This document shows, in pieces, positions 1 to 64,000 of a stretch of DNA of 64,000 nucleotides (positions are counted from its first letter, which is position 1; every line of letters starts with the position of its first letter). The stretch lies in assembly GCA_023247825.1 (NCBI GenBank), contig JAHFFR010000002.1, positions 4,972-68,971 on the forward strand, read 5' to 3'. The position numbers were made by a program, and so were the translations under genes. The notes beneath the pieces are model-generated. The model was not told where the DNA came from, did not search any database, and worked only from the letters and a program-made list of their open reading frames with translations. This stretch comes from Candidatus Omnitrophota bacterium (GTDB lineage Bacteria > Omnitrophota > Gorgyraeia > Gygaellales > Profunditerraquicolaceae).

Positions 1-390
1 ATACATATCGAAGTCCCGCAGGTAAAATACCGCGAATTGTCTGATACGAAAGACGCGGAACCATCGCAGGCAATCAGGCAGCGCGTGGAAAATGCGCGCG
101 CAATCCAGCGGAAGAGATTTTCGGCCACAAATCGTGGCGGAAAAGATGAAGAGATATCCTGCAATGCCCAGATGCACGGTAAATTAATTAAAGAACATTG
201 CCTCCTAAGTGAGGAGGCAAAAGAATTGGTGCGTATGGCTATTTCGGAATTAGGCCTCTCAGCAAGGGCTTATGATAAGATATTAAAGGTGAGCCGAACA
301 ATAAGTGACTTGGCTGGCAGCGACCTTATCCTTGCCGAGCACGTTGCCGAAGCAATCCAATACAGAAGCTTAGATAAACAGCTAAATTAG
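1..390 (+). CDS. YifB/ComM-family Mg-chelatase-like AAA+ protein, C-terminal fragment (5' end outside window)
   Basis: Frame 1 is open from nt 1 (IHIEVPQVKYRELSD...) into the tracked ORF. The tail LSARAYDKILKVSRTISDLAGSDLILAEHVAEAIQYRSLD is the typical ComM/YifB C-terminal region. Confidence 0.7.
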   Translation: MHIEVPQVKYRELSDTKDAEPSQAIRQRVENARAIQRKRFSATNRGGKDEEISCNAQMHGKLIKEHCLLSEEAKELVRMAISELGLSARAYDKILKVSRTISDLAGSDLILAEHVAEAIQYRSLDKQLN

Positions 391-1379
391 GGGGTGGAGA
401 GTTCGATTGTTGCGGTAGCGCTGGAGGTGCCTCCGGCATCATCCTTAACTGTAAGGGTGGCGGTAAAATTACGTAAGCCGTAAGTAGTGCTCCAATAAGT
501 ATTCTCGGGGTTCTTTTTGGCAGAGGTATCCCCGTCACCGAAATCCCAGAGATAAGAAACGATTTTTCCCGACTTAGAATATGACTTCTGGCCGGAAAAT
601 TTCACTTTAAGCGGAGAGTAACCTTTTGCCGGCTTAGCAATAATTACCGCAACCGGCGGTTCTAATACTTTTTTGGTCACCGGTGTCTCTACGGCAACCG
701 GTTTAATTTCTACCGGCTGTTCAGCAACCGGAGCTGGTGCCGACGGCGCGCTAACTGGAACTGGCGGCGCCTGAACAGGCAAGGCTTGTTCAACAACAGC
801 CGGAGCCTGCGGCAGAGGTTCCGCAACGGCGCTAGAGGCTTTCGGCTCGGGCTTTAATGCAGGAAGCCCGGCTGTTGTAACCGTGCTTTTCGGTAAAGGC
901 TCCTTGGCCAAATCTTTAGCAATATATGCTTCGAGTTTTTCTTTTAAACTGCTTACGCGCGCTTTTTCAAACGCCTCACTTTCTTCCTCAAGCTTATCCA
1001 CTCTTCCTTTATATTTAGGATTATGATTATACCGGTAATCTGCCACGGCCCTAAACGGCCACGTAAAAATTCCCCCCACAAAATCCACAAACATCCCCGG
1101 CATCTCCCAGAAATCTTCTTTAAACCGCGACTCTATTTGGCCCATTTTCTTATAATAATACTCAACAGTAGGCCTGCGGCGCTTAAAGCGTTCCTTAGCT
1201 AATGTTAAATCCGGCAGGGATTTTTCTTTTCCAACGGTATATTCAATAATAGGTTTATCATCATAGCTGACCAGGTAACCCTGATTTGCGGCAACAGTAG
1301 ACTTCTGAAATTTATAAGTAGCGCAGCCCGATAAAATAAATGTAAAAAATAAAAGAGCTAAAATTTTCTTTAAAAACAT
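387..1379 (-). CDS. Lipoprotein with Pro/Ala-rich linker and C-terminal PKD domain
   Basis: N-terminus MFLKKILALLFFTFILSGC has a lipobox (LSGC). The C-terminus LWDFGDGDTS...NPENTY...FTATLTVKDDAGGTSSATATI matches the PKD-domain signature. Confidence 0.6.
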   Translation of the reverse strand: MFLKKILALLFFTFILSGCATYKFQKSTVAANQGYLVSYDDKPIIEYTVGKEKSLPDLTLAKERFKRRRPTVEYYYKKMGQIESRFKEDFWEMPGMFVDFVGGIFTWPFRAVADYRYNHNPKYKGRVDKLEEESEAFEKARVSSLKEKLEAYIAKDLAKEPLPKSTVTTAGLPALKPEPKASSAVAEPLPQAPAVVEQALPVQAPPVPVSAPSAPAPVAEQPVEIKPVAVETPVTKKVLEPPVAVIIAKPAKGYSPLKVKFSGQKSYSKSGKIVSYLWDFGDGDTSAKKNPENTYWSTTYGLRNFTATLTVKDDAGGTSSATATIELSTP

Positions 1380-1390
1380 TTATTCCTTTC

Positions 1391-1948
1391 TTACTTTCCC
1401 ATTAAAGCCAACGCTTCGGAGCGGGTCTTTTCGTTCTCTTTAAAAATTCCGCGCACGGCGCTGGTTACCGTCATTGTCCCGGGTTTTCTTACTCCCCGCA
1501 TAGACATGCAAAGATGCTCCGCCTCGATAACCACCATTACCCCCAGCGGTTTTAATTTACTCATCACGATCTCGGCAATCTGAGTAGTTAACCTCTCCTG
1601 GACCTGCGGCCGGTGAGCCAATATATCCACTACGCGGGCAAGCTTGCTTAATCCGGTTACCCGGCCGTTCTTGGGAATATAGGCGATATTTGCCGTGCCT
1701 AGAAAAGGCAGGAGGTGATGTTCGCAGACAGAATACAAAGGTATGCCGCGTAAAAGGATAATCTCATGATGTTTTTGATCAAGAATAACTTCCAGTTCTT
1801 TTTCCGGGTCCTGATTAATCCCCGAAAATATCTCCTCATACATCTGGGCAACCCGGCGCGGCGTCTGGCGGAGATCTTTTCTTTTGGGATCCTCGCCGAT
1901 TGCTCCTAAAATCTGGCGCACTGCTTTTTCAATCTTAATCCTATCCAT
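1391..1948 (-). CDS. folE: GTP cyclohydrolase I
   Basis: 185 aa with the motif [21 protein letters not shown] and the [12 protein letters not shown] block typical of FolE. Confidence 0.9.
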
Positions 1949-2045
1949 ATGTTATCCGGCCCTTTAATCAGAACAGCAAAATTATACAGGTATTATCTAA
2001 TGAAAACTGCCTTTCTGCAATAAGTTTTTATTTTAACGTAAACTA

Positions 2046-2074
2046 TTGACTATTTTATCAAATATAATTATACT
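2046..2074 (+). promoter_or_regulatory. Sigma70-like promoter of the response-regulator gene (TTGACT, 17 nt, TATACT)
   Basis: TTGACT at 2046-2051 and TATACT at 2069-2074. The ATG at 2084 is only 9 nt past the -10, so the leader is very short or absent. Confidence 0.4.
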
Positions 2075-2083
2075 ATTCAAACT

Positions 2084-2470
2084 ATGGCAAAAAAACGGAT
2101 ATTAGTCGCTGACGACCAGGAAGAGATCCTCTCCCTGTTAAATGATTCTCTTTCCGGCTGCGGTTTTGAAGTCATGCTCTGCAAAGAAGCAAAAAATGTT
2201 TTGCAATCAATTAGATCATTTAAGCCCAACCTTATACTGCTTGACCTGCTCATGCCTGACCTCGGCGGATTTGAAATCTGCGAGATTTTAAATAATGACC
2301 CCCAAACCCACGGTATCCCCATAATTATAATCTCAGGATTTGGCGATTTGGTTGATATAAAAAAGGCTTATAAATTAGGCGCGGTAGGTTACTTTGTCAA
2401 GCCGTTCGCCTTAAGCGACTTATGCAAAGAAATAGATAAAGTCCTCGCTAACAAAGAAAAAACTCTCTGA
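2084..2470 (+). CDS. Single-domain response regulator (CheY-like receiver)
   Basis: Acidic pocket ILVADDQ, phospho-acceptor LILLDLLMPDLGG and conserved K in YFVKP. 128 aa with no output domain. Confidence 0.85.
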   Translation: MAKKRILVADDQEEILSLLNDSLSGCGFEVMLCKEAKNVLQSIRSFKPNLILLDLLMPDLGGFEICEILNNDPQTHGIPIIIISGFGDLVDIKKAYKLGAVGYFVKPFALSDLCKEIDKVLANKEKTL

Positions 2471-3850
2471 TTATTTTCCGATACAAAAATCAGTAAAAAT
2501 CCTGTCGAGAATATCCTCTGAAAAACTCTTGCCTAACAACTTATCCAAATAAGCACAGGCATCCTTTAAATCCTGGGTAATGAATTCCTGCGAAAGCTTG
2601 CCTGCCAAAGACTCTTTCGCCTGGCTGATTAATTTTTTAGCATTCCTTAGCGCCCGGATATGCCTTAAATTGCTCACGGCCAGAAATTCCGGAGCATGCA
2701 GTTTGCCCTTAAAAACAAATTCACAAAGCGCATCCTCAAGGTTATTGATATTTTTTGCTGATTTTGCGCAAAGCCGGACTACTTTACTAAATTCCTTAAG
2801 AATCTGATCTTTTTCAATGCGGCTCTTTAGGTCAATCTTATTGATTACCGCAATAGCATTTTTATTTTTTACTTCCTTGATTAATTTCCTGTCTTGGCCA
2901 TCTAATTTAGAGCTTGCGTCAAATAAAATAATTACCAGGTCCGCTAATTTGATATATTCCCTTGAACGCTTAACGGCTTTTCTCTCAATCAGGTCGCGCG
3001 GCGCGAGAATCCCGGCAGTATCGACAATCCTGACCGGTATGCCTTTTATATCAATTATCTCTTCAATGGTGTCGCGGGTTGTTCCGGCAACAGGAGTGAC
3101 AATGGAACGTTCTTTTTTAAGTAAAGCGTTTAAAAGCGAAGATTTCCCCACGTTTGGCTTACCGCAAATGACCACATGGATACCTTCGCGCAATACCCTG
3201 CCCGCTTGAGCGCTATCCAGTAATTTATCTAACTCTGCATCAATATAGGCAATGCCTTTTGATATTTCCGCCGCATCAAGCCCGATGCCTTCTTCGGGAA
3301 AATCGATATTTGCATCAAGGATCACTAAAATATCCAATAATTTCTGACGGATTTTGCTTATTTCTTTTGACAGCCCGCCGCTTAACTGGCCTAAGCTTAC
3401 CTTAAGCGCAGAATCGGTTTTTGCGCGGATAACATCAATCACCGCCTCTGCCTGGGTAAGGTCAATCCTGCCGTTTAAAAAAGCGCGCTTGGTAAACTCT
3501 CCGGGAGAAGCAAGGCGAGCTCCGCTGGCAAGCGTCAAACCCAAAACATTACGTAAAGCCACAATCCCGCCGTGGCAGTTTATCTCAACGATATCCTCCC
3601 GGGTATAAGATTTAGGCTTGCGCATAACCGTAAGAATAACCTCGTCGATAATTTTACCTTTATCGCTGATGTTGCCATAATGCATCGTATAGCTCTTAAA
3701 TTCCGCGCGCTTGGCTTTACCGGCGGGAAAAAATATTTTATTTGCTATGGCCAAGGCTTTCGGGCCGCTTATGCGCACAATGCCGATTCCGCCTTCACCG
3801 GGCGCAGTTGAAATCGCACAAATCGTATCGCCTAAATTATCTTCAAGCAT
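2471..3850 (-). CDS. mnmE: tRNA modification GTPase MnmE
   Basis: G1 motif GKPNVGKSSLLNAL, G-domain DTAGI and the diagnostic C-terminal FCIGK. Confidence 0.9.
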   Translation of the reverse strand: MLEDNLGDTICAISTAPGEGGIGIVRISGPKALAIANKIFFPAGKAKRAEFKSYTMHYGNISDKGKIIDEVILTVMRKPKSYTREDIVEINCHGGIVALRNVLGLTLASGARLASPGEFTKRAFLNGRIDLTQAEAVIDVIRAKTDSALKVSLGQLSGGLSKEISKIRQKLLDILVILDANIDFPEEGIGLDAAEISKGIAYIDAELDKLLDSAQAGRVLREGIHVVICGKPNVGKSSLLNALLKKERSIVTPVAGTTRDTIEEIIDIKGIPVRIVDTAGILAPRDLIERKAVKRSREYIKLADLVIILFDASSKLDGQDRKLIKEVKNKNAIAVINKIDLKSRIEKDQILKEFSKVVRLCAKSAKNINNLEDALCEFVFKGKLHAPEFLAVSNLRHIRALRNAKKLISQAKESLAGKLSQEFITQDLKDACAYLDKLLGKSFSEDILDRIFTDFCIGK

Positions 3851-5156
3851 TTCTGAATTCTCCGACTACAAATAACGAACCCGTAACTAAAATCAAGTCT
3901 TCTTTATGCGCCAAACTTAGGGATAAAAGCTTAGCTTCTTTTACGCTTTGCGTCAAATATAGATTTCTCTTAAAATAAACGGAAAGCTTCTTTGGATCGG
4001 TTGCGCGCAAAGTCGCCGCGCGGGTAAGGATAACTTCATCCGCCAGCGGAGCAAGCGTCCCGCATATTCCGGAGATATCCTTATCAAGCGAGATCCCTAA
4101 AACTAAAATAAGCCTTTTATATTTTCCGCCGGAGGCGGATCCGCCTTTGGCGGAAAAATTATCTTCTATCGCTGATTTTAAAACACGCGCTGACGCCGAA
4201 TTCTGCGCGCCATCTAAAACAATCAAAGGCGATTTTTTAATTACCTCGCACCTGCCCGGCCAGCGGGTATTTTTTATTCCCCGGCTAATTGCCCCGGCGC
4301 TTATTTTAACTCCATAACTGCGCAATGCCTCTATCGCTCCAATTGCGCAGGCAGCATTGATCAATTGATGCCTGCCGATTAAATTCATTTTTAACTTAAG
4401 TGTTTTGATGTCATTGCCTGTTATCCGTAACTTTGCCCCTACCTCTTTACACTTGTTCTTAATTACTCTTTGCGCCTCTTTTCCCTGCGGCGCAGAAATT
4501 ACTATTGCCCCTTTATTTTTTATAATCCCCGCCTTCTCCGCGGCTATCTTTGCCAAGGTCGGACCCAGCTTTTGCACATGTTCATAGCTAATCGGCGTAA
4601 TCACCTGCACCAAAGAACCGGCGGTATTAGTAGCATCAAGCCTGCCGCCCATACCGGTTTCTAAAACCACAAAATCAACTCGCTTGCGCTTAAAATAAAG
4701 AAAGGCCAAAGCGGTGTAAACCTCAAAAAAAGTAAGCGGCCCATACTTAGAACAGCGGTTATATTTATTAATTAGCGGTTTTAATTCTTTAACCAAAGAA
4801 GATAGGGCTTTTTGAGAAATCATTCCTTCAAAATCTCCTCCGGAGCGCCTCAAGCGCTTGTAGACAGGAGGCTCGAGTATCCTGATTCTTTCCCTGAAAT
4901 CATTCAGGTGGGGAGAGGTATACAGCCCGGCGCGAAAACCCGCTTCTTTGAGGATATAGGCAATAAATGCGCAGGTTGAGCCCTTACCTTTTGAGCCGGC
5001 GATATGAATAACGCGCAGAGATTCTTGGGGGTTTCCTATAACGCAAAGGAAGTTCTGGATACGCTCCAGCTTAAGTATTTCTTTATAGGAATAGTTTGTG
5101 TTTTTTTCGCAGTTAACGAAGGAATTTAAATATCTTAGAACCTGCAGGTAGGACAT
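3843..5156 (-). CDS. folC: Folylpolyglutamate synthase / dihydrofolate synthase (Mur-ligase family)
   Basis: P-loop HIAGSKGKGSTCAF, Mur-ligase central and C-terminal pattern, 437 aa. Confidence 0.8.
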   Translation of the reverse strand: MSYLQVLRYLNSFVNCEKNTNYSYKEILKLERIQNFLCVIGNPQESLRVIHIAGSKGKGSTCAFIAYILKEAGFRAGLYTSPHLNDFRERIRILEPPVYKRLRRSGGDFEGMISQKALSSLVKELKPLINKYNRCSKYGPLTFFEVYTALAFLYFKRKRVDFVVLETGMGGRLDATNTAGSLVQVITPISYEHVQKLGPTLAKIAAEKAGIIKNKGAIVISAPQGKEAQRVIKNKCKEVGAKLRITGNDIKTLKLKMNLIGRHQLINAACAIGAIEALRSYGVKISAGAISRGIKNTRWPGRCEVIKKSPLIVLDGAQNSASARVLKSAIEDNFSAKGGSASGGKYKRLILVLGISLDKDISGICGTLAPLADEVILTRAATLRATDPKKLSVYFKRNLYLTQSVKEAKLLSLSLAHKEDLILVTGSLFVVGEFRNA

Positions 5157-5159
5157 ACA

Positions 5160-6719
5160 TTAGTGCTTAAAATGCCGCACACCTGTTGTGACCATGGCAA
5201 TTTTATATTTATCGCAGGCGGCAATAATTTCCTGATCCGCGATAGAGCCTCCGGGCTGGATTATTGCCCCGGCCCCTGCTTTATGCGCCCAGATAATAGC
5301 GTCTGCTTTGGGAAAAAACGCATCTGAAGCCAGGCAGCAGCCCCGGCTAAGCTTGCCGGATTTATTTTTTGCGATCATTACCGAATCTACGCGGGACATC
5401 TGCCCTGCGCCAATACCCACAGTCCTGTTTCCACGGGCCAAAACTATGGCATTGGATTTTACATGCTTGGCGACTTTCCACGCGAAAATCAGGCTCTGCA
5501 TCTGCGCCTTGCTTGGCTTTTTCTTAGTCACTACCTTAAGGTTATTTTCATCCAAGGTCAACAGGTCTTTGCCTTGTAAAAGCATACCGCCGCTAACACG
5601 TTTAAACTCCGGCTCATCAACTATACTCAGATCATTTAATTCAAGCAGGCGCAAATTTTTCTTTTCTTTGAATAAATTTAATGCCTCTTTATCAAAACCG
5701 GGGGCGATAATACATTCCAGAAAACCGCTTTTAGCTATTAATTTTGCGGTTTTTAAATCCATATTTCTGTTTAATGCCACAATACCGCCGAATGCCGAAA
5801 GCTTATCCGTTTTCCAGGCATTTAAAAATGCTTTCCCTAATTCCTTGTCCTGTGAAACACCGCAGGGGTTATTATGTTTGAGGATCACTGCGGCCGGATC
5901 CTGAAACTCCTTAACCAATTCAACCGCGGAATTAAGATCAAGGATATTATTAAAAGAAAGCCCCTTGCCTTGCAGTTGTTTTAAATTAGCCAGGCCGGAG
6001 GATTTACCTTTTTCTCTGTAGAAAGCCCCCTTTTGATGAGGGTTCTCGCCGTAACGTAAATCCTGTATTTTCTTAAAATTTAAGGCCAGTTCGTCGGGAA
6101 AACTTGATACCCCCGGCCCGGCAGCTGGGGCTTGTTTATTTAAATACCCATAGATTGCCGCGTCATATTTACTGGTATGGCCGTAAACCTCGATACCTAA
6201 CTGGCGCATTAAATCACCTGATAAGGCGCCGTTATTCTTTTTTAACTCGGCAATCACCTGGGGATAACGGCTGGGATTACAAATTACCGCGACCGACTGG
6301 TAATTTTTAGCAGCTGAGCGCAGCATAGATGGCCCGCCGATATCAATATTCTCAATAATTTCTTCGATAGTTACCCCGGGCTTACGCGCAGTTTTTTCAA
6401 AAGGATATAAGTTAACTATAACCATATCGATGAGGCCGATATTCTGCTCATCCAAAGTGCGCATATGTTCGGGGTTTTTTCGCAGCGCAAGCAGTCCGGC
6501 GTGGATCTTAGGGTGCAGGGTTTTTACCCTTCCGTCGAGTATTTCGGGAAATCCCGTGTATGCTGAGACTTCGGTTACAGCAATATTATTTTCGCGCAGC
6601 AGTTTTGCCGTGCCGCCCGTAGAAATAATCTCTACGCCGAAATTCTCTAATTCTCTGGCTAATTCTATAATACCGGTTTTATCCGATAAGCTGATAAGCG
6701 CGCGCTTAATCTTAACCAT
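5160..6719 (-). CDS. purH: Bifunctional AICAR transformylase / IMP cyclohydrolase
   Basis: N-terminal MGS-like KRALISLSDKTG...STGGTAK, full-length 519 aa, C-terminus TGVRHFKH. Confidence 0.95.
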   Translation of the reverse strand: MVKIKRALISLSDKTGIIELARELENFGVEIISTGGTAKLLRENNIAVTEVSAYTGFPEILDGRVKTLHPKIHAGLLALRKNPEHMRTLDEQNIGLIDMVIVNLYPFEKTARKPGVTIEEIIENIDIGGPSMLRSAAKNYQSVAVICNPSRYPQVIAELKKNNGALSGDLMRQLGIEVYGHTSKYDAAIYGYLNKQAPAAGPGVSSFPDELALNFKKIQDLRYGENPHQKGAFYREKGKSSGLANLKQLQGKGLSFNNILDLNSAVELVKEFQDPAAVILKHNNPCGVSQDKELGKAFLNAWKTDKLSAFGGIVALNRNMDLKTAKLIAKSGFLECIIAPGFDKEALNLFKEKKNLRLLELNDLSIVDEPEFKRVSGGMLLQGKDLLTLDENNLKVVTKKKPSKAQMQSLIFAWKVAKHVKSNAIVLARGNRTVGIGAGQMSRVDSVMIAKNKSGKLSRGCCLASDAFFPKADAIIWAHKAGAGAIIQPGGSIADQEIIAACDKYKIAMVTTGVRHFKH

Positions 6720-7420
6720 TACTTATTAAAGCGGAAGTTAACCAAATCCGCGTCTTGCATTATATAATCCTTTTGCTCAAGGCGCATCAAGCCCGCCTGT
6801 TTGGCGCCGGTTTCCCCGCCGTGCGAAATAAAATCGGCAAAACTTATAATTTCGGCGCGGATAAAACCCTGCTGTATATCAGAGTGGATAGCCCCGGCTG
6901 CAACCCAGGCGGTAGTGCCTTTCTTAATTAACCAGGCGCGGTTCTCTTTGTCCCCTACGGTAAGGAAACTGATAAAGCCGCTTTCTGCCAAAACCCTGGC
7001 TAACAAAACACCCATATTTTCCAATTCTTCTTTATTTATTACAATCACCGGCTTGAGAGTAAGCAAACCGTATCCGGAAACAACCTCTTTTTCCTGATCA
7101 GTTAACCCGATGGCTGAAATAAAATCTTCTTTTTCTAAAACTGACTTCATTTTATCTAATATTATTTTTTCTTTATCTTGGGGGGCTTTAGCAAGGCGGG
7201 TTTCCACAAAATCCAAATCGCGCAGGATAAGATCGGTTTTAGCGTCCTTTGGAATAATTATGATATCCGCATCAAGGGCAGCATCCTCTGATACTAATTC
7301 CACCTGGGGATAAGTCTTCTTCTTGGCTTTGACCAATTTATCTGCCTGATCAAGCTTATCATTCTTTACGTTCTGTTTACCCGGAATGATCTCAGGTATT
7401 GCAAACGCGCTTATTTTCAT
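6719..7420 (-). CDS. YchF-like protein lacking the P-loop G domain (DUF933/TGS-like C-terminus only)
   Basis: The C-terminus RAWLIKKGTTAWVAAGAIHSDIQQGFIRAEIISFADF...GLMRLEQKDYIMQDADLVNFRFN matches the YchF C-terminal domain. No GxxxxGKS/T motif occurs anywhere in the 233 aa. Confidence 0.7.
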   Translation of the reverse strand: MKISAFAIPEIIPGKQNVKNDKLDQADKLVKAKKKTYPQVELVSEDAALDADIIIIPKDAKTDLILRDLDFVETRLAKAPQDKEKIILDKMKSVLEKEDFISAIGLTDQEKEVVSGYGLLTLKPVIVINKEELENMGVLLARVLAESGFISFLTVGDKENRAWLIKKGTTAWVAAGAIHSDIQQGFIRAEIISFADFISHGGETGAKQAGLMRLEQKDYIMQDADLVNFRFNK

Positions 7421-7430
7421 ATGAGTAGTA

Positions 7431-7485
7431 GGGGACAGCGACTATTTTTTAGTAATATCTTCGGTAAAAAATAGTCGCTGTCCCC
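7431..7485 (-). terminator. 20-bp perfect inverted repeat hairpin between kamA and the YchF-like gene
   Basis: GGGGACAGCGACTATTTTTT (7431-7450) pairs perfectly with AAAAAATAGTCGCTGTCCCC (7466-7485), with a 15-nt loop. The A/T runs sit inside the stem rather than after it. Confidence 0.5.
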
Positions 7486-7491
7486 AATTTC

Positions 7492-8679
7492 CTATTCTAG
7501 GTAGGTGTAAATCTTGCCCTTGTAGTTACGCAATACATATTTACCCTTGGCCTGGGAAAGGATATAATTCGGGCCTACGGGAATTTTTCCGCCGCCGCCC
7601 GGTCCGTCGATAACGTAGGTCGGAACGGCATAACCGGAGGTATGCCCGCGTAATTTTTCAATAATATTTATCCCGACAGCTACAGGGGTGCGGAAATGCT
7701 GCGTGCCCCTGACCGGATCGCACTGGTAAATATAATACGGCCTTACCCTTATCTGCAGAAGGTCATGCATCAACCGCCTCATAATAAATGGCCGGTCATT
7801 GATGCCTTTAAGAAGCACCGACTGGCTGCCTAAAGGTATGCCGCCTTCAGAGAGCATATCACAGGCGTTCTTGCAGCGCTTAGTAACTTCCTTGGGATGA
7901 TTAAAGTGGATACTCATCCAGACGGGTGAATATTTTTTCAGCATGTTTACCAGGTTTTCAGTAATACGCTGCGGTAAAGTTGCCGGGACACGCGTGCCTA
8001 TCCTTAACAATTCAATATGCGATATATCGCGGATTTTCGCAATTAAAGATTCCAGGGCACCATCTTCTAAGGTAAGCGGGTCTCCTCCTGAAATCAACAC
8101 ATCCCTGATTTTACGGTTGGCCTTGATATATTCTAAAGCCGCGTCAAATTTGGTCTCGGGATTTAATTCCTTCTCCTCATGGTCGCCGACTAAGCGCCGG
8201 CGGGTGCAATGCCGGCAATACATCGCGCAATGCTCCGTGGCCAATAACAAAACCCTGTCCGGATACCGGTGCACTAAATGCGGCGCCGGAGAATCGCGTT
8301 CTTCGGCGCAAGGGTCGGCCATTTCATGAGGAGAAATAGAAAATTCATAGTTAACCGGGACAGACTGCCTTCTTATCGGGCATTCCGGATCATCGGCATC
8401 AATCAGGCTTGCCCAATAAGGGGTAATTGCCATCGCCAGCCTGCCTTTGGCTTTATCGATCCCCTTCTCCTCTTCAGGAGTAAGTTTAATGATTTGAGCC
8501 AATTCTTCCTTGGTGCGTATCCTGTGTTTGAGCTGCCAATGCCAATCCTCCCAATCCAGCGGATTGACATCTTTAAAAAGAGGGATCTGCTGATAATCGC
8601 GCAAGCGCTTTGAAGGCCGCGGAATAGGCAATGTTTCAATTTGCGCTTTTTGATTCTCCAAGCTTACAGGATTGCTCAA
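7492..8679 (-). CDS. KamA-family radical SAM aminomutase (lysine 2,3-aminomutase-like)
   Basis: Radical-SAM CAMYCRHCTRR, GGDPL, YQCDPVRGTQHFRTP and YVIDGPGGGGKIP. Both Asp positions that I recall as lysine-contacting in clostridial LAM are retained. Confidence 0.85.
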   Translation of the reverse strand: MSNPVSLENQKAQIETLPIPRPSKRLRDYQQIPLFKDVNPLDWEDWHWQLKHRIRTKEELAQIIKLTPEEEKGIDKAKGRLAMAITPYWASLIDADDPECPIRRQSVPVNYEFSISPHEMADPCAEERDSPAPHLVHRYPDRVLLLATEHCAMYCRHCTRRRLVGDHEEKELNPETKFDAALEYIKANRKIRDVLISGGDPLTLEDGALESLIAKIRDISHIELLRIGTRVPATLPQRITENLVNMLKKYSPVWMSIHFNHPKEVTKRCKNACDMLSEGGIPLGSQSVLLKGINDRPFIMRRLMHDLLQIRVRPYYIYQCDPVRGTQHFRTPVAVGINIIEKLRGHTSGYAVPTYVIDGPGGGGKIPVGPNYILSQAKGKYVLRNYKGKIYTYLE

Positions 8680-8680
8680 T

Positions 8681-9679
8681 TTAAGCCTTCTTCCTTTCTG
8701 AGGCGCTCATTAGTATGGCCTCGATAAGATCTTCATATTTCATCCCCGCGGCATATGCCATTATGGGAAAATTAGATTCTTTGGGGTCTAATCCCGGTAA
8801 AGGATTGATCTCTAAAACATAAGGCACATTAAATTTATCCAAACGGATATCGGTGCGCGAAATATCCAGGCAACCCATCGCCCGATGCGTGCGTAAAGCC
8901 ACATCTTTTACTTTTGCCTCTATTTCCTTATCCAGCCTTGCCGGGCAATAAAATTCAGGGACTAGCCCTAATTCCCTGTTGCCCTGGAACTCCTTCATTT
9001 TCCAGGAGTAAAAATACTCCCCGCTTTTTTCACAGTTAGAAAAATCTATTTCCAAAATCGGCAGCACCCGGGTTTTACCGTTTTCTAAAATACCTACCGT
9101 CAGTTCTTTGCCCTCGATAAACTCCTCGACTAAGGCCTCCTGGTGATAAACATTTATACATTCTCTGACCTTTTTAAAAAGGTCGTCTTCATTATCGACC
9201 ACATTTGTCTTATTTATCCCTTTTGCCGAGCCTTCGCAATTGGGCTTAACAATTAAAGGGAACTTAAGCCCCGCGGCTAACGGCTCATCGCCTTTTACAA
9301 AAAGCTGAAAAGCGGGAGTAGGGATATTTTCTGCTTTTAATATTTTTTTGGTCAGCGCCTTGTTTAATGCCAGGGCAAGAGAGAATGTGTCTGAGCCGGT
9401 GTAAGGTATATTTAAATAATCCAGCACCGCCGGCACTTCGGATTCGCGGAAGCGGCCGTGTTTTCCCTCGGCGATATTAAAAACCATATCTACGCGGTTT
9501 TTCCTGAAATATGAAAATAAGGCCGGATACTCTACATCAATCGCATCCACAGAATGCCCCTTGGTTTTAAGCGCCGAGATAACGGAATTAATCGTTTCCT
9601 GCGAATCGCATTCGGAGAAATAATCCGCCGGCTTTAGAGGGTCCTTCTTTTTTAAATTGTAGGTAAGCGCGACCCTCAT
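8681..9679 (-). CDS. ATP-grasp ligase, D-alanine--D-alanine ligase-like (paralog 2)
   Basis: PLIVKPNCEGSAKGI, EEFIEGKELTVGIL and YVLEINPLPGL are ATP-grasp motifs. One nt separates it from kamA. Confidence 0.75.
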   Translation of the reverse strand: MRVALTYNLKKKDPLKPADYFSECDSQETINSVISALKTKGHSVDAIDVEYPALFSYFRKNRVDMVFNIAEGKHGRFRESEVPAVLDYLNIPYTGSDTFSLALALNKALTKKILKAENIPTPAFQLFVKGDEPLAAGLKFPLIVKPNCEGSAKGINKTNVVDNEDDLFKKVRECINVYHQEALVEEFIEGKELTVGILENGKTRVLPILEIDFSNCEKSGEYFYSWKMKEFQGNRELGLVPEFYCPARLDKEIEAKVKDVALRTHRAMGCLDISRTDIRLDKFNVPYVLEINPLPGLDPKESNFPIMAYAAGMKYEDLIEAILMSASERKKA

Positions 9680-10669
9680 TTAATTTAATCCGTTCCTTAT
9701 AATAGCGCTGTTTAAAATCTTGCCCACCATCTGTTCATAGGTAATGCCGATATTTTTAGCTATTAACATAAAAACATCTTCGGTAGATAAAGAAGGCAGC
9801 GGGTTTATTTCCAAAACATAAGGATTGCCGTCATTATCAACCCTAAAATCCACCCTGCCAAAATCCCGGCATTCGACACCGCGATAAACTTTTAAAGCCA
9901 GCTCATCCAGCTTTTTCCTCAGTTCCTGCGATATCTTGGCCGGGCAGATATATTCCAGCCTATCTGAGGTAATCCGCGCAAAGGTATAAAATTTATCATT
10001 TAACTTTAATTTCCCGTCTATTTTTATCTGCACGACCGGCATGATCTCGGGGTTCTGGTTGCCCACAATAGCTACTGTAAATTCCTGGCCCGAGATAAAT
10101 TCCTCGACTAAAGCCGGCTGCTTATAAGTTTTGGTAATAAAATCAACCTGCTTTTTTAGTTCTTCGGTATTTTCTACGCGCGAGCTTTCACTTAAGCCTT
10201 TTGACGAACCTTCAAAACGCGGCTTGACAATTAATGGAAATTTACAATGGTCCTGATTGATCAGGGCATCGACGGATGGGACTTCAAAAAACTTAGGGGT
10301 GGGAATTTTTTCGGCGATAAAAATCTTTTTGGCCATGACCTTATCCAAAGTAAGCCCCAAAGTCAAAGCATCCGCCCCTACAAAAGGGACTCCTGCCATT
10401 TCAAGTAAAATGGGGACCTGGGATTCGCGGTTTCTTCCGGTAAGGCCTTCGGAAATATTAAAAACAATGTCTACCCCCAGATTATCAATTTTGTCCAATA
10501 AATTTAAGGCGTTGCCGATTTTCTTTACCTTAAAGCCGTTTGCCGTGATAGCGTCGGCAATGACATTAATCGTTGAAGGGGCGTCGAATTCCGCATTAGC
10601 ATCAAGGGGATCCCCTTCTTTAAATTTATAATCTGTCTTTAAATCGTATGTTAAACCTACGGTTTTCAT
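9680..10669 (-). CDS. ATP-grasp ligase, D-alanine--D-alanine ligase-like (paralog 1)
   Basis: PLIVKPRFEGSSKGL, EEFISGQEFTVAIV, YVLEINPLPSL. Abuts paralog 2 with no gap. Confidence 0.75.
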   Translation of the reverse strand: MKTVGLTYDLKTDYKFKEGDPLDANAEFDAPSTINVIADAITANGFKVKKIGNALNLLDKIDNLGVDIVFNISEGLTGRNRESQVPILLEMAGVPFVGADALTLGLTLDKVMAKKIFIAEKIPTPKFFEVPSVDALINQDHCKFPLIVKPRFEGSSKGLSESSRVENTEELKKQVDFITKTYKQPALVEEFISGQEFTVAIVGNQNPEIMPVVQIKIDGKLKLNDKFYTFARITSDRLEYICPAKISQELRKKLDELALKVYRGVECRDFGRVDFRVDNDGNPYVLEINPLPSLSTEDVFMLIAKNIGITYEQMVGKILNSAIIRNGLN

Positions 10670-10697
10670 CTATTTTTCTTTAAAATTTACCCCTGGC

Positions 10698-10742
10698 TAA
10701 AAAAATAAGGGCCATGTTTAAATTACTTCGCCATGAGCCCTT
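10698..10742 (-). terminator. Intrinsic-terminator-like hairpin plus U7 tract inside the leader of the ATP-grasp/kamA operon (candidate attenuator)
   Basis: Minus strand reads AAGGGC(U)CAUG, 15-nt loop, CAUGGCCCUU, then AUUUUUUU. That is a 10-bp stem with one bulge, lying between the predicted promoter and the ATG at 10669. Confidence 0.45.
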
Positions 10743-10819
10743 AAGAATCTATCCAATTTTTTCCAACTTAGTTTATAATCCTCCGAAAATTTACGCAAAA
10801 TCTTTCTATCTATATTATT

Positions 10820-10848
10820 TTTTTACCACAATATACCGGCGTTGTCAA
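10820..10848 (-). promoter_or_regulatory. Sigma70-like promoter (TTGACA, 17 nt, TAAAAA with upstream TG)
   Basis: On the minus strand, TTGACA is at 10848-10843 and TGgTAAAAA ends at 10820. Confidence 0.4.
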
Positions 10849-10865
10849 GTATTTTGATTCCCCCG

Positions 10866-10911
10866 GACCCCGCGGTTAAAACGAATTAAATCCGTGTAAA
10901 CCGCGGGGGTC
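10866..10911 (-). terminator. GC-rich hairpin just downstream of the HAD gene (no U tract)
   Basis: GACCCCGCGGTT and AACCGCGGGGGTC form a 12-bp stem with one extra G, 7 nt past the stop at 10918. Confidence 0.35.
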
Positions 10912-10917
10912 GATAAG

Positions 10918-11559
10918 CTAAATTCTGTTTTCCTCGTCGGAAAAGATTATTCCCGCGCTTTGAATATCGCCCATTAATTGCTCAAAACTGGCAAACACGC
11001 GGCCGCAAATGCCCTGGGAATTGGCAGACTCCACTAATTCTGGCCGGTCATCGGTATAAAATATCTCCTGCGGGCTGACTTTAAGCTCCTGGATAACTTT
11101 TTTGTAGATTTCTTTATCCGGTTTAATTAACCCGAGCTCAAAGGAGAGAAAAATTTTATCAAAAACCCCGAATACCGGGAAATTCTTCTTTAAATACTCA
11201 TAGTGCAGGGTATTTATGTTAGACAGCAGGGCCGTTTTATAGTTGGCGCGCAAAGTATTAAGCAGCCTGTAAACCAAGCGGTTCTTGGGGGTTAAGAAAA
11301 ATATATCATTCCAAATCGGCACAAATGAATTGAAGCTTAACTTTAAATCCAGCATATCCTTAACCTGAAGATAAAAATCTTCCGGGGGAATTTTGCCCGC
11401 TTCAAAGGCAATTGTTGCCTGCGATTCAAAAAAAAGATCATATATTTGGCGCGGGGTTTTCGAGCAAAAGCCCGACATTCTAACTGCCGCCCTCTTGTGA
11501 TCAAAATCTACCAGGACCCTTCCTAAATCAAACAGGATAACTTTTATTTCGCAAGCCAT
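10918..11559 (-). CDS. HAD-superfamily hydrolase (subfamily IA-like)
   Basis: Motif I ILFDLGRVLVDFD, motif II LLSN, and a C-terminal DD in FYTDDRPE. Confidence 0.8.
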   Translation of the reverse strand: MACEIKVILFDLGRVLVDFDHKRAAVRMSGFCSKTPRQIYDLFFESQATIAFEAGKIPPEDFYLQVKDMLDLKLSFNSFVPIWNDIFFLTPKNRLVYRLLNTLRANYKTALLSNINTLHYEYLKKNFPVFGVFDKIFLSFELGLIKPDKEIYKKVIQELKVSPQEIFYTDDRPELVESANSQGICGRVFASFEQLMGDIQSAGIIFSDEENRI

Positions 11560-11561
11560 GA

Positions 11562-12533
11562 TTAATTTCCCTTGTCCTTATTTTTCCTGAAGAGATCCAA
11601 AAACCTGTCTTCATATTCTTTGTAAACATTCCACTTATCCAGCTCTGCCTTTAGTTCCGTTGCCTTGGCAATATTAACGCTGCTTTCCTGGAAAAGCCTT
11701 TCAATTTTTTCTTTTACGGAAGCAGGTAATTTTGTAAGCTGGCCCAGGGTTTTCTTGATCAGTTCCACCTCCTCCTCGCCGATCGGCGCGGATTGACCGG
11801 GCGGCCCGAGCTTCAAATATTCCAATAATTTATTAATTTCATTCTCCATCCGGCTCGCCTGCTCTTTTAACGGCTGTAAATTTATTTGCATCTCCAATAT
11901 TTTTCCAAAGGCCTCCAGCACCGCGCAAGAGGCTTTTGGGTTTTCAATCTGGATAGTATAAAGGGGGATTTCCCCGAGCAGGCAAAACCCCTTTAACCCG
12001 GCTTTCTTGGCCATGCCCAAAAACAAACCGTTCATTCCGCTAATCTGGCCATCCTGCAACAGGTTAAAATTAAATTTCGCCAAGCTCTCTTTTATTTTTT
12101 GATCTGTGGCTGCAAACCAAACCGCCGATTCCTGGGTATGATCGGTTGCCTGAGGCATGGAAGCAAAACTTACAATTAACTCTACTCCTAAATCTCCGGC
12201 CAACCCGATAATTATCTTCGCGTAGCTATCCGCCTTGGATAAATCCGGCTGGGCATTGCTTAAGAAAATAATCAGGTCGTTTTTACCGGTTTTATTTTTC
12301 CAATAATAAAATTTACCCTGGGGAAGAAGCGGGGCATCCAATATTCCCGACGAGATAACGCTTCCGGTCAGATAAAAAAATTCTTCCGGGGCGATCTCGG
12401 CAAACTCAACCGCCTTTAACTCATTAATTAAATACTTCGCCGCATTTGCCGCTACCTCTCCCATACCCGGCCAGGCGACAATAAGATAAGGCTTTTTAAG
12501 CCGCGGTTTTTTAGAAATTATCAATGATCCCAT
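11562..12533 (-). CDS. PAC2 (proteasome-assembly-chaperone-like) family protein with coiled-coil tail
   Basis: The N-terminal PYLIVAWPGMGEVAANAAKYLINELKA pattern resembles PAC2-family proteins. Assigned from memory of the family. Confidence 0.55.
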   Translation of the reverse strand: MGSLIISKKPRLKKPYLIVAWPGMGEVAANAAKYLINELKAVEFAEIAPEEFFYLTGSVISSGILDAPLLPQGKFYYWKNKTGKNDLIIFLSNAQPDLSKADSYAKIIIGLAGDLGVELIVSFASMPQATDHTQESAVWFAATDQKIKESLAKFNFNLLQDGQISGMNGLFLGMAKKAGLKGFCLLGEIPLYTIQIENPKASCAVLEAFGKILEMQINLQPLKEQASRMENEINKLLEYLKLGPPGQSAPIGEEEVELIKKTLGQLTKLPASVKEKIERLFQESSVNIAKATELKAELDKWNVYKEYEDRFLDLFRKNKDKGN

Positions 12534-13666
12534 ATTCCCCCCTTAAATTTATATTTTTTTAAAAATTCCACCAAAACCCTTGCGCCATTATACAAATTAT
12601 CCAAAGACGCGTATTCATCGGCGATATGCGCGCAGCCCTCTGTGCCAAACCCGGTGGCAATTGCCGGTATGCCCACGTTTTTAAAAAAAGTTATTACCGT
12701 TGCGCCTTCCGAGCCGCTGATACGCGGTTTGATCTTTAAGCTTCTGGCCGCCGAAGCCAAGCTGTTCACCAAAGGATGGCACGGATTAATGTAATACGGA
12801 TTTTGAATCCCCTGGATTTCAATCTTAAAATTATCGGTATATTTAGCGATCGTTTTCCTCAAATTGCTTAATAATTCTTTCTCGGATGAGCCGGGCAAGA
12901 ACCTGAAATCCAGTTCAAACTCACACCAATCGCTGACCACATTCACCTTGTCTCCCCCCTTAATCGTGCCGACATTTATTGTGGGCCGGCGCAAATATTT
13001 ATTTTTAGGGAATATTTTATTTTGTTTTTTAAGATCGACGATTATTTTAGCCGCGATATCTATGGCATTTTTTCCTAACCAGGGATAGGCGCCGTGCGCT
13101 TTTTTCCCGCGAATTCGCACCTTTAAATGCATCAGGCCTTTTTGTGTAATTACAATTTCAAAATCATCCGCATCCAGGATAAGGGCGGCATCTGCTTTTA
13201 AAATTTTGCGCTTAAGCAGGGGTATTAAGCCTAAGCTTGAGCCGCTTTCTTCATCAGCGGTGGCGGCAAAAACCAAATTATAATCGAGTTTAGCGCCGTC
13301 TTCAACTATTGAATTAACCGCTTCTAAGGCACTCGCCAGGTTCCCCTTACAATCTGTCGCCCCTAAACCATAAATTTTATCTCCGATAATTTTAGCGCAA
13401 AAAGGTCCGGTCTTCCAGTTTTCGCCGGCCGGAACAGTGTCCAGATGCGGGGTAATAAGAAGGAATTTACCGCGTTTCCTTCCCCTAAGAGTTGCGACAA
13501 CATTTTCTCTTTTATTGCTGAATGCGTATGTTTTAACTTCAAGGCCCAGGCCCGATAGATACGCCCTGACAAAATCAGAGATCGCCTTTTCATCGCCGGG
13601 CGGATTCTGAGAGTCAATGGAAATTAATTTTTTAATGGTTTTTATTAAACGTTTTTTATTGACCAT
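12521..13666 (-). CDS. M20-family metallopeptidase (ArgE/DapE-like deacylase)
   Basis: HLDTVPAG, ADEESGS and the dimerisation-domain pattern. Start moved to the internal MVNKKRLIKTIKKLISIDS, because the upstream 33 codons overlap the preceding gene. Confidence 0.8.
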   Translation of the reverse strand: MVNKKRLIKTIKKLISIDSQNPPGDEKAISDFVRAYLSGLGLEVKTYAFSNKRENVVATLRGRKRGKFLLITPHLDTVPAGENWKTGPFCAKIIGDKIYGLGATDCKGNLASALEAVNSIVEDGAKLDYNLVFAATADEESGSSLGLIPLLKRKILKADAALILDADDFEIVITQKGLMHLKVRIRGKKAHGAYPWLGKNAIDIAAKIIVDLKKQNKIFPKNKYLRRPTINVGTIKGGDKVNVVSDWCEFELDFRFLPGSSEKELLSNLRKTIAKYTDNFKIEIQGIQNPYYINPCHPLVNSLASAARSLKIKPRISGSEGATVITFFKNVGIPAIATGFGTEGCAHIADEYASLDNLYNGARVLVEFLKKYKFKGGIWDH

Positions 13667-14294
13667 CCAGCGGACATGCCTCGCATTTGGGGTCCTGCTT
13701 ACGGCAGTAATCCTTGCCCAACTTGACCAAAAGGGCGTGATACTCGTTAAATAACTTCGCATCAACTTTAAGATTGCGCATAAAAATATCCTGCACGCTG
13801 GAATAATCGGCGCCTTCTTTAATTAATCCGTGCCGAAAAAGTATCCTTTTGGTGTAGGCATCGACGACAAATATGGGTTTATCCAGGGCGTAAAGTAAAA
13901 TAGAATCCGCGGTTTCCTGCCCGATACCGTTTACCTCAAGCAATTGTTTGCGCAAAACCGCTAAATCAACGGCGGCAATAGTTTTAATACTGGCGGCATA
14001 ATTATCAAAGAAAAATTTAAGAAAATTTTTAAGCCGGGCGGCTTTAATATTATAATACCCTGCGCTTTTAATTAAAAAAGCCAGTTTCCTCGGGGCCAGT
14101 TTATAGAGCTTGCCTGCGCCTAAGAGCTTTTTTTCTTTAAGGGCCGCCAGTGCCTTTTCTACGTTTGCCCAACTGGTATTCTGGGTAAGAATTGCCCCAA
14201 CCATTACTTCAAAAGCAGACTCAGCAGGCCACCAATGCTGTTGGCCAAAAGCAGAATAAAGGCGCTGAAAAATACGGTTTAACTTGCGCTTCAT
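13656..14294 (-). CDS. Endonuclease III-like HhH-GPD domain protein
   Basis: HhH motif LLEVNGIGQETADSILLYAL, catalytic-region VDAYTKR, and a C-terminal Cys cluster CRKQDPKCEACPL. Confidence 0.8.
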   Translation of the reverse strand: MKRKLNRIFQRLYSAFGQQHWWPAESAFEVMVGAILTQNTSWANVEKALAALKEKKLLGAGKLYKLAPRKLAFLIKSAGYYNIKAARLKNFLKFFFDNYAASIKTIAAVDLAVLRKQLLEVNGIGQETADSILLYALDKPIFVVDAYTKRILFRHGLIKEGADYSSVQDIFMRNLKVDAKLFNEYHALLVKLGKDYCRKQDPKCEACPLDGQ

Positions 14295-16228
14295 TCTTTA
14301 AGTTCTAACGGATTAAAACCATAATAGGCAAAAAGAGTATACGCTGTTCCGGAGACCGAGCCTGTATGGCTTCCCTTGGGGGTCATCCAGCCATGCCCCG
14401 TATCCACGTGCTCCTGGGTGGCATAAGGAAGGCAGCCTTCCCCCTGGCCCGACGGCGATGAACTGGAGATAATCATATTGCCCAATTCGCTTAAATACAT
14501 TTCCGCTTTTTTCTTATAATTATCCGCTTTGGGCGTATCGCCTTTTTTGGCATAAAAATCTTCCATAATTTTATAAGATACGATCATCTGCGCAGTCCAC
14601 TCCGAAGAGACTACCCCTCCTCTTGCTGCGTGCTGCTGCGGCGCAAAATCAAATCCTTTTATTTTTACTCCCCGGTTATTTGGCCGCAGGAAATTTACCT
14701 CGGCGCTGCAATTCTCCTCGACAAACTCCAGGATCTTATCCGGGTCCATGCCCAACTCTTGCAGCTTCTGCGGCCCGATAGCGGCAATTGACCATGCATA
14801 AGTATCTGTGGCAATAGTGGAATCGCCTTTGCCGCGCTTAACCGGTAAATCCTGCCGGTTATAGGTATTCTCGACGATCCAATTGACTGCTTTTTGGGCA
14901 GCCTGAAAATATATTTTTTCCCCCGTAACCCTGGCTAACATATTGAAAAACGCGTAAGCATCAAGATTGTGCTCCGTAGAATACCATTCAACCTGCGGCC
15001 CGCCGACTATACCGCCATCGGCGTCTTTATTTTGAATTTTGATAATCGTAGAAGCAATACTTTGTGCTAAATCCAGATAGCTTCTATCCTGGGTTTTTTG
15101 CATATACTGCATAACGGCAAGACCTACCCAGATATTCGGGCCGCTATGCATTATAAACTCCGCCGGGCCGCCGTCAGAGACATAATAGGCATTAAGAAAC
15201 CAGCCGTCTTCTCTTTTTGCCTGATGGGCAAAAAAATCCAGGATTTTCTTTGCGCGGCCAAAATCTTCAAACTGCGTATAAGCCTGGATGAGTAAAGCCA
15301 AATCATAAGTAAACGCCCAGCTGGCAATATCTTTATCCCCTTCGAAACTCGCTACCAAACCGGTGCGCTTATTTTGGTGGATCTTAAGCCACTGGTACAT
15401 CTTGTCAAAATTAGCCTTCTCTAGAGCTATCTTTTTCTCATCCAGCCGGGATAATTCTCTGCTGGCAATGTTTTCATTACGTAAAACTGCTGCCAGCTCT
15501 TCTTCTAAAACAGCTTTCTCTTTTGTTAAACCGGCAATCAAATCATTGAGCTGTTTAATCTGGCTTAAATCGCCTGTTTCTATTTTTTCTTTTTGGGATT
15601 CAAAAGATTTTATACGTTCCTCTAAGATTTTCAATTTTGACTGAAAATCCTGGCGCTCAACAATAAGCTCTTCCGTTTTTTGCTTAGTTAAATTTGAATC
15701 TCTTAATACAATGGCTAGCTTTTCGATAAGAAGCTTATTGCCGCGCGTTAACTTAAGGTTCGCGTAACTGTTAATGCCTAAAATTAAAGCCAAAAATACA
15801 ACCAGCGATAAAGCTACCGGGACAAAAAGCCTTTTAAACCAGGCATAGCGCATTAATTTGACATTTTTTCCTGCGGAAATCTGATCGTAATTTAAACCGA
15901 TTAAATACCTGCGGTTATCCCCCAGGACGTCCCTGACCCAGACAACGCTTGCCCGCGCAGGAATAGGCTTTCTGCTGATCGGGATATCAATTTCCAAGGA
16001 TAGCTTAAACTTTTTTTCATTGAGCAGTTTAAGTAATTGGGGGTCGGGATTATTTATAGAAAGGCAGATGCCGCCGCGGCTGACGTTATTAGTAAAACCC
16101 TGCAGCCAACTGGACAGAAAAATCTTCCCGTCCAGAGTTTCAAGGCGGAACTGCACCGGAAACACCGTATCCAGGCGCAGGTATTTTCTTTGCTCTATCG
16201 GATGTTCTTTTTTATTTTTTAACCCCAT
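14291..16228 (-). CDS. PilZ-domain protein with TM segment, coiled coil and C-terminal alpha/alpha-toroid-like domain
   Basis: N-terminal QRKYLRL...FPVQF...GFTNNVSRGGI (PilZ RxxxR / DxSxxG-type pattern). Hydrophobic VPVALSLVVFLALILGI, then heptad-rich KLKILEERIKSFESQKEKIE. The C-terminal helical repeats are Trp/Tyr-rich (AFTYDLALLIQAY..., NIWVGLAVMQY..., NLDAYAFFNML...). Confidence 0.65.
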   Translation of the reverse strand: MGLKNKKEHPIEQRKYLRLDTVFPVQFRLETLDGKIFLSSWLQGFTNNVSRGGICLSINNPDPQLLKLLNEKKFKLSLEIDIPISRKPIPARASVVWVRDVLGDNRRYLIGLNYDQISAGKNVKLMRYAWFKRLFVPVALSLVVFLALILGINSYANLKLTRGNKLLIEKLAIVLRDSNLTKQKTEELIVERQDFQSKLKILEERIKSFESQKEKIETGDLSQIKQLNDLIAGLTKEKAVLEEELAAVLRNENIASRELSRLDEKKIALEKANFDKMYQWLKIHQNKRTGLVASFEGDKDIASWAFTYDLALLIQAYTQFEDFGRAKKILDFFAHQAKREDGWFLNAYYVSDGGPAEFIMHSGPNIWVGLAVMQYMQKTQDRSYLDLAQSIASTIIKIQNKDADGGIVGGPQVEWYSTEHNLDAYAFFNMLARVTGEKIYFQAAQKAVNWIVENTYNRQDLPVKRGKGDSTIATDTYAWSIAAIGPQKLQELGMDPDKILEFVEENCSAEVNFLRPNNRGVKIKGFDFAPQQHAARGGVVSSEWTAQMIVSYKIMEDFYAKKGDTPKADNYKKKAEMYLSELGNMIISSSSPSGQGEGCLPYATQEHVDTGHGWMTPKGSHTGSVSGTAYTLFAYYGFNPLELKE

Positions 16229-16299
16229 TTTATCCTATTCTAAATTAAATCTTTCGACTATATTTTATAACAAATGAAAACTAATGCAATGTGAATTGT

Positions 16300-16670
16300 G
16301 GAGGGGTGCGGCTGCCTTGTCTTGTTTCTCGCAGGGACGCTTGTTTGCCCCTGCGTGGCAAAACTGCGCTCGGGTCGGCTGGCGTCGCTCCCCGCAAAAC
16401 AAGGATAGAGGGCGGGTCCATGCCCGCTCCTTGCCGACACGCCCTGCTCAAATCCAAAACAAGCCATCCGCTAAGAATATCTATAAGCTTTACGGCTTTT
16501 GCTGGAGGCGCATTAGGAAACTTTCGGCAATTCCCGAGTTTTCTTCTTTAGAGGAGTGCAAGGGATTACGACGGACCGAAGGCTTCAATCACCTTGTAAA
16601 TACGCCGAAGGCGAGCCGTAAACCGCAGCACTCGGCGAAAGTTTCCAGCGCCGGAAGCAAGAGACGGAAA
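16300..16670. ncRNA. Candidate structured non-coding RNA of unknown class (strand unresolved)
   Basis: Intergenic and visibly richer in G+C than the flanks. Nested helices: 16330-16336/16349-16355 (7 bp), 16410-16416/16423-16429 (7 bp), 16374-16379/16433-16438 (6 bp). A long arm follows: 16495-16503/16656-16663, 16507-16511/16648-16652, 16516-16525/16637-16646 (10 bp perfect) and 16534-16538/16631-16635. The overlapping ORF translations look like noise. Confidence 0.45.
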
Positions 16671-16686
16671 GCAAATACATGTAATT

Positions 16687-17277
16687 TCAAGGTTTGTGTC
16701 TAAAAGCAAAGAGGCCAGAGAAATTGGCAAGATCGGTAATGCCTTTTTCCTGGCAGATAATTTTAAACTTGGTAAAAACTTCCCAGGTCATTTCGACGTC
16801 GGCCAAAGCCCGGTGCTGCTGCGCTGATTTGACTTCCAGCTTCTGCGCGACAAACCAAAGCGCATAACGCGCCAAATCCGGCATAAGAATTCTCGCCATA
16901 GCCAGCACATCAAAAACAATAATATTATTAATTACGGGTAAACCAATTAACTTAAGCTCGTTATTTAAAAAGTTCAGGTCAAATTCCGCATTATATGAAC
17001 AAAGGCAGCTGCCTTTAATAAAATCTAAAAATTTTGGCATTACTGCCTCTACGCGCGGGGCCCCTTTTAACATCTCCGGAGTAATCTTATTTACGGCAAA
17101 AGCTCCCGGAGAAATCTCTCTCCCCGGATTAATCAGTTCATCAAATACGGCTAGCCTTTGTTTACCCTTAACCTTCAAGGCAGCCAACTCCACTATGCGG
17201 TCACCTTCCTCGGGCTTTAAACCGGTGGTCTCGGTATCGAATATAGTAATTTCTATTTCATCGATATGCTCAGGCAT
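16687..17277 (-). CDS. DnaQ-like 3'-5' exonuclease (DNA polymerase III epsilon family)
   Basis: ExoI FDTETTGL, ExoII SYNAEFDLNFL, ExoIII HRALADVEMT. Confidence 0.85.
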   Translation of the reverse strand: MPEHIDEIEITIFDTETTGLKPEEGDRIVELAALKVKGKQRLAVFDELINPGREISPGAFAVNKITPEMLKGAPRVEAVMPKFLDFIKGSCLCSYNAEFDLNFLNNELKLIGLPVINNIIVFDVLAMARILMPDLARYALWFVAQKLEVKSAQQHRALADVEMTWEVFTKFKIICQEKGITDLANFSGLFAFRHKP

Positions 17278-18160
17278 CTCTGGTTACAACATAAGCCGGG
17301 ATTAACCGGGCAGGTTTATAAGAAAGCTTGGTTTTCCGTAAATTCTCCAGGCCCGAATCATCCATAATATTAATATACTTATAATCTTTCAGCTCCTGGC
17401 TAAACTTGCGGAAAATAAATTGGGCCAGCCCTTTAATAGAAAGGTCGGTTATCTCATAAAGTATACAGAAAGTATCATCATTTAATTTATAACCGAAACT
17501 GAATGCTTTGATTTTTTTATTCCCACTGACCACCACTCCTTCTAAATTTAACTGTTTATAATTAGCTAACGCATCTTTGATTACTTTGCGGCTGTCTTCA
17601 AGCATGCCGCAGTAGATATCGCCGCTACTCTGCGTTTTGCGCTGCTTTACCCAAGAATTAAATAAATCCAGGCAGCCGGCACTATCCGGCAGCCTCAATT
17701 GGCGCCAATCAAAATCATAATGCTTGATAAAATAATTATAGGAAGCGCGCTGGGATTTAAATTTATTCCCCCCAAGGCCGGCTAAATCATCCCTTAAGCA
17801 AAGGTAATCCGGATATTTTTCATGGGCCAGATACCCCAGGGCACGGTAATAATCTAAATCCTCCTGCTCGATATTTTCAATGCGTGAGATATCCTTGTTT
17901 TTATTAATCTTATCCATAATCGCAAATGCCTCTTTTATAACCTTAGGCCGGCGTTCTTTTGCCAGCGGCGGAAGATACATAAATGAGCCGATCTTGTCTT
18001 GAAAAAATACACAAAGGCTATTTTCAATTACCTGCCATTTAATATCATAAAGAGCCCGCCAGATGTAAATATTAGCAAAAGAGAATACCGCCAATTCATG
18101 AGGCGATAGGATCAGGTATTTGTTAAATAGCTTCCGGTCTTTTAAGGTTAATTTCCGCAA
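17270..18160 (-). CDS. DUF2156-like protein (resembles the C-terminal domain of lysyl-phosphatidylglycerol synthase, GNAT-like fold)
   Basis: N-terminal LTLKDRKLFNKYL...ELAVFSFANIYIWR pattern and ~296 aa size, assigned from memory of the family. Confidence 0.55.
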   Translation of the reverse strand: MRKLTLKDRKLFNKYLILSPHELAVFSFANIYIWRALYDIKWQVIENSLCVFFQDKIGSFMYLPPLAKERRPKVIKEAFAIMDKINKNKDISRIENIEQEDLDYYRALGYLAHEKYPDYLCLRDDLAGLGGNKFKSQRASYNYFIKHYDFDWRQLRLPDSAGCLDLFNSWVKQRKTQSSGDIYCGMLEDSRKVIKDALANYKQLNLEGVVVSGNKKIKAFSFGYKLNDDTFCILYEITDLSIKGLAQFIFRKFSQELKDYKYINIMDDSGLENLRKTKLSYKPARLIPAYVVTRDA

Positions 18161-18635
18161 CTTCTCTCACCTCTTCATAGGCTTGGATAATCCGGGGATT
18201 GCCCTTAAGCATCTTTAGCTGTTTCGGGGAATTAAGGTAACCGGCCAGATAAGCAATATAATCTTTGGCCTCCTGAGTATTTATTTTTTCATAAACATAC
18301 GGGCAATTCAGATCAACGGTCAGGAGCACTTTGCCTTTGCGCAAATTAATCAAAAAAGGATAGAGCCGGCATTCAAACGGCCGAATATCGTAAATTTTGC
18401 ATTTGTTATCCTGAATCTCCAAATACGGGCAAACAAAGCCTGCGCCATCAGGATTGGCAACCGGGCAAATGCGGCGGTTGATTGAAATCGAAGCAACGGG
18501 TATATCTTTTTTATCCAGCAACTCCTGGATCTCTTCGTCCAAAAGGCAGGGGCTCCATACGGAATCTGCTTCTTTAAACCGGCAGCAACCCTTGCATTTT
18601 ATACAAAACTCCGACGGAACGAATTGCTTGATCAT
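18123..18635 (-). CDS. YkgJ-family cysteine-cluster protein
   Basis: FCIKCKGCCRF CxxCxxCC cluster plus downstream Cys (CPYL, CKIY, CRLYPF). Confidence 0.7.
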   Translation of the reverse strand: MIKQFVPSEFCIKCKGCCRFKEADSVWSPCLLDEEIQELLDKKDIPVASISINRRICPVANPDGAGFVCPYLEIQDNKCKIYDIRPFECRLYPFLINLRKGKVLLTVDLNCPYVYEKINTQEAKDYIAYLAGYLNSPKQLKMLKGNPRIIQAYEEVREVAEINLKRPEAI

Positions 18636-18952
18636 TTAACAATGCTCCCGGGTTTTAATCTTTTATCCGGGCTGATTACCGCAAGCAGGCTTTCATCCGA
18701 ACCTGCCAGAATCATCCCCTGGCTTTCCACCCCGCGCAGGATTACCGGATCTAAATTATCAATTAAAACTACCTGCCTGCCCAGGAGCTCTTCTTTGGAG
18801 TAAAAATTTTTAATTCCCGCGACTACCTGCTTTTGCCTGTCGCCTAAATCTAGAATTAAAACTAATAATTTGTCGGCGTTCGGATGGTCATTAACTTCCT
18901 TTATTTGGGCTATCCTAAACTCTAACTTCCTGAAATCATCAATTGTTGCCAT
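18632..18952 (-). CDS. tRNA-binding domain protein (CsaA / MetRS beta-domain-like)
   Basis: 106 aa with HPNADKLLVLILDLGDRQKQVVAGI...VLRGVESQGMILA, the EMAP/CsaA OB-fold pattern. Confidence 0.75.
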   Translation of the reverse strand: MATIDDFRKLEFRIAQIKEVNDHPNADKLLVLILDLGDRQKQVVAGIKNFYSKEELLGRQVVLIDNLDPVILRGVESQGMILAGSDESLLAVISPDKRLKPGSIVK

Positions 18953-18964
18953 CCTGGCTCCTCT

Positions 18965-20479
18965 CTAAAACTTAAATTCCGCGTAAAATTCAATCTGATA
19001 TGCGTTATTTGCCGATCCATCGCCGCGCAGATAAGGAGTGAATAAACTGCCCTCTGTATCATCACGCCTTTCTTTATAAAACCTGCCCGGAAGAAAATAA
19101 CCGCCTAAAAAACCGACTGTCGTATGCGGGCTTACTTTATAGTCAACGAATAAATCCGCTTCATACCCTAAATCCCGGGAAAGATATTTCCCTTGGCCGT
19201 CTAAAACCCCTACCGGCCGGTTAAATGCCCTTAAATAATATCCGTATAAACTTACGCAGAGCTTGTCGGTAAAATTATAATCAAAGCCAACCGACGGCAT
19301 AATCAGGTTTTCAAAATCACCGGAAAAGAATGTTTTTGGCCTCGGTACCCCGTAATTTAAGCCATACCCTCCGCCCATCGCCACAATCGGAAGCATGTCC
19401 ACATTGCTGCTGCTTATAGTATCACTTAAATTCAAGTTTGTAGGGGAAGAATAACTAAAAGCGCGGTTTTTCCCTCCGACGTATTTAGTATCGCCATTCT
19501 CAGCCATATCCGGAGTGGCTTTATTCCCGGAGCATAATAAAAATTGTAATTCCGGGACAAATTTGCCCAGGGTATAATCTATACCGGAATAAAACATATA
19601 ACCGGTATGCGTGATATTTTTGTAGCTGCTATCCACGCTCCGGGCCAGGCCAAAATTATGCGCTGCCTCTAATTTTAAATTAAAATCCCCGGCATCATAT
19701 TCCCAGGCAGTACCGAGAGTCCCCAGGAAATCTCTATTAACGGGGGTAACAAAAAGATTGTCTCTTTTTCCTTCTGAAGTATAGTCTGCCAACATACCGA
19801 CATACGGCCAAAAGGTCTGTTTATCCAGAGTAATTTTAGTATCGGCAGCAAAAAAATTAGCTGCGTTAGGTTCGTATCTCTGGCCCTGCTCTTGGTCCTG
19901 TTTAATATGCGGGCCTAAATGATTCTTGTAAACTAAATCCGGCTTGCAATAATAAAGGCGCCAGATTAAATTTTGCGTTTCTTTATAAATGGTGAATCCG
20001 TAATTTTCATAATTGCCGCTTAAGCTAAAACCATTGCCGACTTCATAGGCATATAAACCTGCTTTAACCCTGTATCTATCAAAAAGTTTGGAGTCAAGCC
20101 AAAATTCCTCAACCTGCGGCAGCAATTCTGAATCGCGGTACCTCTCTACCCTGCCGCCGGAATTGATCAGCGTATTATGAATAAAAACCGGCGCGCTGTA
20201 ATCATAAGGGCCGTTACGCTCAAGCTTAAAATAAAACTTATTTCCCGAATCCTTAAAATCCGCCTTAAGCGCAAGGCTGTAATCTATGCCTAAATAAGCG
20301 GTATGATCATCTTTATTATGGCTGTCTAAATCCACCACATTCTTAAAACTTACCAAGTCCGCGCGGAAATAAGTGCTTAATGCCAGCGACAATTGCCCGG
20401 TATTAAGAAGCTCGTAGCCATATACGGAGGAAATAATGCTCGAGGCCAAGATAAAGGAAAAACAAATTTTCTTTATCAT
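18965..20479 (-). CDS. Outer-membrane beta-barrel protein (porin / alginate-export-like)
   Basis: Signal peptide MIKKICFSFILASSIISSVYG, alternating aromatic/Gly strand pattern throughout, and a C-terminal YAEFKF with terminal Phe. Confidence 0.55.
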   Translation of the reverse strand: MIKKICFSFILASSIISSVYGYELLNTGQLSLALSTYFRADLVSFKNVVDLDSHNKDDHTAYLGIDYSLALKADFKDSGNKFYFKLERNGPYDYSAPVFIHNTLINSGGRVERYRDSELLPQVEEFWLDSKLFDRYRVKAGLYAYEVGNGFSLSGNYENYGFTIYKETQNLIWRLYYCKPDLVYKNHLGPHIKQDQEQGQRYEPNAANFFAADTKITLDKQTFWPYVGMLADYTSEGKRDNLFVTPVNRDFLGTLGTAWEYDAGDFNLKLEAAHNFGLARSVDSSYKNITHTGYMFYSGIDYTLGKFVPELQFLLCSGNKATPDMAENGDTKYVGGKNRAFSYSSPTNLNLSDTISSSNVDMLPIVAMGGGYGLNYGVPRPKTFFSGDFENLIMPSVGFDYNFTDKLCVSLYGYYLRAFNRPVGVLDGQGKYLSRDLGYEADLFVDYKVSPHTTVGFLGGYFLPGRFYKERRDDTEGSLFTPYLRGDGSANNAYQIEFYAEFKF

Positions 20480-20542
20480 TGTTCCATAATATCACCGCGG
20501 ATAGAAAAACTCAAGACAAAGTAAAAGGAAGGGTAATTTGAC

Positions 20543-20621
20543 TGGCGGGGCCGACGAGATTCGGACTCGCGATCTCCTCCGTGACAGGGAGGCGCTTTAA
20601 ACCAGGCTAAGCTACGACCCC
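20543..20621 (-). tRNA. tRNA-Asp (anticodon GTC), CCA encoded
   Basis: Reverse complement GGGGTCGTAGCTTAGCCTGGTTTAAAGCGCCTCCCTGTCACGGAGGAGATCGCGAGTCCGAATCTCGTCGGCCCCGCCA folds as a cloverleaf. The anticodon loop is CTGTCAC. Confidence 0.9.
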
Positions 20622-20685
20622 AAATTATGAAGTTAGATTTTAACCTAAAACCTTAATGTTTGCAACAGGTTTTTATCTTTAAAAA

Positions 20686-20762
20686 TGGTGGGCGATAGAG
20701 GACTTGAACCCCTGACCCTCTGCGTGTAAAGCAGATGCTCTAACCAGCTGAGCTAATCGCCC
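20686..20762 (-). tRNA. tRNA-Val (anticodon TAC), CCA encoded
   Basis: Reverse complement GGGCGATTAGCTCAGCTGGTTAGAGCATCTGCTTTACACGCAGAGGGTCAGGGGTTCAAGTCCTCTATCGCCCACCA. The anticodon loop is TTTACAC. Confidence 0.9.
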
Positions 20763-20769
20763 GGAAAAA

Positions 20770-21228
20770 TTATGCTCCGGAGAGTTTCCCCAGAATAATC
20801 AGGGTAAACACCATGACTAAAATGGCTACGGTCTCGGCCATGCCCAACACTGCCAGATAATTTCCAAAACCTTTGCCGGTTTCACCCATCGCATCGCAGG
20901 CGCAGGCAGAGCACCTGCCTTGGAAATAAGCTGAAAGGCCTATGGCCGCGCCGCTTAGTGCCCCGATCCCCCAAAGATAATGCCCCTGATTAGCCAGCTC
21001 AACCATCTTGGTCATAACAATATTCCCATAGAGCGTCTGCGTAAGCGGCGCGGCAACTAAAGCCACCAGCAAAAATGAAGCGTTTTTATTTTGATTAAAG
21101 TTCTTCTTCCATGCGCCGATTGCCGCCATCCCGGCTACTCCGGCCCCTGCGCCGGAACCCAAAGCTGAAAGCCCCAACACTAACCCTAACCCCAAATCCT
21201 TAAACTGCATCAAAGCTCCGGTTTCCAT
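20770..21228 (-). CDS. V-type ATPase subunit K (proteolipid)
   Basis: 152 aa, four Gly/Ala-rich hydrophobic helices (GSGAGAGVAGMAAIG...), last gene of the V-ATPase operon. Confidence 0.85.
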   Translation of the reverse strand: METGALMQFKDLGLGLVLGLSALGSGAGAGVAGMAAIGAWKKNFNQNKNASFLLVALVAAPLTQTLYGNIVMTKMVELANQGHYLWGIGALSGAAIGLSAYFQGRCSACACDAMGETGKGFGNYLAVLGMAETVAILVMVFTLIILGKLSGA

Positions 21229-21248
21229 ATTGCTCTCCTTATATAATA

Positions 21249-23021
21249 TTATTTTTCTTTCTTAGAAAACGGTTTATACTCAAACCCGCTCCAGGAAACA
21301 TTGGCGTGGCTGCAAAATTCCAAAACATTAAGCCGCACGCCGTGCACCAATACAGACATTGGGCCTAAAATAAAATTCAAGGTATGCCCGGCGATCAAAA
21401 TCAATACGCAACTGATAATTGCCCCGGCATCTTTGGCGCCTCCACCGGCTGCCATCACATTAAAAGCATCGGCAATTGCAACCCCGGCAAGGCCCACTGC
21501 AAAAAGGCGCACGTAAGAAACAACATCTGTAAAATTATTTACCAGGCCTAAAGCAATCGCCGCCAGGCCTTCACCTATGCCTTTTAAGATGTTTTTCTGC
21601 GGACTGGTAAATAAAATTACCAAGCTTATCCCGCCATAGATTAACCACTTGCCAAATAGCGGAAACGGATCACCCAAGAGCAAATTCTTAGCCAGAAAAA
21701 AAGCCGCCCAGATTATACTGATCCAGCCTAAATCTGCTAACGCTATCAGCGCCGGAAGCTTAAGAGCCAGCCTCCAGGAATGCGCGATACTCAGGTGTAT
21801 TGCGCCTATTAAAAAACATAAAGCCTGGACAAAAAAGATATTGTTAAGCAACGGCACCAATGGCTTTATTCCCAGGTGCGCAAGCCATGCCTGGCCAAAA
21901 AATGTTCCCGAAATAACCCCCCATATAATAGCGCAAGAACTTAAGACATAAAAGAGAAAAATTGCCGTTTTGTCTTTGATCTTTTTGCCCATTTTTTTAT
22001 CTACGATAAAAGTAATAATAAGATACAGCAGCCCATACCCGGCATCACCAATAATTATGCCAAAAAATAAACTAAAAAATATAAGAAACAGCGGGCTGAT
22101 ATCCAATTCATTATACCCGGGCACAATTTCAAGCAGCTTTAATACCGGCCGGATAAGCTTAACCCAAGCCGGATTACGCACCAAGGTCGGCACGGCATCA
22201 TCTGCTCCGGGCGTAACTGTCAAAATTCCCCAATCATTGATTTTTGCCTGCTTCACCAGCATTTTCTCGGCATCTACCGGAACATACCCTTTCAAATAAA
22301 CAAGCTCCTCTGCCCGGCCCATGCCTTTTAAAACACTATAAAAATCTTTCTGGCTTAAAAAAGAATTTTCGGCGGAAATAAGCTCGTTTTGAAAAACGAG
22401 GTGCCCGGCAATCTCTTCTCTTATCTCCTGCATAATTTTTGCATCTTCGCTAATCCTATTCTGCATCTGGGACAATGATAATTTAGGCAATTCTATTTCT
22501 TTAAACCCGAGTTCGATATTACCCAGGCTTGCCGCCAAGCAATTTACCGCCCCATCTTCTGGAGAAATTTCTTTTAATACTATCTCATGCGCAAGGCCCT
22601 TAATTTTATCTTTGGGAATCTGATATAACCTTATAAACACATTTTCTTGCTGCAGGGCTTTTATCTGGGCGGGGTCAAAATCCCCCCAGTGCTCCCAAAG
22701 GTCTATGCCGCTATGCAAAGAGACGGAAAACTCCCTAAGCTGGTCATATCTTTTTTGCAAGTCAATAATATGACGGCATACAGTAATCCAGTCTTCCGGC
22801 GCATGGGCTATTTTTGCCGGCTGTTTCGGGCTTACCTGCGCCAAAACAGTACGGGCAGCTTCAATTAAATTTAGTTTTTCATTGATTTCATTAAGCTCAA
22901 TGCCCGCGGGGACATTCTCATGCTCAACATGCACTATGCCCAATTCACGCAAGCGCTCTAAGGCAGCCGGGCCGCTGTCATTATGCATCAGCAAAAAAAC
23001 TTTTTTCATAGCTACGATCAT
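21249..23021 (-). CDS. V-type ATPase subunit I (a-subunit homolog)
   Basis: 590 aa with a soluble N-terminal half and a multi-TM C-terminal half (SYVRLFAVGLAG, HGVRLNVLEF). Operon position is between D and K. Confidence 0.85.
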   Translation of the reverse strand: MIVAMKKVFLLMHNDSGPAALERLRELGIVHVEHENVPAGIELNEINEKLNLIEAARTVLAQVSPKQPAKIAHAPEDWITVCRHIIDLQKRYDQLREFSVSLHSGIDLWEHWGDFDPAQIKALQQENVFIRLYQIPKDKIKGLAHEIVLKEISPEDGAVNCLAASLGNIELGFKEIELPKLSLSQMQNRISEDAKIMQEIREEIAGHLVFQNELISAENSFLSQKDFYSVLKGMGRAEELVYLKGYVPVDAEKMLVKQAKINDWGILTVTPGADDAVPTLVRNPAWVKLIRPVLKLLEIVPGYNELDISPLFLIFFSLFFGIIIGDAGYGLLYLIITFIVDKKMGKKIKDKTAIFLFYVLSSCAIIWGVISGTFFGQAWLAHLGIKPLVPLLNNIFFVQALCFLIGAIHLSIAHSWRLALKLPALIALADLGWISIIWAAFFLAKNLLLGDPFPLFGKWLIYGGISLVILFTSPQKNILKGIGEGLAAIALGLVNNFTDVVSYVRLFAVGLAGVAIADAFNVMAAGGGAKDAGAIISCVLILIAGHTLNFILGPMSVLVHGVRLNVLEFCSHANVSWSGFEYKPFSKKEK

Positions 23022-23635
23022 GCTATCGCCCCTTCTAAAATAAACTCCTCAATTTTTCTCTTGGCAATTTTACTGCGGCCAACGGCATTGGCCATCTGGT
23101 CACCGATGTAAATCTTGATCAGCCGGATATTTTCTTCTGCCGAGGGTATTTTTACTTTTTCAAAAAGATTTACCCTCTGGGCGGTAATACGCAGTTGGTG
23201 GCGCAAGATAGAGATGCCTTCACCCAGCACCAAAATTGCTTTATTTAAAATAATAGCTTCTTTAAGGGCTTCAATTGCTAAATCCAGCCAGAGAGGCATG
23301 GCAAATAAATCATAATCTACTATATGGAATTCCACTGTATCAAATACGGGGATATCAGTGCCTGCAATATTTTTAAGGCGGGTAATTATTTTTTCCGGTT
23401 TTAAAAATAATTTTAAATCAACCTGCGGGTCGGCAAGTAACCCTGCCCAGGGTTCAATTGCCTGCCTTTTTTTAATAAGAATTTGCTTCTTTTCCTGGAG
23501 GAGAGAAGTTTGCTGCAGGATTTCCAGCTGCAGCTGCTGTTTTTTTAATTGCAGGGTAGGCAGGTAGCGCTGGAATTGCTTTAAAGCGTCGCGCTGCCTT
23601 TTTAATTCGCCTTTGGTAAGTTTTATCTTTGCCAT
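23018..23635 (-). CDS. V-type ATPase subunit D
   Basis: MAKIKLTKGELKRQRDALKQFQRYLPTLQLKKQQLQ long coiled coil, 205 aa, directly after subunit B. Confidence 0.85.
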   Translation of the reverse strand: MAKIKLTKGELKRQRDALKQFQRYLPTLQLKKQQLQLEILQQTSLLQEKKQILIKKRQAIEPWAGLLADPQVDLKLFLKPEKIITRLKNIAGTDIPVFDTVEFHIVDYDLFAMPLWLDLAIEALKEAIILNKAILVLGEGISILRHQLRITAQRVNLFEKVKIPSAEENIRLIKIYIGDQMANAVGRSKIAKRKIEEFILEGAIA

Positions 23636-24931
23636 TTACTCTTTCGGCCAGAACTGCTGGATAATGGAAAGTTTTATCCCTGTTTCTTCCGGGGTAAAAC
23701 AATCCGCTAAGATCTGCCAGCCTAAATCCAAAGCATTCTCCAGGGGAATATTTACCTTAAGCGACATCATATCCTTTTCAAAAAGTAAGCCGTATTTAAG
23801 TAATTTTTTATCCCAATCACTCATCTGAAACCCCATGGATTGCTTTTCCAGGGTTTCCCGGTAATCGGCAAAAAGCTGGATCATTGTATCCATGATGGTG
23901 CGGTGATCAAGCCGGGTTTTTCCGTTTACCTGTTGTTTTAAGCGGCTCAAAGAGCCGAACGGCTCAATGGCTCCGTCTTTCAGATAAAATTGGCCTTCAG
24001 TAATATAGCCGGTATTATCCGGCACAGGATGGGTAACGTCATCTCCGGGCATGGTTGTGGCTGAAAGGATGGTAATCGATCCGGCGCCCTCAAAATCAAC
24101 GGCTTTTTCATATCTTAAGGCAAGCTGGCTGTAAAGATCGCCGGGATACCCGCGGTTAGAAGGAACCTGCTCCATAGTAATGGAGACTTCTTTTAATGAG
24201 TCGGCAAAATTAGTCATATCCGTTAACAAAACCAAAACCCTTTTGCCTTTTAACGCAAAATCTTCTGCTACGGCCAAACTGATATCCGGCACCAACAAGC
24301 ATTCTACGGTAGGATCGGACGCGGTATGTATAAAGAATATGCAGCGGGAAAGCGCGCCATGCGCATTTAAAGTCTCGCGGAAAAAAAGATAGTCATCATA
24401 TTTTAGACCCATACCGCCTAAAATTATAATATCTATTTCTGCCTGAATGGCAATCCTCGCCAAAAGCTCGTTATACGGCTCACCGGCGATTGAAAAAACA
24501 GGGAGTTTCTGTGACTCTACCAAAGAATTAAAAACATCAATCATCGGGATGCCGGTGCGAATAATCTTATTTGGAATAATCCTTTTAACCGGGTTTACTG
24601 AAGGGGCTCCGATATCTACCATGTTTTCAGAAAGTAACGGCCCATGATCCAAAGGCAGCCCGCTGCCATTAAATATGCGGCCTAATAAATTTTCACCGGT
24701 GGCAACGTGCATTGAGCGGCCCAGGAACCTCACCCTGTCTCCCGTGGATATACCCCGGGAGCCTGCGAAAACCTGCAGGGATACTTTTTTAGAATCAATG
24801 CGGATAACCTGGGCCAGGGATACCCCGCGGCGGGTGGTAATCTGGGCAATATCCAAATAGCCTACGCCTTCGGCTTCAACCGTAATAACATCCCCGGAAA
24901 TTTGAATAATATTTGTATAAGCTTTTTGCAT
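23636..24931 (-). CDS. V-type ATPase subunit B
   Basis: Non-catalytic nucleotide-site homolog with [11 protein letters not shown] and [10 protein letters not shown] motifs, 431 aa. Confidence 0.9.
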
Positions 24932-24933
24932 TA

Positions 24934-26676
24934 CTATTCTGCCTTCCTTATTTTTTTCTCTTCCAAAAATATCTCTATCTGTTCTTCTGTTCTTTCAAAC
25001 TCCGGGCTATTATATTCCGCACAGTTCCAGGTGCGCATAAGCTGGCGCAGAGTTTGAAAGAAATGCAGGGCAGCCGGCTTATCGTCTAATTTATATTCTG
25101 AATCCAATATACCGCAAATAAATCCCAACAAATAAACCTGCCTTTCTTCGGTGGTTGCTTCATCAACCGCGTCAAAGGCATTCTGCTGCAGATAAACAAA
25201 ATCAAAAAATTCCCCCTTTAAATACTGGATGTAATCATTTAAAGACGTGCCTTCTTCGCCGATGACTTTCATCATCTGCGCAATCTCATGGCTACGGCGC
25301 AAAATAGCCCGGCCTTTTTCCTGATCTCCGGCCTTTACAAAGCTCTTATATTTGCTCCAGCTAATCAAAGAATCTATTGCCGGATATTTTCTGGCATCTG
25401 AGCGCTCGCGGGAAAGCCCATGAAAAGCGCCGACTACTTTAAGGGTAGCCTGGGTTACCGGCTCTTCGAAATTTCCTCCGGCGGGGCTGACTGTGCCGCC
25501 TATGGTTACCGAGCCATGATCGCCGCCATAAAGCCTGACTACGCCTGCGCGTTCATAAAAAGAAGCGATGCGTGATTCAAGGTATGCCGGAAAGGCCTCT
25601 TCTCCCGGGATCTCTTCCAGGCGGCCGCTCATTTCGCGCATCGCCTGGGCCCAGCGCGAAGTTGAATCTGCCAGCAGCAAAACATTTAAGCCCATCTGGC
25701 GATAATACTCCGCAATGGTTACTGCGGTATAAACACTGGATTCGCGGGCAGCTACCGGCATCGAGCTGGTATTGCAAATAATTACCGTGCGGTCAATAAG
25801 CGGTTTATTTGTACGCGGGTCGTTAATTTTAGGAAATGTTTTTAATGTCTCCACAACTTCTCCGGCGCGTTCTCCGCAGGCGGCGATAATTACAATATCC
25901 ACTTCCGCGTGCCGGCTGGTCAGCTGCTGCAAAACAGTTTTTCCCGCGCCAAACGGCCCGGGGATACAATATGTCCCTCCAAGTGAAACCGGAAACAGTG
26001 AATCAATCAGGCGCATTTTGGTAACCAGCGGCTGATGCGGCCTTAATTTCTCCGCATAGGCTCGAATTGGTATTTTTACCGGCCAGCTCTGCTGTAAAAA
26101 AACATCATGGATGTGCCCGTTGGCATCTTTAAGCCTGGCAATTGCATGCTTTAAATTATATTTACCCGCGGAAACAATACTTATTACTTCCAGGCTGCCG
26201 TTAAGCGCAAAAGGCGCCATAATATAGTGCTTAAAAATTTTCTCGGGGACAAAACCCAGCCAGCTGCCTGCCAGCACCTTGTCCTGCGGTTTTACTAAAG
26301 GCGTAAAATCCCACTTCGTTTCATTGCCAAGCGCCTCAAAATACACGCCCCGCTTTAGAAAAAATCCGCATTTTTCCGCCAGTGCCGGCAGGGGATTCTG
26401 CAGGCCATCAAAAATCTGGCCTAATAACCCGGGCCCAAGTTCTACGGAAAGAAGCTCGTTGCTAAACTCTACAAGGTCTCCGGCTTTTAAGCCTTGGGTA
26501 CTTTCATAAACCTGCATCTCTGCGTGATTGGCGCGCACGCGGATAACTTCGGCCTTCAGGCGCTCATGGCCGCGGATAATATAAGCCACCTCATTCTGGA
26601 TAATAAACCCGTCAATTTGGGCGGTAACCATGTTGGCATTAACATTAATTACTTTTCCGGTCCTCTTATTTTCCAT
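24934..26676 (-). CDS. V-type ATPase catalytic subunit A
   Basis: Walker [10 protein letters not shown], plus [16 protein letters not shown] and [10 protein letters not shown], 580 aa. Confidence 0.9.
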
Positions 26677-26678
26677 AA

Positions 26679-27209
26679 TTAATTCTGCGCTGCTGCGTTA
26701 AACAAATTTTCTTTATCCGCTTTTTGTATTTTATCCCAACGTTCCAGGATTTTAAGTTTTAGCGCGTAAATCAATAAAAAATCAAAATCAAAATAATGCC
26801 CGAAGGCCAAAGACTCCAGAAAATTCCATCTCTCCTGATCCAAAATTTTTTCTGCTTCCAGTATCGAGGTGCTTCTGTAAGCCGCCATTGCCACATGGCT
26901 GATATGCGCAACGGGTGAATCCGGAAGGCGCACAAATTTTAAAGGGTCGATTTTCTTTCTCCGGGCCCTGGCGCGGGCCAGCTCATTTCTTAAAGCTATC
27001 TCAAAATTAGCCCATTCAGATGAGGTATCCCCTGATGCAGTATTCAATAAATAAGCTTCTTGATAACAGGCATTGCGCAAAAGTTCAATCTTTGTTTCCG
27101 GAATCAACTCCCTGCATTTATTAAAAAAATCTTCCAGGCTAAACGGCAGCTTGGCCGAAAAATTAAGCATTGGGAGGCTGGAGATCAGGTATGTATAATA
27201 AGCGCCCAT
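26679..27209 (-). CDS. DUF2764-family protein (occupies the C-subunit slot of Bacteroidota/Chlamydia-type V-ATPase operons)
   Basis: N-terminus YYTYLISSLPMLNFSAKLPFSLEDFFNKC, with its position between E and A. Confidence 0.6.
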   Translation of the reverse strand: MGAYYTYLISSLPMLNFSAKLPFSLEDFFNKCRELIPETKIELLRNACYQEAYLLNTASGDTSSEWANFEIALRNELARARARRKKIDPLKFVRLPDSPVAHISHVAMAAYRSTSILEAEKILDQERWNFLESLAFGHYFDFDFLLIYALKLKILERWDKIQKADKENLFNAAAQN

Positions 27210-27812
27210 TTATTCGGATTTTATAATCTTGGCCAATTCTGGCCTTAAAGAGCCGGATATATACTCGGCCAAGGCTTGCGCGCTAAAATCAAAGATAGAT
27301 TTACCGGCATCAAAGCTAATCACAAATCCGCTATTAATCCCTTCGGCAGCCTTTAAAATTATTTGCTTCCTGGTTTCCTGAACTAACTGCTTTAAAAATC
27401 CTTTCTCTAATTTTTCCTTATCGTGCTGGCTTAAAGAAACTATAATCTCCGAACCTAAAGAAAGCGGCGCGTTTTTGATCAATGTCCCGATAATCCCGGC
27501 TAATTCTTCAACGGTTAAGGCTTTGTGCATATCCGCTTTAATCAGCCTATCCAGCATAGAACTAATTTCTTTCCTTAAGCTGATTAATAAATCCCGGCCT
27601 GCCTGTTTTAAAGAAGACAGGGTAGAATCCTCCAGCCTTTTTGTTTCAGTATTTGCCTGTTCGATAATTTCTTTGGCCTGTATTTTTGCATCGGCAATGA
27701 TTTTCCGGGCAGCTAAATCTGCTTCGGCTTTTATTTTTCCGGCCTTCTCCTCGGCCGCTCTTACGCCTTCGGCTTGAATCTTTGCGATCAAATCTTTAAT
27801 TTCCTGCGCCAT
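27210..27812 (-). CDS. V-type ATPase subunit E
   Basis: Long N-terminal charged helix (IAKIQAEGVRAAEEKAGKIKAEADLAARKIIADAK), 200 aa, first gene of the operon. Confidence 0.75.
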   Translation of the reverse strand: MAQEIKDLIAKIQAEGVRAAEEKAGKIKAEADLAARKIIADAKIQAKEIIEQANTETKRLEDSTLSSLKQAGRDLLISLRKEISSMLDRLIKADMHKALTVEELAGIIGTLIKNAPLSLGSEIIVSLSQHDKEKLEKGFLKQLVQETRKQIILKAAEGINSGFVISFDAGKSIFDFSAQALAEYISGSLRPELAKIIKSE

Positions 27813-28491
27813 ATAAATCTCCTAAAAATTCTTCTGTTTTTGCAATTGGATTATCTGCCTTTAAAATCGGCCGGCCGATGACTAGAAAATTACTCCCTGC
27901 TTTTACTGCCTGCCCGGCTGTAGCCGTCCTCTTCTGGTCATCCTTGGCGGAATTATCAGCCCTGATTCCCGGAGTAACAATTACAAAACTTTTCTTTATT
28001 TTGCTGCGTAAAACCGCTGCTTCTGCTACGGAACAAACTACGCCATCTAACCCGCAAGCCAATCCAAGCCGTGCTAATTTTAACACCTCTGACTGGCCGG
28101 CCTTTTGGCTGGTTAAAACCGTAACCCCGATTAAAAGCGGCCGGGCCAGCTTTAAAGCTTCCGCTTGGGTACCTGCCGCATCTACAGCAGCCTCAATCAT
28201 TTCCTTTCCTCCGGAAATATGCAAAGTAAGCATTTTCACTTTTTGGCGCACCGCTGCAGATACTGCCTGAGCAACAGTATTCGGAATATCAAAATATTTG
28301 AGGTCTAAAAAAACTTCGGCGCCGCGTTGACGCAGCATCTCAATAATCTGCGGGCCATAAGCAGTAAAAAGATAGCTGCCTACTTTAAAAATCTTTATTT
28401 TGGGATAAAGCTTGTCCACAAAATCCGCAGCACTTTCTATAGTATCCACATCCAGGGCAAGTATGATCTCCGGCGTGCTTAATCGTTGCAT
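27796..28491 (-). CDS. pyrF: Orotidine-5'-phosphate decarboxylase
   Basis: ILALDV, FLDLKYFDIPNTV and LVIGRPI motifs. Confidence 0.9.
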   Translation of the reverse strand: MQRLSTPEIILALDVDTIESAADFVDKLYPKIKIFKVGSYLFTAYGPQIIEMLRQRGAEVFLDLKYFDIPNTVAQAVSAAVRQKVKMLTLHISGGKEMIEAAVDAAGTQAEALKLARPLLIGVTVLTSQKAGQSEVLKLARLGLACGLDGVVCSVAEAAVLRSKIKKSFVIVTPGIRADNSAKDDQKRTATAGQAVKAGSNFLVIGRPILKADNPIAKTEEFLGDLYGAGN

Positions 28492-29414
28492 GCTTTTAAT
28501 CTTCCGATTATATTGCTTAAATTCTGAATATTATTATCCGCCATATATTGTTTTAACCCGGAAATAATTTCTATGCTGGCCCTGGGATTAATAAAATTTG
28601 CCGTTCCTACGCTAATCGCGCTGGCGCCGGCAATAAAAAACTCCAACGCGCTTTCAGTATCCATTATACCACCCATGCCGATAATAGGAATCCTAATTTT
28701 ATTATACGCCTCCCAAACCATTTTAACTGCTACCGGCCTTATTGCCGGGCCGCTTAAGCCGCCAACCCATGAGCCTAATTTAGGAATGCGTTTATTTACA
28801 TCTATGCTCATGCCGCTAAGCGTATTGATCAACGCTACTGCATCGCTGCCTGCTTTCTCTGCGGCTAAAGCAATCTCGCAGATTGAAGTTACATTAGGCG
28901 AAAGCTTTGTAATCAGGCATTTTTTCGTAAGCCTGCGTACTGAACTTACCAATTCAAAAGTCTCTTTGGCATCCTGGGAAATTAATTTATCTTTTTGCAG
29001 GTTGGGGCATGATATATTCAGCTCGATTGCGGATATTCCGCTTAGCTTGTCCAGTTGTTTAACCAGGATGGAAAATTCATCCGGGCTTTCTTCGGCGGCA
29101 ATACTGGCGATAATCGGGACAGCCAGCTTTTTCAAAAAAGGAAGCTTACCTTCAATAAATTGATCTATTCCGGGATTCTCCAGTCCGATAGAATTAAGCA
29201 TCCCGCTTGGGGTCTCGCAGGTGCGCGGCGGAAGGTTTCCATGGCGCGGTTTGACAGTTATGGTCTTGGTAACAATGGCCCCGAGCTTTTTTAAATCGAT
29301 AAAATCCCGAAACTCCTCGGCATACCCAAATGTGCCGCTGGCCACCATTACCGGATTTTTCAAGCCAAGCCTTCCTATTGCTAAGCTTAAATTCGGCTTG
29401 AGTATCTTTACCAT
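28479..29414 (-). CDS. pyrD: Dihydroorotate dehydrogenase, class 1B catalytic subunit
   Basis: GTFGY, NSIGLENPG, ELNISCPN, GGLSGPAIRP, GMGGI. Confidence 0.9.
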   Translation of the reverse strand: MVKILKPNLSLAIGRLGLKNPVMVASGTFGYAEEFRDFIDLKKLGAIVTKTITVKPRHGNLPPRTCETPSGMLNSIGLENPGIDQFIEGKLPFLKKLAVPIIASIAAEESPDEFSILVKQLDKLSGISAIELNISCPNLQKDKLISQDAKETFELVSSVRRLTKKCLITKLSPNVTSICEIALAAEKAGSDAVALINTLSGMSIDVNKRIPKLGSWVGGLSGPAIRPVAVKMVWEAYNKIRIPIIGMGGIMDTESALEFFIAGASAISVGTANFINPRASIEIISGLKQYMADNNIQNLSNIIGRLKACND

Positions 29415-30184
29415 ATTAATTCCTCGCTTGAAAAAACAGGGCCGTCTTTACAAACTCTTTTGTACCCGGCCTTGGTGGAAACAACACAGCCCAAACATGC
29501 CCCGATTCCGCAGGCCATATGTTCCTCTAAAGAAAGCTGCGCGTTAATTTTATTTTCATGGGCAATCCGGGCAATTGTTTTTAACATTGGATGCGGCCCG
29601 CAGGAAAACAATCTGGATGGCTTGGCCTGTTCTAAAACAATTTTTAGCAGGTCGGTAACCCTGCCTTTAAACCCGGCAGAACCGTCATCAGTAGCTAATT
29701 TCAGCGTGCAGCCCAAAGATTTAAATTCCGGCGTACAGAGAATTTGATTTTTCGTCTTTGCCCCGATTAAAACCAGGGGCTTAACGGGCTTTATTTTTTC
29801 GGCTAAGAAAACCAGCGGCGCCACACCCATTCCTCCGGCAATCAAAATATTTTTAGCCTTCCCTGCTTTAGCCAATTGCTTATAACCAAACCCATTACCC
29901 AAAGGCCCGATGATATCTAGAAACTCTTTTGGCTTTCTTGCAGATAAAGCTTGCGTCCCCTTACCCAAAACCTCATAGATAAGCTTAACCGTAGATCCTT
30001 TTACCCCATGGATACTAATCGGCCTTCTCAATAATGGCCCAAGCCCATCACTGACTTTAATATTCACAAACTGCCCGGGTTGAGCATTGTTGGCGATTAT
30101 GCTTGATTCAAATTCTAAATGCCAATAATTCCGCTTGAGCCTTTTATTGGAAATTATTTTAGCTTTTATTTGCGCTATTTTCAT
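29408..30184 (-). CDS. pyrK: Dihydroorotate dehydrogenase electron-transfer subunit
   Basis: FAD/NAD-binding RRPISI and GGMGVAPL, plus the 2Fe-2S motif MACGIGACLGC. Confidence 0.85.
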   Translation of the reverse strand: MKIAQIKAKIISNKRLKRNYWHLEFESSIIANNAQPGQFVNIKVSDGLGPLLRRPISIHGVKGSTVKLIYEVLGKGTQALSARKPKEFLDIIGPLGNGFGYKQLAKAGKAKNILIAGGMGVAPLVFLAEKIKPVKPLVLIGAKTKNQILCTPEFKSLGCTLKLATDDGSAGFKGRVTDLLKIVLEQAKPSRLFSCGPHPMLKTIARIAHENKINAQLSLEEHMACGIGACLGCVVSTKAGYKRVCKDGPVFSSEELIW

Positions 30185-30866
30185 CTCTCTTACTCGTCCG
30201 CTTACTCAGTGAAACTACAAAAATTATGAATATAATAAAAGTTAAGGATACCCACAGAGATTGGCTAAGATAAGCCTTAAATCCTTCTTCGCTAATATTT
30301 TTCCAGGATTCTACCAAAAAGACAAGCAGGATCAACGTGAAAATCGAACCGATCTCCCGGTAAAACCAGCTTAATTTTAGGGGTAAATACTCGGTTATCT
30401 TTAATTTAAGCAGCCTTAATAAAGAGGGAAGAATTCGCGGGACCTTTTGGCAATATTCTTGGTAGGTACCTGGGAACATTCCCCGAAGTTTAGCTTCCTC
30501 TTGATAAATAAGCAGCAGGTAACGGATAATGAAAACGATAATAAAAATTACCACCACCCACCATTTAAAGAGTACCAAAACCACTCCCAGGCCGATCAGG
30601 AATATCCCCAGATACATCGGGTTACGCACCAGCTGATAAGGCCCTCCCTGTATTAATGCCCGGCTGTCCCGGGAATGCTCTGCTTTATACCCCCGGCCGG
30701 AGACGCGAATAATTTGCCCGAAAAAAATAAGCGAAAAGCCCATGACCTCTATGCAAGGCTCCCAAAAACCATTTAAAATACCCCGCAAAAAAAACCTTGG
30801 GAAAAATACCACCGCTAAACCCGCGCACCCCATAATTATTCCGTTGATCTTAAGCCTTTTTTTCAT
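30159..30866 (-). CDS. Isoprenylcysteine carboxyl methyltransferase (ICMT)-family membrane protein
   Basis: Multi-TM protein with GPYQLVRNPMYLGIFL and EEAKL...G..Y..Y, the ICMT/PEMT signature. Confidence 0.65.
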   Translation of the reverse strand: MKKRLKINGIIMGCAGLAVVFFPRFFLRGILNGFWEPCIEVMGFSLIFFGQIIRVSGRGYKAEHSRDSRALIQGGPYQLVRNPMYLGIFLIGLGVVLVLFKWWVVVIFIIVFIIRYLLLIYQEEAKLRGMFPGTYQEYCQKVPRILPSLLRLLKLKITEYLPLKLSWFYREIGSIFTLILLVFLVESWKNISEEGFKAYLSQSLWVSLTFIIFIIFVVSLSKRTSKRDENSANKS

Positions 30867-30869
30867 AAG

Positions 30870-31670
30870 CTAATTTTGGCAGTTGGCGCAAAAATAAGTG
30901 CCTCTGCCTCCCTGGGTAATTTTTTTTACCGGGTTTTTGCAGAGAAAACAAGGTTTACCGCCGCGGCCATAAACCTGATGATAACGCACATAATCCCCGG
31001 GTTTTCCGGAAACCCGCACATAATCATCTACCGAAGAGCCTCCGTGCTTAATCGCACTGTTTAACACCTTCTTCATTTCTTTATAAAGAGCCTCTTTTTC
31101 TTCCGCGGTTAGACTTTGCGCGCTCCTTTTGGGGTGAATTTTAGCCCGGAATAAAATTTCAGCGGCGTAAAGATTGCCGATGCCGGAAATAAATTTCTGG
31201 TCCATCAGCAATGGCTTGATTTCAGTTTTTCTCTTAGAAAGCATATCTTTAAAATCGGCGCAAGTCAAATCAAATGGTTCCGGCCCAAGCCCCTGCACAA
31301 ATTTTAATTTTTTCCAATCGCGGACAAGGCGCAATTCTCCGAACAGGCGGTCGTCGTTAAAATCCAAAATCTTACCCCCGGATAAATAAAAAGCTACCCG
31401 GCTTTTTTTAGAGCCTCCGGGATAAACCAACTGTCCGGTCATCTTCAGGTGGATAGTCAGGAACGATCCATTCGATAATTCAAAAACCAGAAGCTTTGCC
31501 CTACGCAGAATATTCTTTATGGCCTGGCCTTCCAGAGATTTCTTAAATACCAAAGGTGCGGGTTCACGTATGACCCTTGGATCATTCACGTAAACTTTTA
31601 GAATCTTTTTCCCTAGAATTGTTTCCTGAAGGTCTCCTTTAATTGTCTCAACTTCCGGCAGCTCTGGCAT
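30870..31670 (-). CDS. mutM: Formamidopyrimidine-DNA glycosylase
   Basis: N-terminal MPELPEVE, H2TH region, and a C-terminal zinc finger CFLCKNPV...YFCANCQ. Confidence 0.9.
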   Translation of the reverse strand: MPELPEVETIKGDLQETILGKKILKVYVNDPRVIREPAPLVFKKSLEGQAIKNILRRAKLLVFELSNGSFLTIHLKMTGQLVYPGGSKKSRVAFYLSGGKILDFNDDRLFGELRLVRDWKKLKFVQGLGPEPFDLTCADFKDMLSKRKTEIKPLLMDQKFISGIGNLYAAEILFRAKIHPKRSAQSLTAEEKEALYKEMKKVLNSAIKHGGSSVDDYVRVSGKPGDYVRYHQVYGRGGKPCFLCKNPVKKITQGGRGTYFCANCQN

Positions 31671-33210
31671 AATACTCCTGCAAGGATTTAACTTTGAGTT
31701 TTTTCGTCAGCAGCACTTCTATACCGCTTACTGTTGCCTGCGCCCCGAATATAGTTGTAGTATAAGGTATGCCGCTCAAAATAACCTGGGAACGGATTTT
31801 TACTTCATCAAGCCGGGGAATCCTGCCCGAAGGAGTATTAATTACCAGCTGGAGCTTGCCTTCTTTCATTAGATCCAGGGCGTTGGGCTTACCTTCTGAT
31901 ATTTTTGGCAAAACTTTTGCCGGGATTTTACTTTTTGCTAATGCCGCGGCTGTCCCGCTTGAGGCAAAAATCTTAAAACCCAGGTCTTTTAGTTTCTTAG
32001 CGATTAAAATAATATTCCTTTTATCTCGGTCATTCACCGAGATAAAAACGTTACCTTTTGTGGGCAGCTTTTGCCCGGCGGCAAGCTGGCTTTTAATATA
32101 TGCCTGGCCAAAATCCAGATCAATCCCCATCACCTCGCCGGTAGATTTCATCTCCGGCCCGAGAATTATATCAACTCCCGGAAAACGGTTAAAAGGAAAC
32201 ACCGATTCCTTAATTGCCACATACCTTGGAATAATTTCCCTGGTAAAACCTAAATCTTTTAGTTTTCTCCCCAGCATAACCTTAGTTGCTAATTTTGCTA
32301 ACGGCACTCCGATTACCTTAGAAACAAAAGGAATGGTGCGCGAAGCGCGGGGATTAACCTCCAGGATGTAAACCTTGCTATCCTTTACCGCATACTGCAC
32401 ATTCATCAGGCCTACTACATGCAATTCTTTGGCCATCTGAATTGTCGCCTGGCGGATCTGTTTTAATATCCCGGCAGATAAAGTATAGGTCGGAAGGGAC
32501 ATTGCCGCGTCCCCGGAATGCACCCCTGCCTGTTCAATGTGTTCCATAATCCCGCCGATTACAAACTCTCTCCCGTCTCCGACTAAATCCACATCAACCT
32601 CGATGGCATCCTCCAGAAATTTATCGACTAAAATCGGATGCTCCCCGGAAACCTCCGCCGCTTCTTTAATAAATTTTTCTAAAACCTGTTCATCATAGGC
32701 AATCTCCATCGCCCTGCCGCCCAATACATATGAAGGACGCACTAATACCGGATAACCGATCCGGTTAGCCACTTCTTTTGCCTGGGCAAAGGTAAACGCC
32801 GTGCCACTGGCCGGCTGCAACAGTCCGAGTTTATCCAGCATCTGTTTAAAACGCTTACGGTCCTCGGCGATATCAATGCTGTCGGCGCTTGTCCCCAAAA
32901 GATTAATCCCGGCTTTAAGTAAAGGAACAGCCAAATTAAGCGGGGTCTGGCCGCCAAACTGCACGATTACGCCCAAAGGTTTCTCTTGATCGATAACATT
33001 CATAATATCTTCGAAGGTAAGCGGCTCAAAATAAAGACGGTCGGAGGTATCATAATCAGTAGAAACTGTTTCAGGATTACAGTTAATCATAATACTTTCC
33101 ACATTTTCTTCACGTAAAGCGTAGGCCGCATGGCAGCAGCAATAATCAAATTCAATTCCCTGACCAATGCGATTAGGGCCGCCACCTAAAATAATTACTT
33201 TTTTCTTCAT
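31648..33210 (-). CDS. carB: Carbamoyl-phosphate synthase large subunit, C-terminal half only (second ATP-grasp plus MGS-like allosteric domain)
   Basis: Begins KKVIILGGGPNRIGQGIEFDYCCCHAAYALRE...NCNPETVSTDYDTSDRLYFEP, which corresponds to the start of the second half of full-length CarB. 520 aa. Confidence 0.85.
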   Translation of the reverse strand: MKKKVIILGGGPNRIGQGIEFDYCCCHAAYALREENVESIMINCNPETVSTDYDTSDRLYFEPLTFEDIMNVIDQEKPLGVIVQFGGQTPLNLAVPLLKAGINLLGTSADSIDIAEDRKRFKQMLDKLGLLQPASGTAFTFAQAKEVANRIGYPVLVRPSYVLGGRAMEIAYDEQVLEKFIKEAAEVSGEHPILVDKFLEDAIEVDVDLVGDGREFVIGGIMEHIEQAGVHSGDAAMSLPTYTLSAGILKQIRQATIQMAKELHVVGLMNVQYAVKDSKVYILEVNPRASRTIPFVSKVIGVPLAKLATKVMLGRKLKDLGFTREIIPRYVAIKESVFPFNRFPGVDIILGPEMKSTGEVMGIDLDFGQAYIKSQLAAGQKLPTKGNVFISVNDRDKRNIILIAKKLKDLGFKIFASSGTAAALAKSKIPAKVLPKISEGKPNALDLMKEGKLQLVINTPSGRIPRLDEVKIRSQVILSGIPYTTTIFGAQATVSGIEVLLTKKLKVKSLQEYYARAAGS

Positions 33211-33273
33211 TTTGTATCCACTATCTTTAATTTTTAGCCTATATTTTGGGTAAACTACTCCACTTCGTTAAAA

Positions 33274-33345
33274 TGCGCCTGGCAGGAATTGAACCTGCAC
33301 CACCAGCTTCGGAGGCTAGTGCTCTATCCGTTGAGCCACAGGCGC
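33274..33345 (-). tRNA. tRNA-Arg (anticodon CCG), CCA not encoded
   Basis: Reverse complement GCGCCTGTGGCTCAACGGATAGAGCACTAGCCTCCGAAGCTGGTGGTGCAGGTTCAATTCCTGCCAGGCGCA. The anticodon loop is CTCCGAA. Confidence 0.85.
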
Positions 33346-33346
33346 G

Positions 33347-34585
33347 TTAAAACAAACTCAATTGCTCCTCGTTTTTCTTTTGCCCTTCATTATCATCAAA
33401 TATGGAGATTGTGCCATATTCGCCGTCAAAGCCTGCTTTGATATTTACTTTACCTGCGCGCACCCGCAGGATACCTTCAACAATTTTAGGAGGTAAACTT
33501 TTGAGTAACTCCTCTTTTGAAGCTTTAAGCAGAATATTAAACTCTGTCCCGAATTTGGCCAGATACGCCATATACTCTCTTTCTACGTTTACCGAGCCCT
33601 TGCCCACACCTTTTGCGTCAGCAATAATCTCAGCAAATGGGATCAGGCTTTTAAATGGTATGGCATTCTCGGGCTTAAAGCCTTCCGGACGATCAGCTAA
33701 TTTCTCAACCCGGTTGACTACTCCAACAGTTACCGGCTTGCCGCACTTGGGGCATTTACCGTTGTGCTCTTTGGTTTCCTGAGGCGACCAACGAATACCG
33801 CAAAGCCGGTGGCCATCATAATGATATTTGCCTTCTTCGGGAAAAAATTCGATAGTGTAGAGAAATTTTTCTTTATCTTTGGTCCTTAAAACCTCTCTTA
33901 TGGTTTTATAATCTAATTGGCAATTAAAAACATTGGCTTCGCGGCCGAGCTTCTGCGGCGAATGCGAATCGCTGTTCGAAATCAATGTAAATTTATCCAA
34001 AGCGCTCAAGCGCCAATTCATCGCCGGGTCGCTGGATAACCCGGTCTCAAGGGCAAAAATCTTATCCGTTTGTTTTTCAAAACAATCTTCGATTTTATCA
34101 AATCCGGACATTGAGCCAAACACGCTAAACCAGGGTGTCCAGATATGCCCGGGGACGATCATACAATTTTCATCAATATCAAATACGATGCGCGCCAGTT
34201 CTGCGGCATCTAGGCCTAATATCGGCCGTCCGTCGCTGGCTAAGTTTCCGATCCTGCCTAAACGCTCATTTATCTTATCCACGCTTTTAAATGAAGGGCT
34301 AAAAATCAAATTATGAATACGGTAGGTGCGGCCGCGCTTGGAATAAATACTGCTTACTTCGGCAGTAAGCATAAAATATATGCCGGCATATTTAAATAAA
34401 CCATTGCCGCAATCCTCTAATGTGTGTTTCAATTCTTCCAGCCACAAATGGTGAGTAAAATCACCTGTGCCCATTAAAGTTATGCCTTTTAATTTTGCCC
34501 AATCTGCCAGATGCTTAACATCCATATCGCGGCTGGTTGCCCGGGAGTATTTAGAGTGGATATGAAAATCAGCGATAAATTCCAT
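33347..34585 (-). CDS. PHP-domain protein, endonuclease Q-like
   Basis: ADFHIHSKYSRATS PHP metal site at the N-terminus, SNSDSHSP, and a zinc-ribbon CPKCGKPVTVGV. Family assignment is from memory. Confidence 0.6.
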   Translation of the reverse strand: MEFIADFHIHSKYSRATSRDMDVKHLADWAKLKGITLMGTGDFTHHLWLEELKHTLEDCGNGLFKYAGIYFMLTAEVSSIYSKRGRTYRIHNLIFSPSFKSVDKINERLGRIGNLASDGRPILGLDAAELARIVFDIDENCMIVPGHIWTPWFSVFGSMSGFDKIEDCFEKQTDKIFALETGLSSDPAMNWRLSALDKFTLISNSDSHSPQKLGREANVFNCQLDYKTIREVLRTKDKEKFLYTIEFFPEEGKYHYDGHRLCGIRWSPQETKEHNGKCPKCGKPVTVGVVNRVEKLADRPEGFKPENAIPFKSLIPFAEIIADAKGVGKGSVNVEREYMAYLAKFGTEFNILLKASKEELLKSLPPKIVEGILRVRAGKVNIKAGFDGEYGTISIFDDNEGQKKNEEQLSLF

Positions 34586-35059
34586 TTATCTACCTATAAA
34601 AATAATACCTGGGATAATAAATGCTAAAATAACTATCACAAAAATAAAACTTATTAAAACCGTCATTAAAACTATTCTTGAAATTCTTCTAAGAACTCCT
34701 TTTAAGCTTTCATCGCTATAAGTTTTTATAGACCAGTAAAGGGGATAAACACAAGGTATTAGAAGAATTAAAAATATGTTCCACCTGCTAAAATAGAACA
34801 TAACAGGTATAAGCAGAAAAAAAGCAAGGCCATTATCAGCTTGTGTCTTTGGATCTGGTTTGTACTCCTTTAGTATATCCATAGTGTGCAGCAACGCAAT
34901 GAATAATAACAATAACGGCACAAGAGAAGCCCATCGTATAATTTGGCCTATGTTTCTATTAACATATAAGAAGTAACCAAAATATATATCGAAGCCTACA
35001 CTTACTAATGCGAAAAGGCTGAATAATCCCCAGTTATTTAAAAATCCGAAATACATCAA
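34586..35059 (-). CDS. Hypothetical multi-pass membrane protein
   Basis: 157 aa, 4-5 hydrophobic helices, very AT-rich coding sequence. No recognisable motif. Confidence 0.5.
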   Translation of the reverse strand: MMYFGFLNNWGLFSLFALVSVGFDIYFGYFLYVNRNIGQIIRWASLVPLLLLFIALLHTMDILKEYKPDPKTQADNGLAFFLLIPVMFYFSRWNIFLILLIPCVYPLYWSIKTYSDESLKGVLRRISRIVLMTVLISFIFVIVILAFIIPGIIFIGR

Positions 35060-35169
35060 TAGTTAAGCTCCCCTTTCCATATTATCGCCGTGCAAGTGAA
35101 ACATTGTTTACATTCCCTCCCCCTTTAAGACTGTGTCGAATGAAGGGGAGGGGAATACGTGTTTTTATC

Positions 35170-35766
35170 TTAGGCAAAAAAATGAGTTAGATTTATAATA
35201 ATAAAAGAAATAAGTGCGATAGAAATAATAATCAATACGGCTATTCTTAACGCTCGGGCTGTCCTTTTTAGAATCTCAATAAACGAAGCGTTCCTAAAAT
35301 TGAAGATAAGCATGCCTGCCGCGAATAGAAAAGATATTATACTCCAAAATATACCCCAAAACCCTGCGCGTAATGATACAGCCATTATCCCTAACCAGAA
35401 CATTTGAGCTGCCAATATAAAAATACACAAATCTTTTAATACAAGTGATGTTTCAAGTACTTTATTATAATCATCCGCACCAGTGCTTTTTTTCCAAACC
35501 CACCTGCACACAAAAATACCCAATATAGCGGGAATTCCCAGAAATAGGGCTAAAACAACCATGTCTAATTGATGATAACCGGTCGTATTGCCTAAATTAA
35601 AAATTTTATTTACAATAAAACTTACAAGCAACTCTATCCCTAACGCCAACATAAAAATAACAAACCAAAGATCAGTAAGAAGTTGGGGGTGCTTCCCCCC
35701 TCTAAAAAACCCTTTTTCCTTCAAAGAATCTACGAAAAATTTAAATTTTGATTTGTCGTTTTGCAT
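35170..35766 (-). CDS. Hypothetical multi-pass membrane protein (C-terminal region resembles the 34586-35059 product)
   Basis: 198 aa. The C-terminal LKRTARALRIAVLIIISIALISFIIINL parallels LRRISRIVLMTVLISFIFVIVILAF in the neighbour. Confidence 0.5.
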   Translation of the reverse strand: MQNDKSKFKFFVDSLKEKGFFRGGKHPQLLTDLWFVIFMLALGIELLVSFIVNKIFNLGNTTGYHQLDMVVLALFLGIPAILGIFVCRWVWKKSTGADDYNKVLETSLVLKDLCIFILAAQMFWLGIMAVSLRAGFWGIFWSIISFLFAAGMLIFNFRNASFIEILKRTARALRIAVLIIISIALISFIIINLTHFFA

Positions 35767-35775
35767 TTTGATTTT

Positions 35776-37074
35776 TCAAATTAGGCACTGCCCACTACTG
35801 CCTTGTTTATATACAATATTCCCATTACAAATTGTATAATCCACCAACCCTTTTAAGGAGCGGCCCAAAAAAGCCGAATTCTTGGATTTGGAAACAAGGT
35901 TTTGTTTATCAACTACCCACCTTTCCTGATCAGAGATTATAATTATATCCGCAAAAGCTCCCTCTGCCAATGTCCCTTTATCCAAACCCAAAATCTTAGC
36001 GGGATTTAAACTAAGTTTCTCAATCAGCCCCGGCCAATTTAAAATTTTCTGATCCAATAATTCGGTTATACTGACCGAAAGCTCGGTTTCCAGGCCCACC
36101 ACCCCAAACTCGGCGCGCTCAAACTCAATATCTTTTTCATTCTCAGTATGCGGGGCATGATCCGAGGCAATCGCATCAATTGTGCCGTCAATTAACCCCT
36201 GCCTTATTGCCGCAAGATCCTCCTTGCTTCTTAAAGGAGGATTCATTTTCATATTCGTGTCATACCCTAAAAGCGCCTCATCGGTAAGAGCAAAATAATG
36301 CGGAGCAGTTTCACAGGTTACTTTAATCCCCTTTTTCTTAGCCTTAGCAATGATCTCGACTGATTCCCTGCAGCTTACATGCGCGATATGCACGGTGGCT
36401 TTGGATTTTTCCGCGAGCGCGATATCCCTGCTGATTCTTGTATATTCTGATTCATTGGAAATTCCGCGTAAACCCAGGCGCGTGGAATTAAAACCTAAAT
36501 TGATTACTCCTTTTGCGGAAAGTTTTTTATCCTCAGAATGGCTTATCGTTAAAAGGCCGGCTTGTTTTGCTTTTTTAAACGCCTCAAACATCAACTCATC
36601 ATTATCTACAGAGCATCCGTCGTCAGATATAGCAACTACTCCGGTTTTCTTAAGCGCGGCAATATTGCTTAGCTCTTGGCCTTTGCGCTCTTTAGTAATC
36701 GTCCCGCAAATAAGCACATTGACTAACGCGCTCTTATTAATTATTCCCTGCAATAATTCTATACTCTCTACGCAATCCATTGCCGGCTGAGTATTGGGCA
36801 TGGCTAAAACTGTAGTTATCCCGCCTTTGGCTGCTGCGGCAGTAGCGCTGGCGACGGTCTCTTTATCTTCCCTGCCGGGCTGGCGCAGATGCGTATGCAT
36901 ATCAATAATCCCCGGGGCAACAATTTTATTGCTGGCATCAATTATAATTTCAGCCCGCGCTTTAATGTTTTTAGCAACTTTGGATATTTTATTGCCCTCG
37001 ATTAAAACATCCAGTATTGCATCAATTTTATTTGCCGGATCAACTACTCTGCCGCCCTTGATCAGTATGCTCAT
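35776..37074 (-). CDS. pyrC: Dihydroorotase
   Basis: IIDMHTHLRQPG, the carboxylated-Lys region and ASDHAPH. Confidence 0.9.
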   Translation of the reverse strand: MSILIKGGRVVDPANKIDAILDVLIEGNKISKVAKNIKARAEIIIDASNKIVAPGIIDMHTHLRQPGREDKETVASATAAAAKGGITTVLAMPNTQPAMDCVESIELLQGIINKSALVNVLICGTITKERKGQELSNIAALKKTGVVAISDDGCSVDNDELMFEAFKKAKQAGLLTISHSEDKKLSAKGVINLGFNSTRLGLRGISNESEYTRISRDIALAEKSKATVHIAHVSCRESVEIIAKAKKKGIKVTCETAPHYFALTDEALLGYDTNMKMNPPLRSKEDLAAIRQGLIDGTIDAIASDHAPHTENEKDIEFERAEFGVVGLETELSVSITELLDQKILNWPGLIEKLSLNPAKILGLDKGTLAEGAFADIIIISDQERWVVDKQNLVSKSKNSAFLGRSLKGLVDYTICNGNIVYKQGSSGQCLI

Positions 37075-38002
37075 TTTTTCCCATCCCTGGCCTGGCTAAC
37101 CAGGAATAAAACCGCCATTCTTACGGCAATACCATTTGTCACTTGCTCTAAAATCACCGAATTTGCCCCATCTGCCACTGCACTGGACATCTCAATTCCC
37201 CGGTTAATCGGCCCGGGATGCATAACTACGATATCTTTTTTAGCTTTGGATAATCTTTCTTCGGTAATCCCGAATTTTTTAAAATAATCCAGCTGCTCAG
37301 GAAATGCCGCACCGGTATCGCGCTCAAACTGCATCCTTAAAACATTTACTGCGTCGGCTTTTTTTAAAACCTCATCGATATTGCTGGAAGTTTTTGCCCC
37401 GGTTAATTCTATGCCTACCGGAAGGAGCATCTCCGGAGCGCAGAGCGTAACATTGGCCCCTAATTTAATCAGTCCCCAGATATTTGAGCGGGCAACCCGG
37501 GAATGCGCGATATCTCCGACAATCGCAACATTTAAACCTTTAATTTTACCTAATTTTTCCCTTAATGTAAAAATGTCAAGTAAAGCCTGGGTGGGATGCT
37601 CATGCCAACCGTCTCCGGCATTGACTACACTGATATCCAAAGCGCGGGCAAGCATGTTTGCGGCGCCTGAACAGTTATGCCGTATAATAATTATGTCAGC
37701 TTTAAGCGCCTGGATGTTTTTACCGGTATCAATTAATGTTTCCCCTTTGCGCACGCTGGAGGTTTCTGTGGCGATATTGATTACGTCGGCAGAAAGCCGC
37801 TTGGCCGCCACCTCGAAAGATACGCGGGTGCGCGTGGACGGTTCATAAAAAAGATTCACCGCGGTTTTACCGCGCAGGGCAGGGACCTTTTTGATTTCAC
37901 GGGTCGAGACTTCTTTAAAAGATTCGGCGGTATCTAAAATAAGCTCGATCTCGCTTTGCGTTAGATATTCAAGGCCTAAGAGATCCTTCTTTGTCCAGAG
38001 CA

Positions 38003-38003
<1 letters not shown>
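37071..38003 (-). CDS. pyrB: Aspartate carbamoyltransferase catalytic subunit
   Basis: EPSTRTR, HPTQALLD and HPGP motifs. Confidence 0.95.
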
Positions 38004-38577
<574 letters not shown>

Positions 38578-38659
38578 TTCATACTGTTGTACTTTTTTAG
38601 TCATTTTCTTTACCTTGCCGGCTTCACAGAGCCGGGCTTAAAGGACCTTTTGTTGATTA

Positions 38660-38687
38660 AGTTTACCATAAGCCGCTTCTTTGTCAA
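38660..38687 (-). promoter_or_regulatory. Sigma70-like promoter of the pyrR-pyrB-pyrC operon (TTGACA, 16 nt, TAAACT with upstream TG)
   Basis: On the minus strand, TTGACA is at 38687-38682 and TGGTAAACT ends at 38660. Confidence 0.45.
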
Positions 38688-38700
38688 GGCTAAACTACAA

Positions 38701-39033
38701 TTAGTAATCCCTGCGCGCGGCATAAGTGAAATGTGAAAAGTAGTTCCGCCACAAACTTTCGGTAGACATAAACTGGTTTGATCCGAAGAAATAATCTACA
38801 ATGGCTTCCCTTACACGGGTGATTTCTTTAAGATGATTAGAATTTCTGATGCCTTCCAAAGTCAAATCTATTAATTCAAGAGTTCGTTCAAAAGCCTTCT
38901 GGCTATAATCGGCATTGTTCTTAGCCCGCCATTTAAGCGCACGCTCAACTTCACTCCCGATATTTGCCATTTGTTCCAGGAATGATAACTCCCCCCAGCG
39001 GCCTGCCGCAAGATCTTTATGCTGATAACTCAT
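38701..39033 (-). CDS. Hypothetical small helical protein, partner of the DUF5674-like gene
   Basis: 110 aa. It overlaps the upstream gene by 4 nt (ATGA-type coupling). No catalytic motif recognised. Confidence 0.5.
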   Translation of the reverse strand: MSYQHKDLAAGRWGELSFLEQMANIGSEVERALKWRAKNNADYSQKAFERTLELIDLTLEGIRNSNHLKEITRVREAIVDYFFGSNQFMSTESLWRNYFSHFTYAARRDY

Positions 39034-39371
39034 CGCTTAATCCTTCTCTCAACAATTTCAATGATCTTCCCGCGTATTTCTCCATTTTGTACGCCCCGGC
39101 TTTTATTACCCTGCGATGGACGCATATTAATCATAGAATCAAACTCGATAAATTCATTACCCTTTATTTCCGGATAGAAATTAATACCCCAAAGGCTTTT
39201 CTGTTTTGAGCCGTCTTCTAAGAGCAGCGCCTCTAGATCAGAATGAAGCTCCGCGTCAAGCGCGATAATTTCTCTATCAACATCAACAACTGCTTTTACC
39301 AAATCCCCAAAAGTGGCAGCGGCCATCTGCTTAAGTTCATCAAGCGATAATATTTTTGTTATTATTTTCAT
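39030..39371 (-). CDS. DUF5674-like protein
   Basis: MKIITKILSLDELKQMAAATFGDLVKAVVDVDREIIALDAELHSDLEALLLEDGSKQKSLWGINFYP matches my recollection of the DUF5674 N-terminal pattern. Confidence 0.55.
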   Translation of the reverse strand: MKIITKILSLDELKQMAAATFGDLVKAVVDVDREIIALDAELHSDLEALLLEDGSKQKSLWGINFYPEIKGNEFIEFDSMINMRPSQGNKSRGVQNGEIRGKIIEIVERRIKR

Positions 39372-39406
39372 ATCATTGATTATACTCTCAAAGGCAACAT
39401 CTGCAA

Positions 39407-39439
39407 GTATTTTACCACGATTAATCCCGCAACCCGCTT
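39407..39439. repeat. 33-bp direct repeat, copy 1 (GTATTTTACCACGATTAATCCCGCAACCCGCTT)
   Basis: Identical to 40616-40648. On the minus strand it contains TGGTAAAAT (extended -10-like), upstream of the DUF5674-like gene. Confidence 0.9.
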
Positions 39440-39498
39440 ATAAGAAGCCTGCAATTCTTCGAAATAAACCAAAAACCCAGAAACACCCTTTGTTTTCC

Positions 39499-39906
39499 TT
39501 ATTTTGGAAGGCTGGATAACGTCCAACTATAGAATCTTTCTGATAGCTTTAATATATCAATAGCCTCTGTTTGATGGAACTCTCGATTTTCATAAGCTAT
39601 GATATTTTTCTTAGCAATAATTCTCTTCAGTGTAGTAATCTCGCTGCCTGTTCCTTTCTGAGGCAAGCGTGTAAGCAGGCCCGCTGCTTGCGTATGATCT
39701 TCCCCTATTGAGCGTATGCCCAGGTGAAAAACCAGCATAGCATCGCAACAGGATATAGCGCAGTGCACAGCGTTCAGGCCTACCGCAGTCCACTTGCCGG
39801 AATCTCTTGCTTCAAGCATAGTGTCAGAGAAGTCATTTGCTTTCTTTAGATAAATCTTATAATCGCTTTTTTCTACTGCTTTTGTCTTCAGCTTCTTGGG
39901 GGTCAT
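39499..39906 (-). CDS. HEPN-domain protein (putative toxin of a HEPN/MNT pair)
   Basis: 135 aa, helical, with an Rx4-6H-type motif RSIGEDH. It overlaps the MNT gene by 4 nt. Confidence 0.65.
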   Translation of the reverse strand: MTPKKLKTKAVEKSDYKIYLKKANDFSDTMLEARDSGKWTAVGLNAVHCAISCCDAMLVFHLGIRSIGEDHTQAAGLLTRLPQKGTGSEITTLKRIIAKKNIIAYENREFHQTEAIDILKLSERFYSWTLSSLPK

Positions 39907-40529
39907 AATATCCTTTCAAGCTGCTTACCATAAATGACCTTATTGGTTTTTAATATGTTCTTGATTACGGCAAGTCCTTTTTTATACTTAGATTTAAATT
40001 CCGCTTCCGTATTGATATAAGCAGAAAGAGTGTTCCCAAATTCCACGCTAATCTTCTTATCCATCTCCTCAAAAAGTAGTGCGGTTTTAGGCTTGGTTTT
40101 TAGATCTTTTATAATGACAATAAGGTCTATATCGCTTGCCGGGTGATCCTTGCGGACACTTACACTCCCAAATAAAGCAATGCTTATAATATCTTTCTTT
40201 ACGCTTGAAGCAGATACCTTTCTTTTTATCACAGAAAAAATATGACTCAATATCTTTTCTTCGCTAGTAAATAAAGGCTGCAGTAAACCTGAAACTGTAA
40301 AATTATTCTTGTTTAAGGTATAGACATGGGTTTTGCCTATATTACGCAAGAAGAGAACTCCTTCTCTATTTAGGCCCTGCAGTGCCTTATGAGCCGTGGC
40401 GGGAGTTACCCCTATTTCTCTGGCTATCTGACGGCCATTCCACTCCGCGCTTGTCTTACACAGAAACCGCAGGATTTTAACCTTCGTCTCATTATCTAAG
40501 ATCTTGTCTAAAGGGTTGCTGATTTTCAT
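39903..40529 (-). CDS. Winged-helix plus minimal nucleotidyltransferase (MNT) fusion protein (putative antitoxin)
   Basis: N-terminal wHTH (ILRFLCKTSAEWNGRQIAREIGVTPATAHKALQGL), then the nucleotidyltransferase motif LFGSVSVRKDHPASDIDLIVII. Confidence 0.7.
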   Translation of the reverse strand: MKISNPLDKILDNETKVKILRFLCKTSAEWNGRQIAREIGVTPATAHKALQGLNREGVLFLRNIGKTHVYTLNKNNFTVSGLLQPLFTSEEKILSHIFSVIKRKVSASSVKKDIISIALFGSVSVRKDHPASDIDLIVIIKDLKTKPKTALLFEEMDKKISVEFGNTLSAYINTEAEFKSKYKKGLAVIKNILKTNKVIYGKQLERIL

Positions 40530-40615
40530 AAATGCGCCTTTTATTGTTTAACTTACTGAACAGTTGTTTAGAAAACTAAACAAAGCTTAACACTACGGAT
40601 TATATATGTCAAGAT

Positions 40616-40648
40616 GTATTTTACCACGATTAATCCCGCAACCCGCTT
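40616..40648. repeat. 33-bp direct repeat, copy 2
   Basis: Identical to 39407-39439. It lies between the giant-gene stop (40699) and the MNT start (40529). Confidence 0.9.
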
Positions 40649-40698
40649 GTGCGCCGTAATGACGGTGATGTAACAATAGTTAATACGTTTGTATTAAT

Positions 40699-43600
40699 TT
40701 AGGGGTGGGCGGCCTCTTCTACCCTAGTCGAAGAGGCGGTTTTCTCTTTCATATTTTCTGCCATTTGTTCCGTAAATAACGCTGTGGATACGAAATTTGC
40801 TTGAGGATTTTTCAAAGTATCTATTATTTTGGCTATTTTTTCGGCATTATCTTCCAATGCTATATTTTGCATTAATTCAATGGTCTTGGTTTTAAAATCG
40901 GTATTATGTGTTAACCTGCCGGCACTTTCCGGAATATGGGTAGCTTCATGGCAAACTCCCAGGATCAACCCTCCGATAAGTTCTCTTGCCTCAGGCTCAT
41001 CTACCTCCATTGTGCCTTTGAGAAGACGGCTTAACTGTTCAATTCTGCGGTTCATTCCTGCAAGATTCCATACAATTGTATCTGAACCTCTCCAGGTATA
41101 GGCAGAAGCCCCTCTTTCCAAATCAGCGGTAAACATAACCTTTATTTCTTTTCCCAGCAATAGACTTGCTGTTTTACTCAGGAACTCAGCCAACAAAGAG
41201 TAAATAACGAATTCAGGGTAGTTTTTTAAAATATCCGGGGCAAATGGGCTTAATTGTGTTATCTTCTCAAGTTCGATTTGACTAACTTTGCCATTGCTAT
41301 CACCGCGTATTTTTCGCATTAACTCATTTCTTTTACGAGCAAGCTCCTTGGCTAAAGCAGGAGGCATACCCTCTATAGAAAGCTTTCCGGTAGCTATTTC
41401 GATTATTAATTGTGTTATGGACATATCCTTATGAACGGGAAACACTGAGATAAGATAAACTAATTTATCCTTGTCAGCGCTATATTTGTCGATATCTAAT
41501 TTTTCCAAGCTGCCCTTTCGGATATTCTGTAAATCCTCGCGGACATCGTCAGGACATCGCGCCTCCCAAGTCAACAACACTTCCGGATCATCAAAATCAT
41601 AGGGGAATAATTCCACGACCTCTCTTAAGCCATCTATATACAATCTAGCAGCTGCCATTATTGCAGCAGCAAAAGTTGCTTTTTCCAGCTCTTTTAATTT
41701 TTCATCGCTTAAAGTTAGTCCTGATCTATCGCTAATCAATTCTAATTTATTGGGCAAATCAATAATTATTCCGTGCTTTAAAAGTATCTCAAGTAAAAAT
41801 GGGGGAATAGCTTTTACATATTGTTCATTGATAGAACCGACATAGAGTTGTTTATGCGTTACCGCGCGCCTATCCGGATGATGATAAAAGGAGAGCTTTC
41901 CATAAGTTGTATCGACCCAAGAAAGCAAGTCCTCTTCTCTAAAACTGCCTTTATTCAGCGCGTTGCCATTTAAGGTAATCTCTAAGATATTTTTATCAAT
42001 TAAACCTACGTAAAGAGCTGCTTTCTTCAGGATATAAGAGAGCTCGGCTTCGCTGTTTCCTTCAACATTCTTTATTACCTCAATCTCTGTGCCTTTATAC
42101 TGCTCTGGCTTCTGGAAAATGCTTACTTTTATATCAGTGGTTTCCTGTTTTGTATTCCGTATCGGCTTTAGGGAAACATAAATAACCTGCCCATCGCCTA
42201 AAGAGGTTTTTACTTTTACTTCTTGGGCATCTTTTAGGTTAGTAAGAAAACCTCGGCCGAATCTTCCTGTCAGCCTCTGGTCATCCCTCTTATCCGAAGC
42301 TCCAGGATTTAAAAGAAATTGCAATAATTTTACCGCGTCCATGCCAAAATCATCTTCAAATGTCAGGATAATTCTTTTTTTGTCCCCGCTAATTTCTGCC
42401 TTAATATTTAATTTGCCTTTTCTTCCCTGCCTTATGGCCTCATCGCGGGTATTTTGGCCGTTTTCTCTTATGTTGATATAGGGTGCGATATTCTGCTGAT
42501 CAACGCTTGTTTGAATATCACGTTCATTATATTTACGGCCAAGAGGATTAATGGAAATTTTTCCTTTATTGATTTCTTCCAATAATTTTTTTAATGTAGC
42601 GATATCCGCTGATTTACCTTCTCCATTTATTAAGTTGATAATAAATGGCAGTAAGGATAGAGAGAACTCTGTTGGCGCCGCTTTGCTTTTACGGTCTATC
42701 CAATTCAAATCCAGCATTTCAAATTTCGGCTCTATATAGTCAGAAAACTTGAGTTGAGGGGGAATATCATTGTATTTTATTATTGTTGACTTGAGAAAAG
42801 CGGAAGATTGTAGAAACATAAACGGGTTTTTCGACAGAGCCGCAACCATCCCAATATTGGAATCCCACGCCTCATAATCTCCTCTTTGGCCCAGAATAAA
42901 TTCAATCAAGGTATCTAAAACTATGCCTGCGATTGTTGTCTTAGGGAGATATTTCTTATTCAATAAGAATATAGGCCCATTTTCTATATCGTTGCTAATT
43001 AGCACAAGGCCGATATTTTCGTCCTGGATATCTATTGCATAAATTACAGCATTTACATTTGGAACCCATTCAATCTTATTATTTGCTTCTTTATCTAAAC
43101 TAAATTTTTTAAGCGGGATGTAAAAACCATATTTTTTTAAACCCGGCCGATACCCCAGAGAAATGAGTTTCGAAAAAACCTGCGGGTGTATAAGAACTGC
43201 TCCGTCTTTGGCCTGTTGCAGCTTATCGATATCCGGAATAAATATTATATTATTTTCTTTGGCCAGGCCAAACAATCTTTTATATAAATAATCCAATAAT
43301 TTATCTTCACTGGACTTATTCTCTTCATCCAATCTTTCCAATAAGGGAACAAGGCCGTTTATGGTGCGCCAATCTGCCTGCGCAAGTATTTTCTCAACCA
43401 GCTCTTTAACTATCGCGCGGGCTTTAGCATTAACCTCTATCTGATTCCTTGCCCTCGGCACAAGGCTGGGTTCGGATAACTCTACCGCTAATTTCTTGGG
43501 AATATTCTTGCCGATCAGCGGAATGCTAAAAATCTTCACGCCCATAATGGTCAAAACGACTTCAGAATGCTCGCTAGAATCAGTTTCCTTGACTAACGCC

Positions 43601-46600
43601 TGCGCGCTCCCTGAGGTAATAAATCTAAATAATGACAAGTCATTTATCAATACCTTCTGGTTATTATAATCTACATAAATTTTTGCCCTCTGGTTATAGC
43701 TTAAGGCGTCTTTTATCTCTTTTACTACACTTTCAGGATTAAAGCTGCTTTTAATTAAAACCTCTGTTCCGCGATTCCTATCAATATTCTTTAGAGGGCG
43801 GATAGTTATGTATAGATTAGCTATCTCCATATTATCCTTAAATGTATAAACTACTTCATAACCATCCTTGCTTGTTGAGGTATAGGTGCGCACAATTAAT
43901 TCATCACCCGGTTTTTTAAGTAAATTTAGCAAGGAGTAAAAACCTACCCCAAATTGCGCTACCGCGCCTTCTTGGCCTCGGCTACCGGATATTTTCGGAA
44001 CGACAAGATAAGCTATAATTTCACCTAAGTCCATGCCGCCTGCTTTATCAACTATCGCAACATTATTTTCCCGAACTATTATATCTACTTCCTTGAGGTA
44101 GCTTCCTTTAGAGATAGCATCAAGGCTGTTTGTAATAGGCTCGACAAGCGGCCTATTGTCCGCCTTCTCAAATTGACGCTTGATTATATCCTCAAGCTCT
44201 CCTTTCCAACGAGACGCATCGTTTATACCAGTAAGTTTTATTATTACCTCAATTAGATTTCTGTTCTTCCCAAGAAGCCACTTTCCAGCATCCGAAGAAT
44301 ATTTTTCTATGTCGTCCGACCCTAGATTCTTAGCTAACCGAATCTTAATGCTATGGGATATTTTGCCTAATAAATCTTTAATAAGACTCTTTATTTCTAC
44401 CGCATCATCAAGCGCCCGCCAACCCTTCCGACCCCCGGAGTCGGAATTGGTTACCTGCTTCTCCTTTATCTCCTTCGTCAACTCCCTGTCTTTTTCCCCG
44501 AATACTCCTCTTTGCAGTGCCCTTAGGAGATAATGGGGATTCTTAGGGTCTTTGTTAGCGATGGCAAGGGATTCGCCTTTAAGCCCGATTTTCGCTATTT
44601 CCTGATTTGTCTGTTTATTGATAATAACAAGCTGGTTTGCTTCATTAAGCTTAAGTTCTATGGCTTTGCTGTCTATTAAGTATTCACCTATTTCATGGAA
44701 TACAGCTACGGGGTTAGAGGAGAGGTCTTGATGCAGAGTAATTATATTATCCTGGCTTGAGGAAAAACCAAAGAGGTCTTCGATCAGGGTAGAAAAAGTA
44801 TAGAATTCCGGGGGTGACTTTTGTAGGATACCGAGGAACGCTTCTAAGATTTGACTCTGTTGGGGATTTACCTGGATTAAATCCTGTAATGGTTTAATTA
44901 GCCCCTGATTATCTACCGGAGTAAGCTCTATTTCTTTTGACACCTTAACGTTCTCCTTGGTATAGCTGACCTTAAGGGATTTCTTATTATCCTTTTGGAT
45001 TACTTGTTCTCCCTTGGCAAGCTTGCCGATTTGGGAAGAGTCGGCATTAGGCTGCCCAAGGTTTCTGATTGGCTCAGTTTCTGCCTTCAACACCTCCTCC
45101 TTAAGCTCATTTACTTTAATTTTAACCACAGGCCTATCTGTTATAGATATATTAATCTTACCAGTACTTGTTAATTCGTTACCCAAAGCATCTATCACCG
45201 CTGCGAATTGATTAGCCCGGACAGAATCTATGTCGTTTTTAATCAACTGCCTTATCTCTTCTTTGTGAACATTTAAATTATGGAGCATCTCCTCCGCGCC
45301 TTGGTTAATATATGTGTCCACATCTTCTATCCCCCGCGGCTCGCCGGTTTCCCTTAAAAGATTCATGAAGGATATATCACTTTCGTGCTGCATTTCAAGA
45401 TTCTCGCCGAATTCATATACAAATGAATCTTCCCAATCTATTCTTATGATTCCCTTATCGCTCAATAACATATGCCTTTCTGCAATATCCCCTGCTCCAA
45501 GCGCGCGGTCTAAAAGTTTTATTGCCCCTATCTCTTTAAGTCTTTCTTTTGCAAATTCAGGGGATTTAAAAATTGTTTCTAGACCTTTATCAGCAACAAA
45601 GTCTCTTCTCAAGCTTCTAAAAGCAATCCTTTCATGCTTAACAGGTTCAATTAACAGAAAATCTTTATCCTTTTTTTCTTCCAGAATATTCACATCAGAA
45701 TGCGGGAGATTTAATAAATCTGAAATCTTGGTAATAATTATTTCATTACGAGAACTGGATTTTTCTGTAAGCTTTACTAAAAAGACCTTCTCTTCCTGGG
45801 TCTTACTGGATCTTACATTTGCTTTAAATATGGGATTTCTTCCTTCCTGTTCAACAGAAGTTTGCCCCATTAAATCATACCCCAAGACATCGAATTGCTC
45901 ACCTTTCCAAGTAATATTTTTTAATTTTAAGACACTGGAAAACGTGTCAAAAAACTTATTAAAGGAATCGTCTGCTTCACGTATCTGGTTATCAGCTAAT
46001 CTATTATAGCCTACGGTATCAAACTCATTCAGTAACCCCTTATTAAATCTGAAACTTGTAAATTCATCGCTAAACCCACCGCCATAAGAATCTTTATATA
46101 ACGCATATCTTAAGTATACTTTTCTGGCAGCCTTAGGAATTTCCTCCCAATGTTGAATAACATTATTCAAATACCTGTTTATTCTTTCCACTGGAGCGTA
46201 TCGCAACGCACTATCAAGGTAATAATTATCAATTAAGTTTGTTTTTATTATATCTAACGGGAATTTATCTCTTTCCACGACTTCCGCTAATTGTTTAATA
46301 TTAAGTAGGGCTTTATCAATCTGGCTGGATATTTTATCAGGGGACATACCTCGATAAAAAAGAGATTTTAAAGTACCAATGCTTATCCGGCTTCTTATTT
46401 GTGAAACAAAATTATCTGCTAATCCCTGCGGAGCTATTAAAGGCGCCCGCTCTAACTGCTGTTTTAGCTGAAATACCGGGCTAATCTTTAAAGAACTTGA
46501 TTCGTCACCCTTACGCGATAAAGGATTCGACAATGAATTTTTAAAGCGAGACGCGATATTCTTAAATTTCGCAATCAATGAAAACTTGGAACTTGCTGGA

Positions 46601-49239
46601 GAAGAAATTATTTTCGATATTGCTGTTTCAGAAACCGGCATTACGGCTTTATTAATTTGCTGTTGCTTAGGCGCCTTAAAAACATCTTTATGCTTTGTCT
46701 CTTGCATATAACTCTGGAAGCTCACCAACGGCATACTATATACGCCATTTTCTCCTTTGATCAATTCAACCCTATTATTCTTCGCCCACTCCTTAAGATC
46801 CGGCGCAATTTTATCAAGATCATAAACCTCCTGAATAACTGTTTTTCCTCCCGCTTTTAAAACTACATTTACTGCTTTTATCCCCTTTTGTTTTTCTTCA
46901 GCTCTAAAGCCTATGACAAATTCCGCTGCTTTTTCGGACGATTCAAAGTTAAGCTGCCCCTGTTTCCCGATTGGCTGCGAAACAGTTTCTGGTATGTAAT
47001 TACTAAAGCTTGTTGGTTGATTGGGAATGGATGATTTTAGTCCTTCTGCAGAATTTAAATTAGGCACTATAATATTTCCATTATAATTATATGCCCCTTG
47101 CCCTAAATACTTCCCTTGAGGAACGGTGCTATGAATTTCCTGACCCGTCGTTGTTAATGCTTCCGCTTCATTAACTCGATCTCTTGCATTGTTCAAAATA
47201 GATCCTGTTGGATTAAATAAGGCGGGCTGGATAGGATTTTTTATAGTAGGGGTTATTCCAACCTGCGCGATTGGTGTTACATACTTACCGGAATAAGCTA
47301 TATTAGAATCAGACATAGAAGCTGACAAAGAAGTTTCTATTACGGCTCCGGCGGGGGAGGTAACGGAATAAGAAACCTGAGACATAGGCATTGAATTCGG
47401 CGCCCCGGCCGCCACTTGTATTGGGGAAAAACCAGCTATTTTATTTACGGCATCAGAAACTCCTGCTGCAAGAGGATTGATAAAGCTACTTACCACATTA
47501 GAAGCAAAACCATCTATTCCGGTTCCAGAAGATGCGGTTGATCCCTGGTTCTGCCGGTATTTATCTATAGTTGCGCTTATTCTGTGAGAAAAAATTGCGG
47601 GGTCGATTATTTCTCCGTGAGTCTTATCAAATAATTCTTGAAGCACTTCAGATTCTGTTCCTGTAATTCCTATATGAGCAAGAATAGCTCCGGGAAGATA
47701 TTCCTGAATCGCCTCTTCTTTAATGAACGTATTTAGTTTGAGCATTGCTCCTTTAGTAGCCCATTTACTGCCGATAACAAGCTCTTTATCCCCCAGCCAG
47801 TTTTCGAAAGGGCCTAAAATAGGAGACCGCTGAAGAATGGGGCCTAAAAAGGGTTGGGACGCGGCTACGCCTAAACTAAAAAGATAAGTTTTATTAATTG
47901 AAAAAGGTAATTTCCATTTAAAAGGCAGGACCCCGGTTAAATTCGTGCCCCCTTCTTCTTGGCTTAAAAAAGGAACTGAAGTTTGGTAAGCTTGGGCGCT
48001 CAATTTCAAGGCAGCGCCAGAAAAGCTATTAAATTTGGGGATATAGAATATACTAATACTTTTTTCATCTCCGCCTAAAACAGTGTTAACTGTCCCGAGC
48101 AGACCTGAGGTAAGAGTATTAAATAAAGTAACATCCTTAGTTATGCCTATTGTGCGGGGAACCAAATTCAGCGGATGCAAGCCTTCCAAAAATTCTTTTC
48201 CAGCAACCTTTAATCCAGGCATTAAGAGTTGTCCGCTTACTGCCTTAGCTCCCTGATAAGAAAAAGTTTTTATTCCCTGTCCGGTAGTGACTTTAGCAAT
48301 ATCCTTAGAAAAAGGGAGCATTATATCCTTAACAACTTCTCTGGTAGCTAACTTGGGAAGAAAAGATTTTATTTCTCCTAATGTAGCTCTTTCAAAAATT
48401 GCCTTGCCTGCTGCTGATACCGGACCTAAGCCGGGTAAGCCCACGATCTGATAAGCTTCTCCGGTAAGGTTATAGGCAATTTTATAATCCGGTGATAAAC
48501 CTAACTGATCGATCCCTGCGTATACAGGTTTTCTCGCCGCTTCCACTAAGGCATAATTCTTGACATAGGTTAACGCGGAATCCGCGAACCATTTTCCTCT
48601 TCCTAAAGATTCTGGGGCAAGATCTATAGGTTTAAGGATGTTGTAAGCTTTAGACCCTGCCCACTCAAACCCTTGCGCAGCTTTTGGTCCTATATACTTA
48701 GCTATTGTTGGCAATTCTAATCTAATATACGAAGTAACGGGTTTAATAATTGGAGAGATGGTTTTTCCGATAACCGGTAAACCTACTTCTATCGCACCTA
48801 AAACTGCTTCCTCGGGAGTTATAGAGGCAACACCTTGTTTTGTAGAAATATACGGATTGGCTAAATCTTTGTCTATTGATAATTTCGTTGCAATATTAAT
48901 TGGAAGGGGTATCCAATTGTTGAATGTTTGGCCTATTGCTTTTGCTTGAGGACTACCCGCCTTAACTCCTGTAATCATTTCCATGGCGGGATTGGTTACC
49001 CGACCAACGGCATAGAAAGCAGCGCCAAAAGGACCATGAGAATCATACGCTCTGGCTGCGTTAGGCATTGCCTGGCGATTGCCGGCTGTCCAGGAATTGT
49101 AACTGCTTTTTGCGCCATTATAAACATTGGAGAGGCGGGATTGAATTTTTTCAAAAGCTCCAGCGTAAGCTAACTGCTCAAAAGGAAAAATAAATATTAG
49201 TAACCAAGCAATAATTCTTTGCCAACTTTTATAGTTCAT
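40699..49239 (-). CDS. Giant (2,846 aa) secreted or envelope multidomain protein
   Basis: A single uninterrupted ORF of 8,541 nt. It has a Sec-type signal peptide and internal kinase-like, GHKL (two sets) and HExxH motifs, listed below as separate features. Confidence 0.85.
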   Translation of the reverse strand: MNYKSWQRIIAWLLIFIFPFEQLAYAGAFEKIQSRLSNVYNGAKSSYNSWTAGNRQAMPNAARAYDSHGPFGAAFYAVGRVTNPAMEMITGVKAGSPQAKAIGQTFNNWIPLPINIATKLSIDKDLANPYISTKQGVASITPEEAVLGAIEVGLPVIGKTISPIIKPVTSYIRLELPTIAKYIGPKAAQGFEWAGSKAYNILKPIDLAPESLGRGKWFADSALTYVKNYALVEAARKPVYAGIDQLGLSPDYKIAYNLTGEAYQIVGLPGLGPVSAAGKAIFERATLGEIKSFLPKLATREVVKDIMLPFSKDIAKVTTGQGIKTFSYQGAKAVSGQLLMPGLKVAGKEFLEGLHPLNLVPRTIGITKDVTLFNTLTSGLLGTVNTVLGGDEKSISIFYIPKFNSFSGAALKLSAQAYQTSVPFLSQEEGGTNLTGVLPFKWKLPFSINKTYLFSLGVAASQPFLGPILQRSPILGPFENWLGDKELVIGSKWATKGAMLKLNTFIKEEAIQEYLPGAILAHIGITGTESEVLQELFDKTHGEIIDPAIFSHRISATIDKYRQNQGSTASSGTGIDGFASNVVSSFINPLAAGVSDAVNKIAGFSPIQVAAGAPNSMPMSQVSYSVTSPAGAVIETSLSASMSDSNIAYSGKYVTPIAQVGITPTIKNPIQPALFNPTGSILNNARDRVNEAEALTTTGQEIHSTVPQGKYLGQGAYNYNGNIIVPNLNSAEGLKSSIPNQPTSFSNYIPETVSQPIGKQGQLNFESSEKAAEFVIGFRAEEKQKGIKAVNVVLKAGGKTVIQEVYDLDKIAPDLKEWAKNNRVELIKGENGVYSMPLVSFQSYMQETKHKDVFKAPKQQQINKAVMPVSETAISKIISSPASSKFSLIAKFKNIASRFKNSLSNPLSRKGDESSSLKISPVFQLKQQLERAPLIAPQGLADNFVSQIRSRISIGTLKSLFYRGMSPDKISSQIDKALLNIKQLAEVVERDKFPLDIIKTNLIDNYYLDSALRYAPVERINRYLNNVIQHWEEIPKAARKVYLRYALYKDSYGGGFSDEFTSFRFNKGLLNEFDTVGYNRLADNQIREADDSFNKFFDTFSSVLKLKNITWKGEQFDVLGYDLMGQTSVEQEGRNPIFKANVRSSKTQEEKVFLVKLTEKSSSRNEIIITKISDLLNLPHSDVNILEEKKDKDFLLIEPVKHERIAFRSLRRDFVADKGLETIFKSPEFAKERLKEIGAIKLLDRALGAGDIAERHMLLSDKGIIRIDWEDSFVYEFGENLEMQHESDISFMNLLRETGEPRGIEDVDTYINQGAEEMLHNLNVHKEEIRQLIKNDIDSVRANQFAAVIDALGNELTSTGKINISITDRPVVKIKVNELKEEVLKAETEPIRNLGQPNADSSQIGKLAKGEQVIQKDNKKSLKVSYTKENVKVSKEIELTPVDNQGLIKPLQDLIQVNPQQSQILEAFLGILQKSPPEFYTFSTLIEDLFGFSSSQDNIITLHQDLSSNPVAVFHEIGEYLIDSKAIELKLNEANQLVIINKQTNQEIAKIGLKGESLAIANKDPKNPHYLLRALQRGVFGEKDRELTKEIKEKQVTNSDSGGRKGWRALDDAVEIKSLIKDLLGKISHSIKIRLAKNLGSDDIEKYSSDAGKWLLGKNRNLIEVIIKLTGINDASRWKGELEDIIKRQFEKADNRPLVEPITNSLDAISKGSYLKEVDIIVRENNVAIVDKAGGMDLGEIIAYLVVPKISGSRGQEGAVAQFGVGFYSLLNLLKKPGDELIVRTYTSTSKDGYEVVYTFKDNMEIANLYITIRPLKNIDRNRGTEVLIKSSFNPESVVKEIKDALSYNQRAKIYVDYNNQKVLINDLSLFRFITSGSAQALVKETDSSEHSEVVLTIMGVKIFSIPLIGKNIPKKLAVELSEPSLVPRARNQIEVNAKARAIVKELVEKILAQADWRTINGLVPLLERLDEENKSSEDKLLDYLYKRLFGLAKENNIIFIPDIDKLQQAKDGAVLIHPQVFSKLISLGYRPGLKKYGFYIPLKKFSLDKEANNKIEWVPNVNAVIYAIDIQDENIGLVLISNDIENGPIFLLNKKYLPKTTIAGIVLDTLIEFILGQRGDYEAWDSNIGMVAALSKNPFMFLQSSAFLKSTIIKYNDIPPQLKFSDYIEPKFEMLDLNWIDRKSKAAPTEFSLSLLPFIINLINGEGKSADIATLKKLLEEINKGKISINPLGRKYNERDIQTSVDQQNIAPYINIRENGQNTRDEAIRQGRKGKLNIKAEISGDKKRIILTFEDDFGMDAVKLLQFLLNPGASDKRDDQRLTGRFGRGFLTNLKDAQEVKVKTSLGDGQVIYVSLKPIRNTKQETTDIKVSIFQKPEQYKGTEIEVIKNVEGNSEAELSYILKKAALYVGLIDKNILEITLNGNALNKGSFREEDLLSWVDTTYGKLSFYHHPDRRAVTHKQLYVGSINEQYVKAIPPFLLEILLKHGIIIDLPNKLELISDRSGLTLSDEKLKELEKATFAAAIMAAARLYIDGLREVVELFPYDFDDPEVLLTWEARCPDDVREDLQNIRKGSLEKLDIDKYSADKDKLVYLISVFPVHKDMSITQLIIEIATGKLSIEGMPPALAKELARKRNELMRKIRGDSNGKVSQIELEKITQLSPFAPDILKNYPEFVIYSLLAEFLSKTASLLLGKEIKVMFTADLERGASAYTWRGSDTIVWNLAGMNRRIEQLSRLLKGTMEVDEPEARELIGGLILGVCHEATHIPESAGRLTHNTDFKTKTIELMQNIALEDNAEKIAKIIDTLKNPQANFVSTALFTEQMAENMKEKTASSTRVEEAAHP
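40936..40950 (-). other. HExxH (HEATH) motif near the C-terminus of the giant protein
   Basis: LGVCHEATHIPESAGRLTHN. A possible zincin-type site; the motif alone is weak evidence. Confidence 0.3.
42150..42480 (-). other. GHKL ATPase motif set 2, sacsin-like
   Basis: N-box ENGQNTRDEA (42436-42465), G1-like EDDFGMD, G2 TGRFGRGFLT (42241-42270). Confidence 0.55.
43800..44160 (-). other. GHKL (Bergerat-fold) ATPase motif set 1, Hsp90-like
   Basis: N-box EPITNSLDA (44116-44142), G1 VDKAGGMD, G2 AQFGVGFYS (43933-43959). Confidence 0.65.
45400..45810 (-). other. PI3/PI4-kinase-like catalytic core motifs within the giant protein
   Basis: KVFLVKL (Lys strand), FLLIEPV (hinge-like), LLDRALGAGDIAERHMLL (compare GxGDRHxxN) and GIIRIDWEDSF (compare IDFG / IDHG). 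Confidence 0.4.
49159..49239 (-). other. Signal peptide of the giant protein
   Basis: MNYKSWQRIIAWLLIFIFPFEQLAYA|GA: positive n-region, hydrophobic core, AYA cleavage-type motif. Confidence 0.6.
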
Positions 49240-49375
49240 ATTTTATTAGTAAATACTTTTCTAAATTGTTTAAGAAAATGACAAAAAAATTTCTTTTCCC
49301 AAACTAAGAATTTTTGTGGCGTAACTAACGGTCTTGTATAAAGTTGCATTATTTTTTCCTTAGTTAAAGTATGCC

Positions 49376-49410
49376 ATTAAAAAGAGGGTTTTCAAGGCAA
49401 AAAACCCTCT
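49376..49410 (-). terminator. Intrinsic terminator-like hairpin upstream of the giant gene
   Basis: AGAGGGTTTT (49383-49392) pairs perfectly with AAAACCCTCT (49401-49410). On the minus strand it is followed by UUUUU. Confidence 0.5.
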
Positions 49411-49571
49411 ATAAGAAAGCGTTTTCTAAATGCTTGAGATTCTTCGCCCTGCGGGCTCAGAATGACATATAAATTGGCATTTGATCTAGTTTTAAGAAAA
49501 GGATTGCTTCCCCGCTACAAATCTTGGCGGGTCGCAATGACACGAGGACTATTTAGCAATAGTTTTAGAGG

Positions 49572-49619
49572 TAAAAAGCTAATTTGGACATTTATTAAGA
49601 ACAAAAAAATGTCCAAATT
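49572..49619 (-). terminator. rsmI terminator hairpin
   Basis: AATTTGGACATTT (49581-49593) and AAATGTCCAAATT (49607-49619) form a 13-bp perfect stem starting 5 nt past the rsmI stop. On the minus strand it is followed by AGCUUUUUA. Confidence 0.5.
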
Positions 49620-49623
49620 GGTA

Positions 49624-50277
49624 TTATATAACGATTACGAACTCACCTCGAGGTTTGCTTTTAGCAAGCTTCTGCCGGATAATTTCAGGGCTGGCGCGCA
49701 GAATCTCTTCAAATTTCTTAGTTAATTCCCGGGCCACTGCAATTTCTTTATCACCATAAACTGTGTTTATGTCTTGGAGGCTAGCCAAAATCCTGTGGCA
49801 GGATTCATAAAAAACCAGGGTGCAGCCTAAATTTTTTAGTTTTTCCAGATGGTTCCTGCGCGCACCAGCGCGATTAGGCAGAAACCCGGCAAAATAAAAT
49901 TCGTGCGCAGGCTTTCCAGAAAGCACCAGCGCATTCACAAATGCCGCAGCCCCCGGAATAAAAGTCATCTCCAGATTATTTTTTATCGCCAGATTGATTA
50001 AATTATACCCGGGATCAAGTATGCCCGGGGTACCGGCATCGGAAACCAAGGCGATATTTTTTCCTGCTTTTAATAAATCAACCAGGTATTCACCTTTAGT
50101 AAATCTATTATGTTGGAAAAAACTTGTGGTAGGAGTTGTAATTCCGTAGTGGGTAAGCAGAATTTTGGTGTGCCGCGTATCTTCGCAGGCAATCAAATCA
50201 ACGCTTTTTAAAACCTCCGCTGCCCTAAGCGTTAAGTCTTTTAGATTGCCAATGGGAGTGGCAACGATATACAGCAT
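49624..50277 (-). CDS. rsmI: 16S rRNA (cytidine1402-2'-O)-methyltransferase
   Basis: LYIVATPIGNLKDLTLRAAEVLKSVDLIACEDTRHT and ARELTKKFEE. Confidence 0.9.
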   Translation of the reverse strand: MLYIVATPIGNLKDLTLRAAEVLKSVDLIACEDTRHTKILLTHYGITTPTTSFFQHNRFTKGEYLVDLLKAGKNIALVSDAGTPGILDPGYNLINLAIKNNLEMTFIPGAAAFVNALVLSGKPAHEFYFAGFLPNRAGARRNHLEKLKNLGCTLVFYESCHRILASLQDINTVYGDKEIAVARELTKKFEEILRASPEIIRQKLAKSKPRGEFVIVI

Positions 50278-52115
50278 TATTCAACGGTTACCGACTTTGC
50301 TAAATTACGCGGCTGATCCACATCACAGCCGCGCTTGACGGCAATATGATACGCCAATAATTGCAGCGGCAGGGCCACTAAAAGCGGAGAGAATATTTCT
50401 TCTGTCTTGGGGATATAGATTACTTCGCGGGTTAATTCTTTGATTTCCCGGTCTCCATCTGTGGCAATCGCGATGATTTTGCCTTTGCGTGAGCGGATCT
50501 CCTGGATATTCGAAACCATTTTTTCATAAACTTTTGAGCTGGGCGCAATGCAGACTACCGCCCGGTATTCATCAATTAAAGCAATCGGCCCATGCTTCAT
50601 CTCACCGGCCGCGTATCCTTCAGCCGGTATATAAGAGATCTCTTTTAATTTTAGGGCCCCTTCTAACGCAGAAGGATAATTTATGTTCCTGCCGAGATAT
50701 AAAAATGACCCCAAATGTGAATGTCTTCGGGCAAGGACGGCAATACTTTTTGCGCATTTTAAAATCTCAATCTGCTGCCCGGGGATCTTGCGTAATTCAT
50801 CTAATAATTTTTTAACTCTTGCCTCCGGCAAAATACCCCTAACCTGCGCCAGATAAAAGGCGAATAGATAAAGTGCGGTCAATTGAGCAGTGTAAGCTTT
50901 GGTTGAGGCAACACCGATTTCGGGCCCGGCATGGGTATAAATTATGCCGTCGGATTCCCGGGTCAATGTCGAACCTAAAACATTGCAGATAGAAATTACG
51001 GTTGAACCGCGCCTTTTAGCTTCTCTTATTCCGGCCAGGGTATCCGCTGTTTCACCTGACTGGCTTATGGCAATCACTAAAGTATCCGGGCCGATCAAAA
51101 GATCGCGATACCTGAATTCACTGGAGACATCGATATGCGCAGGAATCCCGCAAAGCGATTCCAGCGCGTATTTCGCCACCATCCCGGCATGGTATGCCGT
51201 GCCGCAGGCAACGATAAATATTTCCCGTGCCGCTTTCAATTTGGCTTCCGGGATATTCTGCTCTTTGAAAAATATCCTGCCCGTTTCCTTATGAATCCGG
51301 GAATTAATCAGGCCTTCTAAAATCTTGGGCTGCTCATTAATTTCTTTGAGCATAAAATGCGCAAACCCGGCTTTCTCCGCCTGGGCAATATCCCAATTAA
51401 TATGTGTAGTTTTTTTAAAAACAGTTTTCCCGTCAAGATTGCTAATCTTAAAATTATCTTTATCTAAAATTGCTACTTCGTTTTCATCGAGGAAAACAAC
51501 TTCCTTGGTAAAACCCAGGACTGCCGGAACATCCGAGGCAAGAAAATTTTCACCTTTGCCTACGCCGACAATTAAAGGACTGCCCAGGCGGGCCCCGATC
51601 AGTTTGTTCGGCTCTTTTGACGAAATTATCCCGATAGCAAAAGAACCTACTAATAATTTAAGCGCTTTACATACCGCATCCTCGAGAGGAATATTTTTAT
51701 AAAATTTTTCAATCAGGTGCACAATAACTTCGGTATCTGTCTGGCTGTTAAAAACATGGCCTTCCTTAATCAGCTGCGCTTTAAGGGATTCGTAATTCTC
51801 GATAATCCCATTATGCACAATAGCAATTGAACCTGAACAATCATGATGGGGATGGGCATTGGCCTGAGTAGGTGCGCCGTGTGTTGCCCAGCGAGTATGC
51901 GCTATACCGACCAGGCCGCTAAGGGGCTTGCTTTTAACTAATTTTTCTAATGCGCTGATTTTCCCGGGGGATTTTCTGATGGATATGCTGTTTTTTTGGG
52001 GGGAGATCAATGCTATACCGCTGGAATCATAGCCGCGGTATTCCAGGCGTTTTAAACCGGATAATAAGATGGGCTGCGCTTCTCCTTCACCGATATATCC
52101 GACTATTCCGCACAT
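50277..52115 (-). CDS. glmS: Glutamine--fructose-6-phosphate aminotransferase
   Basis: N-terminal MCGIVGY, two SIS domains, and the C-terminus NLAKSVTVE. Confidence 0.95.
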   Translation of the reverse strand: MCGIVGYIGEGEAQPILLSGLKRLEYRGYDSSGIALISPQKNSISIRKSPGKISALEKLVKSKPLSGLVGIAHTRWATHGAPTQANAHPHHDCSGSIAIVHNGIIENYESLKAQLIKEGHVFNSQTDTEVIVHLIEKFYKNIPLEDAVCKALKLLVGSFAIGIISSKEPNKLIGARLGSPLIVGVGKGENFLASDVPAVLGFTKEVVFLDENEVAILDKDNFKISNLDGKTVFKKTTHINWDIAQAEKAGFAHFMLKEINEQPKILEGLINSRIHKETGRIFFKEQNIPEAKLKAAREIFIVACGTAYHAGMVAKYALESLCGIPAHIDVSSEFRYRDLLIGPDTLVIAISQSGETADTLAGIREAKRRGSTVISICNVLGSTLTRESDGIIYTHAGPEIGVASTKAYTAQLTALYLFAFYLAQVRGILPEARVKKLLDELRKIPGQQIEILKCAKSIAVLARRHSHLGSFLYLGRNINYPSALEGALKLKEISYIPAEGYAAGEMKHGPIALIDEYRAVVCIAPSSKVYEKMVSNIQEIRSRKGKIIAIATDGDREIKELTREVIYIPKTEEIFSPLLVALPLQLLAYHIAVKRGCDVDQPRNLAKSVTVE

Positions 52116-52134
52116 TGAGCACCTGCAATTTTAA

Positions 52135-52209
52135 TGACCCTGACGGGATTTGAACCCGTGTCGAGAGCTTGAAAAGCTCTTGTCCTGGACCAGGCTAGAC
52201 GACAGGGTC
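52135..52209 (-). tRNA. tRNA-Glu (anticodon TTC), CCA not encoded
   Basis: Reverse complement GACCCTGTCGTCTAGCCTGGTCCAGGACAAGAGCTTTTCAAGCTCTCGACACGGGTTCAAATCCCGTCAGGGTCA. The anticodon loop is TTTTCAA. Confidence 0.9.
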
Positions 52210-52217
52210 TATTAGCC

Positions 52218-54650
52218 TTATTCACTTTCCTCCGCGATTACCGGAGCAACACAAGAAACTCGGTCTTTATCTTGCAGCTTAATTAACCGTACGCCCTGCG
52301 ATGAACGTCCGGTTTCCCGGATATCTTTTATCGCGCAGCGCAGGAATATTCCGTTTTGGGTAATTACCATCAGCTCATCTTTATCGTTTACGGTTTTTAA
52401 ATTTACTGCCTGGCCGTTCTTATCGGTAACTTTAATATTAATTACTCCTTTGCCGCCGCGGCTGGTTAAACGATACTCATCAACAGTCGTGCGTTTTGCA
52501 AAACCTAACTCCGTCACCGTTAAAATGGTCGAGCCTTTTTGCGGGACCACCATATCAATAACTTCGTCTTTCTTGGCTAAAGATACCGCGCGCACCCCAT
52601 GAGCGCCTCTGCCCATTTCGCGCACCTTGTCTTCGGGGAACCTTATTGCTTTGCCTTGCTTGGTTCCAATAAGTAACTCCTGTTTTCCATCGGTCATCTC
52701 AACCCCGATTAACGTATCATCCTTGTCGAGGGTAATACCGATAATGCCTGCCTTGCGCGGATTACCGTATGCATCAAGCTTAGTCTTTTTAACTTGGCCG
52801 AGCTTAGTCACCATCACCAAATATTTATCCGCGGAGAATTCTTTTACCGGAATTGTCGAACTGACCTTAGCCGTAGCCTCCATCTGCACAAGGTTAATAA
52901 TCGCCTTTCCTTTGGATATGCGGCTTGCCTGAGGAATCTCATAAACCTTTAACCAGTGCACCTGGCCTTTATCGGTAAAGATCAATAGGTAATCTTTGGT
53001 CGAGGCAACAAAAAGATGCTCACTGAAATCTTCTTCTTTTAATTCGGCTCCGGTTGCGCCAGTCCCCCCGCGCTTTTGTTTGCGGTAGGAGCTTACCGGC
53101 AGGCGCTTAATATAGCCTCCGTGGCTAATGGTTACCACCACGTCCTCGTCAGCAATCAAATCTTCAACTTCCAATTCCTCTGCCTCTCCAACGATATCTG
53201 TGCGGCGGTTATCACCGTATTTTTTCTTTAGCTCTTCCAACTCTTCTTTAATAATTGCTTCGATCTTTTTAACTGAAGCTAAAATTGCCCGGCACAATTC
53301 AATTTTCTTTAAAAGCTCGGCGTATTCGGCGTCAATTTTATCGCGCTCAAGAGCGGTTAGCCGCTGCAGCTGCATTTCAAGGATCGCCTGCGACTGAAGC
53401 TCCGACAATTCAAATTCCTTCATTAAGTTTATCTTGGCGGCATCCACGCTCTTTGAGGTTTTAATAACTTTAATGATCCGGTCGATAAACTTAAGCGCGA
53501 TTTTTAAGCCCTCTAAAATATGCGCCCGTTTTAAGGCTTTGTCTAATTCAAACTGCGTGCGCCTGCGGATAACCACCCGGCGGTGCTCAATATAACAATC
53601 CAACACCTGGCGTAAATTTAAAACCTTGGGCCGGTTATCCACCAGGGCCAGCATAATAATGCCAAAGGTGCATTCCAGCTGCGTGTGCTTAAAAAGCTGG
53701 TTTAACACAATCTGGGATTCGGTGTCGCGCTTAAGTTCAACCACGATGCGCATGCCTTCTTTATCCGATTCATCCCGGATATCCGAAATACCCTCGATTT
53801 TTTTATCATCCACCAAAGCGGCAATTGACTCAATAAGGGTAGACTTTTGCACCTGATATGGAATCTCGGTAAAAATAATCAAATCTTTGCCATTCTTCTG
53901 ATGCTCTACTGTTGCCCTGGAGCGCATCAGGAGTTTCCCCCTGCCGGTCAGATAGGCATCTTTAATCCCGGCTTTTCCGCAGATTAAACCGCCGGTAGGA
54001 AAATCCGGGCCCTTAATATAACGCATCAAATCTTTAATTTCCGCTTCGGGGTGATCGATAAGATAAATAATCGCATCGCATACTTCGTTTAAGTTGTGTG
54101 GCGGGATGTTTGTCGCCATGCCGACAGCAATTCCGCTTGAGCCGTTAACCAAAAGATTGGGCAAGGTAGCCGGCAAGAGTAAAGGTTCTTTTAAAGAAGA
54201 GTCAAAGTTTGGCCCGAAATTTACTGTTTCTTTTTCAATGTCCCCGAGCATCTCGTCGGCAACTGCGGCTAAACGTGCCTCGGTATAACGCATTGCCGCG
54301 GCTGCGTCGCCATCGACGGACCCAAAGTTCCCCTGGCCGTCAACTAAAGGATAGCGCAAAGAAAAATCCTGCGCCATTCTTACCAGGGTATCGTAAATGG
54401 CCACGTCTCCGTGAGGATGGTATTTACCCATGGTTTCCCCGACAATACGGGCGCATTTTTTATAGGGCTTGGAGTGTTCAAGGTTAAGCTCGGACATGGC
54501 ATAGAGTATGCGCCGATGCACAGGCTTTAGACCATCGCGCACATCAGGCAGGGCGCGGCCGACGATTACGCTCATTGCGTAATTTAGATAGGAATCTTTT
54601 ACTTCATCCTCAATATAAACTTCGATTATTTTTTCGTTACGCGTATACAT
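52218..54650 (-). CDS. gyrA: DNA gyrase subunit A
   Basis: [17 protein letters not shown] with the catalytic Tyr, and C-terminal beta-pinwheel repeats. Confidence 0.95.
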
Positions 54651-54652
54651 GA

Positions 54653-57396
<2,744 letters not shown>

Positions 57397-57419
57397 TGCG
57401 CTAATCCCAAGAAAACGGC

Positions 57420-58511
57420 CTAATTAAGGCGCATAGGTAAAACTATATACACATAACCGCTGATACGTATAACCCCGGGCTTCTCCGCGTCAATTAACTC
57501 TAAGTTCACCATTTCTTCGTTCAGGATTTTTAAAACATCCATTAGGTACACCGGGTTAAAACCAATTACCAGCTCCCTGCCCTGATATTCTACCGGTAAT
57601 TCTTCATGAAACTCGCCGACATCAGGCGTTGATTTGGAAATTACCAGTTTATTCTTAAAAACCTCCAATTTTACCGCCTGATAATCCTGTGTAGCTAAAA
57701 GCGCGGCCCTCTTTACTGCTAACAAAAATTTCCCGCGTTCCACCTTCATCTTGTTTTCAGATGCCGGCGGCACAACTTGTTTATAATCCGGGAATTCGCC
57801 CTCGATTAAACGCGATACAATCCCTACGCCGCCTAAATCAAACAACACCTGATTACTGCTGATAACCAAGGATAGCTCGCCTTCATCTTTTAAGTTTCGG
57901 TTTAGCTCCTGTATTGTTTTAATCGGGACAATCATATTTATTTCCACATCTGATTCTATCGGTAATTTCCTTTCAGCAATCGCGAGGCGTTTGCCATCAG
58001 TAGAAACCAAAACCAACACACCCTTACTAATTTTAAAAAGTATCCCGTTTAAAACATAACGCGTTTCATCAAAAGACACCGCAAAAGATGTTAAGGATAA
58101 CGCCTGCTTTAAAACTAACTGCTCTATTTTAATTGCCTTTTTATCTTTAAATTCGGGTAACTTAGGAAACTCTTCTTTAGCCAACCCCATGATTTTAAAC
58201 TGGCACATATCTGAATCTATTGTCACCTGATTATTTTTCTTAGAGGTAATATTAATAACATCTAAAGGGAATTCCTTAATTATATCGCTAAATCTTTTAG
58301 CCGGGACAGTAATAGATCCCGGTTCCTGGATATCCACAGGGATTACACAGGTTATCCCTATATCTAAATCTGTTGCTGTAAGCCTTAAATTATTTGCCTG
58401 ACCGTCAATTAATATATTAGAAAGGATAGGTAAAGCTGATTTTGTGGTAATGACATTTTGTACAGTTTGAATTGCCCCCACTAAACTAGTTTTATTGACT
58501 TTAAACCTCAT
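57420..58511 (-). CDS. dnaN: DNA polymerase III beta subunit (sliding clamp)
   Basis: 363 aa, three-domain clamp pattern with ILSNILI, LTATDLD and a C-terminal MPMRL. Confidence 0.95.
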   Translation of the reverse strand: MRFKVNKTSLVGAIQTVQNVITTKSALPILSNILIDGQANNLRLTATDLDIGITCVIPVDIQEPGSITVPAKRFSDIIKEFPLDVINITSKKNNQVTIDSDMCQFKIMGLAKEEFPKLPEFKDKKAIKIEQLVLKQALSLTSFAVSFDETRYVLNGILFKISKGVLVLVSTDGKRLAIAERKLPIESDVEINMIVPIKTIQELNRNLKDEGELSLVISSNQVLFDLGGVGIVSRLIEGEFPDYKQVVPPASENKMKVERGKFLLAVKRAALLATQDYQAVKLEVFKNKLVISKSTPDVGEFHEELPVEYQGRELVIGFNPVYLMDVLKILNEEMVNLELIDAEKPGVIRISGYVYIVLPMRLN

Positions 58512-58652
58512 TTTTTAATCTCCTTCTATTTATAATTATATAAGATCTTAAAATCGTAATAGTCTTAATGGAACCCTAATTCTGTGAAGAAGAATATAAG
58601 TGTTTACGGTTATAATACTTACAAAAACAAATGAAAGTTAATAACCTGAGTA

Positions 58653-59990
58653 TTATTGTTTAATAACCTGAATAATTTTTTCTATCCGCTCTTTTAGTCC
58701 GGGATTACGGTTAATATCTTCTTTAAGTTTTTTGTAAGAATGCAATACCGTTGTATGGTCCTTCCCGCCAAAAAGCTCTCCAATTTCAGGAAGAGATAAT
58801 TCTGTCAATTCCCTGCTTAAATACATGGCTATTTGCCTGGGCAGGACAACTTGTTTGTTGCGCCGCTTGGTTTTAATCTCCTGCAAGGAAACCCCAAACT
58901 CCTCTACCACGCAGCGCTGGATGAAATCAACCGTAATTAATTTTGCGGGCTCCTTTAATAAATCTTTAAGGACTTCTTTAGCTAATTGTAAAGTTACCGG
59001 CTCTTCTTCCAATAAGGAATACGCGATAGTCCTGATTAACGCCCCCTCTAATTCGCGGATATTGGTTTTGATCAGCCCGGCGATAAAAAATATTACATCA
59101 TCGGGGACGTTAACGGGTTCGCGCTCAATTTTCTTTTTTAAAATTGCTACCCTCGTTTCTAAATCCGGCGGTTGTATGTCTATGGCTAGGCCCCAACCAA
59201 AACGCGAAACCAATCGTTCCTGCAGGTTAGTGATTTCTTTTGGGGGCCGGTCCGAGGAGAATACAATTTGTTTATGCGCATCATATAAGGCGTTAAAGGT
59301 GTGGAAAAATTCTTCCTGGGTAGATTCTTTTCCGGCAATAAAATGGATATCATCGATGACCAGGACATCAAGGTTACGGTACTTTTGGCGAAAGGCCGCG
59401 GTAGAACGGTGCACTATAGCGTCGATTAATTCATTGGTAAATTTTTCGCTGGAAATGTAGCATATTTTAACTTGCGAGGCCGCATTATTTTTTATCTGAT
59501 GGCATATGGCCTGGATTAGGTGGGTTTTTCCCAAACCTACCCCGCCATAAATGAACAGCGGGTTATAAGTTTTTGCCGGCGAATTAGCTACTGCGAGTGA
59601 ATAGGCGTGCGCGTGCCGGTTTGAAGGCCCTACTACGAAATTTTCAAATGTATAGCGCGAGTTTAAATTCACAAAGCCCGCGGTGGGAATATTTTTAATA
59701 GTTGTTTCGGAAGGAGCGCTTGGTATGCTCAAATCTCCTTGCGTCTGGCTTACAACCAGCCTTACTAACAGATTATTCAAGCCCCGGAGTTTTAAGGTTT
59801 CCTGGATCAGCCCAAGATAATGTTTTTCTACCCAATCTTTAAAAAATTGATCCGGCGCTTCAAGGTCTATGTTTTGGCTGTCTTGAGCTGAAAATTTTAA
59901 AGGAGCAACCCAAGTAGCGAAAATAGTCTCTCCGAGCTTGGTTTTTAAATCCTCTTGCGCCTCTTCCCATCTCTTAGTAATCTCGAGCAT
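58653..59990 (-). CDS. dnaA: Chromosomal replication initiator protein DnaA
   Basis: Walker A GGVGLGKTHL, box VII/VIII, and a C-terminal DNA-binding region DHTTVLH. Confidence 0.95.
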   Translation of the reverse strand: MLEITKRWEEAQEDLKTKLGETIFATWVAPLKFSAQDSQNIDLEAPDQFFKDWVEKHYLGLIQETLKLRGLNNLLVRLVVSQTQGDLSIPSAPSETTIKNIPTAGFVNLNSRYTFENFVVGPSNRHAHAYSLAVANSPAKTYNPLFIYGGVGLGKTHLIQAICHQIKNNAASQVKICYISSEKFTNELIDAIVHRSTAAFRQKYRNLDVLVIDDIHFIAGKESTQEEFFHTFNALYDAHKQIVFSSDRPPKEITNLQERLVSRFGWGLAIDIQPPDLETRVAILKKKIEREPVNVPDDVIFFIAGLIKTNIRELEGALIRTIAYSLLEEEPVTLQLAKEVLKDLLKEPAKLITVDFIQRCVVEEFGVSLQEIKTKRRNKQVVLPRQIAMYLSRELTELSLPEIGELFGGKDHTTVLHSYKKLKEDINRNPGLKERIEKIIQVIKQ

Positions 59991-60030
59991 ATTAACCCAC
60001 TTCTCTGACGGAAGTCACAGTATTAACAGT

Positions 60031-60231
60031 TTATACACAACTTGCATAAATCTGTGGATAAAAAATATTTTCCATTTTTTCAGTCAAGGCCATTATAACA
60101 GAGCTCAAACTACTTGCAAGCAAAAAAGATAAACGCTAGATATTATACAATATTATGTTAAGGCGTCAACAAAAAACTTGACCGCCTGATAAATGTATGT
60201 TACAATTCACAAATCCTAAAAAATATCCACA
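60031..60231. promoter_or_regulatory. Putative oriC core: DnaA-box cluster in the dnaA-rpmH spacer
   Basis: TTATACACA (60031-60039), TGTGGATAA, which is the complement of TTATCCACA (60053-60061), and ATATCCACA (60223-60231). A/T-rich tracts lie between them, and gene-strand polarity flips here. Confidence 0.55.
60178..60206 (+). promoter_or_regulatory. Sigma70-like promoter of rpmH (TTGACC, 17 nt, TACAAT)
   Basis: TTGACC at 60178-60183 and TACAAT at 60201-60206. Confidence 0.5.
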
Positions 60232-60249
60232 TAATTAAAAGGAGCAGCG

Positions 60250-60387
60250 ATGAAAAAGAATTTAAAGACACCCACAAATATCGTCGGGAAAAAACGCCAT
60301 GGTTTCCGCAGTAAAATGGCAAGCAAATCCGGGCGCAAGCTTTTAGCCCGTCGACGGAGCAAGGGAAGAAAGAGGCTTTGCATTTGA
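60250..60387 (+). CDS. rpmH: 50S ribosomal protein L34
   Basis: Absent from the ORF track because it is only 45 aa: [49 protein letters not shown] lies 7 nt upstream. Confidence 0.9.
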
Positions 60388-60602
60388 AGCCGATAAAGCT
60401 CGCAGTTATTTTACTTGAAAAGTATCAGCGCTATTTAAGGCCGCAATTGCCGGCGCTTTGCCGCTTTGAACCAAGCTGTTCTGAGTTTACAAAGCAGGCA
60501 ATTTTAAAATATGGTTTCATTAAAGGAGTATTCAAGGGGCTAACCAGAATATCTCGCTGCCATCCTTTTTCCGGACGGTCTGGCTATGATCCCTTAATAT
60601 AA
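60378..60602 (+). CDS. yidD: Membrane protein insertion efficiency factor YidD
   Basis: [27 protein letters not shown]...[20 protein letters not shown] start; overlaps rpmH by 10 nt. Confidence 0.85.
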
Positions 60603-60607
60603 AATCT

Positions 60608-62137
60608 ATGGAAAAACGCTTAGTTCTGGCCATTGCTTTATCTCTTTTAGTATTATTAACATGGTCGGCCTTGATTCCGAAGCCACAAGTTATTGATAAT
60701 AAAGGAATTACAGCAACAAATTCTCAATTACAAGCAGTTCCACGGGGAACTTCTTCTTTTTCTCAGCTTCCGGAGTTAACTCAATCAACTCCTGATATTG
60801 TAAAAGAAACCGTGAAGTTTACTCAAGATGGCCGGGAAATAATTTTTAATCCTGCAAAAGCTGATATTCTTGAGGTGGTTTTTAAAGATAAGCTTGGGCA
60901 CAGCTTAGCGCTTAAGCAAGGTTTTCGTAGTGACGGGAATCTTTTATTCAAACAGCAGAGTATAACCAAGGACTCCATTACATTTATTTATGAAGACAAA
61001 GATAAGCGCATTATAAAGAAATTCACTATCCCTAACAATAGTTATGTTATAGGGTTAGAGATACAAGTGCAAAATTTATCCGCCACTCCCTTATTATTAA
61101 AACCACAGTTAGTTTTAGGCAGGTTAGATGTGTCAGCTAAAAATCCCCAGTCGCGTTATCAGGATATCTTTCTTGGGGGCAAGGAAAAAACAATGCACCT
61201 TGCAGCTGGGAAGGATTTTACCAGTCAGGATGTAAAATTTATCGGTTTACGAGATCAGTATTTCTGCGCTATTGTTGAACCCGCAGACATAGCAGCCAGT
61301 GCCTATGTTAAAAAGATCAATCCGCAGGAATCTGAAGTTGGATTATTTGAAAATGAAGTAAATTTAAAATTGGACAATCAAATTGGACATTCTTATCGTA
61401 TTTATTTGGGTCCGCAGGACTTAAAAATACTAAATAGTATTAAGCCAGAATGGTCGGCTATTATTTATTTTGGTACCTTTGATATTATTGCGCAGGTTCT
61501 TTTACAGCTACTCGGATTTTTTTATAGTTTAGTGCATAATTGGGGCTGGGCAATAATCATATTAAGCATTACTGTTTACTTGCTACTTTTCCCGCTCTCA
61601 ATTAAACAAATGCGCTCTATGAAAGAGATGCAGGCGTTACAGCCAAAGATTGAGGCCCTTCGTAAAGAATTAAAGGATAATCCGCAAAGATTAAATAAAG
61701 AAATAATGGAACTCTATAAAGAGCATAAGGTTAACCCGCTTGGCGGTTGTTTGCCGCTTTTGCTGCAAATGCCGATTTTCTTTGCGCTTTACCAGGCATT
61801 AATCCGCTCAACACCTTTAAGAGGGGCGCAATTTTTGTGGATTAAAGATTTGTCTTCGCCGGACAAGTTATTTGTTCTAAAAAATTCAATACCCTTATTG
61901 GGTAATCAAGTGAATATTTTACCAATTTTAATGGCTATTGGTATGTTTGTTCAGCAGAAGATCTCTATGGTTAAGGCAACCGGAGAGGCAGCTCAACAGC
62001 AGAAGATGATGTCTATTATTATGCCAATTATGTTTGGGGTGATTTTTTATCAAATGCCATCAGGATTAGTGTTGTATTGGTTTGTAAATAGCGCGTTGAT
62101 GCTTGGCTACCAATTTCGTATTAATGCTCAGAAATGA
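60608..62137 (+). CDS. yidC: Membrane protein insertase YidC (long periplasmic domain type)
   Basis: N-terminal TM, ~300-aa periplasmic domain, and the conserved core HKVNPLGGCLPLLLQMPIFFALY. Confidence 0.9.
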   Translation: MEKRLVLAIALSLLVLLTWSALIPKPQVIDNKGITATNSQLQAVPRGTSSFSQLPELTQSTPDIVKETVKFTQDGREIIFNPAKADILEVVFKDKLGHSLALKQGFRSDGNLLFKQQSITKDSITFIYEDKDKRIIKKFTIPNNSYVIGLEIQVQNLSATPLLLKPQLVLGRLDVSAKNPQSRYQDIFLGGKEKTMHLAAGKDFTSQDVKFIGLRDQYFCAIVEPADIAASAYVKKINPQESEVGLFENEVNLKLDNQIGHSYRIYLGPQDLKILNSIKPEWSAIIYFGTFDIIAQVLLQLLGFFYSLVHNWGWAIIILSITVYLLLFPLSIKQMRSMKEMQALQPKIEALRKELKDNPQRLNKEIMELYKEHKVNPLGGCLPLLLQMPIFFALYQALIRSTPLRGAQFLWIKDLSSPDKLFVLKNSIPLLGNQVNILPILMAIGMFVQQKISMVKATGEAAQQQKMMSIIMPIMFGVIFYQMPSGLVLYWFVNSALMLGYQFRINAQK

Positions 62138-62334
62138 AAAAAGTCAAATCTATAGAAGTTGAAGGAAAGACAGTTGAAGAGGCTGTTGAAAAGGCATTGC
62201 AGGAACTAAAGCTGCCTCGTAATCGGGTCAAGATAGAGAGTTTATCTGAGGAGAAAATGGGGCTTTTTGGCATGCCTGGCGCTAAGCCTGCGAAGGTGCG
62301 TGTTAGCGTGATTCCCAACAAAGAAAGTGCTTGA
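62134..62334 (+). CDS. Jag/KhpB N-terminal-domain-only protein
   Basis: 66 aa: EVEGKTVEEAVEKALQELKLPRNRVKIESLSEEKMGLFG is the Jag_N pattern. There is no KH or R3H region. Confidence 0.65.
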   Translation: MKKVKSIEVEGKTVEEAVEKALQELKLPRNRVKIESLSEEKMGLFGMPGAKPAKVRVSVIPNKESA

Positions 62335-62359
62335 CAATTAATTTAGTTTTGCGATAATT
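62331..62359 (+). promoter_or_regulatory. Sigma70-like promoter of parAB (TTGACA, 17 nt, ATAATT)
   Basis: TTGACA at 62331-62336 and ATAATT at 62354-62359. Confidence 0.45.
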
Positions 62360-62376
62360 AATCTAGTTAAAGGTAA

Positions 62377-62392
62377 TGTTCCGCGAGGAACT
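62377..62392. promoter_or_regulatory. parS-like imperfect palindrome upstream of parA
   Basis: TGTTCCGCGAGGAACT has symmetric GTTCC/GGAAC arms and matches 11 of 16 positions of the TGTTTCACGTGAAACA consensus. Confidence 0.35.
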
Positions 62393-62414
62393 ATTTGTAA
62401 CTATAACAATACCA

Positions 62415-63206
62415 ATGGGTAAGATAATCGCAATCTGTAATCAAAAAGGTGGAGTAGGTAAGACAACCACCTCAATTAACCTTGCCGCATACCTCGCAAT
62501 CGCAGGTAAAAAGGTTATGCTTATTGATTTAGATCCCCAGGCTAATGCCACCAGCGGTATTGGAATAAATAAGCATGACGTCCAAAAAAGCACGTATCAT
62601 ATCCTGCTCGAAGAATTAAAATTCAGCGATATTATTCAGAAAACCGGAATCGAAAATCTCATGCTTGCTCCTTCTAATTTGGATTTAACCGGAGCAGAAG
62701 TAGAATTAGTAGGAGCGTTAGGCCGGGAGCATAGATTAAAAAGAGCGCTACTGCCTGAAAAAGATAATTATGATTTTATAATTATTGATTCGCCGCCTTC
62801 ACTGGGGCTGCTTACAATTAATGGTTTATGCGCTGCTGATTCAGTAGTAATCCCGGTCCAATGTGAATATTATGCCCTTGAAGGATTAACGCAACTACAT
62901 AATACTATTAGGCTTGTGAAAGAAAATCTCAATCCTTTATTAGAAATTGAAGGAGTGCTTTTGACTATGGCAGATTTCCGCACCAATCTTACAAAAGAAG
63001 TTATTCAAGAGGCGCGCAATCATTTTAAGGATAAAGTTTATAATACAGTAATTCCCAGAAACATCCGTTTAACCGAAGCCCCGAGTTTTGGCAAGCCGAT
63101 TGCTTTGTATGACCAGGATTCGCTTGGGGCGCAAAAGTATGAAGAACTGAGTAAAGAAATATTAGGCTTACCTTTGGATTCTCAAATTTCAAAAGGAGCG
63201 GTTTAA
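62415..63206 (+). CDS. parA: Chromosome partitioning ATPase ParA/Soj
   Basis: Deviant Walker A KGGVGKTT. Start moved to MGKIIAICNQ, because the 13 upstream codons of the tracked ORF cover the promoter and palindrome. Confidence 0.9.
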   Translation: MGKIIAICNQKGGVGKTTTSINLAAYLAIAGKKVMLIDLDPQANATSGIGINKHDVQKSTYHILLEELKFSDIIQKTGIENLMLAPSNLDLTGAEVELVGALGREHRLKRALLPEKDNYDFIIIDSPPSLGLLTINGLCAADSVVIPVQCEYYALEGLTQLHNTIRLVKENLNPLLEIEGVLLTMADFRTNLTKEVIQEARNHFKDKVYNTVIPRNIRLTEAPSFGKPIALYDQDSLGAQKYEELSKEILGLPLDSQISKGAV

Positions 63207-64000
63207 TGGAAAGAAGAGCTTTAGGAAAAGGCCTCGGCGCATTGATTCCTGAAAAAGCGGTTGATAGCGCGGTGCATAAAGAGGAGGTTATTTATGTCAA
63301 CTCCGGGCAAATAAAACCAAATCCATTTCAGCCGCGTGAAGATTTTGATCAGCAAGGCATTGAGGAGCTGGCCCAATCAATCAAGGAAAAAGGAGTTATC
63401 CAGCCGCTTTTAGTCAGGCGCAGAGGCGATAACTACGAATTAATTGCCGGGGAAAGAAGGTTGCGCGCTGCCGGTTCTTTGGGGCTTCAAGAGGTACCGA
63501 TTATTGTGCGCGATGTAAGCGATCAGGATTCTTTAGAATTAGCTTTGATTGAAAATATTCAGAGGGAGGGCCTAAATCCGATTGAAGAAGCGCACGCGTA
63601 TCAGCACCTGATGGATAAGTTTAATATTACCCAGGAAAAAATTTCCGAAGCCGTAGGGAAGTCCAGGGCTTCTGTTACTAATACCTTGCGCCTGCTTAAG
63701 CTTCCGCATGAGATTCAGGAGGAGATGAAAAAAGGCCGCATTAGCTTTGCGCATGGCCGCGCCCTGCTTGAGATTGAAGACGCAAACCATCAGCGCAGGT
63801 TAGCCCAGGATATTATTTCTAAAGGGCTATCTGTGCGTGAGCTGGAGAATTTGATAAAAACAAGCCGGCCGAAATCAATAAAAAGAAGCATTGGCCTTGG
63901 CCAGCGCGAGCCGGCCATTGCGATCCTTGAGGAGCAGCTGCAGCATGCTTTAGCTACCAAGGTCAGGATCAGCAAAAGAAAAAAACGCGGGCATATTAAT
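63206..64000 (+). CDS. parB: Chromosome partitioning protein ParB/Spo0J (3' end outside window)
   Basis: MERRALGKGLGALIP, IQPLLVR...YELIAGERRLRA and the HTH ISEAVGKSRASVTN. ATG overlaps the parA stop (TAATG). The frame is open to nt 64000, so it is absent from the ORF track. Confidence 0.9.
   Translation, partial: MERRALGKGLGALIPEKAVDSAVHKEEVIYVNSGQIKPNPFQPREDFDQQGIEELAQSIKEKGVIQPLLVRRRGDNYELIAGERRLRAAGSLGLQEVPIIVRDVSDQDSLELALIENIQREGLNPIEEAHAYQHLMDKFNITQEKISEAVGKSRASVTNTLRLLKLPHEIQEEMKKGRISFAHGRALLEIEDANHQRRLAQDIISKGLSVRELENLIKTSRPKSIKRSIGLGQREPAIAILEEQLQHALATKVRISKRKKRGHIN

Follow-up and report, generated by a model that had tools for sequence, protein, structure and literature searches.

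A three-gene operon in a Candidatus Omnitrophota bacterium (GCA_023247825.1, contig JAHFFR010000002.1, positions 4,972 to 68,971; this 64,000-nt stretch is called the window below) probably produces β-lysine and incorporates it into a putative small peptide via two ligation steps. The operon codes for two ATP-grasp ligases similar to D-alanine–D-alanine ligase (Ddl), here called G1 and G2, and an aminomutase of the KamA family. A pathway making β-lysine and ligating it in two steps had already been proposed in the initial annotation and is the best-supported hypothesis, because KamA is of the lysine 2,3-aminomutase (LAM) type, the ligases differ from Ddl and the gene set is widely conserved. 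The annotation also knew of no characterised pathway of such composition, and we likewise found none, either characterised or explicitly predicted, that combines KamA with an ATP-grasp or Ddl-like ligase in the literature covered, which did not extend to the amidoligase paper of Iyer et al. 2009, possibly relevant to such neighbourhoods.

Gene order and 5′ leader

The open reading frames are all located on the minus strand and are transcribed in the order ligase, ligase, aminomutase. The first gene codes for G1 (9680..10669; 329 aa, ATG start), the second for its paralogue G2 (8681..9679; 332 aa, ATG start) and the third for KamA (7492..8679; 395 aa, TTG start). Reading the junctions confirmed the annotated coordinates and spacings exactly: the end of G1 (...AAT TAA) directly abuts the start of G2 (ATG AGG..., gap 0 nt), and a single nucleotide separates G2 from KamA (...GCT TAA A TTG AGC...). 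The starts of both G2 and KamA are preceded by purine-rich stretches resembling ribosome-binding sites. Profile searches identified HAD, PAC2 and M20 deacylase genes upstream of the operon; downstream lie a gene for a YchF C-terminal-domain protein, at a distance of 72 nt, and purH. We did not count the M20-PAC2-HAD block as a component of the pathway, because only some members of the phylum show this synteny, at spacings varying from 0.2 to 5 kb, and because the functionally unrelated purH is equally syntenic, which makes synteny within the Omnitrophota a weak functional signal. A reading as a defence system was rejected, as PADLOC returned no matches for the three operon proteins or their neighbours.

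By reading the sequence upstream of G1, we recognised a sigma-70-like promoter (10820..10848, minus strand) consisting of TTGACA, a 17 nt spacer and TG-n-TAAAAA, which recurs in related Omnitrophota loci with both position and sequence conserved. It was missed by a consensus scan because its −10 hexamer is a weak match. The leader contains a mini-ORF with a Lys codon (10749..10766, minus strand; TTG GAA AAA ATT GGA TAG, coding for M-E-K-I-G-stop), located 13 nt past a GGAGG, and a terminator-like hairpin followed by a run of seven T (10699..10742, minus strand; AAGGGCTCATGG...CCATGGCCCTT ATTTTTTT) about 30 nt ahead of the G1 start. The mini-ORF is kept as M-(E/K/G)-K-(I/L/P)-G in about 20 species with varying length, all four Gly codons being used and Ile and Leu codons interchanged, and a terminator-like hairpin precedes G1 in 26 related loci. 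Applying RNAalifold to the leader returned the terminator stem as the sole consensus structure, nearly without covariation, the leader folded as a single sequence did not surpass shuffled sequences (z = −0.31), and an Rfam scan of the leader to E 10 yielded only noise. A known riboswitch in the 5′ leader was rejected on these three results. At the other end, a 20-bp perfect inverted repeat (7431..7485, minus strand; GGGGACAGCGACTATTTTTT-15 nt-AAAAAATAGTCGCTGTCCCC) right past the KamA stop codon probably marks the end of the operon; its role as a terminator is presumed, since it carries no T-tail.

Aminomutase and ligases of the operon

The aminomutase is a short KamA-family radical-SAM/PLP enzyme with LAM_C and Radical_SAM matches, which aligns with the LAM of Clostridium subterminale (2A5H) at an E value of 9e-144. 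Residues C125, C129, C132, R134, D293, D330 and K337 of 2A5H are all kept in the alignment, including the two Asp residues noted in the initial annotation. We take Arg134 to contact the carboxylate of lysine, and Asp293 and Asp330 its ε-ammonium group; in glutamate 2,3-aminomutase, Lys and Asn replace the two Asp. The complete LAM residue set, R134, D293 and D330 included, is invariant in 66/66 cluster-linked KamA proteins examined. Position 268 is occupied by Arg instead of Cys in the window protein, which ends at LAM residue 367 of 416, and both the zinc site of the clostridial enzyme (Cys268 and three C-terminal Cys) and its C-terminal domain are absent. Among the 66 cluster-linked homologues, only three carry a Cys at this position.

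The window protein passes the KamA family model TIGR00238 (356.3 bits vs. a cut-off of 199.2) and scores 522.9 bits with TIGR03820 for AblA-type LAM, 2.5 under the cut-off of 525.4, the match being confined to profile positions 6–360 of 417, as the protein lacks the C-terminal region. A cluster-linked KamA from the Bacillota exceeds the same cut-off with 534.1 bits. The scores against the models for glutamate 2,3-aminomutase (469.9 bits vs. 650) and EpmB (248.4 bits vs. 369.3) lie below that for TIGR03820, the top-scoring lysine-type model, and together with the Asp pair they favour the lysine type over a grouping with either of these enzymes. The protein is therefore most likely a LAM, predicted to convert L-lysine to β-lysine; its activity and stereochemistry are assumed, given the narrowly missed AblA cut-off and the absent zinc-site region.

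Both ligases match PF07478 (Dala_Dala_lig_C; E 5e-40 for G1 and 4e-35 for G2), and their membership in the ATP-grasp superfamily follows from matches over the cut-offs for PF07478, PF13535 and PF02655. With the 2A5H alignment, the Pfam matches bear out the annotated succession of two Ddl-like ATP-grasp ligases and a KamA-family aminomutase. The two ligases share 39% identity with each other (BLASTP, E 1e-70) and about 24–30% with Ddl, and both are publicly annotated as D-alanine–D-alanine ligases. The AlphaFold model of G2 (pLDDT 95.5) has Ddl structures as its best PDB matches (TM 0.81, 24–29% identity), and the first non-Ddl match of the operon ligases is PDB 3VOT, of the L-amino-acid ligase type, at E 7e-6. 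G1 and G2 each contain equivalents of the E. coli DdlB residues K97, K144, E180, E187, D257, E270 and N272; according to the alignment, S150 is likewise retained in the two ligases and R255 in G1. All residues binding ATP and Mg or acting in the transition state are thus kept, as they are in every clade of the ligase family.

Neither protein reaches any Ddl equivalog or subfamily cut-off: G1 and G2 score 186.7 and 201.9 bits with NF002378 (cut-off 243 bits) and 161.4 and 164.1 bits with TIGR01205 (cut-off 245.65 bits). We also compared the residues of the D-Ala site, namely the triad E15, S150 and Y216, H63, and S281/L282. H63 is replaced by Glu in both ligases and invariantly so throughout the ligase family, Y216 by Ile in G1 and Glu in G2, and S281/L282 by Asp/Val in G1 and Ser/Asn in G2, while E15 aligns with an Asp in the operon ligases, a Glu being located two residues earlier. 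The omega-loop is longer than that of Ddl in G2 and shorter in G1. The scores and the altered D-Ala-site positions speak against bona fide Ddl enzymes; judged from their sequences, G1 and G2 are distinct Ddl-fold ligases with intact catalytic residues and a predicted non-Ddl substrate pocket.

Distribution and variants of the module

The gene cluster is not confined to this genome. The order G1-G2-KamA was found in 51 of 56 Omnitrophota loci, the remaining five being cut by contig ends (51/51 testable), and G1 orthologues occur in every testable locus. The annotation had suggested inspecting kamA and ATP-grasp neighbourhoods across phyla, and the linkage recurs in bacteria and archaea: KamA adjoins a G-type ligase in 10 loci from Chloroflexi, Bacillota, Ignavibacteria, Bathyarchaeia, Methanosarcinales, Nanoarchaeia and an unclassified archaeon, and the pairing is also present in Nitrospirota and Deltaproteobacteria. 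At least 36 protein clusters represent fusions of KamA with an ATP-grasp domain, and G-G, G-GNAT and S51-G-KamA fusions occur as well. A G1-like domain is fused to KamA in Magnetoovum. The ligase next to or fused with KamA is a G2-type orthologue in most of the other phyla.

Related modules often contain additional genes, which code for a GNAT acetyltransferase, a third ligase or a peptidase of family S51 or S58. Peptidases of families S58 (the DmpA/BapA β-aminopeptidase family) and S51 flank relatives of the module, S51 being near or fused to it in distant variants only. A GNAT is conserved beside or fused to one ligase in most other phyla; these proteins do not match the AblB model and match RimI weakly. 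The initial annotation had listed neither an acetyltransferase nor an EpmA-type lysyltransferase next to the operon. This holds for the window, where neither a GNAT nor a lysyl-tRNA-synthetase-like gene or efp adjoins the operon, the operon itself contains no GNAT, transporter or dedicated peptidase, and the module-associated GNATs have no homologue in the entire 64 kb; however, the lack of a GNAT is peculiar to this lineage.

Paired ligases without a KamA gene within 8 kb were found in Myxococcota and Bdellovibrionota, indicating that the ligase family is not limited to β-lysine; the contexts of the high-GC Myxococcota loci rest on the source gene calls, as greedy ORF calling is unreliable there. 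Several further genes were rejected as partners. The genes downstream of two modules (L058 and L075; 455 and 442 aa) are unrelated to each other and to the window proteins; a weak MurL-like match was recorded in L058. An MFS transporter, a formiminotransferase, a CTP synthase and a decarboxylase each occurred once, and a LysW-like zinc ribbon with a RimK-like ligase, considered as a carrier system, was seen in one Omnitrophota locus, with no counterpart in the window or the other loci.

Proposed pathway, alternatives and related systems

In the proposed pathway, KamA with its [4Fe-4S] cluster, SAM and PLP would move the α-amino group of L-lysine to C3, yielding β-lysine. G1 and G2 would use ATP to phosphorylate a carboxylate, and attack of an amine on the acyl-phosphate would let each ligase form one amide bond. 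The product would be a small cytoplasmic β-lysine peptide, either a tripeptide formed by elongation of a dipeptide or a short oligomer, with lysine as the presumed substrate and the order of steps and the partner amino acid(s) equally provisional. Where the module includes a GNAT, as in most other phyla, this enzyme would N-acetylate the product, whereas the present GNAT-less lineage would make the free-amine form. We weakly favour a role as a compatible solute or nitrogen-rich metabolite that is made and re-hydrolysed. The peptidases flanking relatives of the module belong to families (S58 and S51) that act on unusual N-terminal residues, in keeping with a peptide subject to both synthesis and hydrolysis. 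Because the sampled MAGs originate mainly from freshwater, groundwater or sediment, there is no obvious need for an osmolyte, and the presence of the module in archaea disfavours a murein-specific role.

Two explanations keep β-lysine as the precursor and assign the ligases another task. They may build a cyanophycin-like or poly-β-lysine-type polyamide reserve, one extending the backbone and the other branching or priming it, and lysine-derived polymers would be nitrogen-rich stores. Two to three distinct ligases per module could split such polymerisation steps, and S51, the family of cyanophycinase and dipeptidase E, is fused to or paired with KamA-ligase in some relatives. However, plain dipeptidases also belong to S51, the window contains no S51 homologue, and the operon has no granule-associated or export gene. 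Cyanophycin synthetase is a multidomain enzyme with ATP-grasp, Mur-ligase-like and primer-binding parts, whereas G1 and G2 are compact, with about 330 aa and a single Ddl fold, and lack Mur-ligase-like or primer-binding domains; their lid, judging from the fold, would close over two small substrates. We consider a polymer unlikely. Alternatively, a ligase may attach β-lysine to a translation factor or ribosomal protein, analogous to the β-lysylation of EF-P and independent of EpmA. EpmB of the EF-P pathway is itself a KamA family member, and ribosomal proteins are known targets of ATP-grasp enzymes, for example RimK. The module-associated GNATs of other phyla weakly match RimI. Moreover, an EF-G-like GTPase gene directly follows KamA and precedes a YchF-type gene in at least 22 Omnitrophota loci, and the window contains the YchF C-terminal-domain gene downstream of KamA. 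Yet the EF-G-like gene is missing from the window and its closest relatives, and the hairpin of the downstream inverted repeat separates KamA from the YchF-like gene. Furthermore, KamA scores far under the EpmB cut-off and best with AblA, the ligase architecture is of the small-molecule Ddl type, and the presence of two or three distinct active ligases in each module is hard to square with a single modification. The module also occurs in Bathyarchaeia, Methanosarcinales and Nanoarchaeia, and to our knowledge archaea use hypusine-type modification of aIF5A, not β-lysylation of EF-P. Protein modification thus appears very unlikely.

That the ligases are divergent D-Ala-D-Ala (or D-Ala-D-X) ligases of ordinary cell wall synthesis beside an unrelated KamA of lysine catabolism seems hardly credible. 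Ddl models and structures are indeed their best matches, in agreement with the public annotation, and the window contains no other Ddl-like gene. Against this stand their scores under all Ddl cut-offs, the replaced D-Ala-site residues, the KamA fusions in many lineages, the occurrence of the family in murein-less archaea, and the absence of the lysine fermentation genes kamDE, kdd, kce and kal next to the operon.

The formation of a small β-lysine peptide differs from known systems in several respects. AblA/AblB makes N-ε-acetyl-β-lysine in methanogens and some bacteria (PMC3543383, citing Pflueger et al. 2003). The operon shares with it the KamA sub-type and the derivatisation of an amino group of β-lysine, and its relatives in other phyla share a GNAT; in contrast, the window pairs KamA with two ATP-grasp ligases instead of AblB and has no GNAT, and its aminomutase has no zinc ligands and a C-terminal end shortened by about 20 to 60 residues. 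In EpmA/EpmB (PoxA/YjeK), a KamA-family enzyme likewise feeds β-lysine to an ATP-dependent amide-forming enzyme, but EpmA, a paralogue of class II aminoacyl-tRNA synthetases, targets a lysine residue of a protein, whereas the operon provides two Ddl-fold enzymes. Like the window enzyme, EpmB is short and has no LAM C-terminal domain. With the Ddl/VanA family, G1 and G2 share the three-domain fold and the residues for ATP, Mg and the acyl-phosphate, and would similarly join two small amino-acid substrates; they differ in the substrate-site residues, the omega-loop and their genomic partner, which is KamA and not mur or fts genes. The stand-alone L-amino-acid ligases (BL00235, BacD/YwfE) also form dipeptides from free amino acids but are much more distant from G1 and G2 than Ddl, and we know of no bacterial member using β-lysine. 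Carnosine synthase (ATPGD1/CARNS1), one of two precedents for the proposed pathway, is an ATP-grasp enzyme joining β-alanine and an α-amino acid to a dipeptide with release of ADP and Pi, and its product is hydrolysed by M20 and S58 (DmpA/BapA) peptidases (PMC9235088). Both peptidase families also occur near members of the KamA-ligase module, but carnosine synthase is a single eukaryotic ligase of another ATP-grasp clade, and its β-amino acid comes without a co-encoded aminomutase. Finally, Ngg, the other precedent, combines N-acetylation with non-ribosomal peptide bond formation to produce the dipeptide osmolyte NAGGN (N-acetylglutaminylglutamine amide) from an operon including a peptidase (PMC8070244). 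A GNAT together with a ligase recurs in related KamA loci, fused in one of them (L060); unlike these, Ngg/AsnO uses glutamine substrates and no aminomutase, and the window operon has neither GNAT nor amidotransferase.

β-Lysine is known from few settings: it occurs in the osmolyte N-acetyl-β-lysine, in the modification of EF-P, in the fermentation of lysine and in some NRPS antibiotics. Its ligation by Ddl-like enzymes, independent of ribosomes and NRPS, would, if true, represent a new type of natural β-peptide and provide a function for several thousand proteins labelled 'D-alanine–D-alanine ligase'. More tentatively, we propose that the combination of KamA and a pair of Ddl-like ligases, either alone or together with a GNAT, may represent a widespread uncharacterised module of nine or more bacterial and archaeal lineages, giving rise to a new class of β-lysine peptides that might be the natural substrates long sought for S58 β-aminopeptidases and some S51 and M20 peptidases. 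In the Omnitrophota, a leader-peptide attenuator sensing lysine would appear to turn the module on, the conserved leader being a candidate for a new attenuator in a phylum without genetics. Owing to the KamA fusions, two or three recombinant proteins would suffice for a direct test of the β-lysine ligation hypothesis, and the S58 and S51 associations hint at where the physiological substrates of β-aminopeptidases, enzymes used in biocatalysis, may be sought. Where Ddl gene counts serve as evidence of peptidoglycan, as in the Omnitrophota, other uncultured phyla and archaea, the current label misleads.

Operon structure and 5' leader

The operon codes for two paralogous ATP-grasp ligases of the Ddl fold, G1 and G2, followed by a short KamA-family radical-SAM/PLP aminomutase, all on the minus strand. 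G1 (10669..9680, 329 aa) and G2 (9679..8681, 332 aa) match the Pfam family Dala_Dala_lig_C with E values of 5e-40 and 4e-35, respectively, while the KamA gene (8679..7492, 395 aa) starts with TTG and contains the LAM_C and Radical_SAM domains. The G1/G2 junction has no gap (TAA/ATG), the G2/KamA junction has 1 nt (TAA-A-TTG), and a purine-rich stretch is present 5' of each of them. The coordinates, gaps and family assignments of the initial annotation were correct. Within the 248-nt spacer 5' of G1, the preceding HAD gene is followed by a hairpin, and a sigma-70-like promoter (TTGACA-17-TGgTAAAAA, 10848-10820, minus strand) is also present; a perfect 20-bp inverted repeat (7485-7431, minus strand) is located 3' of KamA, ahead of the next gene. 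Based on these flanking elements, the three genes look like a self-contained transcription unit. Near-identical proteins and syntenic loci come from Candidatus Omnitrophota MAGs.

The promoter belongs to a leader (10850-10699, minus strand) in which a GGAGG is followed first by a mini-ORF of six codons (10766..10749) and then, about 30 nt ahead of the G1 start codon, by a terminator-like hairpin carrying a T7 run (10742-10699). These elements are kept 5' of G1 in about 26 species (window, L001, L003-L014, L017-L020, L023, L025-L028, L047, L052 and L055). Across species, the mini-ORF starts with TTG-(GAA/AAA/GGA)-AAA, equivalent to M-(E/K/G)-K, and longer versions continue with (I/L/P)-G, using all four glycine codons and swapping Ile and Leu codons; such variation is typical of selection on the peptide. 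The shortest versions have three codons, and the longest, in several species, read through the hairpin. In most species, 1-12 nt separate the stop codon from the stem, compared to 19-21 nt in L011 and L026. Judging from the distance in most species, a ribosome terminating at the stop codon could mask the 5' arm of the hairpin, whereas stalling at the Lys codon would leave this arm exposed, and the result would be lysine-dependent antitermination. The leader matched no Rfam family and could represent a lysine-codon leader-peptide attenuator, a type of control that would be sensible for a lysine-consuming pathway.

Directly upstream of the operon are genes for an M20 ArgE/DapE-family deacylase, a PAC2-family protein and a HAD phosphatase (10918-13765, minus strand), and this block is found 0.2 to 5 kb from the operon in many, not all, Omnitrophota loci. 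Because M20 enzymes include beta-alanyl dipeptidases, a degradative link is conceivable. Further minus-strand features of the window are a gene for a 645-aa protein with an N-terminal PilZ domain and a weak GH76-like region (14291-16228), a V/A-type ATPase operon (about 20770-24931 and onward; subunits c, I, D and B/A-like identified) and one giant ORF of 2846 aa (40699-49239). The region 17270-18952 (minus strand) contains a stand-alone LPG_synthase_C protein of 296 aa without a membrane domain, near a small tRNA_bind-domain protein and a CxxCxxCC protein; LPG_synthase_C is the aminoacyl-tRNA-dependent transferase fold of lysyl-phosphatidylglycerol synthase.

Properties of the aminomutase and the ligases

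KamA was aligned over residues 32-395 to the lysine 2,3-aminomutase (LAM) of Clostridium subterminale (PDB 2A5H) with an E value of 9e-144. Following 2A5H numbering, it retains the cluster cysteines C125, C129 and C132, the PLP lysine K337, and the substrate residues R134, D293 and D330. The Asp pair of LAM, whose retention the initial annotation had noted, is present as D293 and D330; in glutamate 2,3-aminomutase, these two are replaced by Lys/Asn. The NCBIfam models yielded 356 bits for the general KamA family (cut-off 199), 522.9 bits for AblA-type LAM (cut-off 525.4), 469.9 bits for glutamate 2,3-aminomutase (cut-off 650), 416.8 bits for arginine 2,3-aminomutase (cut-off 600) and 248.4 bits for EpmB (cut-off 369.3). 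The small shortfall with the AblA model is due to KamA ending at LAM residue 367 without the C-terminal region. Moreover, the zinc ligand C268 is replaced by Arg. All seven catalytic or substrate residues are invariant among 66 cluster-linked KamA homologues from other loci, only three of which contain a Cys at position 268. The window KamA and these homologues form a short subfamily which lacks the zinc site and has a lysine-type pocket.

The paralogues G1 and G2 are 39% identical to each other and 24-30% identical to solved Ddl structures. Ddl models and structures are their top matches, with 186.7 bits for G1 and 201.9 bits for G2 versus a Ddl cut-off of 243, and every curated Ddl cut-off was missed. 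A confident AlphaFold model of G2 (pLDDT 95.5) showed a TM score of 0.81 to Ddl, and there was no closer solved structure. Compared to E. coli DdlB, both proteins retain K97, K144, S150, E180, E187, R255, D257, E270 and N272, whereas H63 is changed to Glu in both, Y216 to Ile or Glu, and S281/L282 are also changed. In five clades of the ligase family, the residues of the catalytic set do not vary, and H63 is always replaced by Glu. We conclude that G1 and G2 are both active ATP-grasp enzymes which form amides and whose substrate pocket differs from that of Ddl, and that neither is a pseudo-enzyme partner. As a speculation, a diamino substrate would be a good fit for the invariant acidic replacement of H63 and for the acidic motif AEFD.

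Distribution, fusions and module variants

A search with G2 among 1.84 billion representative proteins (E <= 1e-30) retrieved 1207 representatives, many of which are tandem ligase-ligase fusions of 650-720 aa and two are KamA-ligase fusions. Scanning one genome per GTDB species yielded 80 loci; 54 of these, together with L001 and L002, constitute an Omnitrophota-type set of 56, in which G2 identity is 49-94%. The order G1-G2-KamA is found in 51 of the 56, and the remaining five end at contig edges. KamA also adjoins a G-type ligase in Bathyarchaeia (L056, L062), an unclassified archaeon (L058), Chloroflexi/Anaerolineales (L060, L064, L081), Bacillota (L075) and Ignavibacteria (L078), and is fused to one in Methanosarcinales (L063) and in Nanoarchaeia (L067, with two further ligases). 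The cluster is thus conserved outside its source genome. Taxon names were taken over from the MAG submitters, and some are clearly imprecise. Loci from MAGs labelled "uncultured Planctomycetales/Planctomycetia" (L006, L015, L016, L019, L029, L032, L037-L041, L044, L047, L054), as well as L014, labelled Margulisiibacteriota, share 50-89% identity and full synteny with the Omnitrophota operon, and these labels look unreliable.

A search with one fusion protein retrieved at least 36 clusters combining KamA and Dala_Dala_lig_C domains, among them clusters from Deltaproteobacteria, Candidatus Magnetoovum and another lineage of Omnitrophota. Because these fusions are repeated and independent, they are strong evidence that aminomutase and ligase act in one pathway. 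A rough neighbour-joining tree, together with BLAST comparisons, identifies the KamA-proximal or KamA-fused ligase of most phyla as a G2 orthologue; the KamA-fused domain of Magnetoovum is G1-like, and a third, divergent clade accompanies the GNAT. Therefore, G1 and G2 of the window each have close relatives physically tied to KamA.

Several module variants contain further genes. Members of a conserved GNAT family (31-65% mutual identity) adjoin the module in L064, L078, L081, L088 and L089; in L060, the GNAT forms a fusion with a ligase, and L056 has a second GNAT type alongside. The module-associated GNATs matched nothing but RimI, and that weakly; their matches included no beta-lysine acetyltransferase family. 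Three ligases are present in some modules (L083, L067). A Peptidase_S51–ATP-grasp–KamA triple fusion of 944 aa occurs in L084 (6001-8835), and its sister locus L085 (1024-5196) carries an ATP-grasp–KamA fusion whose flanking genes code for an AMP-binding-like protein (~435 aa) and a separate S51 peptidase. Tandem-fused Ddl-like ligases are followed by a Peptidase_S58 gene in L086 (8001-11763; cultured Anaeromyxobacter dehalogenans 2CP-1) and L087 (8001-11227), and in L080, an S58 gene is located next to a single ligase. Members of S58, the DmpA/BapA family, remove beta-amino acids such as beta-alanine from the N-terminus (PMC9235088). The tandem-fused ligase of Myxococcota/Bdellovibrionota (~680-730 aa) is annotated as D-alanine--D-alanine ligase, and its loci contain no KamA within 8 kb. 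In L088 (6287-11812), from another Omnitrophota lineage, a LysW-like zinc-ribbon protein of 61 aa whose acidic tail has DD at its end (29.4 bits in Pfam, exceeding the cut-off) is followed by a KamA-ligase fusion, another ligase, a GNAT and a fourth, weakly RimK-like ATP-grasp protein, possibly representing a carrier-protein-dependent variant in this one instance. In L090 (7001-10487), a KamA-ligase fusion gene overlaps an Orn/DAP/Arg decarboxylase gene by 23 nt, which hints that the ligase of this lineage may join beta-lysine to a polyamine-type amine. The 64-kb window contains no homologue of the module-associated GNAT, S51, S58 or EF-G-like genes.

Proposed pathway and alternative readings

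In the proposed pathway, KamA would convert L-lysine to beta-lysine, and G1 and G2 would each form one ATP-dependent amide bond via an acyl-phosphate, yielding a beta-lysine-containing dipeptide, tripeptide or short oligomer. ATP-grasp ligation of a beta-amino acid as proposed for G1/G2 has a precedent in carnosine synthase, which couples a beta-amino acid with an alpha-amino acid (PMC9235088). For N-acetylated dipeptide solutes whose synthesis is encoded together with a peptidase, the precedent is Ngg/AsnO (PMC8070244), and for beta-lysine derivatives serving as solutes, it is AblA/AblB (PMC3543383).

Alternatively, the ligases could build a polymer such as cyanophycin-like material, to which the S51 association of some variants could point, but they are compact Ddl-fold proteins without added domains. 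Assigning G1 and G2 as true Ddl enzymes is contradicted by their scores below threshold, the changed substrate residues, the ligase fusions with KamA and the archaeal distribution. Protein beta-lysylation is suggested by an EF-G-like GTPase gene after KamA, followed by a YchF-type gene, in at least 22 Omnitrophota loci, covering most related species (653 aa in L007, 10230-12191, and present in 21 others; L040 has a full-length YchF instead). However, the window lacks the EF-G-like gene and has a hairpin between KamA and the YchF-like gene (6719-7420, minus strand), whose 233-aa product has only the C-terminal (DUF933) domain of YchF and an N-terminal region without a P-loop. KamA is also not EpmB-like, archaea possess the module as well, and for a single modification, two or three active ligases are too many. 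None of the defence-system models matched.

The initial reading of an operon making beta-lysine and ligating it into a small peptide or polymer is supported by the lysine-type KamA residues, the intact non-Ddl ligases, the cross-phylum linkage and the fusions, the product itself being only predicted. Our literature search found no characterised pathway of KamA with paired ATP-grasp ligases; one older comparative-genomics paper that possibly mentions it was outside the search. The individual enzyme families and the general logic of an amino-acid-modifying enzyme plus ATP-grasp ligases are already known, whereas the combination of KamA with these ligases, its breadth and its fusions have no such precedent in the literature searched.

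Follow-up and report, generated by a model that had tools for sequence, protein, structure and literature searches.

The spacer between an exonuclease gene and a PilZ gene in a 64,000-nt stretch of Candidatus Omnitrophota DNA (hereafter, the window) raises the question of what kind of element occupies it, a sequence-only reading having proposed a single large structured RNA and, if transcribed on the minus strand, a long leader of the PilZ gene. The DnaQ/RNase T-type exonuclease gene (16687-17277, minus strand; Pfam RNase_T, E=6e-36, and the ORF list) ends with its stop codon at 16687-16689, and the PilZ/GH76-like gene (14291-16228, minus strand; Pfam PilZ and Glyco_hydro_76), every named homologue of which belongs to Omnitrophota, starts at 16228. 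The G+C content of 16300-16499 is 0.585, compared with 0.37-0.46 in the immediate flanks; because nearby coding segments reach 0.53, G+C alone is a modest signal. The G+C-rich, helix-dense, non-coding block reported between the two genes is confirmed, and the helices listed for it are real, including the perfect 10-bp pair GGAAACTTTC/GAAAGTTTCC (16516-16525 / 16637-16646), which a repeat finder recovers, as it does the ~170-nt arm. When folded against shuffles, the 406-nt block yields z = -3.8 on the plus strand and -2.9 on the minus strand, and the arm alone (16478-16685, plus strand) reaches -73.6 kcal/mol versus -53.7 in shuffles (z = -4.75).

The structured region at 16308-16672 is composed of two adjacent modules, a multi-helix domain of ~167 nt, termed Part A (16308-16474), and a 186-nt irregular hairpin, termed the rod (16487-16672, plus strand), both delimited by window-excluded profiles and by covariation. 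The Part A profile built without the window matches 16312-16474 (E=3.6e-36), and the corresponding rod profile matches 16483-16676 (E=1.4e-32); these models reveal no further copy elsewhere in the 64 kb. The modules are joined by a short, A/T-rich linker (16475-16486), located by mapping both profiles on 123 loci and from the flank listing, which measures 1-60 nt in other copies. Thus, what was proposed as one large structured RNA is indeed structured and conserved, but it comprises two separate modules instead of one continuous fold; because the modules also occur separately, a single ~400-nt RNA is not established. On the exonuclease side, the rod (3' end) and the stop codon lie 15 nt apart. 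Toward PilZ, a promoter-like motif, TTGCAT-N16-TAAAAT (16262-16289, minus strand), lies outside the element and marks its boundary. This motif, recognised by eye and not reported by a simple promoter scan, is the sole piece of the spacer kept in seven element-free PilZ loci (L004, L006, L009, L010, L011, L012, and L025) and is also present upstream of PilZ in locus L017, which carries an element.

The rod is a self-contained hairpin of ~190 nt with a strongly conserved, asymmetric core. Its outermost helix, P1 (16487-16505 / 16654-16672), is variable in sequence and is followed by an internal loop, GGAG/GGAA, inside which the P2 helix, GGCGC/GCGCC, is formed. An AUUAG bulge separates P2 from P3, an A/U-rich helix of 11 bp (16516-16526 / 16636-16646). 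Next, the 5' strand carries an optional insert (16530-16553), the only sizeable loop in the rod, with a length of 0-22 nt, and inward of this insert lies P4, GAGUGC/GCACUC, followed by the conserved core and a variable apex, all on the plus strand. The most conserved part of the rod is this core (16557-16625), identified by core pattern matches and invariant alignment columns, in which UGCAAGGGAUUACGACG (16557-16573) pairs with CGUAAACCG(CAGCAC) (16617-16631) to form a UUACG/CGUAA helix, next to which most homologues have a tandem G.A loop (CGAG/CGAG). The core surrounds the variable apex, for which the conserved form on the plus strand is GCGUAAG-like, a G-N-N-A loop. The C(UUCG)G tetraloops noted earlier on the minus strand are situated in this variable apex and are not conserved.

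Compensatory substitutions preserve the helices of both modules, and they distinguish even copies that share a contig: two rods on a single 186-kb contig show compensatory differences in P2 and P3. Across 40 rod sequences, 98.6% of the cells are paired versus 88.2% after shuffling, 13 of the 33 pairs are changed on both sides, and 157 compensatory cells are counted versus 57.6 in shuffles. The rod covariation score is 0.307 versus 0.118, which none of the 500 shuffles reach, and slid controls give 0.03-0.07. Homologous rods fold with z = -11 to -13. In 87 of 91 copies, the rod folds more stably on the plus strand than on the complementary one, by ~10 kcal/mol, and its mismatches are purine-rich. 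G.U and A.C cells are about equally rare among the aligned core helices, at roughly 10 each of 1320, and the pairing therefore looks equally constrained on both strands. In addition, the rods are not followed by U-tracts, as read from the flank listing, and so are not classical intrinsic terminators.

Part A is closed by a GCGG...CCGC helix, followed by UAA, and this closing helix and a second helix, CUUGUCUUG/CAAAACAAG, enclose the remaining ones. The inner elements include GCAGGG/CCCUGC, a UUUGCC-CCUGCGU-GGCAAA hairpin, and a variable hairpin at 16405-16430, and a CGCUC-type motif (GAGCG on the opposite strand) occurs four times in the module. Among the 123 loci listed, 40 copies of Part A are found. 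With 23 sequences aligned, 93.1% of the cells are paired compared with 79.3% in shuffles, and both sides are changed in 17 of the 31 pairs; the covariation score of 0.381 versus 0.139 is reached by 0 of 500 shuffles, and slid controls give 0.06-0.12. The reverse strand of Part A is ~7 kcal/mol more stable in 28 of 30 copies, and the purine-rich mismatches lie on that strand. Hence the strand signals of the modules are opposed: purine-rich loops and lower energy favour the plus strand in the rod but the minus strand in Part A, so that one co-transcribed unit fits poorly.

Part A lies directly 5' of the rod and on the strand of the rod in 21-27 cases, and never 3' of it. Of the rods flanked by 250 nt or more on each side, 59 have no Part A within 150 nt, and Part A, likewise, has no adjoining rod in some of its copies. 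The rod thus stands alone or behind one of at least three 5' modules, namely Part A, a mini Part A of ~70 nt, and a ~150-nt module, termed module C, and nested and shortened copies also occur. The 5' modules share the ending GCTCGAAA-N16-17-TAnnAT, a candidate motif.

A single-sequence nhmmer search of the spacer against 80 PilZ loci matched almost only the PilZ promoter and L017, giving a first impression of no conservation. A weak match, L064, made it possible to write a core pattern, TGCAAGGNNTTACGNCGN{35,65}CGTAANCCG, based on L017, L064, and the window, and the homologues that it revealed overturned this impression. The pattern occurs in at least 120 metagenome loci, compared with an estimated ~2 expected by chance, and the rod profile HMM confirms 118 of the 120 metagenome loci listed; in the 123 loci listed, there are 133 rod matches. 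The core pattern was not found in viral contigs, and the spacer had no blastn match among phage genomes. A 15-mer, GCTTTTGCTGGAGGC, has at least 120 matches in viral contigs, which were taken as chance because no such locus matched the spacer in nhmmer. The host contigs identified so far are all from Omnitrophota. Several contigs carry more than one copy, as counted in segments of 1-15 kb around the matches: Ga0265297_10000233 contains two rods and three Part A copies, and L240, L266, L270, and L285 contain two rods each. Instead of a single housekeeping RNA gene, the block is therefore one copy of a multi-copy, dispersed element.

All copies lie between ORFs, extending from the stop codon of one gene to the promoter region of the next, and the neighbours include cysS (CysRS), uvrC, murJ, a heptosyltransferase, and a deoxyhypusine-synthase-like protein, among others. 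Of the rods within co-directional gene pairs, 27 run antisense and 16 sense, and both orientations of the element are seen at one heptosyltransferase locus. Where the exonuclease and PilZ genes adjoin, the window carries Part A and a rod antisense to PilZ, and L017 carries module C and a rod in the sense orientation; ~40 species-representative genomes share this gene adjacency but have neither module. The rod of L017 lies between two copies of a 10-bp repeat.

In a search of Rfam 15 (4227 families), neither module has a match, even a weak one, and the block lies outside every curated RNA family. At gathering thresholds, the whole window contains only four tRNAs, all elsewhere, and RF00010, RF00023, RF00169/RF01854, RF00013, and RF01051/RF01786 do not reach the threshold; at E<=10, the region 16150-16800 gives four noise matches of 11-15 bits and no c-di-GMP riboswitch. 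No family was found at gathering thresholds in 16 homologous loci, and no recurrent family at E<=5 in 15 more. ARAGORN detects four tRNAs in the window, no tmRNA, and nothing at 16290-16680. These searches agree with the earlier failure to see RNase P, tmRNA, or SRP signatures by eye. Resemblances to domain V of group II introns (GAGCCGUA-), to domain IV of SRP RNA, to the conserved regions of RNase P, and to integron attC sites were considered but were without support. Neither Rfam 15 nor the literature searched by topic and core sequence contains the family.

A divergent universal RNA (RNase P RNA, tmRNA, 6S, or SRP RNA) or a real protein gene could in principle be considered, since ~370 nt falls within the size range of RNase P RNA and tmRNA and gene callers annotate a 139-aa ORF over the element (16284-16703, plus strand), but both are highly improbable. 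Besides the Rfam and ARAGORN results, the multiple copies on several contigs argue against a universal RNA. 6S RNA shares with the rod a rod-like form of ~190 nt and helices kept by covariation, but it was rejected: the consensus and single folds are nearly continuous rods without the large two-sided central bubble, RF00013 is not matched, and the element is multi-copy and sporadic, 6S RNA usually having one or two copies per genome. The 139-aa ORF is annotated as a gene on the identical contigs L001 and L002, but it has no Pfam family and is regarded as spurious. Every Part A copy has some open frame, yet the frame and strand are inconsistent between homologues, composite units are mostly interrupted, and translations across the element are of low complexity (R/S/A/P/L). 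Accordingly, the absence of a conserved coding frame, on which the earlier proposal depended, holds, as does the existence of homologues that covary, the other condition on which it could have failed.

The interspersed, imperfectly palindromic intergenic repeats ERIC/IRU, REP/BIME, and pneumococcal BOX, with units of 35-150 nt, are the closest in behaviour. Like these, the present elements are non-coding, multi-copy, and confined to intergenic or untranslated DNA between ordinary genes; their copies are dispersed imperfect palindromes in either orientation, present or absent at orthologous sites, without coding capacity or target-site duplications, and stable hairpins in transcripts are possible. 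Furthermore, their modules are combined in different ways, as in the BOX A-B-C and BIME mosaics. There are also differences: the present units are much larger, at ~190 nt for the rod and ~370 nt for the composite, Part A consists of several helices and is not a simple palindrome, and the core is conserved, with extensive compensatory change, across many species-level lineages of a whole phylum. No RAYT or transposase is associated in the loci examined, and the host phylum is uncultivated. No sequence similarity of the units to Rfam or literature sequences was found; the resemblance to ERIC, REP, and BOX is one of behaviour, not of membership.

Taken together, the block is best explained, at roughly even probability, as a composite copy of an undescribed, dispersed, structure-constrained intergenic family of Omnitrophota, probably functioning as RNA within neighbouring transcripts. 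Such elements would spread, or be repeatedly acquired, as accessory DNA; they would have no promoter of their own and would act as RNA when neighbouring genes are transcribed through them, as suggested by covariation and loop composition. The stable rod and its conserved purine-rich loops (tandem G.A and the G-N-N-A apex) may form a protein-binding, exonuclease-blocking, or transcript-delimiting structure, resembling in this the REP/BIME, ERIC, or BOX elements of other bacteria. In the window, the element would belong to the 3' UTR of the exonuclease transcript and lie immediately upstream of the PilZ promoter. Against this explanation, no autonomous parent element or mobilising gene is seen in 92-120 loci. 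Same-contig rods have diverged with compensatory changes, a pattern to be expected of long-established, functional families of RNA genes more than of MITEs amplified recently, and a core as highly conserved as this one is unusual for a repeat that is merely selfish.

These last features are those expected of a trans-acting small RNA gene family with several paralogs per genome, in which the rod, with or without the 5' domain, would be a component or scaffold of an RNP, its internal loops would be protein-binding sites, and the CGCUC/GAGCG repeats of Part A could titrate a protein. We rate this as somewhat unlikely. The very strong conservation of the core, the extensive covariation, including that between copies on one contig, the purine-rich internal loops and G-N-N-A apex as in functional RNAs, the energetic preference of the rod for one strand, the constant position of Part A 5' of the rod on the same strand, and the lack of transposition machinery or target-site duplications among the loci all speak for it. 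However, sigma-70-like sites upstream of the rods are not enriched versus shuffles or the other strand, and a terminator-like U-tract does not follow; moreover, the orthologous locus is empty in ~40 related species, one locus shows opposite orientations, the 5' modules are interchangeable, with nested or truncated copies, and the rod has almost no single-stranded sequence for target pairing. Another reading, raised by the earlier note, is a long structured 5' leader or riboswitch of the c-di-GMP-binding PilZ gene, read on the minus strand; PilZ adjoins the block in the window and in L017. This reading is rejected as having almost no chance of being right: the conserved promoter-like motif lies downstream of the block, between it and PilZ, the ~40 syntenic PilZ loci do without the element, the orientation is reversed in L017, more than 100 other copies stand beside unrelated, housekeeping genes in the mixed orientations given above, and a c-di-GMP riboswitch match is lacking.

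The dispersed, multi-copy, intergenic distribution in both orientations, the presence/absence between genomes, and the different composites inserted at the same locus are what would be expected of non-autonomous mobile DNA whose hairpins act as single-stranded DNA, for example a MITE/PATE derived from IS200/IS605 ends, which may have kept a guide-RNA scaffold of TnpB/IscB, or a REP-like element targeted by a RAYT transposase. The equal rarity of G.U and A.C in the core helices agrees with this, and so do the target-site results: for 92 rods, flanking direct repeats are no longer than in mismatched controls, as expected for IS200/IS605 elements, to which the present ones are similar in being structured, non-autonomous, and dispersed, with the 5' module and rod analogous to a left end and a right end. 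Nevertheless, this explanation is improbable, because a Y1 transposase, TnpB, or IscB-like gene does not adjoin the ~92 rods, the Rfam models of IS605-orfB and HEARO-type RNAs are not matched, the two rods that share a contig are old and diverged instead of near-identical, the conserved loops, asymmetric and purine-rich, and the G-N-N-A apex are motifs of the RNA type, and a conserved target sequence was not identified. A transposase, RT, or TnpB-like gene is not a recurrent neighbour in 92-120 loci; no ORF that ends 115 nt or less upstream of a rod is TnpB-like, as judged by sequence and not by a profile search, and where Part A and rod copies are separated, or rods are inverted, the intervening genes are an assortment of small membrane or housekeeping genes. 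On the same results in these loci, neither a cut-and-paste MITE nor an IS200/IS605-derived element or TnpB/IscB omega RNA is supported. A retron ncRNA is likewise without support; the msr-msd form also has a 5' structured domain, varying modularly, followed by a long hairpin, but the downstream neighbours here are housekeeping genes with no adjacent RT gene or RT cluster, and a1/a2 flanking repeats are not established.

Omnitrophota is a widespread and almost entirely uncultivated phylum, and no description of non-coding elements in it was found in the full-text literature by topic and core-sequence queries. The present window led to two large families of covarying structures, both outside Rfam 15, of which the rod family has more than 118 members. 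A ~190-nt rod with a near-invariant asymmetric core, together with a multi-helix domain of ~170 nt, goes beyond the usual intergenic repeat and implies a specific partner, which would be a protein or a mobilisation machinery. It is tentatively possible that the rod and Part A are the RNA components of an Omnitrophota-specific system, either a new class of large structured ncRNA, for instance an RNP scaffold or a two-domain RNA resembling a ribozyme, in several paralogous copies, or an RNA-structured mobile element that would spread without an adjacent gene, SINE-like or guide-RNA-like, with its protein supplied in trans. The two families also account for spurious 'hypothetical protein' annotations in Omnitrophota MAGs, the 139-aa ORF among them; their alignments are ready seeds for new covariance models, and the elements are usable as markers of strain-level insertion polymorphism.

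The 458-nt spacer between the PilZ/GH76-like gene (14291–16228, minus strand) and the DnaQ/RNase T-type exonuclease gene (16687–17277, minus strand) holds a composite block of two conserved, covarying, non-coding modules: a multi-helix module (Part A, 16308–16474) and an irregular hairpin module (the rod, 16487–16672, plus strand). The helices listed in the sequence-only reading, including the perfect 10-bp GGAAACTTTC/GAAAGTTTCC pair, are confirmed. The G+C enrichment that it described holds for the peak, 0.585 at 16300–16499 against 0.37–0.46 in the immediate flanks, but nearby coding windows reach up to 0.53, and composition taken alone is therefore a weak signal. The 406-nt block is more stable than its dinucleotide shuffles on the two strands (z = −3.8 and −2.9), and the long arm folded alone gives z = −4.75. 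A locus identical to that of the window is present on three metagenome contigs.

Neither module family is represented in Rfam 15 or in the searched literature, in keeping with the earlier proposal of an unknown RNA class. Over the whole 64-kb window, Rfam 15 finds nothing in the block, and at E ≤ 10 the region 16150–16800 yields four noise matches of 11–15 bits. No family appears at gathering thresholds in 16 homologous loci, and none of the weak matches in 15 further homologous loci is recurrent. A divergent universal RNA is rejected on the lack of any Rfam family match and of a tmRNA by ARAGORN. The sole Rfam/ARAGORN matches in the 64 kb are four tRNA genes, Asp-GTC, Val-TAC, Arg-CCG, and Glu-TTC, at 20543–20762, 33274–33345, and 52135–52209 on the minus strand. 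A protein gene is likewise rejected. Every Part A copy has some open frame, yet frame and strand vary among the homologues, with no frame conserved, and the translations are of low complexity. On the metagenome contigs with the identical locus, gene callers place a hypothetical protein of 139 aa across the element (16284–16703, plus strand; 2163–2582 and 3575–3994 in the identical loci L001 and L002), which has no Pfam family and is almost certainly an artefact of stop-poor, G+C-rich structured sequence.

The search for homologous spacers returned many homologues of both halves. Locus L017, with a PilZ 74% identical to that of the window, carries a long-arm homologue upstream of PilZ in reversed orientation, and L064, a weak match 2.5 kb off PilZ among other genes, shares the architecture with a wholly different closing stem. 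Both fold into long rods (z = −12.7 and −11.1, respectively), and the two motifs common to these loci and the window pair with each other as one helix, whose internal loops are conserved. A scan of metagenome contigs with a pattern seeded on the rod core, TGCAAGGNNTTACGNCGN{35,65}CGTAANCCG, gave at least 120 loci against about 2 expected by chance on our estimate, and no match in viral contigs. A profile HMM recognizes 118 of the 120 listed loci as rods; the remaining two, L232 and L302, with about 60% G+C, look like chance matches, in agreement with that estimate. Homologues of Part A usually lie directly 5′ of the rod on the same strand. Mapping across 123 loci gives at least 133 rods and at least 40 Part A copies, Part A and other modules being under-sampled by the rod-core seeding. 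Profiles built without the window recover its rod (E = 1.4e-32, 16483–16676) and its Part A (E = 3.6e-36, 16312–16474), with no second copy elsewhere in the 64 kb. Both modules belong to large families, known so far solely from Omnitrophota on the few host contigs whose taxonomy was checked.

In the rod, the RNAalifold consensus of 40 sequences (alignment A3) contains four helices besides a variable closing stem. Standard pairs fill 98.6% of the cells against a shuffled mean of 88.2%, cells changed on both sides number 157 against 57.6, and the covariation score is 0.307 against 0.118, values reached by 0 of 500 shuffles; 13 of 33 pairs are changed on both sides against 10.2 (reached by 4 of 500). 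With the partner columns slid by 1–3, the score falls to 0.03–0.07. All four Watson–Crick types are seen at one pair, and compensatory changes distinguish two rods that share a 186-kb contig. Outside the pairs, four features are conserved: a GGAG/GGAA loop, an AUUAG bulge, a tandem G·A (CGAG/CGAG) loop, and an apex loop of the G-N-N-A type, mostly GCGUAAG. In 87 of 91 copies, folding on the strand equivalent to the window's plus strand is favoured over the complement by about 10 kcal/mol, and the mismatches of that strand are purine-rich (G·G, G·A, and A·A); the rod is assigned to this strand, on which it would be antisense to both flanking genes in the window. Meanwhile, G·U and A·C cells are roughly equally rare in the aligned core helices, so that the constraint on pairing is the same for both strands.

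Part A comprises two stacked closing helices, a third long-range helix, a hairpin with a conserved stem and loop, and a variable hairpin, with four copies of the CGCUC (GAGCG) motif and possibly a candidate pseudoknot. In 23 sequences (alignment A4), standard pairs fill 93.1% of the cells against a shuffled mean of 79.3%, 97 cells are changed on both sides against 29.1, and the score is 0.381 against 0.139 (each reached by 0 of 500 shuffles), with 17 of 31 pairs changed on both sides against 13.1 (reached by 2 of 500). Slid controls score 0.06–0.12. Compensatory changes thus exceed the shuffles in both modules. The strand signals of Part A conflict: opposite to the rod, 28 of 30 copies fold more stably in the minus orientation, which also carries the purine-rich mismatches, whereas placement is always 5′ on the rod's strand, with 21 full copies upstream of rods and 0 downstream.

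The 5′ modules are exchangeable. For 59 rods flanked on each side by 250 nt or more of sequence, no Part A lies within 150 nt, and other rods are preceded by alternative 5′ modules. A mini Part A of about 70 nt, upstream of the rods in L208, L209, L243, L246, L269, and L299, retains both closing helices of Part A (UUAGCGGGUCCUG…/…CCACCCGCUAA) and encloses a short hairpin between them, so that conservation in Part A seems to reside in its termini. Module C, conserved, structured, and about 150 nt long, with a long GCCGUCCCAAG…CUUGGGAU hairpin, replaces Part A in L017 (1–150) and upstream of the rods in L210, L217, L242, L250, L255, L272, L274, and L292; it terminates, as does Part A, in a GCUCGAAA-containing stretch. 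In L248 and L297, a complete rod is followed directly on its 3′ side by half of a second rod subtype, its 3′ half (…CGCGGAACAAUAUCCCGAAGAGCAAAAUAUC), pointing to nested or truncated copies. Many rods (L216, L218, L229, L250, L255, L261, L275, L277, L294, L300, and L319) have a short recurring motif, GAGCGAG-N-AAAAC-N-GACAG-N-UUCAU, no more than about 15 nt beyond their end.

The PilZ locus itself bears on the earlier suggestion of a minus-strand PilZ leader. All named PilZ homologues are from Candidatus Omnitrophota. Of 80 PilZ loci from species-representative genomes, about 40 share the window's arrangement, the exonuclease gene being immediately upstream of PilZ, with gaps of about 20–320 nt. 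In many relatives (L008, L011, L013, and similar, at about 3680–3990) the exonuclease ORF is about 100 aa longer (…YLVGYCCLKKEQRIFRLDNIL…), an extension that the 196-aa exonuclease of the window lacks at its C-terminus; the apparent spacers of about 320 nt are therefore coding. The sole piece of the window spacer conserved in exonuclease–PilZ relatives is TTGCAT-N16-TAAAAT (16262–16289, minus strand), directly upstream of PilZ and kept in the orthologue loci L004, L006, L009, L010, L011, L012, L017, and L025. Read by eye from the alignments and not among the output of a simple promoter scan, it is the probable PilZ promoter. The block thus lies upstream of this putative promoter and is missing from the closest relatives, such as L004 (PilZ 83% identical), and a PilZ leader or riboswitch is rejected on both grounds. 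L017 carries module C and a rod in sense at this locus and the window Part A and a rod in antisense; this difference in module and orientation points to two separate acquisitions and not to an inversion. In L007 (3850–4003) and L012 (3838–4003), the exonuclease–PilZ spacer contains long perfect palindromes (GGGGACG…CGTCCCC) that are unrelated to the element; hairpin-forming sequences seem to land in this spacer repeatedly.

Elsewhere, the families are dispersed, modular, orientation-variable, and sporadic across related genomes. Rods neighbour unrelated housekeeping genes, including those for CysRS (100% match to an Omnitrophica MAG protein), UvrC, MurJ, a two-domain heptosyltransferase, a deoxyhypusine-synthase-like protein, and, by our sequence reading alone, an MsbA-type ABC transporter and a UvrD-type helicase. 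Two or more copies are present on several contigs; the sequence covered consists of 1–15-kb stretches around matches, which makes the per-genome number a rough inference. Between co-directional genes, 27 rods are antisense and 16 sense, a near-random orientation, and at one heptosyltransferase locus both orientations occur in different metagenomes. Typically, no more than about 20 nt separate the upstream gene's stop codon from the start of the element, and 60–125 nt remain to the next start codon; insertions that a compact genome tolerates would be expected to lie in this way. Upstream of rods, neither strand shows an enrichment of sigma-70-like promoters.

In behaviour, the families appear to resemble bacterial interspersed intergenic repeats, of which REP/BIME, ERIC, and BOX are examples in other bacteria, a comparison drawn from general knowledge. 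They may instead be a genuine multi-copy ncRNA gene family, consistent with how strongly the core is conserved, with loop motifs of the RNA type, and with the divergence between the two rods of one contig. A non-autonomous mobile DNA element, with hairpins recognized as single-stranded DNA, may also account for the distribution of copies and the symmetry of the pairing constraint between strands. Rods have no recurrent transposase, reverse transcriptase, or TnpB-like neighbour, no ORF ending just upstream of them looks like one of these as judged from sequence alone, and direct repeats at the flanks do not exceed mismatched controls in length, giving no target-site duplication signal. Both alternatives overlap the interspersed-repeat reading on the nature of the element and differ on how it works. 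Under that reading, the elements probably act as RNA structures inside the transcripts of neighbouring genes, where they would serve as stable 3′ structures or protein-binding sites; in the window, the element would sit at the 3′ end of the exonuclease transcript, just ahead of the putative PilZ promoter.

Follow-up and report, generated by a model that had tools for sequence, protein, structure and literature searches.

Restriction-modification (RM) gene complexes can enter genomes by insertion accompanied by long target duplication, a mode that needs no mobility genes and leaves direct repeats of more than 30 bp around the inserted genes (Nobusato et al. 2000, Gene 259:99; Furuta, Abe and Kobayashi 2010, PMC2853133). 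In the literature searched, insertion of this kind is described only for RM systems. A second point of reference is provided by the type VII HEPN/MNT (HepT/MntA) toxin-antitoxin (TA) modules (PMC7641770, PMC11586414), in which the MNT protein adenylylates HEPN, neutralising its RNase activity (PMC7641770).

The locus described here contains a type VII-like cassette between two copies of a perfect 33-bp direct repeat, upstream of a gene for a DUF5674 protein. It lies in a window of 64 kb, by which we mean the whole stretch of Omnitrophota DNA analysed. We consider it probable, at roughly 0.6, that the 33-mer repeat is a recombination scar of cassette acquisition, consisting of duplicated DNA from upstream of the DUF5674 promoter. 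The features on which this reading is based are as follows.

38701-39033, minus strand: gene for the DUF5674 partner (110 aa, no family assigned), overlapping the DUF5674 gene by 4 nt
39030-39371, minus strand: gene for the DUF5674 protein (113 aa; Pfam DUF5674, 9.6e-37)
39372-39406, minus strand: DUF5674 promoter (-35 TTGCAG at 39401-39406, 16-nt spacer, -10 TATAAT at 39379-39384)
39407-39439, minus strand: 33-mer copy 1, the native copy; an exact match, orthologous to single copies in relatives L084 and L098
39440-39505, minus strand: spacer T60, from the HEPN stop codon (39499-39501) to copy 1, homologous to L084 upstream of its single 33-mer
39499-39906, minus strand: gene for a 135-aa HEPN-like protein in which RSIGEDH forms an R-x5-H motif; the gene overlaps the MNT gene by 4 nt
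39903-40529, minus strand: gene for wHTH-MNT (208 aa), a winged-helix plus minimal nucleotidyltransferase protein (Pfam Polbeta 1.1e-8, NTP_transf_2, HTH_11)
40545-40582, minus strand: two palindromes between the -10 and the MNT start codon, TGTTTAG-N4-CTAAACA and a copy with 2 mismatches
40584-40615, minus strand: cassette promoter and left junction (ATC at 40613-40615, -35 TTGACA at 40607-40612, 17-nt spacer, -10 TAAGCT at 40584-40589)
40616-40648, minus strand: 33-mer copy 2, the derived copy; an exact match, 3 nt upstream of the cassette -35
40649-40698, minus strand: 50-nt spacer from the stop of a 2846-aa gene to copy 2, dissimilar to T60

The 33-mer, GTATTTTACCACGATTAATCCCGCAACCCGCTT, is found at 39407-39439 and 40616-40648 of the plus strand of the window, where the original prediction had placed a perfect direct repeat; exact matching and two repeat scans, which gave the same outcome, confirmed the pair. 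The copies are set 1,209 nt apart, with 1,176 nt between them. About 3e-11 exact 33-nt repeats are expected by chance in 64 kb, and 100 shuffles of the sequence produced none. The flanking bases are unlike at both ends (a/t at 39406/40615, a/g at 39440/40649), which limits the repeat to exactly 33 nt. Weaker similarity (GATTATA...CAAG) had been noted as extending on one side, but it does not lengthen the duplication: it consists of each promoter's own -35 (TTGCAG or TTGACA) and TATAAT-like bases, which on the cassette side are kept in homologous cassettes that lack the 33-mer. The repeat was also said to bracket the cassette. This stands insofar as one copy lies on either side, but the bracketing is not tight, with 59 nt of DUF5674-side DNA (39440-39498) between the HEPN stop and copy 1. 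The same structure of repeat and cassette is present in an independent ENA contig (L001/L002), and a Logan unitig from another run (L003) corresponds to window positions 39410-40645. This unitig ends exactly where a k=31 graph should break at a 33-nt repeat; its ends are therefore uninformative and were discarded as a sign of circles or of an empty site.

Within the window there is no third copy of the 33-mer with up to three mismatches, and searches with its 24-mer core and a degenerate 24-mer gave 0 matches in the public collections genome_contigs, metagenome_contigs and viral_contigs. A 21-mer across the junction of 33-mer and promoter gave 0 matches in the same three collections, and the source genome must be absent from them. 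A common dispersed repeat was looked for in these places, and what was found is two copies in 64 kb and 0 in three collections that do not hold the source genome. Internally the 33-mer contains a GCGGGTT/GCGGGAT direct repeat and the palindrome GATTAATC, and in a folding test it forms no hairpin. A structured RNA at this position was rejected, with folding z-scores of about 0 for both the copy 1 region and its L084 ortholog; strong folding is seen in the counterpart regions of more distant relatives (z of -7 and -4). A tRNA or att origin was likewise rejected, there being no ARAGORN or Rfam match at the 33-mer at gathering thresholds or at E<=1. The sole nearby match is a sub-threshold PyrR site at 38545-38648.

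Comparison with relatives distinguishes the two copies. L084 has a single 33-mer with 1 mismatch ahead of DUF5674, with flanks shared on both sides and no cassette, in a contig of 717 nt (252 nt upstream of the copy). The 33-mer of L098 is also single and without a cassette, with 4 mismatches and a 12-nt insertion; both its flanks are shared, the upstream flank over 14 nt, in a contig of 811 nt (311 nt upstream of the copy). Homology to L084 runs for about 60 nt upstream of copy 1, as far as the HEPN stop codon, and beyond this point L084 has a different gene. The DUF5674 genes of L084 and the window are about 96% identical (14 of 339 positions differ) and their promoters are identical, while the L098 promoter differs at 1 of 35 positions. 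These alignments identify copy 1 as native DNA. On the coding strand it reads AAGCGGGTTGCGGGATTAATCGTGGTAAAATAC, and its 3' end abuts the -35 of the DUF5674 promoter (0 nt). The likeness of copy 2 to L084 and L098, by contrast, is confined to exactly 33 nt. The 50 nt (40649-40698) that separate copy 2 from the stop of the 2846-aa gene upstream have no similarity to the relatives' DUF5674 upstream regions. None of the relatives with DUF5674 has a counterpart of this left flank, made up of the 2846-aa gene and the 50 nt, and no true empty site for the source genome was found among the relatives. The C-terminal 400 aa of the 2846-aa protein have only one homolog, 70% identical, in a 1.3-kb contig (L099) that is not syntenic with the window and in which the DNA downstream is unrelated. 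A step in divergence from L084 falls at the left edge of copy 1, with 8 mismatches in 46 aligned columns (plus 21 gap columns) in T60 and 1 in 33 in the 33-mer; as a mark of a crossover this is suggestive only, the counts being small and promoter constraint a possible contributor.

Across Omnitrophota, DUF5674 heads a conserved two-gene operon, with its partner downstream in 80 of 80 loci. The protein has 7,993 homologs, the best about 80% identical, and no sequence match to solved structures. The idea that it is a hidden nucleotidyltransferase, which would relate the two modules, was dropped: its AlphaFold model (pLDDT 73.5) gave no significant PDB match. Its promoter belongs to an architecture, TTGCAG-N16/17-TATAAT-N6-7-ATG, seen in 32 of 84 Omnitrophota DUF5674 loci. 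In the window 7 nt separate the -10 from the ATG at 39371, a spacing that suggests a leaderless transcript.

The cassette between the repeats shows the sequence characteristics of type VII HEPN/MNT modules, with both motifs present and the two genes in one operon. The translation of wHTH-MNT contains GS-x10-DxD, its NCBIfam MntA_antitoxin match is below cutoff, and we predict that it acts as antitoxin and autoregulator. The HEPN-like protein, whose R-x5-H motif falls within the R-x4-6-H pattern by which HEPN partners are recognised and whose full-length Pfam HEPN match is below threshold (E 0.047), is the predicted toxin. Homologous cassettes in L087, L091 and L092 encode MNT proteins 74-75% and HEPN proteins 82-86% identical to those of the window, always paired. 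They sit in three unrelated contexts, lack the 33-mer, and have in common only the sequence from CTTGACA to the stop codon. Alignment shows the cassette promoter, in which the -10 TAAGCT is preceded by TGT, to be conserved in all three from CTTGACA onward. The palindromes at 40545-40582 are kept as well, and are the sole good matches to their motif in the window (0 and 2 mismatches). They form a predicted operator of wHTH-MNT, whose winged-helix domain, together with this conservation, leads us to predict autoregulation. The GC content of the cassette is 38.9%, against 42.7% for the window; its GC3 is within the range of neighbouring genes and does not discriminate. A phage origin was also considered, and no relative of the cassette was found in viral_contigs.

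These comparisons place both ends of the cassette in AAAATA(C)-type microhomology. At the left junction the window reads ...GGTAAAATAC/ATCTTGACA, the slash marking the joint, and has AAAATACATCTTGACA where L091 and L092 have AAAGATACACCTTGACA, which indicates microhomology at this end. Homology among the HEPN genes stops at the stop codon, and the right junction falls in AAAATAA at about 39499-39505, where the window has CCAAAATAAGGAA and L084 has AAAACATAAGGAA; the joint itself reads CCAAAATAA/GGAA in the window. A 6-nt AAAATA duplication of transposon type at the cassette ends was considered and set aside, as it is absent at other cassettes.

At least five other cassettes with flanking direct repeats, 40-172 nt long, occur in related Omnitrophota DNA. 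A CopG-antitoxin pair with repeats of about 95 nt lies directly upstream of the DUF5674 promoter in L085, and a cassette with 172-nt repeats lies next to DUF5674 in L026. L087 has 94-nt repeats around a cassette of the same MNT/HEPN family, and further cassettes are flanked by repeats of 119 nt (L018), 40-65 nt (L027) and 63 nt (L029). Upstream of the DUF5674 promoter lies a hot spot at which different lineages carry different cassettes, and rearrangements there are frequent. Some of these parallels may represent insertions between earlier dispersed hairpins, such as the 25-nt hairpin present four times in L018 or the REP-like palindromes of L020.

Other explanations of the repeat have to be weighed against a scar. 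The 33-mer had been proposed as a shared promoter or operator giving co-regulation, with TGGTAAAAT as an extended -10 element. Neither proposal is supported: the conserved promoters, TTGCAG-N16/17-TATAAT-N6-7-ATG and TTGACA-N17-TAAGCT, both lie outside the repeat, the operator motif occurs in neither the 33-mer nor the DUF5674 promoter, and the centre of the 33-mer is variable. The DUF5674 architecture is found just downstream of the 33-mer block in 32 of 32 orthologous promoters; at the block itself we count TAnnnT in about 10 of the 32, and 13 have C first. The 33-mer is thus probably not a promoter, and each module appears to have a sigma-70-type promoter of its own, located on the coding strand just 3' of the repeat. 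A functional cis-element of another kind, an UP element or regulator site that co-regulates the DUF5674 and MNT/HEPN operons, is in our view unlikely. The 100% identity of the copies could reflect selection or gene conversion, as this explanation assumes, and both copies are close to a -35 hexamer, at 0 and 3 nt. The last ~10 nt of the 33-mer, GGTAAAATAC, fit a conserved block, G[TC]AAA[TA][TG][AG]C, of the 32 DUF5674 promoters, with an A-tract at about -40 to -42, which we take to be the position of the proximal UP subsite in sigma-70 promoters; the internal direct repeat and palindrome also speak for a regulator site. However, agreement with the conserved A-tract, which lies just upstream of the -35, is confined to these ~10 nt. 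The central 23 nt vary even among close relatives, which is unlike a conserved binding site: GATTAATC becomes GATTCATC in L084, and L098 has GCGGA, GAATTC and the 12-nt insertion. Divergence between window and L084 is no lower in the 33-mer (1/33) than in the DUF5674 gene (14/339), the 3-nt offset of copy 2 shifts its helical phase relative to the -35, and the homologous cassettes without a 33-mer have their own promoter and operator, a motif that neither the 33-mer nor the DUF5674 promoter contains.

More doubtful still is the idea that the 33-mer forms the core of a site, attL/attR-like or integron-like, for site-specific recombination, at which a recombinase encoded elsewhere would integrate, swap or excise two-gene cassettes. 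The identical direct repeats around a mobile-looking TA cassette would fit such a site, as would the presence of different cassettes in different lineages upstream of DUF5674, a region that in many genomes adjoins a tRNA-Asn gene or its 3' fragment, a classical integrase target; L092 even has an integrase fragment beside its homologous cassette. Yet the 33-mer does not accompany the cassette in L087, L091 or L092, and the original suggestion of a dedicated swap site is not supported in that form, each of the other cassettes upstream of DUF5674 being flanked by a different repeat of local sequence. Copy 1 has native DNA on both sides, leaving no clean attR, and the 33-mer has no tRNA or Rfam match, no significant fold (z about 0, which also speaks against an integron attC) and no occurrence in the three public collections. 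The ORFs annotated around the locus, among them pyr genes, glmS, gyrA, gyrB and dnaN, showed no recombinase gene. Three ORFs of 157-412 aa at 33-36 kb have no Pfam match. The two copies could also be older than the cassette, a local or dispersed intergenic repeat between whose members it landed by chance. Omnitrophota do carry dispersed intergenic hairpins (the fourfold 25-nt element of L018, a 34-nt palindrome in L020), and insertion between repeats by chance is among the classes recognised in PMC2853133. This we regard as very improbable, given the single copies in the L084 and L098 contigs, the lack of a third copy in 64 kb and of a hairpin in the 33-mer, and the identity of the copies at 33 of 33 positions, which would not be expected of two old copies given that a 96%-identical relative already has a divergent ortholog.

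A duplicated boundary left by recombination, which the original prediction also listed, is the best fit to the single, natively flanked copies of L084 and L098 and to the homologous cassettes without a 33-mer. We infer the order of events and the mechanism of this recombination as follows. The native 33-mer is a lineage-specific stretch at about -36 to -68, directly upstream of the DUF5674 -35. The type VII-like cassette, extending from its own -35 to the HEPN stop (about 39499-40613), would have inserted, by illegitimate recombination assisted by microhomology and without a cassette-encoded recombinase, just upstream of the DUF5674 promoter region, leaving an identical second 33-nt copy at its left junction, joined to its own -35. 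In a strict long target duplication the repeats would enclose only inserted DNA; since T60 (59 nt) is native yet lies between them, one has to suppose either an additional step or a flank derived from the donor. The duplication may at first have included T60 as well as the 33-mer (about 99 nt), its left copy being truncated later by an upstream rearrangement. Alternatively, the cassette may have come from a relative that already had it with T60, the 33-mer and the DUF5674 promoter, in which case the right end would have recombined by homology and the left end joined at an ATAC microhomology in the resident 33-mer. Two passive effects would follow: the cassette promoter would have gained the same A-tract-containing upstream DNA, and the two 33-bp copies would permit precise loss of the 1,209-bp unit by homologous recombination.

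Taken alone, the scar is small and has no function shown. It nevertheless provides a dated, clean case of a minimal TA cassette free of mobility genes entering a core region about 20 kb from dnaN and gyrBA. The annotation of the locus is corrected, its actual promoters and likely operator being defined, and TA cassettes of an uncultivated phylum again show the flanking-repeat signature of RM cassettes. More speculatively, Omnitrophota TA cassettes might spread as compact promoter-to-stop units, inserting in a regular way that is independent of recombinases and duplicating tens to more than 100 nt of target beside resident promoters. If true, this would extend to TA systems a mode known for RM systems, cassettes would land preferentially just upstream of the DUF5674 promoter, and flanking repeats would let a cassette be excised, amplified or exchanged within populations. 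Should the pattern prove genome-wide, long flanking direct repeats could reveal recent gene gains in Omnitrophota metagenome-assembled genomes and predict which cassettes are lost by simple homologous deletion.

Set beside the known systems, the cassette resembles the type VII HepT/MntA modules in its gene order, with the MNT gene first and overlapping the HEPN gene, in the GS-x10-DxD and R-x5-H motifs, and in being a small, mobile unit of two genes that occurs in variable contexts. It differs in the N-terminal winged-helix domain of its MNT protein and the conserved operator palindromes, and its HEPN match is below the Pfam threshold, its activity being predicted from sequence. The repeat shares with transposon duplications and attL/attR cores the presence of identical direct repeats on both sides of an insert, but at 33 nt it is far longer than transposase duplications, which measure about 2-15 bp and abut the insert; here 59 nt of native DNA intervene on the right side. 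Homologous cassettes have no terminal inverted repeats, no recombinase gene was seen, and the 33-mer is not common to the other cassette copies. A transposase-type target-site duplication was rejected on its length, its distance from the cassette and the absence of such inverted repeats.

Long target duplication offers a closer comparison. Measured against the features used to recognise it in RM systems (PMC2853133), the locus has a complete addiction module between its repeats and an insert below 20 kb. The cassette contains no mobility genes, and scanning of the neighbouring ORFs revealed no integrase or transposase. Its repeat, 33 nt long and 100% identical, has two copies in 64 kb and 0 in three public collections. 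For the outer flanks, the right flank of L084 and L098 aligns with the window, whereas their left flank aligns with T60 inside the repeats and not with the left flank of the window. As in the RM cases, an addiction-type cassette without its own transposase or integrase is surrounded by repeats of local sequence longer than 30 bp, which within the sequence searched are otherwise unique, single in insert-free relatives and variable in length (33 nt here, 40-172 nt elsewhere). The cargo, however, is a TA pair and not an RM system, and the 59 nt of native DNA inside the repeats point to a truncated duplication or a more complex event. Another possible model would be homology-facilitated illegitimate recombination, reportedly described in natural transformation by de Vries and Wackernagel in 2002 and by Prudhomme et al. 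in 2002. One end of the incoming DNA would be anchored in the homologous 33-mer, promoter and DUF5674 gene, the other would join at a microhomology of 4-7 nt (ATAC/AAAATAC), and the foreign genes would arrive with a piece of donor flank, T60. Here the joint would fall inside the anchor and so produce a duplication, in contrast to the usual deletion.

Two exact copies of GTATTTTACCACGATTAATCCCGCAACCCGCTT border a wHTH-MNT and HEPN-like gene pair, a cassette predicted to be a type VII-like toxin-antitoxin (TA) system, with copy 1 on its DUF5674 side and copy 2 on its left. The best-supported reading is that this 33-mer is native DNA from upstream of the DUF5674 promoter, which was duplicated when the cassette was inserted. 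The perfect 33-bp repeat of the original prediction was confirmed at 39407-39439 (copy 1) and 40616-40648 (copy 2) by exact-match search and by two repeat scans, which concurred on the pair. The match stops at exactly 33 nt, because the bases bordering the two copies differ at either end. No third copy with up to 3 mismatches occurs in the 64-kb window, 100 shuffles produced none, and the chance expectation for such a repeat is ~3e-11. An assembly artefact is ruled out: one ENA contig (ERZ27279977) equals the window over 10 kb without differences, and a 1,236-nt Logan unitig from SRR14366791 corresponds to 39410-40645, spanning the cassette and 30 nt of either 33-mer copy, its ends matching the expected break of a k=31 graph at a 33-nt repeat.

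All genes of the locus lie on the minus strand, and homolog comparison places the organism within Omnitrophota.

Features of the locus, in coding-strand order
49624-59990, minus: glmS, gyrA, gyrB and dnaN, grouped together
40699-49239, minus: 2846-aa ORF, faint HATPase_c_3 signal only
minus: 50-nt spacer between the 2846-aa ORF and copy 2
40607-40612, minus: cassette -35, conserved in homologous cassettes
40584-40589, minus: cassette -10, conserved in homologous cassettes
40545-40582, minus: two palindromes between the -10 and the wHTH-MNT start codon
39903-40529, minus: wHTH-MNT gene, Polbeta/NTP_transf_2 plus HTH, GS-x10-DxD motif
39499-39906, minus: HEPN-like gene, 4-nt overlap with wHTH-MNT, R-x5-H motif, Pfam HEPN only at E 0.047
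minus: T60, a 59-nt spacer 3' of the HEPN-like stop codon, then copy 1
39372-39406, minus: DUF5674 promoter, directly 3' of copy 1
39030-39371, minus: DUF5674 gene
38701-39033, minus: 110-aa partner gene, overlapping DUF5674 by 4 nt
minus: pyrR, pyrB and pyrC, after the partner gene

The glmS/gyrA/gyrB/dnaN cluster indicates that the locus probably lies near the replication origin. Just upstream of pyrR, a sub-threshold Rfam match to the PyrR-binding site (38545-38648; 41.6 bits, below the gathering score of 54; E ~1e-3) overlaps a terminator-like hairpin (38554-38578), and this stretch (38545-38648) is a probable pyr attenuator.

The origin of the repeat is best seen in two close relatives. 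L084, a locus from the same sampling project whose DUF5674 gene is ~96% identical to that of the window, carries a single 33-mer that differs at 1 position, and the promoter after it is the same as in the window. Upstream of copy 1 the two sequences remain homologous across T60 (8 mismatches in 46 aligned columns, plus 21 gap columns) as far as the HEPN stop codon; an unrelated membrane-protein gene then follows in L084. L098 also has one copy, altered by 4 substitutions and by 12 nt inserted in the middle, and shares 14 nt of upstream flank with the window before a different neighbour again. These single copies with matching flanks place native DNA on both sides of copy 1. The similarity of copy 2 to both relatives spans exactly 33 nt, with no flank. 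The native DNA on either side of copy 1 rules out a simple target-site duplication directly bordering both ends of the insert. The idea that both copies pre-date the cassette, as pre-existing repeats, is countered by L084 and L098, which have one copy each, and we consider it the least likely of the alternatives.

The cassette has its own history. Three MNT homologs (74-75% identical), each followed by a HEPN partner (82-86% identical), occur in mutually unrelated contexts: adjoining tRNA-Phe in L087, after rpoD in L091, and in L092 within a TA-rich island. This island also holds a 109-aa integrase fragment, which lies beside the cassette, and L092 has a second NTase + 132-aa pair as well. Cassette-to-cassette similarity in the alignment runs from CTTGACA to the HEPN stop codon, and the family shares TTGACA-N17-TA[AG][AG]CT followed by two TGTTTAG-N4-CTAAACA-type palindromes. 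Those at 40545-40582 are the sole good matches to this motif in the window and are likely to be the autoregulatory operator of a winged-helix-fused MntA-type antitoxin. The 33-mer is absent from all three homologous cassettes, and the weaker 'GATTATA...CAAG' similarity noted earlier proved to be the cassette's own spacer and -35, conserved in homologs. At the left junction, comparison of ...GGTAAAATAC|ATCTTGACA in the window with AAAGATACACCTTGACA in L091 and L092 places the join within an ATAC/AAAATAC microhomology. At the right, the window reads CTTCCAAAATAA|GGAAAAC, the cassette family CTTCCAAAATATTAG or CTTCCAGTATAA, and native L084 AAAACATAAGGAAC; this join falls within an AAAATA-type microhomology that also makes the HEPN stop codon.

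The two-gene unit of DUF5674 and its partner is present in 80/80 fetched loci (L004-L083; Omnitrophota and a few others), with amino-acid identities of ~67-81% and ~55-85%, respectively. Its neighbours vary, and pyrR adjoins it in none of the 80. A literature search found no paper mentioning DUF5674, and its AlphaFold model (pLDDT 73.5) gave no PDB match. A near-invariant TTGCAG-N16/17-TATAAT-N6-7-ATG promoter precedes the gene in 32 of 84 loci, its spacing to the ATG suggesting a leaderless mRNA, and in these 32 loci a G[TC]AAA[TA][TG][AG]C block precedes the -35. The final ten bases of the 33-mer, GGTAAAATAC, are this block. A strong terminator-like hairpin (fold z -7 and -4) in more distant relatives has the -35 as its descending (3') arm; it has decayed in the window's clade (z ~0), where the 33-mer takes the place of its variable loop. 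A predicted terminator and promoter thus overlap at DUF5674 in many relatives. The hairpin U-tract doubles as promoter spacer in L017 (5880-6000), L018 (1590-1714), L008, L023, L031, L034 and L037, and a second hairpin lies upstream in those relatives.

These observations bear on the proposal that the 33-mer is a promoter, which was wrong in detail: the conserved promoters sit outside the repeat. The suggested -10, TGGTAAAAT, is not the -10, because the conserved DUF5674 promoter lies 3' of copy 1 and GGTAAAATAC is the block upstream of its -35; by our count the aligned bases fit TAnnnT in only ~10/32 promoters. A shared cis-element of some other kind draws its only support from the position beside both -35 hexamers and from the A-tract conserved within the final 10 nt. 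Relatives do not preserve the central part of the 33-mer, where the GATTAATC palindrome and second GCGGG lie, and the 33-mer is not less diverged from L084 (1/33) than the DUF5674 gene (14/339), which together argue against a conserved binding site and make this explanation unlikely. A dedicated recombination site, which would allow modules to be swapped, is slightly less probable still: the 33-mer does not travel with the cassette, the repeats differ from one flanked cassette to the next, and no recombinase gene turned up in the vicinity (no integrase or transposase among the window's annotated ORFs). A boundary left by recombination is the best supported of the options originally offered, given the native single copies in L084/L098 and the 33-mer-free homologous cassettes.

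In a scan of related loci totalling 0.84 Mb, which sought exact direct repeats at spacings of 0.3-6 kb, several further cassettes proved to lie between long repeats of sequence local to each (40-172 nt, 78-100% identical), carrying TA or TA-like cargo in four cases, SPFH in one and hisB + DUF5665 in one.

Flanked cassettes in related loci
L085 32-786: two-gene unit with CopG-type antitoxin, ~95-nt repeats, 79-89%, immediately upstream of the DUF5674 promoter
L018 2502-3506: two-gene TA-like unit, 119-nt repeats, 79%
L087 2791-4189: same MNT/HEPN family as the window, 94-nt repeats, 82%
L027 595-3758: MNT-like, HEPN and AbiEii genes, 40-65-nt repeats including a tRNA 3' fragment
L026 4649-5898: SPFH gene, 172-nt repeats, 94%, adjoining DUF5674 on its upstream side
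L029 310-1611: hisB + DUF5665, 63-nt exact repeat

DNA upstream of DUF5674 is clearly a rearrangement hot spot. Every close relative has a different upstream neighbour, and the breakpoints fall 0-66 nt away from the 33-mer. L035 (3880-3955) and L049 (5678-5753) have an intact tRNA-Asn(GTT) gene immediately before the conserved block. In many genomes only its last ~10 nt (GGGGAGCCA) are left; in L017, L037, L023, L031, L034 and L008 they follow unrelated DNA, a pattern suggestive of recurrent integration at the 3' end of tRNA-Asn, beside DUF5674. In L027, two tRNA-Asn fragments flank a 3.1-kb TA island. Short intergenic terminator-/REP-like hairpins are dispersed in several Omnitrophota genomes, recurring after different small modules (L092 1505-1532, 5067-5094 and ~3702; L020 8107 and 10209; L018 1588, 2442, 3637 and 3655). 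Of these results, the flanked cassettes that recur around DUF5674 most deserve to be pursued.

We propose that the cassette was inserted by illegitimate, microhomology-assisted recombination that duplicated the 33-mer. T60 and the 33-mer (~99 nt, as in L085) may have been duplicated together and the left copy truncated later; or the cassette may have been imported from a relative along with T60, the 33-mer and the promoter, in which case the right joint would be homologous and the left illegitimate. No empty site was found for the window's left flank in the collections searched, from which the source genome is absent; the C-terminal 400 aa of the 2846-aa ORF have one detectable homolog in a 5.8-billion-protein collection (70% identity, on a short Logan contig), and synteny with the window is absent downstream of this homolog. 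The geometry of cassette and repeats resembles the 'insertion with long target duplication' described for restriction-modification cassettes, which have repeats >30 bp, no mobility genes and a unique target (PMC2853133; likewise Nobusato et al. 2000, as cited in PMC2654758). It differs in that T60 here lies inside the repeats. On this reading, the locus adds a TA cassette from Omnitrophota to the examples of an already known type of insertion scar.

What the first reader, a model, noticed from the sequence alone, without database searches (positions are those of the whole stretch)
45400..45810. Divergent PI3/PI4-kinase-like catalytic core inside the giant protein
The segment reads KVFLVKL ... 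FLLIEPV ... LLDRALGAGDIAERHMLLSDKGIIRIDWEDSF. The order and spacing parallel the Lys strand, hinge, catalytic loop (GxGDRHxxN) and metal-binding IDFG/IDHG of PI3/4-kinase-like and related atypical kinases. However, a 3-residue insertion splits the D from the RH, and the Asn and DFG positions are altered. It could be an active atypical kinase or a pseudokinase scaffold.
Basis: inference. Interest (0 to 1): 0.55.

Follow-up and report, generated by a model that had tools for sequence, protein, structure and literature searches.

The report
Rare lipid-kinase-like domain in giant protein
A 280-residue stretch of a 2846-residue bacterial protein that starts with a signal-peptide-like segment belongs to a very rare, unnamed kinase-like family closest to PI3K/PI4K lipid kinases and the kinase domain of LanM lanthipeptide synthetases, and it keeps all the catalytic positions except that a histidine replaces the usual metal-binding asparagine.

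Summary
The motifs are real. They lie on the minus strand, at residues 1151-1273 of a 2846-aa ORF (window 40699-49239).

Direct searches of Pfam, NCBIfam, PADLOC and PDB sequences found nothing. An exhaustive HMMER scan plus a genome scan found only seven relatives, in Saganbacteria and "Planctomycetia" MAGs, several inside other giant ORFs.

Of 23 invariant positions, those at the expected kinase sites are:
- K1156 (beta3)
- hinge I1197-E1198
- L-x-A-x-D1251-x3-[KR]-H1256
- R-I-D1268-W-E1270

The alphaC acidic residue E1166 is conserved as D/E.

Two AlphaFold models (pLDDT 62-65) hit only kinases in the PDB. Vps34, PI3K gamma/delta/alpha and PI4KIIIbeta rank first (E down to 3e-5, TM up to 0.54).

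Profile comparisons align the hinge-to-metal-loop segment with PIK3CA (score 32.5; shuffles at most 18.7) and with LanM (40.6; shuffles at most 22). PKA and a RIO-like kinase score at background.

The PI3/4-kinase-like reading is therefore supported. No 3-residue insertion is needed: H1256 sits at the Asn position (D+5), and the D-to-D spacing of 17 equals that of CylM. The strict conservation favours an active atypical kinase over a pseudokinase. The substrate is unknown.

This is a new family-level variant of a known fold, of moderate interest.

The parts
40699..49239 (-). Giant ORF, 2846 aa, that carries the domain. Its N-terminus (aa 1-620) and C-terminus (aa 1451-2846) are shared with relatives. 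The central part (aa ~620-1450) is variable.
49159..49239 (-). N-terminal signal-peptide-like segment (aa 1-27: K/R n-region, hydrophobic IIAWLLIFIFPF, then AYA-G).
   Evidence: (hydrophobic 19-mer at aa 9) and direct reading. Export is an inference; no signal-peptide predictor was run.
45184..46017 (-). Kinase-like domain, aa 1075-1352 (the finding).
   Evidence: Limits come from the homologue matches and the family HMM. Fold.
45835..45843 (-). G1133-[KR]1134-N1135, an invariant turn between two N-lobe strands. It is a candidate phosphate-binding (P-loop-like) element.
   Evidence: The role is an inference.
45772..45774 (-). K1156, invariant Lys in the strand just before the alphaC-like helix (equivalent to the beta3 / 'VAIK' Lys).
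45742..45744 (-). E1166 in the alphaC-like helix. D/E in all family members; the likely salt-bridge partner of K1156.
45640..45654 (-). Hinge L-I-E-P-V (aa 1196-1200; I1197 and E1198 invariant). It aligns with the PIK3CA hinge GLIEVV.
45472..45501 (-). Catalytic loop L1247-G-A1249-G-D1251-I-A-E-R1255-H1256. D1251 is equivalent to the Asp of DRH/HRD. H1256 occupies the position of the metal-binding Asn.
45430..45444 (-). Metal-binding loop R1266-I-D1268-W-E1270 (all invariant). It is equivalent to IDFG in PI3K and IDxE in LanM. D1268 lies 17 residues after D1251.
   Evidence: CylM numbering from PMC4550811
43834..44148 (-). GHKL ATPase-like domain 1 (aa 1698-1802) in the same protein. Context only.
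   Evidence: HATPase_c_3, E 2.4e-5, just below the cut-off
42211..42456 (-). Sacsin-type ATP-binding-like domain (aa 2262-2343) in the same protein. Context only.
   Evidence: NF047352, E 3.5e-7, below the cut-off
40936..40950 (-). HEATH (HExxH) motif, aa 2764-2768, near the C-terminus. Conserved in P0002. Context only.

Best explanation
Residues ~1075-1352 of the giant protein form a protein-kinase-like (PKL) domain of the lipid-kinase branch, the branch that holds PI3K/PI4K and the LanM dehydratase-kinase domain. The domain belongs to a very rare family that has no name and no database model. Proposed mechanism (all inferred): ATP binds between a five-stranded N-lobe and a helical C-lobe. 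K1156, held by E1166 of the alphaC-like helix, and the G-[KR]-N turn contact the phosphates. The L-I-E-P-V hinge contacts the adenine. D1251 orients or deprotonates a substrate hydroxyl. H1256, D1268 and possibly E1270 bind the divalent metal(s), and R1255 may contact the gamma-phosphate. The likely product is a phosphorylated hydroxyl, either a protein Ser/Thr (as in LanM, HipA and PIKK) or a lipid or sugar head group. Shown here: the fold class, the nearest relatives, and conservation of the catalytic positions. Inferred only: activity, metal, substrate, and export of the giant protein.
For: 1. Family. An exhaustive HMMER search of 1.84 billion representatives found four relatives covering aa 1075-1349. 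One more came, and two more lie inside giant ORFs of Planctomycetia MAGs.
2. Conservation. Of 23 invariant columns among seven full-length domains at 24-28% identity, those at the expected kinase positions are K1156, I1197-E1198, L1247/A1249/D1251/H1256 and R-I-D-W-E 1266-1270. E1166 is conserved as D/E.
3. Fold. AF2 models of this domain (pLDDT 62, pTM 0.65) and of homologue P0005 (pLDDT 65, pTM 0.67) show strands, an alphaC-like helix, more strands, and then a helical C-lobe. All top-50 Foldseek PDB hits are kinases for both models. The best are PI3Kgamma, PI4KIIIbeta and Vps34 (E 1e-3, TM 0.43-0.49), and Vps34 (E 3e-5), PI3Kgamma (TM 0.53) and PI3Kdelta/alpha (TM 0.50).
4. Profile comparison with PIK3CA 773-1068. 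Score 32.5, P 8e-4, 104 columns running from the hinge through LGxxD....[H/N] to (F)xID(W/F). Sixty column shuffles reached at most 18.7 and the reversed alignment 16.2.
5. Profile comparison with ten LanM N-terminal domains. Score 40.6, P 2.7e-4. Forty shuffles reached at most 22.0. PKA (19.3, unrelated region) and a RIO-like kinase (15.9) are at background.
6. Pfam. Weak DUF4135 (LanM kinase) hits on the catalytic-loop region in 2 of 8 members (E 0.009-0.028).
7. Spacing. D1251 to D1268 is 17 residues, the same as CylM D347 to D364 (PMC4550811).
8. Context. The positional orthologue P0002 (same glmS-rsmI-giant synteny) carries a bona fide RIO/Pkinase domain in its different central region. 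This suggests that a kinase module is a recurrent requirement of this giant-protein family.
Against: The alignment is shallow (6 rows allowed for AF2, 8 for the profiles). Model confidence is only moderate, and the catalytic and activation-loop region itself is poorly predicted (pLDDT 32-42). Foldseek TM-scores are 0.4-0.54 with large rmsd, and Bud32, CtkA/HipA, RIO and MTR kinase also appear, so placement within PKL is not certain. hhalign probabilities are only 24-42%. N-lobe alignments to LanM and PI3K are unreliable. There is no HMM hit to PI3_PI4_kinase or to any PDB sequence. The family has no GxGxxG loop, no DRH histidine, no Asn and no DFG glycine, so non-canonical chemistry or loss of activity cannot be excluded. 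The signal-peptide-like N-terminus would place the domain outside the cytoplasm, where ATP is scarce.
Confidence: 0.8

Rival explanations
1. The domain is a pseudokinase scaffold. It has the kinase fold but has lost phosphotransfer, and it serves as a nucleotide-binding or protein-interaction module in the giant protein.
For: The canonical Asn, the DFG Gly, the DRH His and the Gly-rich loop are all missing. AF2 is unsure about the catalytic loop. No Pfam kinase model recognises it.
Against: Pseudokinases usually degrade the catalytic positions in different ways in different lineages. Here K, D, H, D and E are invariant across Saganbacteria, Planctomycetia MAGs and this genome at ~25% overall identity. 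His is a competent metal ligand. The LanM family, which is active, also has D-x-E instead of DFG (PMC4550811).
Confidence: 0.2
2. The domain is an ePK-like, RIO-, Bud32- or HipA-type small protein kinase rather than a relative of the PI3K/PI4K/LanM branch.
For: Bud32, CtkA, HipA, RIO1 and many ePKs appear in the Foldseek lists with E 3e-4 to 1e-2 and TM(target) up to 0.51. The positional orthologue P0002 carries a RIO-like kinase. The family HMM gives a non-significant alignment to the N-lobe of that kinase.
Against: The best Foldseek E-values and query-normalised TM-scores belong to Vps34, PI3K and PI4K in both models. hhalign scores against PKA (19.3) and the P0002 RIO-like domain (15.9) are at shuffle level, while PIK3CA (32.5) and LanM (40.6) are far above it. 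The family motif L-G-A-x-D (L-R-A-R-D in the two Planctomycetia giant ORFs) resembles the PI3K motif LGIGD, and the LIEYV hinge resembles the PI3K hinge LIEVV.
Confidence: 0.15
3. The domain is a LanM-type dehydratase: it phosphorylates Ser/Thr and then eliminates the phosphate, acting on a peptide or on the Ser/Thr-rich linker of the giant protein itself.
For: The best profile score is to LanM. The I-D-x-E metal loop and the 17-residue D-to-D spacing are shared with LanM. DUF4135 is the only Pfam family touched. The same protein has a linker at aa ~600-800 that is rich in S/T/P/G/N/Q.
Against: The domain is ~280 aa, against ~600 aa for a LanM dehydratase. There is no room for the kinase-activation domain that supplies the elimination residues Arg506 and Thr512 in CylM (PMC4550811). 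The D-x-H-x-x-N motif is not kept. No LanC cyclase domain was found in the protein, and I did not look for precursor-peptide genes nearby.
Confidence: 0.05
4. The resemblance is due to chance, and the segment is an unrelated alpha/beta domain.
For: No direct sequence search (Pfam, NCBIfam, PADLOC, PDB) gives a hit.
Against: Two independently built models retrieve only kinases among the listed top 50 of more than 1600 matches. Profile scores are about twice the maximum of the 40-60 shuffles. The invariant residues fall on the catalytic positions.
Confidence: 0.03

Closest known systems
Class I-III PI3-kinases and type III PI4-kinases (Pfam PI3_PI4_kinase, PF00454), e.g. Vps34, p110 alpha/gamma/delta and PI4KIIIbeta
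   Same: These are the best structural matches for both models. The hinge LIE(Y/P)V resembles GLIEVV. The catalytic loop L-G-A-x-D resembles L-G-I-G-D. The metal loop (F)-x-I-D-(W/F) also matches, and all of these align in one register. D-to-D spacing is 17 here, against 18 in PIK3CA (D915 to D933 in the aligned sequence).
   Different: There is no PF00454 hit. The DRH histidine (D+2) is absent. The D+5 Asn is a His. DFG is replaced by DWE. There are no helical, C2 or Ras-binding accessory domains. The domain is only ~280 aa and sits in the variable centre of a bacterial giant protein.
LanM class II lanthipeptide synthetase dehydratase/kinase domain (Pfam DUF4135, PF13575; CylM structure, PMC4550811)
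   Same: This gives the highest profile-profile score (40.6, P 2.7e-4) and is the only Pfam family touched. Both have I-D-x-E rather than DFG, an identical 17-residue D-to-D spacing, and bacterial origin. Both have the lipid-kinase-type fold and no sequence match to PI3K detectable by simple search.
   Different: The Pfam score is far below gathering (~14 bits against 29). D-x-H-x-E-N is replaced by D-x3-[KR]-H. The capping helices, kinase-activation domain, elimination residues and fused LanC cyclase are all missing, and the domain is less than half the size. No precursor-peptide genes were looked for.
RIO/Bud32/Kdo-type small kinases, as found in the positional orthologue P0002 (aa 1086-1229)
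   Same: The size is similar (~250 aa). Both are minimal PKL domains without a long activation segment. They appear in the Foldseek lists. P0002 carries such a kinase in the same variable central region of the orthologous giant protein.
   Different: There is no sequence or profile similarity. P0002 has the canonical H-R-D-L-H-D-Q-N ... I-D-L-S motifs, while this family has D-x4-H ... I-D-W-E.

Membership tests
Protein-kinase-like (PKL) fold superfamily | Bilobal fold: an N-lobe beta-sheet with an alphaC helix, and a helical C-lobe. | tested here: met
   The AF2 secondary-structure order matches. All top-50 Foldseek PDB hits are kinases for both models. Confidence is moderate (pLDDT 62-65, TM 0.4-0.54).
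Protein-kinase-like (PKL) fold superfamily | An invariant Lys in the strand before alphaC, and an acidic partner in alphaC. | tested here: met
   K1156 is invariant and E1166 is D/E in all members. K1156 lies in the strand at aa 1150-1159 and E1166 in the helix at aa 1160-1176 of the model.
Protein-kinase-like (PKL) fold superfamily | A catalytic-loop Asp, a metal-binding Asn five residues later, and a metal-binding Asp (DFG). | tested here: inconclusive
   D1251 and D1268 are invariant and align with D915 and D933 of PIK3CA. The D+5 position is an invariant His (H1256), not Asn.
Pfam PI3_PI4_kinase (PF00454) | A match to the family HMM at or above the gathering score. | tested here: not met
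   There was no hit even at E<=10, for the domain or for any of the 8 members.
Pfam PI3_PI4_kinase (PF00454) | The G-x-G-D-R-H-x-x-N catalytic loop and the I-D-F-G metal loop. | tested here: not met
   The sequence is L-G-A-G-D-I-A-E-R-H and R-I-D-W-E. The Asp residues are kept, but the D+2 His and the D+5 Asn are not.
Pfam PI3_PI4_kinase (PF00454) | Closest structural neighbours are PI3K/PI4K catalytic domains. | tested here: met
   Vps34, PI3Kgamma/delta/alpha and PI4KIIIbeta rank first. The hhalign score against PIK3CA is 32.5, against a shuffle maximum of 18.7.
LanM dehydratase domain (Pfam DUF4135, PF13575) | A match to the family HMM at or above the gathering score (29 bits). | tested here: not met
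   Only 2 of 8 members hit, with E 0.009-0.028 and ~14 bits. The window's own domain does not hit.
LanM dehydratase domain (Pfam DUF4135, PF13575) | The conserved active-site set K, D-x-H-x-x-N and D (CylM K274, D347, H349, N352, D364). | tested here: inconclusive
   Both Asp residues align and their spacing is identical (17). The D-x-E is shared. The D+2 His is absent and N is replaced by H. The Lys could not be aligned reliably.
LanM dehydratase domain (Pfam DUF4135, PF13575) | A kinase-activation domain with elimination residues, a fused LanC cyclase, and a neighbouring precursor peptide. | tested here: not met
   The domain is ~280 aa, with no further Pfam domains around it. No LanC hit was found in the giant protein. 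The elimination residues could not be aligned and were not tested. Precursor-peptide genes were not looked for; the neighbouring genes are rsmI, glmS and a nucleotidyltransferase.
RIO / Bud32 / ePK kinases | Sequence or profile similarity to Pkinase/RIO1 models, and the H-x-D-x4-N motif. | tested here: not met
   There are no Pfam hits. The hhalign score against PKA is 19.3 and against the P0002 RIO-like domain 15.9, both at background.

The most novel reading that the evidence does not exclude
This is a free-standing bacterial branch of the lipid-kinase fold that lies, in sequence terms, between eukaryotic PI3K/PI4K and the LanM kinase domain. It scores better against each of them than they score against each other. 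It uses a His-based metal site, and it is deployed as an exchangeable effector module in exported giant proteins of uncultured bacteria: at the same chromosomal locus a sister genome carries a RIO-type kinase instead. If it is active on lipids or host/prey proteins, it would be a new class of secreted atypical kinase and a clue to the origin of the LanM and PI3K catalytic cores.
Probability: 0.15. Interest if true: 0.75.

Novelty: new variant of a known kind. Interest (0 to 1): 0.5.

Why it matters
New protein-kinase-like families regularly turn out to have unexpected chemistry; SelO (AMPylation), SidJ (glutamylation) and LanM (phosphorylation followed by elimination) are examples. This family has fewer than ten known members among ~15 billion predicted proteins. 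It keeps every catalytic position under strict conservation but replaces the universal metal-binding Asn with His. It also links the LanM kinase domain to PI3K/PI4K at the sequence-profile level, where the CylM authors reported no detectable sequence similarity. Its host is a 2846-aa protein with a signal-peptide-like N-terminus. That protein also carries two GHKL/sacsin-like ATPase modules and an HExxH motif, and its central region is swapped between positional orthologues, each version containing a kinase of a different family. That makes it a tractable entry point into what the giant proteins of uncultured bacteria do. The stand-alone 310-564-aa homologues would be easy to express.

Tried and rejected
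**Direct family and sequence searches**
- hmmscan of the domain against Pfam at E<=10 found nothing. NCBIfam and PADLOC also found nothing.
- phmmer and hmmsearch against PDB sequences gave only noise.

**Searches for relatives**
- The word-indexed homologue search with aa 991-1415 found nothing. Only the exhaustive HMMER scan found relatives.
- A genome-contig scan with the domain itself found nothing.
- Alignment A1 was too divergent for pattern scanning.
- Both metagenome scans and one viral scan found nothing.

**Structure prediction**
Both models therefore rest on 6 rows.

**Test of whether P0002's kinase is a diverged copy of this domain (rejected)**
- BLASTP, hhalign and the family HMM all gave nothing significant.

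**Other alignment attempts**
- Extending the hhalign alignments into the N-lobe, to pair K1156 with CylM K274 or PIK3CA K802, gave alignments that were not reliable.

- Gap-free alignment to PIK3CA and LanM puts H1256 on the Asn, with normal D-to-D spacing.

**Context and organism**
- The plus-strand ORF 45314-46009 (231 aa) that overlaps the finding is antisense to the giant ORF. I did not test it and treat it as an artefact.
- The organism could not be named, because cluster look-ups returned no source names.
Full report
**1. The observation**

The three plus-strand frames of 45400-45810 do not contain the quoted peptides. They lie on the minus strand, inside a 2846-aa ORF at 40699-49239:
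- KVFLVKL is aa 1151-1157.
- FLLIEPV is aa 1194-1200.
- LLDRALGAGDIAERHMLLSDKGIIRIDWEDSF is aa 1242-1273, window 45421-45516.

The window is a bacterial chromosome segment next to the origin of replication. It holds dnaA, dnaN, gyrB, gyrA, glmS and rsmI, then the giant gene, then pyrR/pyrB/pyrC and carB. Its G+C is 42.7%. The giant gene is lower, at 39.4% (GC3 0.36 against 0.43-0.51 in neighbouring housekeeping genes). The identical protein is encoded on contigs from two other sequencing runs.

**2. Direct searches are blind to it**

- On the whole protein, Pfam finds only a borderline HATPase_c_3 domain at aa 1698-1802.
- On the domain alone, Pfam finds nothing even at E<=10.
- NCBIfam, PADLOC and PDB sequence searches (single sequence and profile) give nothing relevant.
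- The word-indexed search of 5.8 billion proteins with aa 991-1415 returned nothing.

**3. The giant protein has conserved ends and a variable centre**

A whole-protein search found two relatives:
- P0002 (4505 aa) matches aa 3-195 and aa 1451-2846 (71% identity).
- P0003 (2569 aa) matches aa 106-623 (59% identity).

The central ~620-1450 aa is not shared. P0002 sits in the same gene order (glmS, rsmI, giant), so it is a positional orthologue. Its own, different, central region carries a bona fide RIO1/Pkinase domain (aa 1086-1229, E 1.8e-13) and a DnaJ domain. That kinase shows no detectable similarity to the segment studied here.

**4. A very small family exists**

An exhaustive HMMER scan of 1.84 billion representative proteins found four relatives that cover aa 1075-1349:
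- P0004, a 122-aa fragment at 43% identity.
- P0005, 310 aa.
- P0006, 564 aa, from a Candidatus Saganbacteria MAG.
- P0007, 1352 aa, from a Planctomycetia MAG.

A profile search added P0008. A scan of one genome per GTDB species added two more copies. Both lie inside giant ORFs that run off their contigs (>3379 aa and >1658 aa) in 'uncultured Planctomycetia' MAGs. One of these ORFs ends in a GNAT acetyltransferase domain. Two metagenome scans and one viral scan found no further members.

Among the seven full-length domains, each 24-28% identical to this one, 23 columns are invariant. They include:
- G1133 and N1135, a turn between two N-lobe strands.
- K1156.
- I1197-E1198.
- G1238.
- L1247, A1249, D1251 and H1256.
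- R1266-I-D1268-W-E1270.
- F1291 and G1314.

E1166 is always D or E, and R1255 is always K or R.

**5. Fold**

AlphaFold2 on the six admissible sequences gave a model of this domain with pLDDT 62 and pTM 0.65. Its elements, in order:
- An N-terminal helix.
- Four strands, with K1156 in the last one.
- A 17-residue helix that holds E1166.
- Two more strands ending at the LIEPV hinge.
- A long helix ending at L1247.
- A poorly predicted catalytic and metal loop (pLDDT 32-42).
- A helical C-terminal half.

Foldseek against the PDB returned only kinases in the top 50. PI3Kgamma ranked first (E 1e-3, probability 1.0, TM 0.43), followed by PI4KIIIbeta (TM 0.49) and Vps34 (TM 0.46). Bud32, HipA and many ePKs came lower.

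A second model, of the stand-alone homologue P0005 (pLDDT 65, pTM 0.67), gave 19 hits at E<=1e-3, all of them kinases. They were Vps34 (E 3e-5, TM up to 0.54), PI3Kgamma (TM 0.53), and PI3Kdelta/alpha (TM 0.50), then Bud32 and CtkA. MTR kinase, HipA and RIO follow just above that threshold.

**6. Sequence-profile placement**

Two of the eight members weakly touch Pfam DUF4135, the LanM dehydratase/kinase domain, on their catalytic-loop region (E 0.009-0.028). DUF4135 is listed among the families of the Pfam PKinase clan in PMC9758233. The CylM structure showed that it has a lipid-kinase fold, with active-site residues K274, D347, H349, N352 and D364 (PMC4550811).

I collected ten LanM N-terminal domains from annotated plasmids. 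All carry D-x-H-x-E-N ... (I/V)-D-x-E. The hhalign results:

| Comparison | Score | P | Controls / note |
|---|---|---|---|
| Family (8 seqs) vs LanM (10 seqs) | 40.6 | 2.7e-4 | 40 column shuffles: max 22.0, mean 14.4; reversed 21.3 |
| Family vs PIK3CA 773-1068 | 32.5 | 8e-4 | 60 shuffles: max 18.7; reversed 16.2 |
| Family vs PKA | 19.3 | 0.092 | aligns an unrelated region |
| Family vs P0002 RIO-like domain | 15.9 | 0.21 | |
| LanM vs PIK3CA | 22.7 | 0.048 | |

The family-LanM alignment pairs G-x-I-x-A-V-E-Y-x-L-G-A-x-D-x-x-x-K-H ... F-R-I-D-W-E with the LanM consensus ... t-D-x-H-x-E-N ... I-D-x-E-T.

The family-PIK3CA alignment spans 104 columns. It pairs:
- e-L-I-E-Y-V with G-L-I-E-V-V (the hinge).
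- L-G-A-x-D-x-x-x-K-H with L-G-I-G-D-R-H-N-S-N.
- F-R-I-D-W-E-f-l-l-D with F-H-I-D-F-G-H-F-L-D.

The PKA control sequence was verified. The family is therefore specifically close to the PI3K/PI4K/LanM branch, and it scores better against each of those two families than they score against each other. Alignment of the N-lobes was not reliable.

**7. Correction of the motif reading**

In PI3K, LanM and ePK kinases that position is the metal-binding Asn. D1268 lies 17 residues downstream, exactly as in CylM (347 to 364) and one less than in PIK3CA.

So there is no insertion. The DRH histidine is missing, Asn is replaced by an invariant His, and DFG is D-W-E, as in the D-x-E of LanM.

**8. Mechanism (inferred)**

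- ATP binds between the two lobes.
- The K1156-E1166 pair and the G-[KR]-N turn handle the phosphates.
- The hinge contacts the adenine.
- D1251 acts on the substrate hydroxyl.
- H1256, D1268 and possibly E1270 bind the metal.
- R1255 may contact the gamma-phosphate.

Strict conservation of all these positions across very distant lineages argues for an active enzyme rather than a pseudokinase, but nothing here proves activity. The substrate is unknown. The size of the domain and the lack of a LanC domain argue against LanM-type dehydration.

The giant protein begins with a signal-peptide-like segment (and the sequence itself). It also carries two GHKL/sacsin-like ATPase modules and a C-terminal HExxH motif. 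The domain may therefore act outside the producer's cytoplasm, for example in a target cell. This is speculation. The Saganbacteria homologues lack such an N-terminus.

**9. Comparison and novelty**

The domain works like a PI3K/PI4K/LanM-type kinase core. It fails the membership tests of both Pfam families (HMM score and motif). It is best described as a new, very rare family within the lipid-kinase-like branch of the PKL superfamily, with a D-x3-[KR]-H ... I-D-W-E signature. To my knowledge, which I did not verify, a conserved His at the Asn position is unusual among active PKL enzymes.

**10. Verdict**

- Confidence that this is a PKL-fold domain of that branch: about 0.8.
- Confidence that it is catalytically active: about 0.55-0.6.
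- Interest: moderate (0.5).

Noticed in passing
window 40699-49239 compared with L019:4843-18360: The giant gene has a positional orthologue, P0002 (4505 aa), in the same glmS-rsmI-giant gene order. The N- and C-terminal thirds are 43-71% identical, but the central region is completely different and carries a RIO1/Pkinase domain plus a DnaJ domain. The centre therefore looks like an exchangeable cassette, and a kinase of a different family is present in each version.
   Followed up: partly
window 40936-44148 (aa 1698-2768 of the giant protein): The conserved C-terminal half holds two GHKL/sacsin-like ATP-binding modules: HATPase_c_3 at aa 1698-1802, and the NCBIfam sacsin N-terminal-like domain at aa 2262-2343 with a G-R-F-G-R-G-F motif. 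It also holds a C-terminal HEATH (HExxH) motif at aa 2764. P0003 also ends with an HExxH (HEEYH). There is no PDB sequence match.
   Followed up: partly
L008:3-10139 and L009:1-4974: The same kinase-like domain occurs inside other giant ORFs (>3379 aa and >1658 aa, open at both contig ends) of 'uncultured Planctomycetia' MAGs. Apart from that domain they are unrelated to the window's giant protein. One ends in a GNAT acetyltransferase domain. Almost nothing else in them matches Pfam.
   Followed up: partly
window 40699-49239: The giant gene is compositionally atypical: 39.4% G+C and GC3 0.36, against 42.7% for the window and GC3 0.43-0.51 for glmS, gyrA, gyrB and pyrC. The variable centre is lowest (37.8%). 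This may reflect horizontal acquisition or relaxed codon selection.
   Followed up: no
window 38701-40529 (-): Four small genes lie directly downstream of the giant gene: an HTH plus Pol-beta-type nucleotidyltransferase (39903-40529), a 135-aa ORF overlapping it by 4 nt (39499-39906, no Pfam hit; possibly the partner of a toxin-antitoxin pair), a DUF5674 protein (39030-39371, E 1e-36) and a 110-aa ORF (38701-39033). A DUF5674 gene with an adjacent ~108-aa ORF also lies ~6 kb from the homologue P0006 in the Saganbacteria contig (L003:15481-16144). This may be coincidence.
   Followed up: partly
L003:8001-10449: In the Saganbacteria MAG the stand-alone kinase-like gene (P0006) is convergent with, and overlaps by 8 nt, a Fic (AMPylase-family) gene. 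A canonical Ser/Thr protein kinase gene lies 4 kb away.
   Followed up: no
window 45314-46009 (+): A 231-aa GTG-started ORF lies antisense to the kinase-like segment of the giant gene. It is Ser/Leu/Ile-rich. I judged it an artefact of the opposite-strand coding sequence and did not test it further.
   Followed up: no
L019:356-3397: The glmS gene next to the orthologous giant gene in the JGI contig is interrupted by an intein with a LAGLIDADG endonuclease (1013 aa product). The window's glmS (612 aa) has none.
   Followed up: no
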